Origin: Lytechinus pictus
Taxonomy: Eukaryota
Length of the DNA: 64,000 nucleotides
Direction: 5' to 3'
Assembly: GCF_037042905.1 (NCBI RefSeq)
Contig: NC_087251.1
Span: forward strand, 11,162,001 to 11,226,000
Shown: in pieces, positions 1 to 64,000 of the stretch
How positions within the stretch are numbered: position 1 is the stretch's first letter
Layout of the letters: the number at the start of each line of letters is the position of its first letter
Program-made: the position numbers and the translations under genes
Notes under the pieces: generated by a model
Told to the model about the DNA's origin: nothing
Seen by the model: the letters and a program-made list of their open reading frames with translations, nothing else
Databases searched by the model: none

Positions 1-1015
1 TGAGCCCAACCTTTTAACATACCTTATACCAATAAACGGTAGGACAGCCCTGATTTGAGCTACCCAACATTCATTATTTCATGTACTTCCATTCCATGAT
101 TTTACAATGGAGCTACTACGTGTTAGTACCTCCATGGTTTCATTATCTTTCATCACAGTCTTCTTTTTCATTTCCCGAAATCACTTGAAAAAAATATTTT
201 CTAGTGTAATTGTATGTTAGTTTTCACATTTTGTTATAATATGTGAAAATGTTATAATCTAATAATTTTGATAGTTTTTCAACCTGACATTTCGCTTTCC
301 TTTACGCCCTTGGCATATTGCTTATGCAAATAATTCCATGCGCACTTAGACCAAGGACATCTAGGGAGACGCCAGTAGATGGCTCTACCAATAGATGGCC
401 TAACACAATCATAAACTAACCAATGGTTGGTATATACATGAATATAATGTATTATCTCATTGGGATAATTGATAAACTTAAAATATGTATTTAGTCGAAC
501 ACAAAGGAAAACTCAGGTAAATCTTGATCTTCTTTCATGATTGCGTTTAATTGCACAATTTTACCTGGTCTACAAAAATAATACAAGTAGGTATGATGTT
601 GTTCATTCTTAAACAAGTGTGATATTCATAGGCATTTGCCAGTTCGTAACAGGCACAAAGGAAAAAAATGATTAAAATAAATTGAATAAGCAATAGATTT
701 GTTAGCCTTCATCGTTCTCTTAACTACGAACTAAAGTTTGTGTTTATACTTTGGCCCCAAACTCCATATGTTCTTAAACTGAACTGTAAATGTCGTGCAA
801 AAATATCGGTGAGCTGATAAATCAATTTACGAAAACGATATTAAAGACTCAGACCAGAGATAAAATCAAAATTGGCTAATAGGAAATATATAAGCTACAT
901 AATACAACAATGTAAGTTTTATCCATATTTCAATCATATTCAATTTAATAGGTTTAGCGCTGTATCGAGCTTCTTAACCGCCTGAGCTACTTGACGTCAC
1001 ACTGTGCATTCAGGA

Positions 1016-1553
1016 CAGGGGCGGCGGAACGTATTTTCGTTTAGGGGGCAAAGCCCAAAAAGGGCACTTAGATATCAAAATTGGCATTTTGGTGCAAACG
1101 GATATTTTCACCATGAGATTATCATCTGCGTGAAGTAGTTGTGTGTTTTTCAGTAATAAAGTTGAGCAAAACCTTTTTGAACTGACTTCTGTTTAATGAA
1201 ATATACAGTTAGGCTTTTTTTTCCGCGAGAGAGCATAGCGAGCGAGCGGTTTATATATACATAAAAGATAATCAAATCTGCAGTTGTGAAACTCGCTTTT
1301 TGGTCAATTATAGCGTTTATTATTGAAGGGCATCCTAGCGAAATGTTACAAGCGTGAATTGCAAGCTCAAACTTTTGGACACCAGAAAATTGACCTGATA
1401 ATGACTGCATTTAGTGACTGATTAATAGGATACACATCTCACCAATCGAATAATGCGCGCGCGAAGCGCGAGCTGAAATATATATATATATATTTTTTTT
1501 TTTTGGGGGGGGGCAAGTGCCTCCCTGCCCCCTCCCCGGTTCCGCCGCCCCTG
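1016..1553. mobile_element. hAT-type MITE
   Basis: TIR caggggcggcggaac / gttccgccgcccctg; 8-bp TSD attcagga on both sides. Confidence 0.85.
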
Positions 1554-1979
1554 ATTCAGGACCGTTATGATTCCATAGTTTTGTTTGTAGAAAATTCTAT
1601 TCATTATATTTTTGATTGCCAGGTTATGATTTCGATTTTTTTTTTCAATTTGGAGAGGAAATTGGCGGAAGTCTTCGTTCTGTTTTTTGTTTTATGATTA
1701 TTTTCTTTGTTTGGCTCTTAATGGGCCAAAATTGCTATGTGGGGAAAAGTAATTACTCATAATTTGAATGCAGATAGAATTGAAAAGCCGCGCCAAATAA
1801 GAGGGATATACAGTATGGCAAAATATAGTCTAAAGCTGTAGATTTTGTCAAGTCAAGCTTGCAAGAAAATATACATATAAATGTGATAAAAGAGAAGATA
1901 TTACATCCACTTTTTCTTGTTTAACATTTGATGGTAGTCTCATTTCCCGGGATGCGGTTATTCATGTCGGTCGTAACCT

Positions 1980-2535
1980 CTATTCCCATTGCCAACCTCG
2001 CCCATTGTCATAACCATTATTGTTTCGATAGTCGTTCCAATAGCCATTTCCATTTTCGTTCATGTCTCCGTTCCAATGATCGTTCTCAAACCGATCCCCA
2101 TCCCAGGCCCCGTTTCCATTTCCTTCTCCATCCCAATGATCAACCAAATTCCCATTCACGTAGTCGTCCCCGTTCCAATAGTCATGATACTGGTTCCAAT
2201 TCCAATTTCCGTTGCCATTCCCCAAACTATTGCCATTCCCTCTACCGTTTTCATTCATGTTGCCATTTCGATTTCTATTGCCGTTCCCGTTACCATTACC
2301 ATGATTACCGGTCCCATAGCCATTCCCATTGCTGTTTCCATTGCGATTCTCGCTACCGTCCAAATCTTCTTCTACTTCATCATCATTGTCGGGTAAATCA
2401 AAGATGTCCGCTGGTACAGCTCTATACGAAGCTGAAAATCCTCGTCTGGTGGACGATCTGTCAGTGAGCAACTTCAAGTTCATGGTGTTATCTAGAGAAA
2501 CAAGTGAACCCTCAGGCAATCTGTTTCCACACAGA
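1980..2535 (-). CDS. Gene A exon 10: end of CUB3 plus Asn/Gly/Asp/Trp-rich tail, stop
   Basis: LCGNRLPEGSLVS...GFSASYRAV then acidic stretch and (NG)n-rich tail ending GWQWE-stop. Confidence 0.9.
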
Positions 2536-5500
2536 CTGAAAATCAAATAGAAGCATATTTCATTACCAATAAAAGGATTTTTTTATTACACTGTACTACT
2601 CCAGGAGGCCTTTGTGTCTTGAACACATTTGTACAGTTTTTATAATCCCAACTTATCAGTGGTCACGCTAAATCGCCACCATTCTCAGACATTCTCTGGC
2701 TATTTTGGATGTTATGTTTACTCTTTTTATTACCATGTTTGTTTTCATTATATATTCCATTTTCATTGTGTTTTTTTATTATATTCTGCCCATCTGGAAT
2801 CAAGTGCAATAAAAATAAGAGTGATTAATGATTTGAATCCACAGACATTTATTTAGAAAAAGAATAAAAATGCAATCGTCGTTAAGACAAGCAAGGATCT
2901 ATGTTATTTGAGTGATGATGATCTGAATGATGGAAAATTTTAGATAAATATTTCTTAACAGAAATGCGTACATGCGTTTGATTTTTTTTGGGGGGTGGAG
3001 GATATCATGTGCACGAGACACTGAGAAAGTGGGGAAGAAACCAAAATAGAAAAAAATCTGTTAAAACAAATACAATAAATCAACTGTAATGTCGTTTTGA
3101 GCAGCACGATTGTGTTGTATTTGTCCATATATTCAATATTTGGAATAATAATTATATACTTACATCATGGGGACAGCAATTCCTCTACCAAGATCGATCT
3201 CGAGCTCGTCTTCCCTACAAGTCACATCATCTATCAGGTCAATGACATTGAAGGTAAGCTCGACCCGGAAGTTCTCCTCTACTTCCAGGGAGTAGGTATC
3301 ACGAAGCATCCCTGGGCATTGTTCAGGCCACTTGGGTGATGTAATTACGTGTTCCTCTCCCAGGGATGGCAGGGGTTCATATATAGTGTGATAGGAAGCA
3401 GAGAAACCCTTTTTCCTGATCGTACTGTCGGTTATCAACTCCAAAGTCATTGTGTTGGCGAGAGACACCAGAGCCTCTTCGGGTTGCTTGTTACCACACA
3501 ATCTGTGAAATAAGCACAGTGTTTATTATAAACTGCCACTGCTAATACTGACCAATAATGAATCTCCATTCTCCCGAAAATATATCATGAGTTTACTTAT
3601 TTATTTTGTAACCAGCCAATTTGTACCTCTGCACTTTTTTTGTAATGTACATGTTCTCAAAAGAGAATCTATTAAATCAGACAACCCATTGTATATCGAA
3701 AGTGCATTGCTTCATATATTTGGTGTCTGTGTAATCGCTTGCTCGTGAATAATATATTTATGCTTCACATTTTGAATATCATTATAACTCAAAATTAAGA
3801 GTTATACTTGGTTTACGTTCTAACCACTGCTCAGAATATCCATGGAGCAAAGATTGCAAATATGTTTTGTGGCTTTGAGCAAGAGTACTTGTAAATGTCG
3901 GTCCTTGAAATATCACATCTTGTTTCGTTGCCTCCTCTAATACTTAACTGGGTTTGTATACCAAAATGAGTAGAATCCTGGTGAAAATCATTTTTTTAAT
4001 CCACGTCCCCTCAAACATTATTGATATATCGTAATTGTTTTCAGAATTTCACTTACTTCATCGGCATGCGAATCCCATTGCCAAGATGAACCAAAATGGC
4101 GTCGAAAGGACAGGAGCTTTGCAGATTTGAAAAATCCCCTTCGTTTTCAATCTGGAAGTCTTTGAACTGTAAGACGATTCTCTTCCCCACTGGAACATTG
4201 ATTGTGTAGGAACATTTCTTATTGTTAGGATACTTTCTTGGGTAGTTTGGAGAGTTTAAATCACCGGACAGGCCTGTATATGTTGCCGAGCATTCGTTTT
4301 GCGACATACTTGCTGTTGATATCAGTTGGCTGACGGAAGGCTCTGTCGGAGGTGTACTACTAACACTTGCCGTTGTTGAAACAACTGGACTTGTTGGACG
4401 TTGTGTAGTTGCACGAGCAGTTGTAGTGGAAACTGGTTCTGTTGTACGTTCACTGGTGGTGACACGAGACGTTGTCGTAGCTGGTTCTGTTGGACGTTCA
4501 CTGGTGGTGATACGAGACGTTGTGGTAGCTGGTTCTGTTGGACGTTCACTGGTGGTGATACGAGCAGTTGTTGCTGGTTCTGTTGGACGTTTACTGGTGG
4601 TGATACGAGACGTTGTGGTAGCTGGTTCTGTTGGACGTTCACTGGTGGTGACACGAGCTGTTGTGGTAGCTGGTTCTGTTGGACGCTCACTGGTGATGAC
4701 AAGAGACGTTGTGGTAGCTGGTTCTGTTGGACGTTCACTGGTGGTGATACGAGCAGTTGTTGCTGGTTCTGTTGGACGTTCACTGGTGATGACACGAGCA
4801 GTTGTGGTAGCTGGTTCTGTTGGACGTTCACTGGTGGTGATACGAGCAGTAGTGGTAGCTGGTTCTGTTGGACGTTCACTGGTGGTGATACGAGACGTTG
4901 TGGTAGCTGCTTCTGTTGGACGTTCACTGGTGGTGACACGAGCTGTTGTGGTAGCTGGTTCTGTTGAACGCTCACTGGTGATGACAAGAGACGTTGTGGT
5001 AGCTGGTTCTGTTGGACGTTCACTGGTGGTGATACGAGCAGTTGTTGCTGGTTCTGTTGGACGTTCACTGGTGATGACACGAGCAGTTGTGGTAGCTGGT
5101 TCTGTTGGACGTTCACTGGTGGTGACACGAGCAGTTGTGGTAGCTGGTTCTGTTGGACGTTCACTGGTGGTGACACGAGATGTTGTGGTAGCTGGTTCTG
5201 TTGGACGTTCACTGGTGGTGACACGAGCAGTTGTGGAAGAAGCTGGTTCTGTTGGACGTTCACTTGTCACACGAGAAGTTGTGGAAGCTGGTTCTGTCGA
5301 ACGTTCACTTGTTGTCACGAGAACAGTTGTTGAAACTGGCTCTGTTGGCCGTACACTTGTAGCACGAGAAGTTGCTGGGGGAGCTGGTTCTGTTGGACGC
5401 TCACTGGTGGTGACTCTAGAAGTTGTTGTGGAAGCTGATTCTGTTGTAAGTTTGCTGGTGGCGACTGCATAAATTGTTGTGGAAGCTGGTTCTGTTGGAC

Positions 5501-8500
5501 GTTCACTTGTGGTCATACGAGCAGTTGTCGGAGATTGATCGGTTGGACGTACACTTGTGGTAGCACGGGAAGTTGTTGTGGAAGCTGGTTCTGTTAAATG
5601 TTCACTGGTAGTTACAGGCACTGTGATAGCAGTGGATTCTGGTATTAATGTAGAGGTTGGAAGGGTTGTAACAGGGACATTTGTTGATGATGGCTCGAGT
5701 TCTATAGTGTAATTAGCTCGGAATCCTGGCATAGTCTGGTATATGTCTGATCGAAACCAGACTATCATTTCTGAACCAATAGTGGTTATAGGTGCTGGTA
5801 AGGTGGATCCACAAAATTTGGGGCCTTGGTAGGTGAATGTGTCATTGAATACTCGAACGTAGTCCCAAATGCACTCATTCGAATTTTCGAGTGAGAATGA
5901 ATCGAACGTAAGAGTAATCGTCATGTTCGGCAAATTGACGGAGGGCTGCGTAAAAAAAATTATAGGATCAGTTAGTGTGAACAAAAATGCTATAAACTCA
6001 TATTCTCTATTACTTTTCTTTAATATATTGCTTTTTTTTATTTTGGATTAAAAAAAAAACTTGTATCATATGAATTCAATAATGATTACATTATATGCAT
6101 TACCATGAGGTTTTAAGTGTCTTGATAACTATCCTTGTTTGATTCTTCCACTTATTTTAGGTGATAAAATACAAATGATAATACCTAACTTGATCGGTTC
6201 CATTATACCTGACAGAGTCTTTCATTGATACGTGAAAAATGAAAACCTTAAACTGCATAACTTCGTTGTTTGTATGAAAATATTTAGTGATTCAAATGTA
6301 GGTTGAACTAAAAAGAAATAGGTTGCCCAGCCCCATCGCACAACATACAAAATCCCAAAGAAATATTATTGACTGTTTATTCGCTGGTTGGGTGCACCAC
6401 ATCCTGCTTTCGGTTCACTTTCAACGGCCCTAAGTCATGTAAGTAATCGAGTATAATTGGGAGAGCAATGGTAGAAGATGTGTTATACTAGATTTTTAAT
6501 ATCTAACTTAATCTTAAATATTCATTTAATTTACCATGAGGAGCAATGATTCCCAGTGAAATAGACACTGTTTTTCGTTGGGACACTGCACGTAAGTACA
6601 AATGATCAACAACCATTTAAATGGTAACTTAAAACGAATATTAGAAGAAGAAAAAACTTGCGATTATTATGTAAAATAAGAAATAACGAAATACAAATAA
6701 TTCATACCTTGATATGATATATGCAAATTGTATCTAGAGGGTAGTTCCCGATTCCGAAATTGGGCGATTGGATCATACCAGAGTTTGATGTCATTTCAAA
6801 TTCACAAGCTGTAGAGTATGATAAAGACTAGTATCAACGCATGGCTTTTCTACTTAATAATCACTATATGCGTCAAATAAACAAATAAAGATTGAAATCA
6901 TTGAATTAAGAGAAAATTGCTTTGCCAGTCATGGATATCGTATGTGCATGGTGGCAGCACTGGTGGATCCAGCCCCCTCCCCCCTTGAGAGGTACAATTT
7001 CAATTTTTAATGTAAAACTGCCGTTAAAGCAGAAGCGTGCCCCTTCCCCCCTTTTGAATATGAGGACCTTTTTTTTTTGCTTGTCAACTTTTTCCTCGGA
7101 AAAATGTGCCCCCCTTTTTTTTTGGGGGGGGGGATCCTGGGTGGAAGTAACGGTCATATTTTAAATTAAGCAACGTTTAATATCCTTACAGTCCAATAAA
7201 ACTTCTAACTTACGTTGTACGTAATTAGGATTATCATCTTGGCAATGCGTTCCGGTGAACTTTTCTGGGCACACGCATGTACAGTCGGGGCCTACAAAAC
7301 CTTCGTTATAACAGGTTAAAGATGGACAGCCTACGCTACAGTTGTATATCATATTGGCGGCTTGGACGTCACGAAAGCTCAGTGCTTTTCGCTGGCCTAT
7401 GTACGGGAAGTTGAATGGGTTTTTCGTTGTGATCGTTGGTATAGTCCTGTCTATAGCATAACTCTGTAGTAGGATCGTAAGGAGATAAAAAAAAATGTGT
7501 AAGCTTAATAATGAAGTTCCGTCAGTGTATCACATTAAAATTGTTTGGGTTTTTCCTATATGATAACGTAGAAAGCACACATTTTAGGTTATCAATGTAT
7601 TGAATAATTCTTAGACGAACTCTGTAATGGAGGTTGAAAATGCCTGAAAAAATGATAGCATGGAGTCCAAGGGCAAGGCTAAGAATCAGCCAAGACTAAC
7701 CTACGCCTGGCTAGACCAAGGCTACTGATTTTGGCAATACTTTATATCATAGTCACACCATGAAGGAAAACCATGTTCAAACAGTAACGTGATACTTTTG
7801 GTCGGTTTCATTCCAGTTCGTTAAAAGTTGATGTCGCTGGTCTGATTGTAGAGTAATTTACATGGGGACATTTATATCTTTTAACAAAATAAGCTGACAA
7901 AATGATAATTATAATCAAAAGAATTTTTTTTATTGTAAACATATTTACTCAGTTTCAGTATTCAGGATAAATCGTTAGGAAATTATCGTGCATCACATGT
8001 TATTTGAAATAACTTCAGTCACATTTGTTTATCCTTTGGAAGAGCAATGTTAGTATGTCCTCAGTGATAAAAAGTTGAAGAATGAAAGGAAGAAAGAAAG
8101 AGACAGAGAAAGAAAAAGAGGCAAGGAAAAGGCAAAAAAAAATATTTAAAAAAATAAAAGTGATTAAATTTATAACACAGAGGCTGTCCCATCCAAATAC
8201 ATCACTCGAACAGAGAGAATGTATGGTCAAATGCCCATCATGACAAAGAACAACCACGAAGCATATTACGAAAAATGGTGAATCAGATCAGCAGTTTCGT
8301 CCTTGAGTCTGGAAAAACGAAATACTTGCAATTTCTCGTCAGCTTCGTAACTTAGGACGAAATTGCTGTTCGAGTTCAACCATTTTCGACAGATACCTCC
8401 AAGCTATCTTTGTCATTTATTGACGGGCATTTCCAATACATTTTATTGTCTACCTGAACCATCCGTACATGTACGTGACTGAGCGTAAAGTTCACACCAA

Positions 8501-11500
8501 CGGCAAATGCCGCGCTTTAAATCGGCGATCAATTCGGCGTCATTTTTGTTTACTTTTCAAAAAATCTCACGATGTCCTCAGATATGTTATGCTCTGATAA
8601 GCTCTGATACGCTCTGATACGAAGTTCGTTCCCGCTTTGGGCGACAAATTATTTCCCGAATCGCTACGGCTTCTCACGCTTTGATGCCGATTGATCAGGA
8701 TTTATTACGCTTTAAATCACGCTTTGATATGCTTTATTACTCTTTGATAAGCTTTGATGCGCTTATTACGCTTTAAATAACGCTCTGATACGATTACCAA
8801 GCTCTCTTTTTCATTGATAGGCTCTGTTAAGCTCTGTTACGCAATGACAAAATTCGCGATTCTGATTGCATCCCGCCTCTGATCCAGAGTAAATATAAAG
8901 ATGTAGCAGATATACACGAAATCATTGCATCTTTGGCAGAAGAACAAGATATGGAAGTTCAATATGTACCAGAGTATGAACCATCTTATGATGTAGACAT
9001 GACCTTTGTCTCCCTGCTATATAACTACATCCTAGCCCTCGAGGCAGAGGAGAGAGAGGAAGAACAGCAAAGACAAGAGGAGATTGAACTACCAGCAGGA
9101 GGGAGAAGACCATTCATCAGGTGCTGCTGGACCAGGCCATGGCTCACTGAAGAAAGAAGACAGCAGTATGGCCAGTACACTATCCTCTTGGACACACAAC
9201 TGAGGTTAGAGGACCCTGTTGCGTTCACAAACTTCACTAGAGTGACCCCTGAGGTGTTCAATGAGATCCTTGCGAGAGTGACATCAGTCATCCAGAAGCA
9301 AAAGACTAACTACAGGCACCCTTTGTCAGCTGGCCTCAAACTGGCAATCACCTTGAGACATCTGGCCACAGGGGACAACTACAGATCACTGGCATATGGT
9401 TTCAGATGTGGTATCTCAACCATATCAGAGTTGATTCCAGGAGTGTGCAGGGGAATTGTAGAGGCGTATAAAGATGTGGTCTTCAACATACCTACCACCC
9501 CTGAAGCATGGAGCACCCTTGCCCAGCAGTTTGAACAGAGATGGAATATCCCCCATGCAATTGGTGCATTGGATGGAAAGCATATAGCCATTAAGAAGCC
9601 AGCAAACACAGGCAGTCTCTACCACAACTACAAGGGGTTCTTCTCTATACCACTGCTGGCATTGGTAGATGCAGAGTACAAGTTCATCTGGATTGAGCTG
9701 GGAGGCAAAGGACACATGTCTGACTCCCAGATATTCACAGACTCTGAGCTCTTCGAATGCCTAGAAGATGGGTCCATAGGGCTGCCCCCACCATGCCCTC
9801 TCCAGGAGAAAATCAGCCTGATATTCCCTACTTCATCCTGGGTGACGATGCTTTTGCCCTGAAGAGCTACATGATGAAGCCATACAGTAGAAGAGGGATG
9901 ACAGATGAACAGAGGATCTGCAACTACAGGATCTCAAGGGGGAGAAGAGTGGTGGAGAATGCCCTTGGCATCATGGCCAACAGGTTCCGGTGCCAGTCGG
10001 GAACACTGGAACAGAAGGTAGATAACGTCAGAGATTTGGTGGAGACTACTGTGGTGCTCCACAACCTGCTGAGGAAGAGGGTGGCGCTGGCAGCCAATGC
10101 AGGGGCCTGGAGAGATGGACCTCACTGGGAAGATGGTCCGCAACCACCTGTAAGGGGGAACCTCGCCACTGTGGATGCCAGACATCGGAGAGATCATCTC
10201 AGAGAATACTTCGTCTCTCCAGTGGGTACTGTTGACTGGCAACAAAGAATGGCTGGGGTGGTACTTCCTGATTGAGTTAAGAAAGGAGTGGCTCAGATGA
10301 TGAAGATAAAGACTTTTGTGTCTGGAAATAAGAACATTCTCCCATATGCACATTTTGTTTATTTTTAATATAAGTTTGAAATAATTTTTTTATTATGTGT
10401 ACTTGTGAAGATGTTATTATTATTATTGATGTTATTGTTGTTGTTATGTATTTCATCTGCTTGTAAAAAATATAAATACAGACTTCATTGCTTTTTTACC
10501 CATGAAAGATCAGATAATACTACTATTGAAAATCAGAAGTGAAAATTTAAAGGAATCAAGATACAATTAAAAAATGAAATATAATAAAATAAATAGAAAA
10601 AACTTTGTGGAAAACTCAGAGTTTTCAACAAAGTTTTTATATATATATATTTTAATTCTATTCTAAGTGGGGTCACCGCTTTGAACCAAGCTCTCTTAAA
10701 CTCTGTTAAGCTTTCCTACGACTTTGATAAGCTTTGTGACGCTTTGATAAGCTTTAATACGCTCTCCCCGCTTTACGCAATCCGTGACAGATCGCTTCAA
10801 ATTTTTAAACAGTTTAAAAATTTTTGGCGCTCTCGCCGAATGTCCCGAATTGCAAGCTTTCTCATGCTCTATTACGGTCTTTACGCTTTGATTAAGCTTT
10901 GTTACGCTTTGCCGCCGCTTTGCACGCCGCTTTAAAGCGCCATCAAAGCGCCGTTGGTGTGAACTTAGCATAAGTTCAAGAATACTTACGTAAGGAGAGT
11001 AATGCATGATGGATTCATAATCATAAGGAATACTTGTCATAGTTTGATCGAAGGAATTTAATATGAAGTTTTTCATTTCTCCTGTTATGATGTTCTCCTC
11101 ATGAACGACAATCCAGTCATCCCGATCTGGTCGTGATTGCTCGTGATTAAACCCGATAGCGTGCCCGATTTCGTGGACGATCGTGCCAAACTTTTCAAAT
11201 TATGGAGAAAGTACAAAAAAAGCAAGACATGAATTATGAACATACTGAACACACATATGCACAATTTAAGAAGAAGAACATCGTATTTCGAGGTCGAAAG
11301 TGAATGCTATACTAGTATACAGGGGCGGAAATCATTCCCAAAAGGTAGGGGGAAAGGGGCTGGAAAATTTGACAAGCAAAAAAAAAAAGTTATCACCCCA
11401 AATTTAAGGTCATTTCGACGAAAATAAATTTGACAAGCAAAAAAAAAAGGTTATCATCCCAAAAGTAAGGTCATCTCGTCCTAAAATACATGCTTTATTT

Positions 11501-14500
11501 CGATTTTGAATGATGTATTTCTTACCATCATAAAAGACCACAAATAGTAGGGGGACATTTGATATTCTGCCCCCTACTATTTTGAGTAGGGGGGACACGT
11601 CCCCCTGTCCCCCTGGGATTTTCGCTCATTCTAGTATAATACATATATGAATCATTATTTCATGCTCGGTTTTCACCGCTTAAAGGAGAAATATATTGAA
11701 AATCGTAAAAATGGAGAATCATATATCAAATCAAAGGAGAAAATAAGGAGAACACGATGATGTACATCATTTATCATGGAGACCGATGGAACTCAGTTAA
11801 TTGATAGTTTAAAGTTCTCTCTCTGAATGCTTCAAACACGCAGAATTACGTCCGCGAAATTGGGGATTTTTTTATGACGTCACTTTCTGTACGAGAGGCG
11901 TGATTGGCTCTCCCACGTGAAGCTCCACTTGCATGCAAAACCTGTTGCGAGGGTACGTTTTCTCCACATTGTCACTGAATACTTCGATCACGAAATGAAA
12001 GAAACCCCAGAATTTTATCTAGATTTGGATTTTCAAATTGATGATTTTGAAGATGAAGAGAATGATGATGAAATGAACAACAAAGTGACGTAGTTGGAGG
12101 TAAATTGGGGGAATTACGCTGATGATGATGAGTCGGACAATTCAACTTGCAACACGATCACATGCCGATTCGCTACCTAACTCATGCAGCTGCTAAGTGC
12201 TAGCTACACCGCGCGGGCCAAATTGAATTCATGAAAATGAATTACCACACTGTCCAGACAGAGTCTCTTACCTCTGTGACTATGAAGAAGGAAAATAATG
12301 ATAAAACTGTACTTACAAACAAGTGAATGTAATCCGAACCTGAAGGCAACTCAACGAATAGCAGCAGACGATATATGCACCGACGATAAACTTCATGTGG
12401 CTGGGATAGATTGTCACTCGCTCTGTTAGATGTAATTTTTATCTCATTAATTTGACAAAATTACGAAAATCGGGGAATTATTTATCTATATAAAAAAAAA
12501 AGTAACATCTCGTATAATTTTTAAATTACGATAAAACGTTTTTTGAAGGAAAACGTTGAGGTAAATTAAAATTAGATGTAAAAGATCCCCAACATGCGTA
12601 GCTTGATTGAGAGCTGTGCAACACGTGCATAGATCTACTCTCTCAGCCAAGGCGATCAAGCAATACGGCATGTTTGTGATTTTGATTACGATCACATATA
12701 CGAGCTTTTAAAAGGTTTTATTGTAATTTAAAAAATAATACGAGATTTTACTATATTTTTATATAGATAAATAATTCCCCGAGTTTCGTAATTTTGTCAA
12801 ATTAATGAGATAAAAATTACATCTAACAGAACGAGTGACAATCTATCCCAGCCACATGAAGTTTATCGTCGGTGCATATCGTCTGCTGCTATTCGTTGAG
12901 TTGCCTTCAGGTTCGGATTACATTCACTTGTTTGTAAGTACAGTTTTATCATTATTTTCCTTCTTCATAGTCACAGAGGTAAGAGACTCTGTCTGGACAG
13001 TGTGGTAATTCATTTTCATGAATTCAATTTGGCCCGCGCGGTGTAGCTAGCACTTAGCAGCTGCATGAGTTAGGTAGCGAATCGGCATGTGATCGTGTTG
13101 CAAGTTGAATTGTCCGACTCATCATCATCGGCGTAATTCCCCCAATTTACCTCCAACTACGTCACTTTGTTGTTCATTTCATCATCATTCTCTTCATCTT
13201 CAAAATCATCAATTTGAAAATCCAAATCTAGATAAAATTCTGGGTTTTCTTTCATTTCGTGATCGCAGTATTCAGTGACAGTGTGGAGAAAACGTACCCT
13301 CGCAACAGGTTTTGCATGCAAGTGGAGCTTCACGTGGGAGAGCCAATCACGCATCTCGTACAGAAAGTGACGTCATCAAATTCAAGTCAATTCAGAGACC
13401 GATGCGAGGCATATTTCGGAGAGGCATTTTGAGCGTTTTTTAATCGGCGATTTTCACCTTATGTATTATTTTCGTCATTTTTGAATGACCCACTGATAAT
13501 CCCCACATCATTACCTTTCCATTGACATATAATAAGACCACATTCATAATCAATATAGTTCTCCTTTAAAGACATGTTCTACGTACCTCTACAGTGCGTA
13601 TCATAAACAAGTTTACACTTTGAAAAAGCCCTGGGAAATGAAAAATATACATGTGGGAAATTTTTCACATATAATCTTGGGTTTGGGTCTCATCTATCCA
13701 ATGAAAGTAAAAGTTTTGACAGAATGTTACACTTGAGTGAGCACTGTCCATTTTTGTAAAGCTCGCAGAAATCTGTTTGCGCAGAAATGCTCGTTTTCAC
13801 GCTGTGTCAAGGGGAAAGGGGGAAATCAAACTTACCCAGCGAAACATTTCTAAAACATTTCCCTTGCACTTTTAGTCAATTGAAATAAAACGGATACATT
13901 CAAAAACTTTGTAACAATTTTGCCACCCAAATTGAAATTTCAACACTTAGTAGGCACAACCTTTACCTTTTTGTGCCAGTTGGATCTGAGGACATATCTA
14001 AATCTAAAAAAAAAAAGTTTATATCAGACATCTCCAGCATTTTTTCACTAAGTTTTTATCATTTAAAGTGTGTTTACATTTCATTTTTTTTAAAACTTGT
14101 TTCTCCACACTTTTCCAAGCTTGACAATGATTAACAAAATGAAAATCGAGCCTAAGCCATTTTATGTAAATCACAGCTCAGTGTAAAGCAAATATCGTCA
14201 CGATGGCCTCGTTGTGTGGGGGAGTGGGGTGCAATGCACTCTTCGAAGTGTTTTGGGCAAGGAAACAAGTTTTAAAAAGGTAAAAGATATCTTCAAATCA
14301 ATTTTACTAGCTAAATTCCACGTGTTCATCATGATTAAGGTCTACTTTTATTCGCATAACTATTTCAAAGTTCTGCGCAAATAGTTTTTCACTAACTTTT
14401 TAAAAGTAAGTGGTGCTCACTCAAGCGGAAATATTTTTCGACAGTTATATCGTCATTTGCTTAAATGGATCTGTACCAACATTAAAATGTGGAAAAATCT

Positions 14501-17128
14501 CCAGGATATTACAAATGTATAATTTTACAGCATTTTTTATAAGTGTAAACTTTTTTTTTGATACGCACTGTATTGTGCAATCTTTTGGTTAAAGGTATAG
14601 GTTTTTAGTGCGTGTATTCATTCTTTTTATGGCGCTATATGTAAGTTCTCATATATTTTTCTTAGGCCGATGATTATTATTATCACACAAGACCCTTTTA
14701 ACATAAAGAACATTTGATTATTAATTGTGGATCGCCATAGACATACACTGTTTGATTGTGAACAATCAATTATCTTCTATCCATTTTATGCTTCAGGGCC
14801 CGTGATTCGTTGGAATGAATAAAATGTACTTACAGTTGCGCATTTAGGTGCAATACCAATGGGCTGAGGAAGTATTGTGACTTTTCCAACATACGACCAA
14901 CATATTCTATTGAAGAGTCAAAACGGGAGAAGGCAATGTTTGAGTCGTGATTGAGATTATCCTTATCAAAATAATTTGTAATTAATGCGAATGATTTTTA
15001 ACCGGCGCCATCATATCTGTTCAATGAGATAATACCGCCTTTTTTCTCTAACTAAACATATGCACCTTCTATGGCTTAAACGTCCTTAATAAAGTGGGAA
15101 ATTATAATAAATGATAAAATGTTGTAATGACATTGTATGTTATAACAACTATATGTGGCATTCTGGATAAAAAGACGCATATTCTATGATGAAATATTCA
15201 TGATACAACTGTGATCATTGTTAGGTTTCATTCATACAATGCCATTCTCCCACATTGTTTAGATGTGACAATAATGATGAAAATATCATTCATGATTGCC
15301 ATTAAGATGATGATGATGATGATGAAAATGATTATACTACTAACAATATAAGAAGTACACAAAATTATTACAAATAATATTGATTTTAATAATGACAATG
15401 AAAAAAAATGTTGACGATATTATTATCTCTAAAATTATACATCTGTTAGTCTGTCATATCGTAGAATATCATGTTACACAATTGAAAAAGCAGTACTTAC
15501 GTAGGTTTGTTTGATAATTGGAAGGATAGATACTGTTCAGTCGTAGGTGATGGATCAAAAGTCAGGCAAGTGTTACTTTCCCAGTGTTCTATCGCAAGAC
15601 TGATGGCAGCTGAGAAGTTTCCTGAAATTCAACCAAGACATTGTTTAAAAGTGCCTAGACCTCAGTATCACTTTGGTAGACAATCCAAAAAAATTACCTT
15701 GTATTTATATCTTCAATGACAGCTTATATTATGGATAAACTTTATCATTTTCAGAATTTGAATAAAAGCAGTTAGGGATCCATTTGATTATCCATCGATT
15801 TATCAGCATCCAGTCACTAACGATCAAAGTTTTTCTTATCATTTACATGACCCAATACCCATTCTATTCAATAACCCCAAAAAGACATCCAAAATAGCGC
15901 GATCTATATCATTAATTTCCGGCCCTAGATGCGAAGTGTAATCATTTGTAGCGCGAACAGAGAAATCCCTAATTTTATACCATAAGTAGTGTAAACAGTG
16001 AAAATCTACTAATTTGATACCCTTCAACATGGCGTTCTCATCTTAAACATTAATTCAACAATGAACGATTCGAAAAGAGAATCACGAATGCTAGGAAAAA
16101 TGATTTACCTAATTGACAAACCCTACATTGCATGCATGAATGGTATCATCTGCATAACCAAATTTGCAACTATAGCTGGTGTGACGTTTGAGAAATGACT
16201 AACCTCAGTTGCAATTGCCTGCTAATCGTGTTGAAAAGGCGTCCTCCCCCAAATGAATAAATGAATGAATAAATAAATAAGTATTATAATAAATAAATCT
16301 TTAACAAAAGAAATTGACGACGCCCGGGTATAGCAGGTCCTATGGAGAGTGACTACCTTTCCTTTCCCCGGGCTAACATCTCCATCGACGTTTCATAGAC
16401 GCAGCGGACAAGGGAAGAACGTAGCAACTCTGTCCATTATGTTCCGAAAATGACCTGGGTCCCGTAACACAAAGGTTAGCGATTGATCGTACGCTTGATT
16501 TTCACGATTGATTGTACATTGTAGTCAATGCAATCAAACGTAGTAAAATGTTCTACGATCATTGCTAAGTTCTGTGTTACGGGCCCCAGTGCATATTTTT
16601 AATAAGTTGTCCTTAGTCCAAACAGTACGAGTCACAGAATGCGATGACCTAACGGGAACAATCTCGACGCCGCACGGAATATTTATGTGCGCACAATAAA
16701 CTCAGTGGGAACACGATCAACCCAACATGAGCTTAGCACGGACGTGACGAAGACGAAGCATGCATGTGACGATTTTTATTTTTTCGAAAACAACAGAGTT
16801 GGCGCTACGACCTAGGATTTTCTTTTTATCTAAATTTAAAGCCCCCTTTACATCAGATGAAGTCCCCCTACATTGTTGAAATTTAGAAGAAAACCTAGTA
16901 CGCGGCACCACCTTCGTTTGATTTTCCCGAAAAAATGTAAAATTGTAAAGTGCATGCTACGTCCGCGCCACGTCCTTGTTAAGCTCATGTTAGGTGTGCA
17001 TTCAGGGGCGTCGATCCATTTTTCAGATTGGGGGGCAAAATCATGAATCAACTTTCCAAAGGCGCTCGATCACACAAAACAAACAGACTCAAACACACAC
17101 ACATACGCCTATATGTATATATATATAG

Positions 17129-17192
<64 letters not shown>

Positions 17193-17669
17193 CGAAAAAA
17201 TCACAAGACGATTTGACGTTGCTTGGAAGACCACTATTTAATCAAGCTTTCGGCCTTAGGCCTTCTTCATGGGTTCTATAAACAAAAGTGAACGAAACAT
17301 AATCAGTACTACAAAGGGAGGAACAGATGGACATATGGACATATAATACTGATATAATAACATATGTAACATAATCAATGGTACAGAGGGAGGAACAGAT
17401 GAACATATGGACATATAATGTACCATTGATTATGTTACATATGTTATTATATCAGTATTATATGTCCATATGTCCATCTGTTCCTCCCTTTGTAGTACTG
17501 ATTATGTTTCGTTCACTTTTGTTTATAGAACCCATGAAGAAGGCCTAAGGCCGAAAGCTTGATTAAATAGTGGTCTTCCAAGCAACGTCAAATCGTCTTG
17601 TGATTTTTTCGCCTAAGTATTTCGTACAAGACACAGTAGTCATGTTAAAGAGTGGATGCCTGTTTACAT

Positions 17670-17714
<45 letters not shown>

Positions 17715-20700
17715 TCTCACCAACAAATTAAATTTTAAAAAATTTAAAAAATAATAGATGCGAGCACGAAGCGCGAGCTGAAAATTTTGATATTTTGATC
17801 TTAAAAAAAAGAGTTTAATTGACGTTTTTAATAAAGAACAAGAAATATATCCAACAAAAGATTATTGCAAATCGAAGTGGGAGTTCTTTTGAGGTATAGA
17901 ACTGAAAACGGGACATTCTATTCACCTATTCAATCATGAAAAGTATGGGTTTTTGCTACAGAAATGATGCGAGCGCGAAGCGCGAGCTGAAATTTTTTTA
18001 TATTCTAATCTGAAAACCGGACTTTTTTAATACGATTTTTGATAAAGAACGAGTTGTGTATCTCAATCTCGCTTGCTGATTTCTGTGTAACATTACAATC
18101 ATATTTCATTTTTTGCACATGCGGAATTGTTGGGGGGGGGGGGGCAAAACGATATGTTTACCCCCCCCCCCCCAATATTTTCATTGGTGGGGCGGTTGCC
18201 CCCCCCCCCCCATGATCGACGCCTCTGTGTGCATTGTTCCCACTATCACCGCGTTCTCACTTAGCCCAAGCTCGCGGATCAGACTCGCCTCGTGAGTCAG
18301 CCTCGGCTCGTGGGGTCTTCTCCCTCGCATTCACATTTAGCTCAGCTCGCAAAGCAGACTCGCCTTTCGGGTCTCCCCCGCCAATTACCCACAATCCTCC
18401 GCGATAAATATGTAAACAAACTCGACTGGCGCGCGCTTGCCTTGAAAATTAACCACGAATATAACTGCAAAAAATCGAGTGTACTCTGGACGGACTGCGC
18501 TGCGTGCGTAGAAAAACTCGAATAAAGCGCGCGAGATACACCGGATGTTTGCAATCAATTGACGTGTCTCCCCCGGCTCACGGGTCTGATCCTACCTTTT
18601 TGCTGGGGCAAAAAAGGCGAGTCAGACTCGCCTCGCGGGGCTGATAATTTCCGTTCACATTGGGGGAAAAGGGCGAGTTAGACTCGCCTCGCGGGTCTGA
18701 CTCACGAGCTGGGGCTGAGTGAGAACACGGTTCATGTTTATTTTGCGCACAGAAGCGGTCCATGTTGCGTTAAAAGAGATCTAGATATGTTCTGACTACA
18801 TCCTGCATCTCGCGACTTGTACTTTCGTCTCTTTGGCCGTAACGTTTATTGGCAGTACAGTAGACATAGACAGAGTCGTTGCTACGTTCTTTCCGTGTCC
18901 GCTACGTCTATGCTATGTCGATGGAACTGTTAATAGGTCTTTATTGCGTAATTACTATACACATTGTTCTGACGACGCTCCCGCTACGTGGACATTGGAT
19001 ATGTTCAAAGTCTACGTAGCGGAAAATGGGTCTCCGGAGATCATACAGACTATAACGTATAATAGCCATGATAACAGTTCTCGCTATACGCTTTTAGTAC
19101 TCTGAACGGGACTCTGAAGCAGTTCCCTCTGCATCACGACCATTTTCCGGGCCATTTTCGAAAACAACAAATTTGTCCTAGGCATTTTTTCTGAATTTCT
19201 ACGACATAGCGGAAACAATCAGCCATGTCTGCAGTGTAAAGGTACCTTAAAGTGTATTTTTGGTTTATTTGTTAGCTTCGTATATCAGAAGAATCACCTT
19301 TTTGCAACCTTACAATTTCTTACTGATTTCTATTCTCGTATAAATTGATTTACTCACTAGCAGATTCCTCAATTTTGTATGGTATTGTGCCGTTTGGCCA
19401 GAGTTTGCGCCAGTCAGTCACTGCTTTTCTCTTCACTCGTCTTGTCTCTTGTTGGTTTTCCTGTAGGAGATGTTCTTGTTCAGGGGTAAGCTTGATATCT
19501 CCATCTAGATCGCCCGTGGAAGGTTCTTCATCGAGATTCACACGGGGTTCCAACGGATCGGCCACGTCTCGTACCTGGGCAGGGATGAGAACGAATTCAG
19601 ATCCGGGTCGTGTCAGGATTACATCTCTAGTTTTTCGTGAGCCGTGATCGTTGGGTTTCACCATCGGATACAAGTCTGTAACCTAGTGACAAGTGAAAAT
19701 AGTTGCCTTCGAAATGCATGTCTGATTTTAGAGATTATGTAGGCATTTAATATCTTCACATTTCCAGAGCAAGTATATATTAAAAAAATGATAATACTTC
19801 ATAGTATCCAGTATAAACATTCTAAAAGAAAACGTGCAAATCAGAACAAACGATGTACGCCTATCACCTACGTTTGGCATTAGCCACGAAATTCATTATC
19901 AGGACAACCAAACGAAAAAATAGGGGCATGTTGAATCTGAATTATTTTGATCACTCATAGAAAGAGCTTGAACTTACTAAAGTGACAGAGTTTTTGATGA
20001 CATTCAGTCAAAATAATGTCCATTCTGCCCCGGAAAAATAAATATGAACAGTGCTCAATGCAAAAACCAAGGTTAATTTTTTTTAACAACTGCACACCTA
20101 GTTACCAAAAATGCATATAGCATTTCCATTTATTTTAAAACAGGATAAAAGAGAATTGTAGATTAAATGCCTTGCTCACGGGCATAGGTGCCGCGGCCGG
20201 GGAACGAGCCCCGGACTTTCCATGTATAGCCAGGCGCCTTAGACCACTCGGCCACGGCACCCACCATTCGGAGGCATTCGATCAAGCTCGCATGAGTTAA
20301 CATTACAGAGTTTTCACTCCACAACGCACGAGGGATGCAAAAGGAAAGAAAATGTATTGCCAAATACCCTTCATGACAATTGACAAGAAGAAGTCTTTGT
20401 CGAAAATTGGTGAGTCAAAACAGGAATTTCGTCCTGGATCCAGGATAAACGACATAATCATTTGCAATTTTTAATCAGCTCCAAAACTTAAGACGTAACT
20501 GCTGTATCGGATTAACAATTTTCGACAAAGACCTCCCATCTTTTCACTGTCATTTGACTAGCATTCTCAATAGATTTACTGTATTCTTGAATCCGTTCTA
20601 TTCAGTAGCGTACCGTGACTCGGAGGAGACAAAGCATTGGGGGGGGGGGGGGCAAAGCATTGTTCACAGACAATGCACTGCCCCCCCCCCAATGCTTTGT

Positions 20701-21528
20701 CTCCTGCGGTTCACGGTACGCTACTGGTTCTATTGCAATCCAAAACTTTGTCTCCAAAATGTAAACCATAGGTTTATTCATCTGCACATGACGACGCGAC
20801 GCCACTCCACTATGCTCCTTGTCAAGCCCGGTTTTAATTCAATAATTATTTATTTTCTAGAAGATTTTATCAATATCCTTACTATTCAGGCATAATTTTA
20901 CCCTAAAATCCAGACCTTTAGAACATGCGATGGTGCTGTTCGTCACTAGCGAGTTTTTTGTTCAGCAACGCGGAATGAAATCCAACAACACAGCAAGTGC
21001 ATTGAAAACGCAAGTCATATCACAATGAAATCTTTGTCGAGGGTCGGAACAGCATGCAGTTTCGTTCCAGAGCTGACGAAAAATCTGTCGTTTGTCCAGA
21101 GTCACGGACGAAATTCGATTCAACGACCCTCGACAAAGAGTTTATTGTCATGAAGGGCTTTGACACTAGATTATGTACGTTCCAAAAAGCTTCAGCGAAG
21201 TTCTTGCGAAAACTTCCTATTATTTGTTATCTTGAAAAATGTACACCAGTCACACTGGTGGAAGTGACTCCATACCGATCAAATGAATTACGTTATTTCC
21301 AACGGCATACCACCGGTCAGTTTACAGTCATTTTAGTTGGTGTGTGTGTAGGATAAGTCATTACTCTGACCTTTGAAAAAAATGAAGATAATTTGATTTT
21401 TATCTGGACCAGTGCATTAACCCCTATGATATACCATGCTTGATACTCACGTCATCATCAGATAATGGTCTTCCGTTCACTGACGAAATCAAGAGAGAAA
21501 AGACCACGAGAGCAGCAACTTTCAGCAT
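1980..21528 (-). CDS. Gene A: secreted astacin-family (BP10/SpAN-like) metalloprotease, 10 coding exons, 1310 aa (SP-pro-astacin-EGF-CUB-mucin repeat-CUB-CUB-NG tail)
   Basis: Exons 21528-21451, 19682-19358, 15621-15501, 14906-14834, 11190-10990, 7463-7214, 6808-6708, 5945-4057, 3502-3164, 2535-1980. All introns are GT-AG, phases 0,1,2,0,0,1,0,2,2, total 3933 nt in frame. Zinc motif [19 protein letters not shown], Met-turn SIMHY, propeptide LDGDI, furin site RVKR. Confidence 0.93.
3164..3502 (-). CDS. Gene A exon 9: end of CUB2 and start of CUB3
   Basis: LCGNKQP...GFSASY...ITSPKWP...; symmetric phase 2-2 exon, 339 nt. Confidence 0.92.
4057..5945 (-). CDS. Gene A exon 8: rest of CUB1, Thr/Ser/Pro repeat region, N-terminal part of CUB2
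   Basis: ORF 4053..5984; CUB motifs CIWDYV, FCGS, SPNYPRKY, CPFD; cag/gtaagt. Confidence 0.93.
4420..5600 (-). repeat. Coding minisatellite, 45-48 bp unit (TTSERPTEPATTTARV-like), mucin-like
   Basis: About 20 units of gctggttctgttggacgttcactggtggtgacacgagcagttgtggta on the plus strand; more degenerate at both ends. Confidence 0.95.
6708..6808 (-). CDS. Gene A exon 7: N-terminal part of CUB1
   Basis: PCEFEMTSNSGMIQSPNFGIGNYPLDTICIYHIK; cag/gtatga. Confidence 0.9.
7214..7463 (-). CDS. Gene A exon 6: end of astacin domain plus EGF-like domain
   Basis: SYAIDRTIPTI...IGQRKALSFRDVQAANMIYNCSVGCPSLTCYNEGFVGPDCTCVCPEKFTGTHC. Confidence 0.93.
8488..10966 (+). mobile_element. PIF/Harbinger DNA transposon (defective) in intron 5 of gene A
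   Basis: 17-bp perfect inverted repeat aagttcacaccaacggc at both ends; subterminal gctctgata/gctttgat repeats at both ends; DDE transposase inside. TSD not cleanly resolved. Confidence 0.88.
8933..10275 (+). pseudogene. Harbinger DDE transposase (HARBI1/DDE_Tnp_4-like), frameshifted
   Basis: Motifs KLAITLRHLATG, IGALDGKHI, GKGHMSDSQIF in ORF 8933..9862 continue as YFILGDDAFAL and RRVVENALGIMANRFR in ORF 9757..10275. Apparent 1-nt deletion near 9800. Confidence 0.88.
10990..11190 (-). CDS. Gene A exon 5: zinc-binding motif and Met-turn
   Basis: [26 protein letters not shown]...PYDYESIMHYSPY; aag/gtaagt. Confidence 0.95.
11320..11630. mobile_element. hAT-type MITE
   Basis: Starts caggggcggaaatc, degenerate right TIR; 8-bp TSD ctagtata (11312-19, 11631-38). 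Confidence 0.7.
11684..13565. mobile_element. TTAA-flanked (Kolobok-like) non-autonomous element with ~670-bp internal inverted arms
   Basis: TTAA|aggagaaatatattga ... tcaatatagttctcct|TTAA; internal arms 11874-12545 and 12709-13376 are near-perfect reverse complements. Confidence 0.75.
13592..14570. mobile_element. Tc1/mariner-type MITE, copy 1
   Basis: TA|cagtgcgtatca...aagtttacactt TIRs|TA; reverse-complement copy at 29211-30195. Confidence 0.88.
14834..14906 (-). CDS. Gene A exon 4: astacin domain
   Basis: ICWSYVGKVTILPQPIGIAPKCAT; tag/gtaagt, phase 2->0. Confidence 0.9.
15501..15621 (-). CDS. Gene A exon 3: astacin domain
   Basis: RNFSAAISLAIEHWESNTCLTFDP...; cag/gtaagt, phase 1->2. 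Confidence 0.9.
16457..16586. mobile_element. Small MITE (Harbinger-like gggccc termini)
   Basis: gggtcccgtaacacaaaggttagc / gctaagttctgtgttacgggccc inverted ends. Confidence 0.6.
16720..16994. mobile_element. MITE-like element with long imperfect inverted ends
   Basis: aacatgagcttagcacggacgtg... vs ...cacgtccttgttaagctcatgtt. Confidence 0.55.
17003..18227. mobile_element. hAT-type MITE hosting a palindromic insertion
   Basis: TIR caggggcgtcgatc / gatcgacgcctctg; 8-bp TSD tgtgcatt. Confidence 0.85.
17189..17615. repeat. Perfect 197-bp inverted repeat (Penelope-like terminal fold-back) inside (TA)n
   Basis: Arms 17189-17385 and 17419-17615; 33-bp spacer; motif TGAAGAAGGCCTAAGGCCGAAAGCTT in each arm. 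Confidence 0.85.
18248..18731. mobile_element. MITE (Harbinger-like) with internal agactcgcctcg repeats
   Basis: accgcgttctcacttagcccaagctcg / cgagctggggctgagtgagaacacggt. Confidence 0.65.
19358..19682 (-). CDS. Gene A exon 2: propeptide and start of astacin domain
   Basis: ...LDGDIKLTPEQ...RRVKRKAVTDWRKLWPNGTIPY; tag acceptor, gtgagt donor. Confidence 0.92.
20162..20261 (-). mobile_element. tRNA-derived SINE, 5' part
   Basis: ggtgccgtggccgagtggtctaaggcg (A box) ... gggctcgttccccg (degenerate B box) ... gcccgtgagcaaggcatttaa. Confidence 0.7.
20367..21157. mobile_element. Non-autonomous TIR element (cccttcatgacaat termini); related fragments near 8236-8420 and 28350-28580
   Basis: 14-bp perfect TIR; shared internal motifs aagtctttgtcgaaaattgg / ttcgtcctg...ctgga...aacgac. 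Confidence 0.65.
20603..20726. mobile_element. 124-bp almost fully palindromic hAT MITE nested in the previous element
   Basis: cagtagcgtaccgtga / tcacggtacgctactg; 8-bp TSD gttctatt. Confidence 0.85.
21451..21528 (-). CDS. Gene A exon 1: signal peptide
   Basis: MLKVAALVVFSLLISSVNGRPLSDDD followed by gtgagt donor; hydrophobic core. Confidence 0.85.
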
Positions 21529-21814
21529 CGCTTTGTGTGTATGTAACATCGACTCTGCCATCGTTCACCCGGTCTACCTCCCGGTCGGTTTCTCCTAGAA
21601 TGACAGTTTTCCGAGCTTTAATCCGTTTTTGTACTGTTGATTTCTAACTTGCTCCAGACAGAATTTCGAAATGATACAAAACACCTGTAACAACAGATGT
21701 CTGGGCAAATAAAGTTTGTATGCTGATAATGTTTGATAATTAGAGAAGATTTCTATTAGTTAGACCCCGTTTAATTAAACAAGTTTTATTCTTACAAACA
21801 TAAGGATCGATATT

Positions 21815-21824
21815 TATTTATATA
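21815..21824 (-). promoter_or_regulatory. Candidate TATA box of gene A
   Basis: TATATAAATA on the minus strand about 290 nt upstream of the ATG; AT-rich background. Confidence 0.25.
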
Positions 21825-22125
21825 CGAATTGGTTTTAATTAGAAATATATGTCGCAATTAAATAAATCCAGTTCTCCACGGAAAGAAAATCTTAAACGAA
21901 AAAATTAATCGTTGTACATAATTTAAATGAAAATGTGCGGGAGCGCGCGTGCGGTGCGTGAATGACTACAATTTTAAATTGTTTTGTTTTTTAATCATTT
22001 GAATTTCTCAATGACAATAAAAAAATGAAAATGGTGTGTAAGAGGGACAATCTACTTCTTTGTATCTTCTAAAATATCCCGCATTGTTCATGTTTATTCC
22101 TGAATTAGAATCCTCTTATCAAAGG

Positions 22126-22127
<2 letters not shown>

Positions 22128-22162
<35 letters not shown>

Positions 22163-22198
22163 GTGTGTGTGAGGGTGTGTGCGTGTGCGCGGGTGTGC
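22128..22198. repeat. (GT)n microsatellite in the intergenic region
   Basis: Directly visible. Confidence 0.9.
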
Positions 22199-25100
22199 AG
22201 TGCGTATTGATTTTAACCCACTCACCTGGGATGCCCAACGAGTGAGGACGTACCGTATCGTGCCAATCAATACTTCATCATATTTTAATCAAGGTTCATA
22301 ATGATGCATAACAGTAAAGAAAAAAAAACCCTGTAGGCCAGTGTTACTTTCTTTGTATTGTAGAGGTTACAAGAATGGTCATCATTTTTTCAAATTGTTA
22401 TTTATGTTTAAGTGTAAAGAATATTCTTTTAGATTTTTGAAAAAATAGAATCGAATTCGAATCAAAATTCAAATATTCGTGCCTTGTTTTTTTATTTGAT
22501 TTGAAAATTCAATTAGAGAACAAGTACAATTAATGACGTTTCATGTTGAAATTAATAGGTCATACTCTAAAGAGGGAAAAATAAACTCAGAGACCTCCAC
22601 GATTAGTTTTCTCTCTTATCAGATTATGAGTTATTGATACTGACCCTAAAACACCATAGAAACCTTTTTTACGATTTTGGGCTTAGGTACAAGGCCCTAG
22701 AATGTTTAAAATTAAGCCAATTTAAAAAAAACATATAGTAAATGTCTTACTTAAGGGTACGAGCTCAACGACTTGTTGTCGGACTAAGTCGCTAATCCAC
22801 AACAAAGTTACACCATACCACCAGGGAAAACTGCCCCTATAGATAGTCGATCGATGAGAATTTGGAGGCACCAACAACACCACCCCCCCCCCCCCCGTAA
22901 AAAATGGTCTACGGTCGACCAAGAGAAAAAAAATGAAAAGATGGATCAAAATAAATTAATTAATAAATAAGAAGACAAAAGTGTGGAACATGTGGAAGAA
23001 GTGATATCAATTTGTAATATACCAAAATCTATCATATAGTTAGACTTTCATTTTTATCATGTCTCACGACCTTTATTTGTATAGTTTTGTTTCATACGCT
23101 CTATTATGCCCCCTCAATTGTGTTGGCTCATTACACCAGGTGCCATGGGCATAATTACAACAGGAAGGCAAAAGATATTCATTCGACCCAACCGATTTTT
23201 TTTCAATTTGATATTGCTGATTTACAACAGTGTATGAATATGATTCAAAATCTAAGATATATCAATGACTTTGGAACTATTTTTTGACTGGCGGAAGAAT
23301 TTGGGTACTTTACTGTTTCAGTTGATGAATTTGATCCCATCATAGTTCTCTTCATAAATGGCGATTTATTTTTAAAATGAGCTGGCTGCGATACCCTTTT
23401 CTGGTCAGATATGGAATGTCAGATATATATCCTATCCAATGATAGTAAACATTTGACTTTCTAATTTCACGTTTATTTTTTAGGATTTTTTTAAGTGCCA
23501 TTCTAACACACAATTAAGTCTATGGAGAATGTTTTACCCGCGTGACACCACCACCGGAGGGCCGCTAAAATGCTACAAGTATAAGCTTACTTCAAGAATT
23601 ATACCATTCATGAGTTTACCAATTGTCTGTGTATTTATCGTCATTGCAAGGTCAATCTTCGGTCGCAATTAATACCGATCCCATATCTCTTTTGGTAAAC
23701 ATTGCATTTATAAGAGAGTCTTCCCGTCGTGTGCAGTACAGAAGCTTTTTAACGAATATAAAAATTGGTGTGTTATATTGCGTCATGAAATCAAATCTTT
23801 TTCCGGGTGCAATATGGATATCAAATTTGTTTAACCGAAATTCCAGCAATACGAAAATCGATGCACAAACTGACGCGCTAAAAAGAAAATAAAATAAAAA
23901 GCAGGTATACTACATTTTTGAAGGTGTAAATTTATAATAAAAAAGAGACTTGAATGCCAGAAAGCGATGAGGCTTTGTCGCCGGCTCGCCGCACGCATTT
24001 TTTTCCTGAATGGGTTCTCCCCTCCCTCCTCCCTCTCTCCATCTCTCTCACTCTCTCTCTCTCTCTCTTTTACTCTCTCTCTCTCTCTTTCTCTGAACAG
24101 TCCAAATTAATTATCAAATGTGGATTTTTTTTTTAAAGAAAAAAAAGCTTTGTCATCAAACGCACATCAATATCTTAATTGATATGTTCTGTCTGCGACG
24201 CACAAGAAAAGTTTCAATGCGAATGTTTTAATTAATATTTGCAATATATGTCACTAGTGCCAATACCTACAATTATGATTACACTTAATTTTGATGTCAA
24301 AGCAATAGTAATCTTGAAACACGATAATCTTCACCATCATCATCGCCATTATTACTTCTATTCCATGAATTAAATATGATGATTCGGGATGACATAAAGT
24401 ATAAAGAGTGTACAGGTTTCACAGTACACGATATATGTTTGTGGGCATGTGTTGGTCCTTTTAAACTCGATCTTTGAATAAGAGTGTTCTTGTCGTCTTC
24501 TGGAGATTTCACTGAATTCTAGATACACCATTAACTTTTTCTGGGTGTAGGTATGTGGAATATCTGCTCCCCTTAGATTCGAATAATGTAACTTCTAAAA
24601 TCCTGAAATAGTTTCGAATACTATAGTATTCGTCAAAAATATATTCTCCTCAGAATAAATACAAATGCAACAAAAAAATATTACTCATGGTCTGACATTT
24701 GAGGTAACTGAAAATTCGTTCAGAAGTTTAATCGATACTTTGAACACACATTTAAAAATTTTAAGAGCAAATGTCATTGCTGACAATTTTGCTTTGAAAC
24801 AATAAAATAGCGATGCTGGCAATAACATCATCCCCATAAAATTAATCATCGTTTAAAGATTAACACCTGTGTTGACATGATTTTGTTTTCATTCAAATCA
24901 ATATTGAATTCAATTTCCGTCAGATCAATAAAAATGAAATAAGATGGTACATTTATTCAGAAAAATAACTGATATATCTCCAGAGAAAATTAAAATTTGT
25001 TCAACCTAGTAATATCAGTTCCAAAGGGAAAAGCTTTAATAATAAACTTTTACATAATGTTGAGATGCTTTCGTTGAACAATACAAATAGCAAAATCAAA

Positions 25101-26068
25101 ATGAAGAATTTTGAAACGTGGAATGCTTAGAATATTGAAGATCAAAAGTTATCAGTTTCCTTATTATTGAATTTATCATTATTACTCTTATCTTTTATCT
25201 TCGTAATTATTATCCTTATTTTGATAATAATTATTGTTATTATTATAATCATTATCATCATCATCATAATTTCGCTACTACTCCTTCGTTAAGCAAAAAA
25301 AAGACAGGTAAAGAACGAAAAAAAAAAAGAACGAAAGACCGATTAATATAGGGTGGTAATATAAAAGCTTTCAGTAAATGCTTTCGATAGAACTTGCAAA
25401 TTTTGAGAATGTACTCCCAATTGAGTCTGGTAGAGGAGTGTCAAAGGGGCATGCAGTCGGGACCTGCAGTGAGTGGCGCTGTGGTACTGTTTGAAATAAA
25501 GTATACCCCTATACGAAGAATATCGATCATTCATGATACCCTGTGGAAATTTGGTCTACGATCATCGCCAGGTTATCGTATCATGCTAATTGTACGATCT
25601 CCTTAGAGTGGCGTACGTACGATCGTACGATGTTCGTAGTGATTCATGATCATTGTTAGGTATATGCTTTTCTTTGACGAAAAAGTTCGATTTTTTCAAT
25701 ATCGTAGTATATCATATCCATTAAATATGTCGTGGTGGCATCGTAAGATCAGCCCAGGATACAAATCCCCCTCCCCTTTCCATCTCTCTCTCTCTCTCTT
25801 CTTCTTCATTCTTTGGCTGTTGGTCAATCTTCGAGGCATTGGTCCTTCTCTTACTAGTTGCCCAGTTAATATTAAATTATTGATTGCGACAATATTTATT
25901 TGCTGCACCTGCATATCTCTAACACGTACCATAAAACAGAAAATAAGGGTACAAAATTACGGTTTCGTAATATTGTTTTGACCTCAAATTAACATGGAGA
26001 ATGATTTGTTTATTATAATAAACCAAGGCAAGTCAATAAAGATGCAACAGAATCGAGATCCCGATTTG

Positions 26069-26076
26069 TATAAATA
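26069..26076 (+). promoter_or_regulatory. Candidate TATA box of gene B
   Basis: TATAAATA about 75 nt upstream of the ATG; the AT-rich background weakens the call. Confidence 0.45.
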
Positions 26077-26148
26077 CATGGTTAGTTTTGAGTAACAATC
26101 CGTCGATGGACATTCTCATCCTGCTTTGTTAATCGTTCAACAAGAAAG

Positions 26149-26250
26149 ATGTTGAGGATACCGCACTTCTCTGTCTTGGTAGCCATTCTCATGGCCTCTT
26201 CCCTTGCCAAACCACTGGAAGAACAAGGGGGCTACACCAAAACAAAAGTG
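26149..26250 (+). CDS. Gene B exon 1: signal peptide
   Basis: [34 protein letters not shown] then gtgagt. Confidence 0.87.
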
Positions 26251-29200
26251 GTGAGTATAACTCATATCCAGTAAAACAGTTTAGATATTCCGACCATTTG
26301 CATTAACTATTATCTTGCAAAGACCATGTATCAATATTTGGTGCCCTTATAAAATAAAAGCTGCCTGAACCTATCTATGCTTCACAAGCATTTCCTTGTA
26401 GTGTAAGGGGTAAATCCGTGAAGGAATGCCGTAAATTATCATCATTTGATTTAAAATAGATAGCGTTCGGAATTGGTAGATGGGCATGATAGCATGTAGT
26501 GTTGTACGAAGTGTACCACAAAACCATTTCACCATTGGCACTATCCAATAGTTATCTTCATAATTTTAATTAATTTAGATTTTTTCGCGTGTCTTCTTTA
26601 TTGGTCAATCTTTATATTGTATGCCACGGACATATCAATTTAAAATATTATTAAGCAAGACTTCTGCAAAGGCTTTTCTTTGAAACATTTTATGAACAAT
26701 AATATATATTTCACATGGCATCTCAGGTTTTTTTTCGCGCCGCCGCGCTGGTGAAAGCGATGCACCCAAAATGGACAGTGCTGCATCCCAAAATGAAGAG
26801 CTGGACGGCTGCGTATTATTAAAGCAGAATGTAATTGCATACGCATGCACTGTCCTGAATTTCACTGTTCCTTCTCATCCTCTACCCCACTGGTGGATCC
26901 AGGGGGGCACAGCCCGCCCTTGCCCCCCCCCCCCCCTTAAGAAGCTGTAATAGCTCTATGATTAAAATTTGTAATGTAAAATTGCCGTTAAAACCGAAGT
27001 GTGCCCCCCTTGAAAGTGAAATTTTTCCTATATAGAAAAAATGTGCCCCCCCCATTTGAAAAATCCTGGATCAGCCCCTGCTCTACCCACCCCCCCCCCC
27101 CCCAAAAGAAAAAACTCTCTCTTTGTTTATGTCCAATCTTTGTCAACAGCCTCATTTTGAGAAGGTGAAGTTCCATGACGAAATCATTGAGATTGAAGTC
27201 GACGACGTCAATCCCTTCAATCGTTCCCAACCAGCAGACGAGGGGTATTCTCCCAGTGCCTACCAAACTGATATGATACTCAACAAGGAGCAAAAGGCAG
27301 AGTTAAACGACGGCGGTAACTCCCGTACCAAGCGGAAAGCCACCACATTCTCTGCAGCATTATGGCCAAACGGCAGAGTTCCCTATGAAATCACAAGTGG
27401 TAAGATTTTGTTTTGGGGTATACCTTTCAAGCCATCAGGATTTATCATATCAATGAAAACCTAATGCATGAGATATTCCAGTGTGGAATGGCTGAACATT
27501 CACGATATGATATGCGTCTTTATATGTCTTATTTAAAAAAAATCACTAAACTTGTAAAGTAATGAGGCTTTCACAATTGTTAGTGCGATCGTTCACGATC
27601 ATTAATTTTGGTCACAATATATTATCCACACAATCGCAACGGTTTTAAGCAGTCGCACCACAAATTGTGAATGGGGCTTTGGTTTTCAAGGTGTCTTTGT
27701 AAGAACAATAAAAAAATACAGAGAAAGAGCGCTTAGTAATTTCAATATATTTACAAATTTTCACAAATGAGCAACTGATGAAAAGGGGTTTACTGGTCAT
27801 AACACTTTTGAAAGATTAAAATGTTAGATTTATAATATTAAAGCTTTACTAAAGCCTTATACAGGCTCTAACATGTCTAAAGACAATGGTAAGTCATCTG
27901 CATTTCTTCAAGATAAAGCATATGCTGGCCACCGAAGATTGATGCAGTGTTTAGCTTAACTATTTAAATGTAATTAAAAAATACGTGTATCGGTGGACCG
28001 AACTCACCACACTTAAGTCAACATCAATATCATTTACAAAAATCATGGTTAATTCGTTCCAAATCTCTATACATTCTCACAATATTCATTATAGCCCGTG
28101 GTTTAAAAAACAGACAATAACACCTTTGGGGTGCAATTCTGCACCGTATAGGTGCTAATTTGCACCTTTTAGAGAGGTGCAAAGTTGCACCTTTCCAAAA
28201 AGGTACAAATTCACCTTTAAATTGTTCCCAGTGTGACATCTGATCCGCACCTTTAAAAGTGCAAACTTGAACCTATATTGTTAGTGTGTACAATAGCGAT
28301 GTTTTGCACCACCATGCAAAACGCTTTCAAGAACATAGAAAATTATTGTCAAATGACACTCGCGAAAACGAGCAACCAAGAAGTCTTTGTCGAAAATTGG
28401 TGCATAATTATGAGCAGCCGCTTCGTCCTGAACTCTGGACAACGACATATTTGTGATTTTTCGTCAACTCCTAAACTTAGGACGATCTGCTTTTGCGGTT
28501 CACCAATTTTCGACGGAGACCTCTCAGCTGTACTTTATCTTGCATTCTCAATACATTTACTGTGTTGTAGAATTCGTTCTGTGTGGCGGTGCGAAAACTT
28601 GTTAATTACATCAACAAAACTGATTCCCAATCGAACGATGGTACGCCATTGGTAATAACGTAATAGTCGGTCTGGCGTCGTACGCGGGTGAAAACATTGC
28701 CGTTTCTTTCATGGGTTATGATGTGTAGGATTGGATCAAAAAACTGTCAATGCCATCAAGGCTGGTATGGCTCATTGGGAGGAACACACAGGAGTATATT
28801 TCGAACCATTCTCTTATCCAACCGAGGACAGGCTTAAGTTCATCAAGGGTGACGGGTAAGCTCTTTTTTCTTTTCTTTTTGAAGGCTTCATATGGTATTG
28901 TGATGACTGTTCTGTTTTGTTATACTTCTATTCTTCTTTATATTTTGTTTGACAATTTCCATTTTCTTGAAATATTAAGTGATCATACATGTGCATTAAT
29001 TGTAACATCAACCGTGTTATTTCATTCACGCTTCTTCATTCGGCATACCACGCAGCTCGAACAGTGACGTTACGAAATTAAAAAACAATGAAAATACACG
29101 TGTTCTTTTACCTGTTAACTCTTCAAATTTTCATTGGCATGTCTCTCTTACATTCTGTCTTATTGAAAGCATCATAGACTGTCCAAGTGGTATTCTGGCT

Positions 29201-32200
29201 TGTATTTATACAGTGCGTATCAAAAAAAGTTTACACTTTGAAAAAATCCTGTAAAATTATACATTTGTAATATCCTGAAGATTTTTCCACATTTTAACAT
29301 TGGTACAGATCCATTTAAGCAAATGATGATATAACTGTCGAAAAACATTTCCGCTTGAGTGAGCACCACTTACTTTTGAAAATTGGGTAAAAAATTATTT
29401 GCGCAGAACTTCGAAATAGTTATGCAAATAAAAGTAGATCTTAATCATGAAGAAAACGTGGAATTTAGCTGGTAAAATTTATTTGAAGATATCTTTTACC
29501 TTTTTAAACTTGTTTCCTTGCCCAAAACACTTCGAAGAGTCCATTGCACCCCACCCCACTCCCCCACACACCGAGGCCATCGAGACGAATTTTACTTTGC
29601 ACTGAGCTGTGATTTACATGAAATGGCTTAGGCTTGATTTTAATTTTGTTAATCATTGTCAAGCTTGGGAAAAGTGTGGAGAAACAAGTATTGAATGAAA
29701 AATGAAATGTAAACCCACTTTAAATGATAAAAACTCAGTGTAAAAACGCTGGAGATGTCTGATATAAACTTTTGTTCAGGTTCAGTTATGTCCTCAGATC
29801 CAGCTGGCACAAAAAGGGTGAAGGTTGTGCTTACTAAATGTTGAAATTTCAATTTGGGTGGCAAAATTGTTACAAAGTTTTTTAATGTATACGTTTTATT
29901 TCAATCGACTAAAAGTGCAAGGGAAATGTGTGAGAAATGTTTCGCATGGTAAGTTTGAGTTCGCCCTTTCCCCTTGACACAGCGTGAAAACGAGCATTTC
30001 TGCGCAAACAGATTTCTGCGAGCTTTACAAAAATGGACAGTGCTCACTCAAGTGTGACATTCTGTCAAAACTTATACTTTCATTGGATAGATGAGACCCA
30101 AACCTAAGATTATATGTGAAAAAAATACCCACATGTTGTATATTTTTGAATTCCCAGGGCTTTTTTAAAGTGTAAACTTTTTTTGATACGCACTGTATAG
30201 GATCAAATAAGTCTTATTGAATTAGATTGATTCGTGTATTCAGTGTCAGAGAACCGAGCTATCTACATGATCTATATGAACGATATTTTTTTGTGATTCC
30301 TCTATTGATAATAATTTATTCTATTCCAATCTGTAGATGCTATTCATATGTTGGCAGACAAGGAAAGTCTCAAGATGTTTCTATTGGAGAAGGATGTACC
30401 AAGGTAAATAATTAACTGAACATGTAAGAAATACGTTGGTCGAGATGTCTGGGTAGAATATGAATGAATGAATGAATGAATGAATCTTTATTTCGTTTCA
30501 TTTCCGATATTAAACAACAATAACAACAACAACAGTAAATCATTGCGATGTAAGTAAATAGCAAAGAACAAAAGTAAATAATTACAGGATAATATACATA
30601 ATACATGCGCTACTTTTATGGAACATTAGTAACACCCATGAGAAAAGATGAAAATGAAACGTGGTGACCTACTAAGAAGCTTAGCTTGTGGGCCATAGGC
30701 CACCAGAATGTAAAAAAAACTTGCATTAGCAATCATTTAAAACATCATAAAACAAGCAAACAGAAAATTGGAGTAAATAACCAAAGTACAGATATACATA
30801 TTTACAAAAGATACACTAAAAAGTAAAAAAAAAAAAGTAAAATGCAGAATGCAAACAAATTCTATTAGACCTAAAGTATAAGAATTTGACATTCGAAAAG
30901 TAGAAAGAAAAGAGGAAAAAAATAAGAAAATAAGCAGAGCTCTATTTTTGCATGGATAATTGTGGGAAGAATACAATTTATAAAGTTAGACAAGATACAA
31001 CCAGCAGGCATTCATTTACTGATCTAAGTATTTCTTCAGTAAATCGGTCTTTAACTTGTTTCTAAAAACACTAAGGCTAACTGATTGCTTCAATGAAGAT
31101 GGAAGGGAGTTCCATAAGTTTGGCCCTGTATAAACAAATGTATTTAGCCGAAAACTAGTTTTGACCAATGGCAAGTGGAGAAAAGAAACTTGTCTTGTAT
31201 AGTAAGAATGGATTTGGTCATTTGTAACACATAATGAAGCAAGGGCTAGTGGAAGTTCTCTTATTTAATTGATACATAATGCAACCGAGGTTGAGATCAA
31301 ATATGTCATGTAAATTAAGAAACTTGTTTTCATAAAACAAAATATTAGTGTGAGATCGTGAACTTACTCCACATACTAGTCTAATTACCCTTTTCTGAGC
31401 TTTTAATAACCCATCTAAATGAACTTTAACAGCGTTACCCCCAGGCAAGGATACAATAATTCAAGTAAGGCACAACGAGAGTTGAGTACAATATGCAGAA
31501 TATATTTTTGGGAATATACTCTTCAATGAATTAATGACTCCTGAATTTCTGGAAGGAAGTTTACATAAATAAGATATGTGAACTTTCCAATTGAGCTTAC
31601 TATCAATGTGTATCCCAAGGATTTTTGTACTCGAGACTTCAGTAATCTGACCATCACTGATTGTAATATTACCTGGCAATGTTGCTAGGGTGTTGCTGAA
31701 TAGCATGTTGTTTGTTTTAACAAGATTTAAGGAAAGCCTGTTAGCAATGATCCATTCGTTAACAGAATTCAATTCTGAATTGATAGTTTGCAATAAATTG
31801 CAGGGGTTCTTTTCAGAAAAGATATATGCTTGAGTCATCTGCAAACAGGATAAATGAAAGGATATTTGATGACTGAGGGAAATCATTAATATATATGAGA
31901 AATAAGATAGGTCCAAGGAGTGAACCTTGTGGCACTCCACATGTAATTGACTGCATAAAAGACTTAACACCATTTAAGAATACAAACTGTTTTCTATCAG
32001 AGAGGTAGCTCTTGAACCACTCCAAAGCCTTACCCCGGAATCCATAGAAAGATAGTTTATACAAAAGGATGTCATGATCAATCGTGTCGAAGGCTTTGGA
32101 GTAGTCTAGGAATATACCGACAGTATGTAGCCCATTATCTTTTGCGGAAGAAATTTTGTCAATAAAATGTAACAGAGCATGAGAGGTAGTGTGTTTTTCA

Positions 32201-35200
32201 CGAAAACCAAATTGTTCAGAAGCGAGAATATCATTAATTTTCAAAAATTTCATAACACGAACAGAAATTATTTTTTCAAGAATTTTAGAAAAACATGTAA
32301 GAAGAGAGATGGGCCGGTAATATCCAATTTCCTGAGGGTTTCCCTTTTTGTAAATCGGCACAACTTTGGCTATCTTCATACTCAAAGGAACGATTCCATG
32401 TACAATAGATAAATTGAATATATGAGTAATGGGAGAAACAATAACATAAATAACTTCTTTAACTTCTTTAACTTCAATAACTTCTTTAACTTATTTTATG
32501 TAACCGCATCAGAGCAAGCCTTGTATTAGGAAGTGTAGATATGGTAGACGGTTTCTCTTTCCAATTACATGTATAATAAATCGTTGTTACTATTGTTTTG
32601 ATAAGTTTTCTTATCAATAATTTAGCATATAGTCCGAGTAACTGATTATTTAAATGAGTAAAAATTACAGTAACACGTCATGTAAGATGTTCTCTGTGTG
32701 CTGGATTGAAAATACAGGTTCATCATGATTTAAGAACATCATTTTCGAATGCCCGTTATAATTTCGGCCCATGTAAAAGTCTTACAAAATCATGTTAACT
32801 CGTTTTTCTCCTTTCATTATTTTTGTATATGTCAATGTTTCTTAGCTCGGGATCGTGGCTCATGAGATCGGTCATGCAGTTGGATTTAATCATGAACAGT
32901 CCCGCTCAGATCGAGATAATTACGTGGATATCGACACGACCAAAATTACTAGTGGCTTTAGCAATAACTTCGACAAAACTTCGACGTTCACCGGCTTGCC
33001 TTATGATTTTAAGTCAGTAATGCACTACGGCGCAAGAGTAAGTTCACTCATTTCCTGATTATATGTCTTAGGAATGGTTATTATTGCTACTCCGTGCGAC
33101 CAGGCAACAGCGCGGCCAGCGTACATACAGTGTAAGTCAGAGGTGTTATCGATCGCGTCGTCGTCGCCGTCGATGTCCTTTCAGGAAAGTATGGGAACTT
33201 AAAAAATGCCAACCAGATGTTGAGATAATTATCTGGGGAAGCCGACAGCTTATTATCCAATGATCAGATGATGAGATCCCGGATCTCGTCATGTCTACAT
33301 CCTTTAGAAGATATCAGATAACGAGATTCTAGATCTTATCTTGACATCCTTTATGAGATGATAAAATGAAAAGATCCTTAAAGGGGAATGAAACCTTTGA
33401 AACAAGATAGCTTGTGTGAAAACAGAAAAATCAAAGAAACAGATCAACAAAAGTTTGAGAAAATTCTGACAAATAATGAGAAAGTTATGAGCATTTGAAT
33501 ATTGCGATCACTAATGCTATGGAGATCCTCAAATTGGCAATGCGACAAAGATATGTGATGTCACTTGTGAACAACTCTCCCCATTACTTTAGTATATATT
33601 TCACTTAAACTGCCTCTTTTATCACATCTATCAGTAGATCATGTTCTTTCTACAGGAGGGCATGTAATACAGATTTTTTTTAAATACATCATGGATAAAA
33701 AGCTTGTATCGCCGTAAGAAAAAGCAAAAAGATACATTTTGGGGGTACTTTATAGTCCATCAAAGGGAAAGTTGTTCACATGTGACATCACACTTCCTTG
33801 TCGCATTGCCAATGGGAGGATCTCTAGCATTAGTGATTGCAATATTCAAATGCTCATAACTTTCTCATTATTTGTCCGATTTTTCTTAAAACTTTCTTCG
33901 TTCTTATTCTTTGATTTTTCTGTTTCAACACAAGCCTACTTGTTCCAAAGGTTTCATTCCCCTTTAAATTTTCTTATAACTAGGCCAAATTTTCCTACAT
34001 ACTAATGACCTGTGTGCGTTTGCGGCGCTACAAGTAGACAAGCATTTTGGTATCTTATCATTTCTTCTAAAGATGTCACCATAATAATGATGATAAGATC
34101 CGGAATCTCATCATCTGATCATCTTTGCTTAAGAATCTAGACGTGACCAGTATCTTGTTATATGACATTCGCTTCTGAGGATGTCGGTATGACGAGATCC
34201 GAGATCTTGTCATCTCATCGTCTCTTCTAAAGGATGCAGACGAGATCCAAGATCTCATGCCTTCGAAGGGATATCAGCATGATGAGATCGAAAATCTCGA
34301 ACTTAGGCTAATGCGATGTCGACTTCCGAATATGGTTGGAACTTTTATGCTGACATAGAAAATGTTTTTTTTTCAGCACCTGTAGCCAGCATTTTAAGAC
34401 GGTCCGACCCAAAATTGAAATTGATTACATTGAATCAATCGAAAGCTTATAAACTTCAAAATTAAAATTCACTTTTAACTCTGGTCTTGGTCGTAAATCG
34501 CCACTTAAAGGTCAAGTCGAATCCAGAAAAATGTTGATCTGAATAAATAGAGAAAAATCAGAATAGCAAAACGCTGAAAATTTCATCAAAATCGGTTGTA
34601 AAATAAGAAAGTTATGAAATTTTAAAGTTTTGCTTATTTTTCACAAAACAGTGATATGCACAATTTAAATGAGACAGCTTATTTTTCACAAAACAGTGAT
34701 ATGCACAATTCAAATGAGACAGTCGATGATGTCCCTCTCTATTTCTTTTTCTTTTTTATTGTTTGAATTATACAATATTTCATTTTTTTATAGATTTGAC
34801 AATAAGGACCAACTAGACTGAATCATATTGTATTAAACAATGCTCATTCCACGTGTTCAGGGAGGAAATGATCGTTGTTTCACTTGACAATGAGGAGAAA
34901 AATAGAATATTCCCTATTTCATATTATAAAATACAAAAGAAATAGTGAGTGGATGACGTCATCAGTCTCCTCATTTGCATACCCACCAGGATGTGCATAT
35001 AACTGTTTTGTGAAATTAAGCAAAACTTTAAAATGTCATAACTTTCTTGTTTTACTTCCGATTTTGATGAAATTTTCAGTGTTATGCTGGTTGGATTTTC
35101 CTCTTTTTATTTAAATCAACTTTATGTTGGGGTGGACTTGTCCTTTAAGGTAGCCTTTCTCGCCCTCGCGCGATTGAGGGTTGCCGTAGGAGCAATTTAG

Positions 35201-38200
35201 CGTTTGTTTATTAGGAAATTTAGTTATGAATCATCAAGTGCTTTCATACGCCTCTTCTGATAAATGATTATTACATAATAAATGTTGAAAACGAGGACGG
35301 TATCTGGACAACTACCCCCTGGACAATTACCCCCCCCCCGAGGACAATTACCCCCCGGACAACTACCCCCGGACAATCACCCCCCGGACAATTACCCCCC
35401 GAACAACCACCCCCGGACAATCACCCCCCGGACAATTACCCCCCGAACAACCACCCCCGGACAATTACCCCCGAGGACAACTACCACCGGGAACAATTAC
35501 CCCCCCCCCCCCCCGAGGACAATAACCCCCTAGACAATGGGAATGGACAGGGTCATACTACGGCCGTACGTTTGACGTAAGAAGTACTCAAGGCATTCTC
35601 GAGTATCTTAGAATCAATCGAACGCCGTAAGAAAGCCGTAAAAGTGAGTTCCATCTGCAAATCTTTACCAAACCCAGAATTCGATCATTATATTTATGTC
35701 ACCGTAGCATAAGATCATTTGTTTTAGAAATCTTCATAGTGGCGTAGCTACGGGGGGGGGGGGGGCAGGGGGCACGTGCCCCCCCCCCCCTGAGATTTGG
35801 TGTGCCCCCCTCCTGAAGAAAATTGGCGGAGCAAAAAAAAGTGGAGAAAGAAAGAAAAAAAGAGAAAGATAGAAGAAAATTAGAGGAGGAAGAGGAGTGA
35901 ATAGAATAAGGTGAGGGGTAGACTTTCTTTTTACGTCACGAATTTTCGCTCACGCTTCGAGCTCGCATTGCATGTTCGATAAGATTCATTTCTTGCTTAA
36001 TATAGGCTGATATGGAGCTTAAAATATCAAGTTTTGAAGTAAACATACAAAATATGTTTCAGCTCGGATATCGAGCTTTCAATATTTTTTTTTTAATTTA
36101 CAAATTGATTTTTCAAGTGCTCTGTAAAATTTCCGTTTTATGGTCTAAATATTAATATTTTCAGCTCAGGCTGGGCGGTCGCATTATTTGATTTACCAAG
36201 TTCCTATTATTTAGTATATATGTATAGGCCTACTTTTTTATAAATTCTCACAAACCGTCCTCAAAGTGCACCTTAAATTGTATATCCTTAATACTATCAT
36301 GATTGCCAATTTGTATGGAAAAAGTGTATTTGATTATGTCCTATTGTTTACAATTTAGTAATTTTTGTACTTAATTTCCTTCTTTAACGTTTAATTACTT
36401 TCACCCTATAATAATAACACAAGAACGCCTTGTAATTTTACCATTTAGGGCCTAAATTGTACTGTATTAAGTTATAAAGCTACATCTTAATTTGGAATGT
36501 GCTCCAATTGTTTCATAATTCTTAGCTTCTTGTTAGTTGAATTGTTTTAAAATAACAGTTTTATAGGTCCTACTTGTCAGTGTTAGTGTTGATGGTTACG
36601 TTATCGACTTTCAATATTTCTACCTTTGAAGGTGTCTTTTTAACGTTTTGTCTATTTGCCTGATTTTTTTCCTGAAATTAAAACCTAAATAAACAAAATA
36701 ATCAGATCAGTTGGAATCAGAGATATTCAGTATTTGTGATTAGTATGTATAATCGTGTCCTTTCATGAATGTTCAATTATTCTATGAAAACTTAGTACAT
36801 GTTTGAGGGCCAGTTTACATATATGATGCATATATGCATAGCCAAACGGGAGGTTTGGGGCGCAAGGCGCCCCCCCCCCCCCTTCATGATGCAGAAGGCG
36901 CCGCTAAACAAAACAAAAAAGAAGAAAAAAGGGGGAAAGGAAGAAAAAAGGAAAAAGCAAGGAAAAAAGAAGAAAAGGAGAAAGAGCGATATAAAAGAGA
37001 GAGTTATTAACATAAGATAAAGTAGAAAATAACATTTCGAAAAACCTGTGCCACCGACCAAGACAAACAATGGGTCCCGCTTGATTCTAACATCGATGCC
37101 GGAGAGAAGGGGGGGGGGTTTTCCGGGGGTAATTGTCCTGGGGTATATATCCTCAAAGGTAATTGTCCTCGGGGGTAATTGTCCGGGGGTAATTGTCCGG
37201 GGGGTAATTGTCCTCAGGAGTAATTGTCCTCAGGGGGTAGTTGTCCGGGAGGTAATTGTCCTCGGGGTTAATTGTCCGGGGGTAGTTGTCCGGGGGTGAT
37301 TATCCGGGGGGTAATTTCCCTAGAACCAACGAGGACATGTTGTTAAAGTCTCAAACTGGTCGATTTCACTGTTTCTGCTTCTTCTTCTGTTGGGTAGGCC
37401 TGTATTCCTACACTGTTTAGATCGCAATGGAAGTAGTACACACGGTGTCCAGTTACTTCACACTTACCTCAGATGGCATTGCGATAGCATTTTCGTTTGG
37501 TTTCAACAATAACAGGCACGCTGACGCTGATGCGAGCACAAAGGTATAATATTGTATCATCTTGCATTGGCGAACAAACTTTTTCTTTTAAGCAATAATT
37601 TACTTATTAATCATGATCGGTAACTCAAACTAAAGGTTTGGAAATCCCATGCTATGTTTTTTTTTCATTCATGATGGCAGGCTAATTACGAATTTTATAC
37701 ACTTCTAATCTATGGAATGCTGGTTGTCATCATACGAAAGATAAATGCCAAATAATTCACTGAAATTCATTCTATACTCCATCTTTCATTTTCTTTTCAT
37801 TTCAAAAATAATTCAATTCATCTGCATACTTTCCCTGCTGGATTAGAATAATCTAGAGATGGCACCAGACACTCCATAAAAGTGTAGTCAGACCAGAACT
37901 TAACCATTGCCATGAGAAAACCACCATGTTTATAACCAGATGATAATATGTGCATGATAATGTACTTTTCACGGACATCAATTTTTCTATTCGACCTATG
38001 TATTTTCTATGGATTCTTCTTCAGGTCTTGGCAATTCTTCTGTTTTAGGTTCTGGTAATTTTCCCGTTTCAGATGATAGTCCAAATTCGAAAAGTGATTA
38101 TGTTCCTATTTTATTAGGGCTCTTTTTTTACTCTTGCAATATGCTGTATATTTGTTTTCTCTTGATTTCCGTTTTTGCCAAGAGATTAAGACAATATGAT

Positions 38201-40121
38201 TTTAAAGTCGTACTCCAGGCTGAAAATGAATTTATCTACATAAATGGAGTTAAATCCAAAACCACAAAGACGAAAATTACATCAAAATTCGAGGACAATG
38301 AACGAAGTTATTGAATATTAAAATTTAGCAATATTTTGTGAGAACAATTATATGCACACTGTCATAAATAAAGGTGGGCTGATGATGTCATGCCCCCGCT
38401 TTCCCTTTTTTCTGAAATCAAAATAATTTGATATTATTATTATTTTTATACAGGTGGGTATAATGTATCTTTACTTATACCACCCCCCTCCTTCTCTCTC
38501 TCCCCCTCTCTCTCTCTTATATGGAAATGATTCACCGTATAGGATTTCGGAATAGACCGTCAAGTAGTGTTGAAGCCGATAGGGGATCCTTTTGCAGTTC
38601 ATGATATGGGCCAACGTGAAGGTCTCAGCTTCTTTGACATAAAACTGGCCAACCTGATCTACCCTGGTGACAGTCATCGCTCTGGAACTGACCCATGTGG
38701 TGCCAACGGATACAGAGACAAGACTTGCAAATGCCAATGTTTATACACTTTCCAGGGAGAATTCTGCGATATACCAGACGAAACAAATGGTAATGAATAG
38801 AAACATGTATCGGTATTATCATTCTAACATAATACTTACACACGCACGCATAACCCCCATACACACCCAACCTCACCCCACAAACACATACACACGTGTT
38901 TTGGGGTTCATTTATCTACCTAAATTGAACTTTACCAAATTATTGTTCTTACAAAGCTGGAACACGATATAAAGCAAAAGAATAAGGATACCATTGTAAT
39001 TATCTCTAATGAACGAGATCAATAAATTGGTCAAAATGAAAGAAAAAAATACAAAAAGCCATACATACACTCTTAAAAATATTGGGTCCGACCAATTAAA
39101 ATGGTCAGAATCCACTAGAATTCTGGTAGATTATTACTAATTTTTTTAATAAGTTTTGACGGTCGGACACAACAGATTTGTATATTGGCTCATTCATTGG
39201 GTATTTTGACCGATCCTGTTTACGAAAAAAAGTCAATTCATTGAGTAATCTATGTCAAGGTTGATTTTAAACCCACTTGCGTGAAATGCAAACTTTTGAT
39301 CCCATGTGTTAACCAATAGGTTAAGTTAGCCCACCTTTGTGAATCTGCATGGCCAAGGAGTTAAAATTTGCAATTCTCGTGTTAAAATGCATCAGAACGC
39401 GTAATTTAATTCATGGTAGAACTTTAAAACACATTAAAATTTCTAGAACATGAGTTCAATTCAATTCAAAATTTATTTCAATCAATCATAAAGATACATA
39501 AAATACATACATTTTGATTAAAAAAACATGGGATTGGGAGCTCCTGGAAGTTAAAAAAACTAGTGGGTGGGGCACCACACACAATTATGAAATCAAATAC
39601 AAAGCAATATGAAACATACAGAAAGAGTAAACAACAAATAACATTGAAATACAATGCAAAAAATGGGCTAATGCAGAGGAAATAAACAAACAAACAAGAA
39701 ATGATAACTGTAAACAATAGTGACATACAGTGTGCTATTGGCAGGATTTTAATACTGAGAGAAAAATTCATCTGTCAGAAGTTTTTTTTACATTTATTTA
39801 GAGCTTTACCTTGTTAAATATCATTGTTCAAATCATTCCATAGCTTGATTCTTCTACAACTTAGAGAATTTTTGGGTAATTTTAGTTTTTGGAAGATATT
39901 GGTCAAGATCTGCTGAATGACGTGTAAATTATGAATGGTAAGAGGCCTTTGTGTTGAAAAGATTAATAAAAACATTTGGCAAGAGATTTGAATTGGTAAT
40001 TGTACATAAATATACACACTTAAAATGTTGGACAACATACTGTCCAGAGTATCCACTGTGGTGGGGAATGTATGTTGGTAAATATATATATATATTTGCT
40101 CAATTGGATAAAAATTGCCCA

Positions 40122-40178
<57 letters not shown>

Positions 40179-43100
40179 TATATATTCTGGGCAATTTTTA
40201 TCCAATTGAGCAAATTTATTACCCAATTTGGGCAGATTTTAACCCATAGTTGTGTGGACAGTATGTTGCCCATCAGGTTGGTTAAATGTTGAGGCCTTTT
40301 TTTTTGTATTAGTACTGTCACAGATTTTCAATATTTTACAATCGAGAAATAACTCGTTTTTATCAAATATCCCATGTTTGATATCAATATATCAAACTTA
40401 CAGATGTAATATGTTTGAGCAATATTGTCTATATAGGAATTGTCGTCATTGAAACTTCAATGGATGGGGTCATGATCACAATAGTCTTAGGAGGTGATAT
40501 CATAGAATTATAATTTAGATTCAGTTTGAGCATTTTGCGTGTGTTACTGACCCCGATGCATGTAAAGCAGAACAGTACTGTTATACACACAGCCATCTAC
40601 CCATGTCAATTGTTATTTAATAAGCATTTGATTATACTGTATTTTTTTATTTCGAAAAAAAAAAAAGTTTAAGCCCCAGTGGCAGATAACGCTTACTTCC
40701 CATCAAACCTTTGCAGTTGATCGCGAGATGCCAACAGCTCAAACTGGCGAATTCTGTTCCCCTGGCTATGACGGAACCACTCCATACAGTAACGGCAAGT
40801 CTTTCTCTACGTATTTAAAGGTTGGTTGAAAAAAACTATTTGAAATCATATAAATTATTAAGATAATACACTTTTTTCTTAAATTTGAATAATTATTGTT
40901 CAAAATTCTAAACGATGTAAATTGTATAATGATATATAAAACTATACCCCCTCCTCTTTATTTTATCTTTTTTTTTAAATGTAATTGTATATACCGGAAT
41001 GTGCAATGCTTTCTCAATGGTTTTCTGTGAGGGCTCGCATGCCTCTGGGTAATAGTACTGAATTTTACTTTTGCGCGTCCCGGCCCATGGAAAACCATTG
41101 TTATACTTTTTATCCTTTCCTTTCGTTTTTAATTATTTGTATTAAATTATTTAAATTCAAATTGTATTTTTGTCTTTACACTGTACAAGTTGTTTTTTTT
41201 TGTTGCAAAATATATAATGATAATAATAATAATAATATACTGTTAATGTATGCTTGTTCTCATAAACATGATAAAATTGACATAACCTTTGGGCTAATGT
41301 GTCTTTTCCCTTGTCAGTTTGTTCAAGAGATGGTTAATACGGGAGAGGTGTCTAATGTCAATAAGACCCTTTAGACTTTGTTAATTTCTCGTCAATGATC
41401 CGAATGCACTCAGGAAAGTGACATTCAGTTGAACAACACAGGTGTCTTATTTAGCATTCATTAGCATTGTTAAAGGTGTAGCATTCCATCAAGTCGTGTA
41501 TTTTTACTTTTTTTGCAAATCAAATATGTGTAATTTACAGTATATATTTACTTCACTGTAGTCTTAATCAGAACGTGGATCTTGGAGTAAATTATTTTAT
41601 GGATGGATTGAAATTCCAAAGATATTTATCTTATCACATCACAGATGTAGGTTGTTTTGGTCGGAGAAAGGTCGGAGGAAGCCCACTTTTACTCCGACCT
41701 TCCTCCTACCAAGATACCCGGATACTCCTGGAAAGCAGTAGGAGCATCTTGGTCAGAATAATACAAAATTAGCCGGCACCTTTGGATGATTTTTACAGAT
41801 AAATGGCGTTATACAAATGTTGTTCATCATCATCAGCATCATGTCTGATTTATATTAATATGTTTAGTCTTCTGATATAAGGCCTATGTTGTGTTTGTAT
41901 CGTGTTTACTTGTGAAGTATGTAAAGTCAAAATTCAAATTCAAAAGTTTTAGAGCAACCTTTATGATGCTGAAAAATGCTTATGGCATAGAGGTATTCAC
42001 CACACCGTGTATTGCCCAGTCCTCTTCATTGATATTAGCATTGTTATTATTTTTAGTAGTAATAGTAGCAGTAGTAGCAGTGTCATCATTATTATTGGAA
42101 GAGCCGTGGTGTAGTGGTTCTGACTCTCGCCTTGTAAACAGAGGGTCGTATGTTCGAATCCCACCGCGGTCAATTGTCCTTTGGCAAGGTGTTAATCTAC
42201 TCTTTGCCGGCACTCTCGACCCCGGTGCTAAATGGATACCCGGTAGGATGCGAAAGAGTATGTTTGAATTTGCCAGCGCCAAAATGAGGCTGCGATGAAT
42301 GCAAGGAATGCTCCCCAGGGAGTGGAATTTGTGCACTTTTCGTGCGGGATTGAAATGAATCCAATGACCGGGGTATGTAAAGCGCTTTGAGCCGTTCTGG
42401 GAAAAGCGCTATATAAAAATTGGATATTATTATTATTAATTATTATTATTATCATTATTACTACTATTATTATTATTAATGTTGTTGTTGTTGTCGGTAT
42501 TATTATTAACATTACTATTATCACTATTGATATTAAAATAATATTTTTATTCACCTTTTTTTCTTTCCAGGCAGATCCAGGCGAACTGATCCGCGTTCAT
42601 TTCGATTTCTTTAACCTTGAAAGTTATGATACAACGTATAACCGTTGTTGGGATGGGCTTACAATAAATGTAGATGATATGTTTGGTTTTGGGACCACTT
42701 ACTGCGGGAATAATATACCTCCAGATGTAGAAGGTCAGGAAATAATGGTGAACTTCCATTCTGACGACTCAGTGAATGCGAAAGGATTTCACGCTACATA
42801 CTCAAAGGTGACAACAGGTAGGCCTGATTATATTGTATTCTATTGTATTTATTTAAAGGAGAATGAAACTCTTGGAGCAAGTTAGCTTTTGTGAAAGCAG
42901 AAAAATCAAAGAATAAGATCAACAAAAGTTTGAGTAAAATAGGACTAGCAATAGAAGAGTTATATGGAGATCCTCCCATTGGCAATGCGATCAAGATCTA
43001 TGATGTCACAGACAGCGGCGTAACAGGGGTCGGTGGCCAGGGGGGGCAAGAGCCAAAAATTTCCCGGTCATATCATGGTATGAACAGGCGTAATGGTGTA

Positions 43101-46100
43101 ATGAGGCGACTATTTTGAGAAGGCCAGATATTGCGTATCGGGCAAAATTTATCTTTTAAAAAAAGTAGCGAGCGAGCGAAGCGAGCGAGCAAAAATTTTG
43201 ACCTTTTTAATACAAAATCAAATTTTGTGATAGATTTTGACATGATATCCAAAAAATAATATATTTCAATCTTCTCTCCTTAGATTCCCTATTTGTGGTC
43301 TGTACACCACTGTGAAAAGGATTTTTTGCGGCAGTAGCATAAAGAGTTTTTAAAAAAAATACGAGGGGCACAGTATAGCACATGTGCTAAAAAGCTGCTA
43401 TATATAAGTCCCGAGCGAGCGAGAAAAAATCACCTTTTCATGAGAATCTAACTATTTTTTGACATTATATTCAGTAAATAAAATCATATCCTACACTTTT
43501 CCTTTGCGTTTCTTTCCTCCTTTTTTTTTTTGCTTTTGTTTGTAAAACTTTTGGGGGCCATGGCCCAACCCTTCCATACGCAGTGCTGTACGGGTGGGGT
43601 CCGGGGCGGAGCCCACGGAACTTCTTGATATCAAAGCCATTTAAACGTTGCAGATTGCCGCTATTTTAATCAAATCGCGGGCATATAGAGAATATAACTT
43701 TTACATAACACATTTATTCAACCCAGTTGCGTAATGAACCAAATATTTTGAGGGGGCAAAACAAAGCAATGTGGGAAAATTTGTAAAAAGTCGCCAGCGT
43801 GCAAAGCGAGCTGGAAAAAAAAAATGCCAATTGAAATTAAATTCTAATTATGTGATAGATTTTCCCATTATATGCAACAAATAACACATTTCATTGTTTC
43901 CATTCATTTCATTATACGTTGTCTCTATTTCCTCTTGGGTGTGGAACCAAGACCCCCCCCCGCCTGTATGCCAGTGATTATAGGGCTTTATAGAGCCATT
44001 TGAAGGTTATAAATGAAGAGCCCCTATTGCGTGGGGTCTGGGGCAAAGCCCCGGTAGCTTATTTACATAAAATTTAGCAAGCTTGTAGCACAATGTTGTA
44101 TGCATGTCCATCTTTCTTCCCGCTCTTTAATTTCAATCATCGGCAGCCCGGTTGTGTTATTTTTGTTCTTGTCCCTTTTCTTTGTTTTCCAATTTAGCTT
44201 TTGACTAATTCCATTCTACCTTCGTTTCCCGCTATTGTTTGCCAATTTGTTATCTTTTGATTTATTACCCATCGTGCTATTGCATTACATAGGCCTATTT
44301 CGGAATGATTTACTTTCTCAAATGTTCTTCTTTCGTACATTTTCCCGCTTTCCTTCTTTTTCCATTAAAAAAAATGTTTTTTCGTCGTTTTCTTTTCGCT
44401 TTTCCCTTTCCCTTTCCTTTTCCTCCTTCCCCTTTCCCCTTTTCTCCCCCTTTCCCTTTCTTTCTCCATCCTTTTTTTTCTTTTTCCCGTTTTTCTTTTA
44501 TTTTCCCGGTGAAATCCGCCAGGGGGCAGCTTGCCCCTCCTGCCCCCCCCCCCCCCCCGCCTCAGCGGCGTAACAGGGGTCGGTGGCCAGGGGGGGCAAG
44601 AGCCAAAAATTTCCCGGTCATATCATGGTATGAACAGGCGTAATGGTGTAATGAGGCGACTATTTTGAGAAGGCCAGATATTGCGTATCGGGCAGAATCA
44701 TCATGAGAGATGTATCTCTATGGGCAGAATTTATCTTTAAAAACAGTTGCGAGCGAGCGAAGCGAGCGAGCAAAAATTTTGACATTTTTAATACAAAAAT
44801 CCAATTTTGTGATAGATTTTGACATGATATCCAGAAAACAATATATTTCACTTTTCTCTCTTTAGATTCCCTTTTTGTGGTCTGTACAATACGCCACTGT
44901 GAACAGGATTCTTTGTGGCATTAGCGTGAAGAGTAAAAAAAGAAAAAAAAACAGGGGAGCAGTATAGCACATGTGCTAAAAAGCTGCTTTATATAAGTCC
45001 CGAGCGAGCGAAGCGAGCGAGAAAAAAAAATCACCTTTTCATGAGAATCTAACTTTGAGCTATCTTTTGACATTATATTCAGTAAATAAAATCATATCTT
45101 ACACTTTTCCTTTGCTTTTCTTTCCTCCTTTTTTTTAATTCTTGTTTGTAGAACTTTTGGGGCCATGGCCCAACCCTTCGATACGCAGTGCTGTGCGGTT
45201 GGGGTCCGGGTGGAGCCCCCGAAACTTTTTGATATCAAAGCCATTTAAACCCCGCAGATTGCCGCTATTTTAATCAAATCGCGGTCATATACAGAATATA
45301 GCTTTTACACAACACATTTATTCAACCCGGTTGCATAATGAACCAAATATTTTTAAGGGGCAAAACATAGCAATGTGGGAAAATTTGTAAAAAAAGGTCG
45401 CCAGCATGCAAAGCGAGCTGGAAAAAAATTGCCAATTGAAATTAAATTCTACTTATGTGATAGCTTTTTCCATTATATTCAGCAAATAACGCATTCATTT
45501 AATGATATACGTTGTCTCCTACAATCTATTTTATTTTCTCTTGGGTGTAAAACCAAGACCCCCCCCCCCGCGCCTGTATGCCAGTGATTGATTGTGATTG
45601 AACGGGGGGCGTTATAGAGCCATTTGAAGGTTATGAATGAAGAGCCCCTACTGCGTGGGGTCTGGGGCAAAGCCCCGGTAGCTTATTTGCATAAAATTTA
45701 GCAAGCTTATAGCACAATGTTGTATGCAGTCCATCTTTTTTCCCGCTCTTTAATTTCAATCATCGGCATGCAGCCCGGTCGTGTTATTTTTTTTTTCCTT
45801 GTCCCTTTTCTTTTCCAATTTAGCTTTTGACTAATTACTCTCTACCTTCGTTTCCCGCTATTGGTTGCCATTTTGTCATCTTTTAATTAATTTCCCACCG
45901 TGCTATTGCATTACATAGGCCTATTTCGGAATGATTTGTTCTTTCTCAAATGTCAGTTCTTCTTTCGTACATTTTCCCGCTTTCCTTCCTTTTCCATTAA
46001 AAAAATAAAGTTTTTCTTCGTTTTCTTTTCCCTTTCCCTTTCCTTTTCCTCCTTTCCTTTCCCCTTTCCTTCCCCTTTCCCTTTCTTTCTCCCTCCTTTT

Positions 46101-47625
46101 TTTCTTTTTCCCGTTTTTCTTTTATTTTCCCGGTGAAATCCGCCAGGGGGGGCAACTTGCCCCCCCTGCCCCCCCGCCTGTTACGCCACTGGTCACAGAT
46201 GAACAACTCCCCCTTTTGGACATTGAAAATATACCCCAAAACATCTCTTTTTGCTCATTTTAATCATATGACAAACGATTCATCAATGATATAATGTTGT
46301 GAAACCTCTGTACTTGTCTTCTCATAAAGAGAACACCTCACCTTGTGTGATAGACTCTATAAAAGTGAGAATATAAGTGAAACAAGTAATTAAGTAATGA
46401 GGGAGTTGTACGTGTGTGACATCACAGATCTTGGTCGCATTGCCAATGGGAGGATCTACATGGCATTAGTGATCTCGACATTCAAGTGCTCATAACTTTC
46501 TTATTATTCATTCAATCTTCCTCAAACTTTCAACAATATGTTTCTTTGATTTTTCTCTTTGATATGGATTCAGCTGGTTTCAAGGGTTTCATTCTCCTTT
46601 AATCACGGTAAAACTTACATTCAGTCATAACAGACTGCTTTTCAGCAAGTCCGTGAACATTAAAAAACATGTAAAAAAAGAAGAATATAATGATCGTCTT
46701 CGCCACAAAGAGAGAATACTCTATGATATAGGTTTCTGTTTCTTGTACTAGAAGACGGCGACTGGTCAGGTTACCTAACGGTCCTTGTAATGATTTATTA
46801 TAGGCCCTAATCTTGTTTTGTCTTAAATTTTGTTCAAAGCAAGGAGCTTTCAACAGATCCTTGCTCCAAGTGAAGGATTCCTCTCGTCCCATACCCCACC
46901 CTTTACACTACTTCACCGTTTGTTTCCTTCCTTCTTTCTTCCTTTCTTTTTTCATCTTTATTTATTTAATAATTTATTTAATTGGATATCTTTAAACATG
47001 ATAACATGATTAGATTAACTGTTCTTCAGTAAAGCCCCGTTAACATAAAGAACATGTAAAATATACTTCAACTTATAGATGCTACAAATACAGTAATTAA
47101 AATCCATTAAAGCAGAAAAACAGTAATATATATATACATACTGTATGTGTGTGTGTGAAATTACACATGTACAACAGAGCTTTGGCAACTCTTTTATTTA
47201 AATATTTTGTGAAAGAAATGGATGAAGAGAACAATGGTACGCGTAGTTTAAATCAAGGTTCCCCAGAGCTATCTGCCCTTTGGAAAAATTGGTGATGCCG
47301 AAAAAATGTCTCTGCCGGGAATCGAACCCGGGCCCCCAGCTTTGAGCGCCGGTGTCTTAACCACTAGACCACAGAGACGGGTTAGTGGCTAGTGCGACCC
47401 CGATCCGATTGACCGTCAGATAGACAGATTTTCGACACTATACCAATTATAATTTCCTTTGTCAGGTGTGGTTGGGTTTTGAACAATGCTATACATATAT
47501 ATATATATATTTATATATATATAATTTGAAAGAAATGGATGAAGAGAACAATGTTCTCTTCATCCATTTCTTTCAAACAATATTTAAATAAAAGAGTTGC
47601 CAAAGCTGTAGTACATGTATAACTT

Positions 47626-47666
<41 letters not shown>

Positions 47667-50600
47667 ATAATAAACACAAGTTCACAAGGTTGACTGGAGG
47701 TTCATCATATTTAATTGCAACTCTGAGTTTCACGCAACCTACGTGAGGTGCGATCTTCAGGCAACATATAGATATATATGTGTTCAACATATATATATAT
47801 ATATATATATATATGTGTTGAACACATCATCAACAGTTCGTTCATTAGTCCGCCTCAGTCATGTCAGTGGTAGTATGTGAGACTACAATAATGTTAATGT
47901 AAATTTCCAGGATATAGCTGAATTTATTTTTTGGTGTGTGTCAATATATCCATACACATCCTCACAAATAAACACACAATTCCACCTTCGCCAAAACGTT
48001 GAGCAGAAGAAAACGCAAATTCGAAGTTTTATTTCGTAGTATTCAGTGGTGTGGAAGTCGAATTGTGTTTTTGTTTTGTTTTTTTCTTGTTTTTCAGAAT
48101 TCATATGGCATAGTAGATAAATGATGGGGGCTTAAAACAAATCAAACTCATAATGTCCAATCATGCATGGACATATATATATATATATATATAGTGTGTG
48201 AAAGAAATGGATGAAGAGAACAATGGTAGGCGTAGCTTAAATCAAGGTTCCCCAGAGCTATCTACCCTTTTCATTAGTCCGCCTATATATATATATATAT
48301 ATATATAGCGATTGATATTATTGGTCGGGTTGCAACCGATGATCATAATAAGGGAATGTGAAGTTTCACTTGGGAATTGGTGATAATTTATTTCTTTGAT
48401 CTTTTGTGATTTCCTCCTTTGAAGGAAATGTATGAAAGAATTTACAAAAACTTATGAAAACTTAGATGTCAGTGTCTAGAAAGAAAAGCCAGAAAAGAAA
48501 TACATAATATATAAATATTTATATAAATATATAATATATTTTAACAATACTGTAATGACTTTGATAATGCAAAAGACTTATCTCATTTCGTATTTAGAAA
48601 CCAAACTTAAGTGGAAATCTTGTTTTGATTTGTTTCTGCTTGAGTTCCCTAAATGTTTCATCAGTTTGCCTTCACACCCAAATACATATCGCAAAGCATC
48701 AAGTTTTTTTAAACACGGATTGCTATAATGCTTATGATTAATATTTTCAATTCAGTAATATTTTTTTTTGCGTCCAAGGAGGGAGTATATGTCCAACAAC
48801 GCCGATCGGCTGTAAAGACACCGTTACGATTAGCCCCGGATGCGAGGTAACCATTCAGTCTCCGAATTATCCAAGTCAATACTCCAACGGTGGCGACTGC
48901 AGCTACTCCGTCAGTTCTCCACAAAATTCACTTCAGCTCACCTTTTCTAAATTTCGCACAGAGGCAAACTACGACTTTGTTAGATTCGTGATTCAACAAA
49001 CGGAAACTGCGTAAGTTACTTATTAAATCTTTCTATATAATATAACAAAACACGTAAAATTATCTCTTTTTCAAAAAAGGGCACGTTACGTTAAACGTAC
49101 GTAACGTAATAAGGATGTCAAAAACACTAAAATAATGAAAAAGATTATATATTTCGCTAGGAAAAATACCTGTTTACGGTCCAATTTTCCAATTACGGGT
49201 ATAAAAAGACTAAAATACTCAACAATACGTGTTTAGGGTCCGATTTGAGAGAGGTGTGTGGGGTTGTACTAAACCCAATGAAAGTAAAGGTAAAGCCGAC
49301 GTCCGTGCACGTCCGTGACATAACAAGATATCGTTGTACTTGTTAAAGGACAAGTCCACCCCAACAAAAAGTTGATTTGAATAAAAAAGAGAAAAATCGA
49401 ACGAGCATTACACTGAAAATTTCATCAAAATCGGATGTAAAATAAGAAAGTTATGACATTTTTAAGTTTCGCTTAATTTCACATAAAAGTTATATGCACA
49501 TCCTGGTCGGTATGCAAATGAGGGAACTGATGACATCACCCACTCACTTTTTCTTTTGTATTTTATTATTTGAAATATGAAATGTTCTAATTTTCTCCTC
49601 ATTGTCCTGTGAAACAAAGTTTTATTTCTCACTGAACATGTGGAATTACCATTGCTTAACATTATATTGTTTAGTCAAGTTGGTCCTTATTGTCAAATCT
49701 GTAAAAATTGAAATATTGTATAATTCAAACAATAAAAAACAAAAGAAATAGTGAGTGAGGGACATCATCGATTCTCTCATATGCATGTGACTAAATTATT
49801 GTACATATAACTATTTTGTGAAAAATAAGCGAAATATCAAAATGTCATAACTTCCTTATTTTACATCCGATTTTGAGCATTATATGCTTGTCTGATTTTT
49901 CTCTGTTGATTCAAACAACTTTTTTCTGAAGTGGACTTGACCTTTAAAGGGATGGTACGGGCTGAAAATATTTATATCTTAATACATAGAGTAGAATTTA
50001 GTGAGCAAAATGCCGAAAATATCATAAAAATCGGATAACAAATAATAAAGTTATTGAAGTTTAAACTTAAGCAATGTTTTGTGAAAACAGTCGTCATGAA
50101 TATTCATTAGGTGGCTGATGATGTCACATCTCCACTTTCAGTTTTCTTATGTGATTACATAAAATCATATTTGTTCATTATTTCATACATGTGTGAATAA
50201 TATGTCTCCCTTATAATGAAATAAGTTGCAGCAATAAATATCTAATGCACTAAATCAGTTGTCAATCCAATTTTTGTAGTTTTTGGAGGACAAAATTTGA
50301 ATAAACCTAATTTCATATAATAAAATACAAAAGAACAAGTGGGGATGTGACATCATCAGCCCAACTAATGAATATTCATGACGACTGTTTTCACAAAATA
50401 TTGCTAAACTTTAAAATTCAATAAATTTATTATTTGTTATCCGATTTTGATGAAATTTTCGGCCTGGACCATCCCTTTAAGGGGGTCAATTCAGGAAATC
50501 CTTGTCAAAAGTACCGTTTTGTTTCCAATACTTGTTAAGGGTAGGGTTTCACAGACCAATACTTGTTAAGGGGTGCATTTTCAGAACATGGAAAATACTT

Positions 50601-51492
50601 ATTTGGGGTGCTTTTCGAAACCCCATGGTCACGCATGTTATCCACTCGTCGATGGAAGTGCCCCCCCCCCCCCCCCCCCCGGGCGCTAAAACAAGTTTAA
50701 CGAAGCAAAGCTATCTTCAAAACTACATCGCGAGGTGGTTTTCTGAACCGGTTTGGAAGATCGCTTCCAAGACCGCTTCGACCGTTCTCATTACACCTTA
50801 AACTAGTTTCCAGTAAACTAGTTTTAGGACGGTAGTGAAAACGGTGTCTAAATCCCAGGGCCCCGTCTTACCAGAGTTGCGACTGATTCGATCAACCTCA
50901 ACTATATGAAAATCCATCATTGTCACAATTTTTCCTATCAGAAATTTTCAAGACGTCCTTCGTAAACAAGGAGGAAGCACAACAAATTGTCAAGACAACG
51001 ATGAATGTATATGGGTATCTAGGAAATATTTTGAACAAACATGCATTTTAGATATGGGCGTTGTTGGCTTTCCATAGTTGTGGTTGATTGGATCAATCGC
51101 AACTCTTTGTAATACGGGGTCCATGAATGTTTTATACCTTTAATGTTATCCTACTTTCGTTTTGCTGTGAACATTGTAAACGTACATTAATCTGAGCTAA
51201 TCTATCTATTTGCCAAATGTTATTACTTGGTGTTAATCAATTTTATCAAGGCTATTGTTGCTTTGCACTTCAACATAATTCATGTTTCACCAAATGTCAT
51301 CAAGAAATTCATAAAGGAATTGTATTATTATTTCACCCCCCCCCCTTCTTATTGTCCAGTCTGTCCGGACTTCATACCGATATGACCAAGCTGAGTTATC
51401 AGGCGATGGATAATATTAAGTTGACCTTCACGTCAGATAACTCTGTTGTTCAAGACGGCTTTGTAGCCAAGATTAAAGCAGTGAAGATATAA
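26149..51492 (+). CDS. Gene B: secreted astacin-family (BP10/SpAN-like) metalloprotease, 10 coding exons, 566 aa (SP-pro-astacin-EGF-CUB-CUB)
   Basis: Exons 26149-26250, 27150-27399, 28729-28855, 30337-30403, 32846-33037, 38543-38789, 40717-40820, 42571-42817, 48779-49010, 51360-51492. GT-AG introns, phases 0,1,2,0,0,1,0,1,2, total 1701 nt in frame. [24 protein letters not shown], furin site RTKR. Confidence 0.93.
26888..27080. mobile_element. hAT-type MITE; related fragment near 6958-7140
   Basis: cactggtggatccagg / cctggatcagcccctg; 8-bp TSD ctctaccc. Confidence 0.75.
27150..27399 (+). CDS. Gene B exon 2: propeptide and start of astacin domain
   Basis: ...[12 protein letters not shown]...[26 protein letters not shown]; cag/gtaaga. 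Confidence 0.92.
28729..28855 (+). CDS. Gene B exon 3
   Basis: [43 protein letters not shown]; tag/gtaagc. Confidence 0.9.
29211..30195. mobile_element. Tc1/mariner-type MITE, copy 2
   Basis: TA|cagtgcgtatcaaaaaaagtttacactt...|TA; reverse complement of 13592-14570. Confidence 0.88.
30337..30403 (+). CDS. Gene B exon 4
   Basis: [22 protein letters not shown]; tag/gtaaat. Confidence 0.92.
30461..32490 (-). mobile_element. 5'-truncated non-LTR retrotransposon (CR1/L2-like) with frameshifted reverse transcriptase
   Basis: RT motifs [39 protein letters not shown] over broken ORFs 31813..32385, 31461..31973, 31218..31448; 3' end aataaa + (ATTC)n. Confidence 0.9.
32846..33037 (+). CDS. Gene B exon 5: zinc-binding motif and Met-turn
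   Basis: [24 protein letters not shown]...[13 protein letters not shown]; tag/gtaagt. Confidence 0.95.
33382..33963. mobile_element. TTAA-flanked (Kolobok-like) MITE, family with aggggaatgaaacc termini
   Basis: TTAA|aggggaatgaaaccttt ... aaaggtttcattcccct|TTAA; long imperfect TIRs; interrupts an agatgatgagatcc-type repeat array (about 33250-34300). Confidence 0.85.
34509..35144. mobile_element. TTAA-flanked (Kolobok-like) MITE, aggacaagtccacccc family
   Basis: TTAA|aggtcaagtc ... ggggtggacttgtcct|TTAA; related copies at 49347, 53211, 60054, 61845. Confidence 0.85.
35299..37327. mobile_element. Mutator-like (MULE) non-autonomous element
   Basis: 9-bp TSD aacgaggac (35290-98, 37328-36); GG...CC termini; inverted arrays of ~15-bp ggacaattaccccc repeats at both ends. 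Confidence 0.82.
38543..38789 (+). CDS. Gene B exon 6: end of astacin domain plus EGF-like domain
   Basis: [12 protein letters not shown]...[21 protein letters not shown]...[24 protein letters not shown]. Confidence 0.92.
39455..40010 (-). mobile_element. LINE 3'-end fragment
   Basis: Degenerate KLWNDL-type C-terminal peptide; ends aataaa + (TTGAA)n on the minus strand. Confidence 0.6.
40717..40820 (+). CDS. Gene B exon 7: N-terminal part of CUB1
   Basis: [35 protein letters not shown]; ttgcag/gttggt; phase and size match gene A exon 7. Confidence 0.82.
42097..42450 (+). mobile_element. Full-length tRNA-derived SINE
   Basis: A box gtggtgtagtgg, B box gttcgaatcc, L2-like 3' end gtaaagcgctttgag...aaaagcgctatataaa, (ATT)n tail. 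Confidence 0.85.
42571..42817 (+). CDS. Gene B exon 8: rest of CUB1
   Basis: [17 protein letters not shown]...RCWDGL...YCGN...[16 protein letters not shown]; ttccag/gtaggc. Confidence 0.92.
42857..46598. mobile_element. TTAA-flanked (Kolobok-like) MITE, related to 33382-33963, split by a hAT dimer
   Basis: TTAA|aggagaatgaaac ... gtttcattctcct|TTAA. Confidence 0.82.
43013..46191. mobile_element. Head-to-tail dimer of a ~1.6-kb hAT non-autonomous element
   Basis: Units 43013-44562 and 44563-46191; TIR cagcggcgtaacagg / cctgttacgccactg; single 8-bp TSD gtcacaga. Confidence 0.88.
47307..47378 (-). tRNA. tRNA-like gene (tRNA-Glu-like body, UCA at the anticodon position); probably repeat-borne
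   Basis: GTCTCTG TG GTCT AGTGGTTA AGAC A CCGGC GCTCAAA GCTGG GGGC CCGGG TTCGATT CCCGG CAGAGAC A; all four stems pair; followed by TTTTTT. Confidence 0.6.
47714..47766 (-). ncRNA. Minimal type-I hammerhead ribozyme motif (Penelope-like variant)
   Basis: UUGC-CUGAAGA-[U CGCA CCU cacgu AGG U UGCG U]-GAAA-CUC a GAG-UU-GCAA: core, stem II, palindromic stem III and stem I all present. Confidence 0.6.
48779..49010 (+). CDS. Gene B exon 9: N-terminal part of CUB2
   Basis: [15 protein letters not shown]...[20 protein letters not shown]...[15 protein letters not shown]; aag/gtaagt. Confidence 0.9.
49347..49943. mobile_element. TTAA-flanked (Kolobok-like) MITE, aggacaagtccacccc family
   Basis: TTAA|aggacaagtccacccc ... 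gtggacttgacct|TTAA. Confidence 0.85.
49948..50476. mobile_element. TTAA-flanked MITE, agggatggt family, abutting the previous element
   Basis: TTAA|agggatggtacgggc ... gcctggaccatccct|TTAA; long internal inverted arms. Confidence 0.82.
50858..51122. mobile_element. MITE (Harbinger-like gggccc termini)
   Basis: gggccccgtcttaccagagttgcga / tcgcaactctttgtaatacggggtcc. Confidence 0.65.
51360..51492 (+). CDS. Gene B exon 10: end of CUB2, stop
   Basis: LSGLHTD...[28 protein letters not shown]; cag acceptor after a pyrimidine tract. Confidence 0.9.
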
Positions 51493-52434
51493 TTGACAAC
51501 AAGTGAAAGACGGAGGTACCTTCATGACTGAAAGGACGGCACTCCATACATTTCCTATTTTCTGTGGATGGGGGTTCTTTTCTTTTCTTCCTATAAACTT
51601 GATAAGTTTTATTGATGATGATGACGAGGATTATGATAATAAATAAGAAGAAGAGTGATGATTGATAACAATAATAATGATAACTATAATAATAATAACA
51701 ATATTCAATCTGGCTTGATTGAATTTATCACTTTTGGAGGTACTGAGACCAAGGGGTCTTTGTCTCGGGTTTGACTCCCGGCATGGCACTCTTGTCCTAA
51801 GGCAACGCCTTTTTATCTAAGTTGATCGCACATTAAATAAATGGAGATTCTAAATGTATTTTGAAAGAAACGTGTGCACGTGTTAAAAAAATCCGAAAGT
51901 GAGAGCTACGACTTTCTAAACTTCTTTAAACCTAAGTATACAAACCAGCAATATTTTTTTCTGTTTCAGACATCAACTTCTTAATTTCGCCCGTAAACGA
52001 AGAAAAATATATTGCACATCGAATTGACTCAGATTCAGAGACATTATTTTGAATATAAAGAAAAAAATTGCATATCATTCATATAGCAATATTAAATTTT
52101 ATTTGTTCCTATATAGGTGATCTATATCTAATTATATTGATACAATGTTTGTAATAATGGGTTTCTTTTCTTGTGGAATAAAATAACAAGTATCATGCAC
52201 CGATGTTGTCTACCCTAGATATTCTGTTATGTGTTTATTGAGAGATGTGGTGGCGAACAACGACGGGCACGACTGGTATGTAAAGATCTGTTGTTTTGTG
52301 TCTGCTTGTCTGGTATCTTTCAAGTTATTGCAATTGATTTTTTTTTAAGTGAGTTGTTGATAGGAAGATTATTAATTTATAGTTTTCGGTGAATCTTCGG
52401 TTGGTCGGTTAATTATATTTTGTTTAAAAACATG

Positions 52435-52489
52435 ATTGATTGATTGGTTGTTTAGATTAATTGATTGATTGATTGATTGATTGATTGAC

Positions 52490-52540
<51 letters not shown>

Positions 52541-52620
52541 CTGATTGATTGATTGAGTGAGTGATTGAGTGAGTGAGTGAGTGAGTGATTAGTTGGTTGG
52601 TTGGCTGAGTGAGTGAGTGG
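52435..52620. repeat. (GATT)n/(GAGT)n tetranucleotide microsatellite
   Basis: Directly visible. Confidence 0.9.
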
Positions 52621-53210
52621 GTAGGTGAGTGATTATAGTGTTTAGTTTGTTAGTTTATTTGTTATTTGGAACATTTGGTCGGTCAGTTGGCCGGTTTGGT
52701 ATCTATATAGATGAGTGAGTCAGACAGTGGTACGTGGGATTGGTGGATATTTGATGGGTTGGTTGGGTGGGGTGAGTGCACTTGGATGATATAGTTTGTT
52801 GGCCGGTTGGGTGAGTGTACTTGGCTTGTCGGTTATTTGTGGATGAGTGACAGTCCAATGGCGTACCGTGGGTTACATTTATTTGCAATGGAACATTTTT
52901 TCGCGAACTTACCCAGCGAGTTACACTTTAAGACCGAGTACCGTTTAAGACCGTAACAATCCTTCATATTCCCGATGATTCTTTTTATTTTATTTTATTT
53001 TTTTTTTTTTTTGGGGGGGGGGCTGATTTCCAGTCGTAAATCACCCGGGGCAGACTACCCTTGCCCCTCCCCCGGCTGCCGCACTCGGAATGAGTCGGGG
53101 TATCAAGTTTCAATTGTTTAAAGATCCTTCCAAAACCCCAAAGGAGTCACAGGATACATACACCAATACAATGATTACATGAATAAGATACAGTTTTATC
53201 AAAGCCCTAA

Positions 53211-53838
53211 AGGACAAGTCCACCCCTCAAAAAAAAAAATTTGAATAAAAAGAGTAAAATCCATCAAGCATAATACTGAAAATTTCATCAAAATCAGGGA
53301 TATAAAATAAAGGAAGTTATTATATTCCAAAGTTTCGCTTAATTTCACAAAACGGTTATATGCACATCCATGGTCGGCATGAAAATGAGGGGATTAATGA
53401 CATCACTCACTCACTATTTTATTTGTATTTCATTATATGAAATATGGAATATTTAAATTTTCTCTTTATTGTCATGTGAAACAAAATCTATTCCTCCCCG
53501 AACATGTGGAACTACCATTTTTTAAATCATTTAGCGGTTAAATAGTCAAGTTGGTATATATTGTCAAACCTGTATAAATTGAAATATTGTATAATTCAAA
53601 CAATAAGAAACAAAAGAAATAGTGAGCGAGCGGGACATTGACTCTCTAATTTGCCAATCACTGAGTTGTGCATATCACCGATCACTGTTTTGTGAAAAAT
53701 AAGTGAAACTTTAAAATGCTGTATAGGCCTACTTTTTTAAATTTTACTTCCGATTTTGATGATTTTTTTTCAGCATTAGGCTAGTCTGAATTTACTCTAT
53801 TTATTCAAATTAACATTTTTCTGGGATGGACTTGATCT
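53211..53838. mobile_element. TTAA-type (Kolobok-like) MITE, aggacaagtccacccc family
   Basis: CTAA|aggacaagtccacccc ... ggatggacttgatct|TTAA. Confidence 0.8.
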
Positions 53839-55582
53839 TTAAGCAAATTAGGGAATGTAAACTTGGCAAATGTGAACATGAGTATGAATATGAACATGAG
53901 TTTAACGTACATTAAATGGGAAATACTATAACAAATGAAACAATAAAAGTACAAACATTAAAATGCAACATCAAGAGAAAACAGTTTGGCGAAAATAGTT
54001 TGACACCAGTGTGCATGGTGGAGTCAGCCAAGCTTTTCATGACATCAGATGGAAAAAAAAAGAGGGTGTGCATTTTTAGGCATGTTAGGACAATGTCGAA
54101 GAGAGAAGATCTTTATGGTTTACATTTTATAATAAGTCGATAAAGTCAATTAAAGACTTAACAAAAGTCACCACCAATCCCTGATTTACATAAAGAACAT
54201 AACCCTGTGTCAGTCTCTTTCGGAGTTGTCATATTTACCAATTACAATGGTAGGTCTTGTGCTCCCTGTTCTAAATTCACATAAATGATGCCAAAGAGCG
54301 GGTGGGAGTTTAATCAGATTATTTTCCGAGTAGTTTTTAAAAATTCGATATTTCCAGGATGCGTTGGAATTTTGGATATCTTACTGACTCGAGGACCAGT
54401 TTTGGCGGAATTGATTATTAAGTCTTAAAATAATGGTGACTTTTATTTTTAAGTCAGTTTAAGTTTTTGGTGAACCTTACGAAAGAAAAGCCACTATGAT
54501 CTAAAATATTGTGTACATCATTTAAGTCTACTTAACATAAAATGATGGATGTTAAAGTCAGTGACTAGGAATAATCCTACTCGAGCAAGTAACTGCATAA
54601 ATGGGAACCAACCCAAGTCACCATAAATCATATAAGATGGATTTTTTTTTTTTTTAACGCGCAAAATGTACTTACAAAATTTCAGATGGAGTTTTTTTAA
54701 TCAGAAAAGTATTTTTAGAAATCGTCACCCAATCACTGATGTGCACAATTCGCAAGTTCATCAAATAGTGATCCACAAACACTCACGGATGCTAGATGAC
54801 TGTTCGCAAAAGTGACGAGGATGCGATGGAGATTGGTGATTGGTGAAGCTGATATAGCATGCAGAAAACGCTACTTCATTTCTATCGTACGGGGAACCAT
54901 GGACGGACACTGTTTCGGCTGCGCTTCAAAGTTTGGATTTTTCACCAGAGAGGTAAGTTTGAAAATGTGAAATTGTGGGCATGATCAAACTCCAAATTGA
55001 CGTTGTTAGAAGATTCTGAATAAAACAACGTTGGGCACGAAAGTGTCGAAACATACCTACATAGTTTCAGCAATTCACCATTTCAGGTCAATTATCCATA
55101 TGTCCCACATACAGTTTTCTGCGTAAGTTCATGTATGAAAAACTATGTCTGATTGTTTTTATGATTGGAACCACTCCTAGTCCTAGTACCCATGAGGTCC
55201 AAACATTAACATGTATGGACCTCAGTCAAAGTCAAAGTTGGCGGTAGGATGGGGGGTCGGGTGTCCGGACACTTTATATTTTTGAAGCCTTCTTTTTTGT
55301 CTTTGAATTACACTAAAAATATGAATTCAATAGTTGTAATCATTTTCTATTTTGTTCTCTATAATATTTTCTAAAATTTTGTACTAAAATTTGATGAAAC
55401 TTCGCTTGTAATTTTTTCCAAATGACTTTCTAAAATTGATCGTCCGGACACACAACCTGTCCGGACACACAACAACTGGGTATAATAGTCAAATATGACT
55501 GGTCGCCACTCGCCATTAATTTCCAACAAACAACAACAATCAACATAGGCGACATTACCCAAATTATGGGTTGGACAGTCAT

Positions 55583-58500
55583 CACCCATGCCCATGGCTA
55601 CCGGCTACATCTCTGCCGCCGACTACAGAATAATTGAAGGCACGGCGCATTCAACAAATAACGTTATTTTCCGAAAAATGAATACGAGGACTTACAGAAT
55701 GAAGTCCTCCTACGAAACTTACCAAACGATGTGAAGTCAATTCCTCAATCCTCATAATTTGATGAATATCCCTCAAAATGCGTCATTTAAGAAGCGTTGA
55801 TTTTTCTTCGCGTTGACAAAATACGAAAGTCACCTTTCTAGCTCTCAAATTTTTTGTCTAATGAGCGAAAGAGGGCGCGCGATTTATCTTCATATCAAAG
55901 ACACTACAAGGGAAAGACTAGACACAAAAATTATCTTACACGTAAATCGATGCAAAGCGTTACGCAAAGTTGGCAAAGTGTTCAATCTTTTTACTGTAAT
56001 TTTTGTAAAGACTTTGGTGGAACGTTAATTGACAAACGACTGGTAGCACTTGCGGGGCTTTGTTCAAGGTACATAGAATTTTCTATATTTTTTGTTTAAT
56101 TTGTCATCGTTTTGAATATTTTCCAAAAAGTATAATCGTCAGCAAAAATAATAAAAAAGTATGTTTTTTAAGTTATTGCATTTATTGGGGTCTCTATTTT
56201 ATCAAACAATTATTGGAATTGCGCATACAATGAATCATGAATCTAGTTTTAAAAAAACCACCAAGCTGAATTAAGGTTGTGAACTGTATTAGCGCCACCA
56301 ACGACCTCCTTTTTATTTCCGTGGAAGAGACGTGCGAAGCCACTTTCCAGGCAGAGGTAAGCGATTTTGCTCTTTTTTGTGTCCTTTTAAATTAAAAAAA
56401 TATGTTAAAAATTGAAAATGGAACGCTTTATACCATAAAAAGCCCTGGTGAGTAGCGGAATGGGTTTCGGCTAACATCATTCATGTTATGAAGCGATGTT
56501 AACAACAACTCTAAAATCCACTACAAAAACACGATGGTTGTGCGAGGTTCGTATAGAATATACTAACCTCGCAATAGTGTGAGTGGACAGTCATAGTCTT
56601 GAGGACTCCATGACCATGATGATGTCTTTAAAAAAAAAATTGACATATACTTCTTCATCATTGGAGTCTTGAATCCCCTCACATATCACCCATGGGTACA
56701 TTACTGCCGCAGTGCACAGGATAACCACTGGCACAGCACTTGCAATAAGTATATGCCTATTTTGTTAAAATTAGAAATTGATCTATATTTTAAATCAAGT
56801 AAGCTTTGGTCTTTGGAAATGAAACTTACCAAACGATATGAAGCCAATTTCATTTCCTCTAGATCTTTCTGGTACCTTATATCGATGATTTTTCTTGATG
56901 TCGAAGCAGGCATGGAGCTAATTCGCTGGTTTTCTCTATACGCACAGAGAGGGTGCGCGATATTATTTAATAAACTTGCTTGTTTACGTCAGATCAGCTG
57001 TACTGCTGGTTGCGTTCTAGGCGCTCCGCATTTTTTTCCCTCTGTTTTTTTTTCGCTGTTCAGCATTATTTTATGATGTAGCGCCATCAGCGATTATGAA
57101 ATGTAAAAGCATGGTACAATTTCCTATCATGCGCCGACGGCTTGAATCTAGACTGTTCGATAGGAAAAATTCGCATTTTGATTGTTGTTTGCGTAATTTC
57201 CACCGCAGTATTAAGGATCGGACGGAGTATCTTGGCTGAGATTTGGAGGTAAGCGTTTAAATCCCTTTTTATAGATACGTTCGAGCACATTTTTAAAATT
57301 AAATTAGATGATAAGATTTAGATGAATAAATTTAGTATATTCTGAAGATTTTGGCGTGTTTCATTCTCTCACATTCGTGTGATGAATGAAAACGTCAAAA
57401 TTCATCATGAAATGACATGCGTTGTGCGAGGTTAGTACAACTAACCTCGCATGCTTGTGTGAGTGCTCCCATAGTATATGCATAAGAGAGACATGTAAAC
57501 AAAGATGGATTTCCCTAGGAATCCATCTTTTTTATTAAAAATCATGTAAATGATCGTGATTTTATTATTCTCCACACCTTCCTACGCCTAATGCATGAGA
57601 AGGTTTAAAGAAATATTCAATTAAAATGTGAAAAAATAAAGGTTTCTTACCAGACCGATGTCGTGTAGATCCCTCGATCCAAATGTACACAACGCAAATA
57701 CAATAGGGTCGTCCCTTGAACCGCTTACCGCTTACGTACATCCGGTTTGTGATGCCGTTTTGAAGAACAATTTATAGATAAAAATTATTATTTTACAAAT
57801 AATAAAATTCATTACGTGATTATAAATAATTAGCAGTATTATACTAATTATTTAGCCATCTATAAGGTTTAAAATGGCTAAATATCCAGAGGTATCGAGA
57901 CCCACTTGCTGATATAGTACTGGGGTACACGATGGAAAGGTTACGCCCAGTGGCCCCCGAATGTTCTACAACCAAGATAAAAAAGAAATGAAGGGAATAA
58001 AAGAAAAGGAAAAGTGTAAGGTAAGATATCTATCTCAAAGTTAGATTCCCACGAAAAGGTTTTTTCTCGCTTGCTTCACTCGCTTGGAACATATAAAGCA
58101 ACTTTATTCCCACGCGCCATTTATGTTGTACATTGTGCCCCCTCTTTCTTTCTTTTTTTTTTACTCATCCCGCTACTGCCAAACAGAGGTTTGCCCTAAG
58201 ATTGTGGACAATGATATAAAAGGTATCATTTTCATACCATGTGACTGGGAAATTTTTGGCTCCACCCCCCCCCCCCCCTCTCTCGATCCCTGTATTTTGA
58301 TTTGATAGGGGCCTATACCTGATGTAAGCTTCAATATAAAATCATAACGGAAAGAACGCCTTGAATACAGGCCAACCAGCCTAACGACATTGCCGCGTCA
58401 CGTGACAACCAGTATTAAACGAGGATGTGTACAACCCTATGGCGACAAGGCTTGTCGCAAAAGTTGAGCAAGTTCTAGACAAAAAGGCTTCAATACCCCA

Positions 58501-59845
58501 AGAAAAGACCAGGCGAGTACTATTCATACATTATACTCTATAAGTAGTATCTAGGGTCTAATTTAAAAATAGATATCATCATGGAGCTCCATGGTGAGAT
58601 CTAATAATTTAAGTCAAACTTTTAATCACGTGCACTCACTTTTTTAACACAGGAAAGTATGTGCATGGTGTAAAATATAGATCAATTTCCAATTTTAACA
58701 AAAAAGGCATATACTTATTGCAAGTGTCATGCCAACTGGTGGTTATCCTGTGCACTGTGGCAGTAATGTACCCATGGGTGATATGTGAGGGGATTCAAGA
58801 CTCCAATGATGAAGAAGTATATGTCAATTTTGTTTTTAAAGACATCATCATGGTCATGGAGTCCTCAAGACTATGACTGTCCACTCACACTATTGCGAGG
58901 TTGGTATATTCTATACGAACCTCGCACAACCATGTGCTTTTTGTAGTGGATTTTAGAGTTGTCAGTTAACATCGCTTCATAACGTGAATGATGTTAGTCG
59001 AAACTCATTCTGCTACTCACCAGGGCTTTTTCTGGGGAATAGCGTTCCATTTTCAATTTTTAACATATTTTTTAATGATAAAAAGGATATAAAAAAGATC
59101 AAAATCGCTTACCTCGGCCTGGGAAGTGGCTTTGCATGTCTCTTCCACGGAAATAAAAGGAAGGTCGTTGATGGTGGCGCTGATACAATTCACAACCTTA
59201 ATTCAGCTTGTCGGTATTTTTAAAACTAGATTCTTGATTCATTGTATGCGCAATTACAATGATTGTTTGATAAAATAGAGACACCAATAATTTGCAATAA
59301 CTTAAAAAACGTACTTTTTATATTATTTTTGCTGACGATAATACTTTTTGGAAATATTCAAAGTGATGACAAATTAAACCAAAAATATAGAAAATTCTAT
59401 GTACCTTGAACGAAGCCCCGCAAGTGCTACCGTTTGTCAATTAACGTTCCACTAAAGTCTTTACAGTAAAAAGATTGGACACTTTGCCGACTTCGCCTAA
59501 CGCTTTGCATCGATTTACGTGTAAGATAGTTTTTGTGCCTAGTCTTTCCCTTGTAGTGTCTTTGATATGAAGATAAATCGCACGCCCTCTTTAGCTTATT
59601 AGACGAAAAATTTGGAGATGGAAGCGATGTCCATATTTTGTCAACAAGAAAAAAATCAACGCTTAAATTACGCTATTTGAGGGATATTCATCATATTAGG
59701 AGGAATTGACTTCACATCGTTCGGTAAGTTTCGTAGGAGGACTTGATCCTGTAAATCCTCTTATTAAATTTGCGGGATTTTGTTGCAATTATGGATGCGC
59801 CTTCAATTTTCCTGTACATGGCAGCAGTAATGCACCCATGGGTGA
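55583..59845. repeat. Large foldback structure: ~1.2-kb inverted arms around a ~1.9-kb spacer
   Basis: About 55583-56795 is the reverse complement of about 58668-59845 (e.g. ggagtcttgaatcccctcacatatcacccatggg vs cccatgggtgatatgtgaggggattcaagactcc). Confidence 0.85.
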
Positions 59846-60053
59846 GGTTAGGCTGGCTCTCGCAAAAGGAACTAATTCCGAGAACCTAATAGTAAAAACT
59901 AGTAAAATGCTAAGGAAGTTGGGTTAGCACTTTGTAAGTTCGTTTACAAACGATCTATCATCTAGCCTAGATCGTTCTTGACACTATTCTAGGCCCTGTA
60001 CTACTATTAAATGTAGTCTTTGTAGAAACTTGTTCACTGCAATCATTCATTAA

Positions 60054-61757
60054 AGGTCAATTCCACCCCAGAAAAATGTTGATTTGAATTTAGAGAAAAA
60101 TCAGACTACATGTAGCATAACGCTGAAACATCAAAATCGGATGTAAGATAAGAAAGTTATGGCATTTCAAAGTTTCGCTTATTTTTCACAAAACAGTGAT
60201 ATGCAATACTCAGTGGTATGCAAATGAGTCAATCGATGATGTCCATCACTCACTATTTCTTTTGTTTTTTATTGTTTGAATTATACAATTTTTCATTTTT
60301 GTCTCACCTACATAGCAGTATGAGACTATAGGCGCCGCTTTTCAGACGGCGGCGGCGGCATCAACATCAAATCTTAACCTAAGGTTAAGTTTTTGAAATG
60401 ACAGCATAACTTAGAAAGTATATGGACCTAGTTCATGAAACTTGGCCATAAAGTTAATCAAGTATTACTGAACATCCTGCCTGAGATTCATGTCACATGA
60501 CCAAGGTCAAAGGTCATTTAGGGTCAATGAACTTAGACCATGTTGGGGGAATCAACATCAAAATCTTAACCTAAGGTTAAGTTTTTGAAATGTCATCATA
60601 ACTTAGAAAATGTATGGACCTAGTTCATGAAACTTGGACATACAGTTGTAAGGTTAATCAAGTATCACTGTACATTCTGCATGAGTTTCACGTCACATGA
60701 CCAAGGTCAAAGGTCATTTAGGGCCAATGAACTTTGGCCGAATTGGGGGTATCTGTTGAATTACCATCATAACTTTGAAAGTTTATGGATCTGATTCATG
60801 AAACTTGGACATACATGTGATAGTAATCAAGTATCACTGAACATCCTGTGCAAGTTTCAGGTCACATGATTAAGGTCAAAGGTCATTTAGGGTCAATGAA
60901 CTTTGGCCAAATTGGGGGTATTTGTTGACTTACCATCATAACTTTGAAAGTGTATTGGTCTAGTTCATTAAACTTGGACATAAGAGTAATCAAGTATCAC
61001 TGAACATCCTGTGCGCATTTCAGGTCACATGACCAAGGTCAAAGGTCAATGAACTTTGGCCGAATGTGGGTATCTGTTGAATTACCATCATAACTTTGAA
61101 AGTTTATGGATCTGATTCATGAAACTTGGACATAAGAGTAATCAAGTATCACTGCACATCCTGTGCGAGTTTCAGGTCACATGATCAAGGTCAAAGGTCA
61201 TATAAGGTCAATGAATTATGGCCAAATTAGGGGTATTTGTTGAATTACCATCATATCTCTAAGTGTATTGGTCTAGTTCATAAAACGTGGACATAAGAGT
61301 AACCAAGTATCACTGAACATCTTGTGCGAGTTATAGTAGGTTTCAAAGTCAGCACTGCTGCTATATTGAATCGCGTGATGCAGGTGAGACCGCCAGAGAC
61401 ATTCCACTTGTTTATAGATTTGACGATAAGGACAAACTTGACTGTACCATATAGTATTAAACAATGCTAAATATGTTAAATGTTCAGGGAGGAATGAATT
61501 GTTGTTCACTTGACAATGAGGAGAAAATTAGAATATTCCATATTTCACATAATAAAATACAAAAGAAATAGTCATAAGTCTCATCATTTGCATACTGACC
61601 AGGATGTGAATAGAACCGTTTTGTGAAATTAAGCGAAACTTTACATTGTCATAACTTTCTTATTTTACATCTGATTTCAATGAAATTTTCAGTGCTATGC
61701 TTTTTGGATTTTTCTTTTTTTATTCAAATCAACTTTTTGTTGGGGTGGACTTGTCCT
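60054..61757. mobile_element. TTAA-flanked (Kolobok-like) MITE split by a Helentron-like insertion
   Basis: TTAA|aggtcaattccacccc ... ggggtggacttgtcct|TTAA. Confidence 0.8.
60301..61410 (+). mobile_element. Helentron-associated (HINE/DINE-like) element with ~150-190-bp internal tandem repeats
   Basis: Inserted in a T-run without a TSD; subterminal IR gtctcacct(a)cat / atgcaggtgagac; about 6 tandem units. Confidence 0.7.
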
Positions 61758-61844
61758 TTAACCACTATGCCTGTGGCAGTGTGGGGAATCTATTGTAGAT
61801 CTATTCTAAGCAGTATACAACACACATTTTAAAAATTTATTTAA

Positions 61845-63258
61845 AGTTCAAGTCCACCCCAGAAAAAGGTTGATTTGAATAAATAGAGAAAAATCAAACA
61901 TGAATAACGCTGAAAACTTCATCAAAATCGGATGTAAAATAAGAAAGTTATGACATTTTAAAGTTTCGCTTATTTTTCACAAAACAGTTCTATGCTCTAC
62001 TCTGTGATATGCAAATGAGAGTCGATGATGTCACTCACTCACTATTTCTGTTGCTTTGTATTGTTTGAATAATACAATATTTCAATTTTTACGAATTTGA
62101 CAATTAGGATCCCCTTGCTTGAACCACAAAATGTTAAAATAATGGAATTACATGTGTTCAGGGAGGAATGAGACTTTGTTTCACATGACAATGACGAGAA
62201 AATCAAAATATTTCATATAATAAAATACAAAAGAAATAGTGAGTGGATGATGTCATCAGTCCCCTCATTTGCTTGCCGACCAGGATGTGCATATATAGGG
62301 ACAGTGATTTTCCGCGATCGCGGAAAACGGACGGAATTCACGGAAAGGGCCTTTTGAAACGGAAAGTGGCATTTCAAACGGAAAATCACGGAAAACGTAA
62401 TTTCCCTCAAAATACACAGAATAGCAACAGAAATTACTCCAAAATCACAACAAAATGAGAATATTAAATGGCCACAAAACCCCATAAAACACGATCTCAC
62501 TTCGCTACTATCATGACAATTCACACATCGTGACTGCACTCGACATCAGCACACTCAATTGTACTCCGCACCTGTCCCGTACCGATACCCGGGGCGGCGC
62601 GGCCGGCCGTGTTGGGCTTCACATGCACACATATCGTTCAACTACACGGTCGTGTGTTGCTGCCCTCTACGTTTGAAGATGTAACAGCACGATATCGTGG
62701 TTTTAAAATCCAAGATGGCGGATTGGCAAAAGCCGTTGACTGATGATAACGATGTCCAAAAAAAACCCAAATTATCGATGAAATATGATTACACCGTGAA
62801 ATAATGCTAATAATGTGAAAGGTGAGGATGTATGCATGCTAAATGGGTTTGTAAAAATGTTTTATGCACCCGCATAGATCCGATTAGAACGGATTCTATT
62901 GTGTTGTTGGTACAGTAGCAGATACAAATTTTGACCAGTGCGATTCAATATGATTTTGCTATTCAATGTGTAAACGGAATTGTCACTTTTCCGTGTGTAC
63001 AAAGTCTATGGGGAAACGGAATTTCCGTTTTCTGACATGCTGAAACGGAATTTGAGATTTTCTGAAACGGAAAAGGCAATTTTTTGAAACGGAAAATCAC
63101 TGTCCCTACATATAACTGTTTTGAAAAATTAAGCGAAACTTTAAAATGTTATAACATTACTTATTTTACATCCGATTTCGATGACATTTTCAGTGTTATG
63201 TTTGTTTGATAATTCTCTTTCTATTCAAATCAGCTTTTTGTTGGGGTGGACTTGTCCT
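61845..63258. mobile_element. TTAA-type (Kolobok-like) MITE split by a TIR element
   Basis: TTAA|agttcaagtccacccc ... ggggtggacttgtcct|CTAA. Confidence 0.8.
62296..63108. mobile_element. Non-autonomous TIR element with 6-bp TSD (hAT-like TAGGG termini)
   Basis: 19-bp perfect TIR tagggacagtgattttccg; catata duplicated on both sides; subterminal aaacggaa repeats. Confidence 0.8.
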
Positions 63259-64000
63259 CTAAGTATCACTTTTGTAACCAAATATACTCATTTCTTTACA
63301 GTTGCAATTTATTTTTCATTAGTAACTCGGGGATCAGTTTTGTATTTACCAGAGACTCAGAGTGCTCAAAAACTTTAATTTTGACTCAGAGTGCTCAAAA
63401 ACTTTACTTTTGGGCATTTATTGTGTTGGCCTTCTATTGGTGGAAAGTATAATGGCAAGAAAATGCAAGAAAAAAGTCATTCAACAATCTCTATTTTAAT
63501 TGATAAAAAATAAAAGAACTCAATTTACTTAAGAGCCAAGTTATATGATGAATTGTAATAAAAACTGACAGTGTAAAAAATCAAGCATTTGTCCTCAAGA
63601 ACAGGAGAAAATCAGCATGGAAATATGCCGCAGATTTAGCAATTTGAAGGCCGAAATTACGATTTTCAACGGGGATTTTGGTGAGGTGTACCTCCGGATT
63701 GGCGCTAATGCAGTTTCATGGGTTTTTCTTTTAAAAATCATTGATTTAAATCACTTCCATTGGAACATGTACAAATGATTGACAATTTTTTTTCGTTAAA
63801 GGTCATTTGGGGGTCAAAAGATTATACTGCATATTGATCGCAAAATCAGGCGAGACTTGTGGTATGTGAACCAGCTTGTATGTCTTGGAGTACATTGCAA
63901 AAACTCTACGTCAACATAACATTGGCCTAGCATCTATACACCAACTGGTGTTGCTGAAACGCACCCTAATTGCCACCTCAAAGCCAAACTGGTGTTGCTA

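Follow-up and report, generated by a model that had tools for sequence, protein, structure and literature searches.

The cluster at positions 47140..48305 of a 64,000-nucleotide stretch of Lytechinus pictus DNA (the window) raises the question of whether a tRNA-like gene, a hammerhead motif and a set of inverted repeats lying side by side among TA tracts are parts of one mobile element or arrived separately. The initial annotation proposed a single family uniting a tRNA-like Pol III unit with a ribozyme, and gave independent insertions into one TA hotspot as the alternative. Our analysis favors the alternative, which fits the data: we assign a probability of roughly 85% to a TA microsatellite that received separate insertions of the type made by Penelope-like elements (PLEs), namely the stub of a Hydra-clade PLE and three pieces of a PLE-type tRNA-bearing repeat.

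Layout of the cluster

Every feature reported for the cluster is present in the sequence: the tRNA-like gene, inverted arms, hairpin, hammerhead motif, additional fragment and TA tracts. The host gene is on the plus strand and the cluster sits between exons that appear to encode CUB domains; the genes of the window presumably resemble astacin-CUB proteases. Six TA runs (47126-35, 47495-523, 47631-62, 47789-814, 48173-92 and 48284-307) separate all modules, in agreement with the annotation of (TA)n bounds on each of them. We assign the following features.

47152..47488, minus strand: insertion 1 of the tRNA-bearing repeat, a 5′-truncated unit (126-410 of 410 nt) plus a 54-nt tail
47301..47306, minus strand: T6 run, Pol III terminator-like, directly behind the tRNA-like gene
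47307..47378, minus strand: tRNA-like cloverleaf in insertion 1, with intact A and B boxes and a UCA anticodon
47525..47633, no single strand: insertion 2 of the tRNA-bearing repeat, two short 3′ ends head to head
47666..47765, minus strand: Hydra-clade PLE 3′ stub without tail, with 99% identity to the donor at locus L061
47714..47766, minus strand: predicted type I hammerhead of the PLE pseudo-LTR, with a short palindromic helix III (dimer-type)
47778..47827, no strand: fold-back across (TA)13 where the Hydra stub has its 5′ junction, formed by an inverted duplicate of ~10 nt from the host flank
47815..48172, no strand: host intron DNA between two TA sites, single-copy and outside any element
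48195..48271, minus strand: insertion 3 of the tRNA-bearing repeat, the 3′ 77 nt (unit 334-410) without tail, 98.7% identical to the unit
48270..48284, no strand: host sequence 47841-47855 duplicated exactly over 15 nt, where insertion 3 has its 5′ junction

The inverted repeats had been read as the termini of one element bracketing the tRNA-like gene. That gene, recovered by both ARAGORN and Rfam RF00005, does lie between them, and the arms are 95% complementary over 59 ungapped nt (47178-47236 and 47549-47607), reaching about 47152 and 47633 when gaps are allowed. The arms are, however, 3′ ends that belong to two different copies of the repeat, which rules out a terminal-inverted-repeat transposon. 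Insertion 1 matches the repeat unit at locus L025 with 94.7% and 90.7% identity. Insertion 2 joins a minus-strand half without tail (47527-47553) to a plus-strand half with tail (47549-47633), and this head-to-head meeting of 3′ ends, which recurs at loci L089, L096 and L100, accounts for both the 26-bp hairpin and the second inverted-repeat arm. The hairpin at 47525-47577 was described as perfect over 26 bp; its arms are indeed 26+1+26 nt, but the computed fold pairs 25 bp around a 3-nt loop (z -11.2; equal stability in 0 of 200 shuffles). The recurring terminal fragment annotated at about 48197-48270 corresponds to insertion 3, and the 15-nt host copy at its junction is probably templated filler. 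The 358 nt separating the two TA sites have a single match in the genome, which is the segment itself.

Genome-wide independence of the modules

The hammerhead lies on the same strand as the tRNA-like gene and 335 nt upstream of it, as first noted, and this arrangement speaks for a single non-autonomous composite that would unite a tRNA promoter, a hammerhead and terminal inverted repeats, like SM-alpha of Schistosoma, in which promoter-plus-hammerhead SINE-like units are known (PMC6765202). The initial annotation had asked for the modules in fixed order and spacing at many loci; a search for a hammerhead followed at 320-350 nt by the tRNA returned one match in 812 Mb, this window. A query with the whole cluster recovered copies of the tRNA part only, and a query with the hammerhead part recovered a separate family at 93-99% identity. 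One of 29 other tRNA loci contains a piece of the hammerhead module (45 nt, without the ribozyme), the tRNA repeat comes within 1.5 kb of a hammerhead at 2 of 29 other hammerhead loci, each differently arranged, and a piece of the Hydra end is found at 1 of 20 repeat loci picked by position. The 2/29 co-occurrence is a slight enrichment over a rough random expectation of ~1%, which we ascribe to the common TA target. Further evidence against a composite comes from the TA runs between all modules, from other copies in which the hammerhead sequence continues upstream into a PLE open reading frame, and from the repeat itself: three full units matched no ribozyme family in Rfam even at E 10, and although Rfam also misses the minimal hammerhead of the window, a direct sequence check, which outweighs the Rfam result, found the CUGANGA hammerhead motif absent from the unit. 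We therefore consider a single composite family extremely improbable. What survives of the proposal is a non-autonomous, TA-targeting, tRNA-bearing family with a link to PLEs, but one without the hammerhead, which appears to derive from an autonomous Hydra-clade PLE.

Origin of the hammerhead

The hammerhead at 47714-47766 carries the core motifs CUGAAGA and GAAA on the minus strand, and under constraint it forms helices I and II, with helix III absent in the monomer. It scores under the Rfam gathering threshold and its free fold is unremarkable (z -0.61); we identify it by motif and by membership of a family with 122 motif matches across the 812-Mb assembly. The short helix III fits the description of PLE hammerheads as acting in dimers (PMC4209133), and the lone stub in the window is probably inactive.

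In other copies, including the donor at L061, the sequence upstream of the hammerhead is a 706-aa open frame with the motifs RWK, DKT, YRDD (position 348), CxCX5C (563), CxxC (661) and CxH (690) and without GxKF/Y. From these motifs we read a reverse transcriptase followed, after about position 575, by a C-terminal GIY-YIG-type nuclease; a Pfam search of the same ORF gave zero matches. The donor extends ~2.6 kb from TA run to TA run with a truncated 5′ end, its frame has zero internal stops, and both a pseudo-LTR hammerhead and a (TA)n target are present. Hydra-clade PLEs are defined by a short single ORF with a C-terminal nuclease, the motifs RWK, DKT, CxCX5C, CxxC and CxH and no GxKF/Y, and they have hammerheads, insert into (TA)n and are known in echinoderms (PMC8557442). 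Because the donor motifs match this definition, we assign the donor to the Hydra clade, and the window stub, which equals the last 100 nt of the donor minus its 57-nt tail, is by sequence the 5′-truncated 3′ remnant of such an element. Naiad elements, considered as an alternative donor, are ruled out by the clade definitions. The donor resembles the published elements (Craig et al. 2021, PMC8557442) in ORF, nuclease, motifs, hammerhead and (TA)n target, with no difference of kind from the clade as that text describes it, and the stub is a further member of a kind already known.

Unit and insertion signature of the repeat

The tRNA-bearing repeat is non-coding. Measured on tandem copies, the unit is 404-412 nt long (~410) and is ordered as a 54-nt tail, spacer and 5′ flank, the tRNA at 236-307, T6 and 3′ flank. 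Genome-wide motif counts were 3,313 for the 3′ part, 2,467 for the tRNA and 1,785 for the 5′ spacer (controls, 0); these counts use three different 26-mers with up to 2 mismatches and include long arrays, and the 3′-to-5′ gradient is accordingly approximate. Copies diverge just 1-3% from the majority sequence, which indicates a young family. Units stand head to tail in arrays of 2-4, with one run of more than 40 units, and contig C2 carries a long array with a 406-bp period.

Against ranking bias, we sampled 20 loci by position, taking the first 19 and the 21st entries of the exact-match list on contig C1 (the 20th was skipped). These loci hold 30 occurrences of the end motif, 7 of which continue into a next unit, and two rows were shifted into that class by eye from the class given by the script. 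The other 23 are true termini, of which 14 coincide with the unit end and 8 with the tail end, and 1 is broken. Thus 22 of 23 lie at one of two fixed points separated by 54 nt, both of them AC-rich, and all 22 abut TA. The 5′ junctions, visible at 16 of the 20 loci, are spread over unit positions 52-373, and at 9 of the 20 an inverted truncated copy adjoins the 5′ side. Locus L070 places two repeat insertions and one Hydra insertion next to each other with TA between them, each composed of a forward and an inverted part and each, Hydra and repeat alike, with a tail at one end only. This forward-plus-inverted truncated layout is described for PLEs (PMC8557442), and the PLE tail has been traced to reverse transcription that starts at two internal sites in AC-rich RNA, a signature reported as unique to PLEs (PMC11167929). 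The 54-nt tail of the repeat exceeds the 30-40 bp quoted for PLEs and resembles the 57-68-nt tails of Hydra families in this genome. The repeat carries the PLE insertion signature, and it is by this signature that we assign it to PLE machinery.

Spread of the repeat as DNA, by Helitron-type rolling circles or extrachromosomal satellite circles, would suit the long 406-bp-period array and the non-integer number of units that insertions often carry. The variable 5′ truncation, the inversions and the one-ended tail nevertheless give these insertions the same form as neighboring PLE insertions, a windowed folding scan of the unit revealed no strong terminal hairpin, and we judge DNA-level spread quite unlikely.

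The tRNA-like gene within the repeat

ARAGORN places the tRNA-like gene of the window at 47307-47378 on the minus strand with anticodon TCA, and Rfam RF00005 scores the same interval at 60.1 bits (E 1.6e-10). The 72-nt family cloverleaf is full, with a 7-bp acceptor stem, A and B boxes, core invariants and a short variable arm; the window copy departs from the family in having C33 in place of U33. The anticodon loop reads GUUCAAA in 50 of 56 repeat copies, and T6 follows the tRNA directly in 66 of 68 matched copies. The unit lacks any other T4 run, but this absence does not reach significance (284 of 2,000 shuffles). The gene may resemble tRNA-Glu, and a search for a parent tRNA with one exact pattern gave 0 genome matches.

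The conserved loop, acceptor stem, core invariants and terminator are compatible with copies being functional UGA-reading tRNA genes, opal suppressor or selenocysteine, amplified for the benefit of the host or of a PLE. A short variable loop and G32 are at odds with tRNA-Sec or a normal anticodon loop, and the short variable arm argues against tRNA-Sec. BLAST-ranked loci suggested selection on the tRNA (1.5% against 2.3-3.1%), but this difference was lost in the position-picked loci, where the tRNA (1.42%) is no better conserved than its 3′ flank (1.19%), and no compensatory changes occur among the tRNA copies. Some Naiad PLEs encode selenoproteins (PMC8557442), yet the Hydra donor frame is free of internal stops and offers no such link. 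A decoding role has hardly any probability in our view; most likely the tRNA either serves the unit as a promoter or persists in it as a relic.

Intact A and B boxes also suggest a SINE of tRNA origin that a LINE targeting microsatellites mobilizes and that unequal crossing-over later multiplies into tandem runs, and the repeat shares with such SINEs (SINEBase, PMC3531059) a size of ~400 nt, a copy number in the thousands of motif matches, 3′ anchoring and a simple-repeat end. The tRNA is nevertheless internal to the unit rather than at its 5′ end; 0 of the 16 visible 5′ junctions coincide with the tRNA start, the nearest being at 230. The terminator directly behind the tRNA, the inversions and the two fixed 3′ ends, the second of which lies within the next unit, are further differences, and SINEBase as described demands non-tandem elements with a 5′ head (PMC3531059). 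Because its tRNA is internal and its arrays are tandem, the repeat is not a canonical SINE, in a comparison drawn with SINE definitions, and we regard a SINE origin as quite unlikely.

A Pol III transcript should end at T6. Since 100-150 nt separate that run from the ends of insertions, the mobile RNA would have to arise either from Pol III reading on into the following unit or from transcription by Pol II.

Search for a driver element and RNA

The initial annotation advised looking for a GIY-YIG PLE that shares the termini of the cluster. A Hydra PLE does share the hammerhead end, but the repeat had no significant match among the family ends compared, 5 from Hydra and 7 from Neptune-like families; hammerhead-like cores are present in all of these 12 families where the end was reached. 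This lack of an autonomous partner among 12 family ends counts against our preferred reading of independent PLE-type insertions, since non-autonomous Chlamys PLEs mostly share 3′ sequence with their drivers (PMC8557442). Queries with P0044 and P0151, whose Naiad-like layout was judged by eye, returned only Neptune-like nucleases among the scored candidates (142 of 707 and 46 of 871, respectively).

Small matches surfaced in these comparisons. A Neptune-like tail and the repeat tail end in the same five letters, and one match had E 0.098; neither was counted. The 28-nt match at locus L080 reflects a very small repeat insertion that follows TA.

In two raw RNA-seq runs under the same species label, 1,887 and 1,335 of 12.9 million reads fell on the repeat unit. 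These unstranded reads represent both strands alike, are mostly 90-95% identical and have no common start or end; they are host transcripts carrying diverged copies and have no bearing on an RNA intermediate.

Proposed history of the locus

We propose that a (TA)n site in the intron received at least four insertions from two unrelated families. A Hydra-clade PLE left a 100-nt, 5′-truncated 3′ end that includes the pseudo-LTR hammerhead. A young ~410-nt non-coding repeat contributed three truncated copies, the second of which is a head-to-head pair. This repeat most likely travels as a non-autonomous passenger with a TA-targeting PLE; multimeric RNA of the repeat may be reverse-transcribed at a nicked TA tract from either of two internal AC-rich starts 54 nt apart. 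Copying of multimeric RNA from two internal starts would account for the fixed pair of 3′ ends, the scatter of 5′ ends, the 5′ inversions and the tandem runs; the pattern is observed, and we infer the mechanism from published PLE models (PMC8557442, PMC11167929). As insertions stay flanked by TA, the sites would remain targets and families would pile up, and further pile-ups are present at L070, L068 and L080.

Comparison with known systems

Among non-autonomous Chlamys PLEs, of which MRC1 is an example (PMC8557442), the repeat finds close likeness: these are non-coding, carry pseudo-LTRs, occur in head-to-tail multicopy form with a bias to microsatellites, and mostly are without hammerheads. 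They differ in generally sharing 3′ sequence with an autonomous family, and the available text of that study mentions no tRNA in them. Animal non-LTR retrozymes (PMC7229834; bioRxiv 10.64898/2026.07.22.740005) are similar in their 150-450-nt tandem units, low GC content and proposed PLE mobilization. By definition each retrozyme unit has a type I hammerhead (PMC7229834), whereas the repeat has a tRNA-like gene, and because no hammerhead was found in its unit it is not a non-LTR retrozyme; the word tRNA occurs 0 times in the main text of the bioRxiv study. The Schistosoma repeats SM-alpha and Sj-alpha (PMC6765202) share the tandem form, and there an upstream Pol III promoter transcribes the next unit, but they carry a hammerhead, whereas the repeat has none and has T6 right behind its tRNA. 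SM-alpha is the known unit of tRNA-type promoter plus hammerhead that a composite reading of the window would have matched. TRIMp3 elements (Helenus, Ajax and Cassandra; PMC10886601) likewise hold a small-RNA gene in the terminal repeat of a non-autonomous retroelement and form tandem arrays. As LTR elements, however, they possess a PBS, a PPT and target duplications of 4-5 bp, whereas the repeat is a single repeating unit with variable 5′ ends in TA, and lacking an LTR-internal-LTR layout it is not a TRIMp3. For Helenus, the predicted folds reportedly speak against tRNA function (PMC10886601), in contrast to the intact cloverleaf of the repeat, and "Penelope" occurs 0 times in the text available for that study.

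The repeat thus behaves like a non-autonomous PLE or a retrozyme and falls outside SINEs, retrozymes and TRIMp3 elements. It is apparently an undescribed tRNA-bearing non-autonomous PLE-type repeat, although Repbase or Dfam could already contain it; the open literature searched contained no tRNA-bearing PLE passenger. One tentative reading is that the repeat is the PLE counterpart of SINEs and TRIMp3 elements, a ribozyme-free retrozyme in which the intact tRNA serves as promoter, processing signal or both and a TA-targeting PLE protein copies the RNA in trans without long 3′ homology. Pol III might then read through from one tRNA to the T6 of the next unit, or RNase P and RNase Z might cut at successive cloverleaves to release unit-length RNA.

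Implications

The cluster is a caution that TA tracts gather unrelated PLE-type ends that mimic composite elements. For this genome, some 2,400 tRNA-like genes with a UGA-reading anticodon will mislead tRNA annotation. If the cloverleaf is needed for mobility, the capture of small-RNA genes seen with SINEs and their LINEs and with TRIMp3 and LTR elements would extend to PLEs, and the repeat would provide a test of whether hammerheads are dispensable processing signals.

Host genes and other repeats in the window

The window holds what we take to be a divergent pair of astacin-plus-CUB metalloprotease genes, presumably SpAN/BP10-like, and transposon remains that we read as broken PIF/Harbinger-type nuclease frames plus a LINE reverse-transcriptase fragment:

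1983-19682, minus strand: metalloprotease gene, one exon of which is a long Thr-rich repeat
27060-51489, plus strand: metalloprotease gene
8831-10272, plus strand, and 31221-32490, minus strand: transposon remains
8100-8500 and 21000-21130: both hammerhead core words within dispersed repeat pieces
17116-17714: two 3′ ends of a Neptune-like Penelope-like element (PLE)
40082-40215: fold-back at a TA run

The Neptune-like ends are joined head-to-head with TA runs on either side, carry a variant of the hammerhead-like core and have a 57-nt tail on one arm; by eye, their sequence suggests membership of the family represented by locus L071. The fold-back at 40082-40215 is an inverted duplicate of ~29 nt of flank across a TA run from which an element is absent, and is of the same type as the fold-back at 47778-47827, the 5′ junction of the window's Hydra stub.

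Hydra-clade PLE copies and the tRNA repeat across the genome

Elsewhere in the assembly, Hydra stubs (L032-L041, L045 and L060) often start a few bases from hammerhead helix I, a clustering that may be biased because the query used preferred copies starting there. Some 30 degraded Hydra-related copies form a tandem series at G000:C15:1879292-2034700, spaced ~2.8-3.2 kb apart. The tails of four Hydra families (L061, L068, L067 and L070) share the seven-letter motif GAGCACT, which is absent from the tRNA-repeat tail.

Within the tRNA-repeat unit at locus L025, an alternative fold at unit positions 222-260 could pair the D arm with the 10-nt leader preceding the tRNA (z about -2), a modeled pairing that could be due to chance. 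More than 40 units of this repeat form an array with a period of exactly 406 bp at G000:C2:8866031-8883396, possibly representing a source locus or a nascent satellite.
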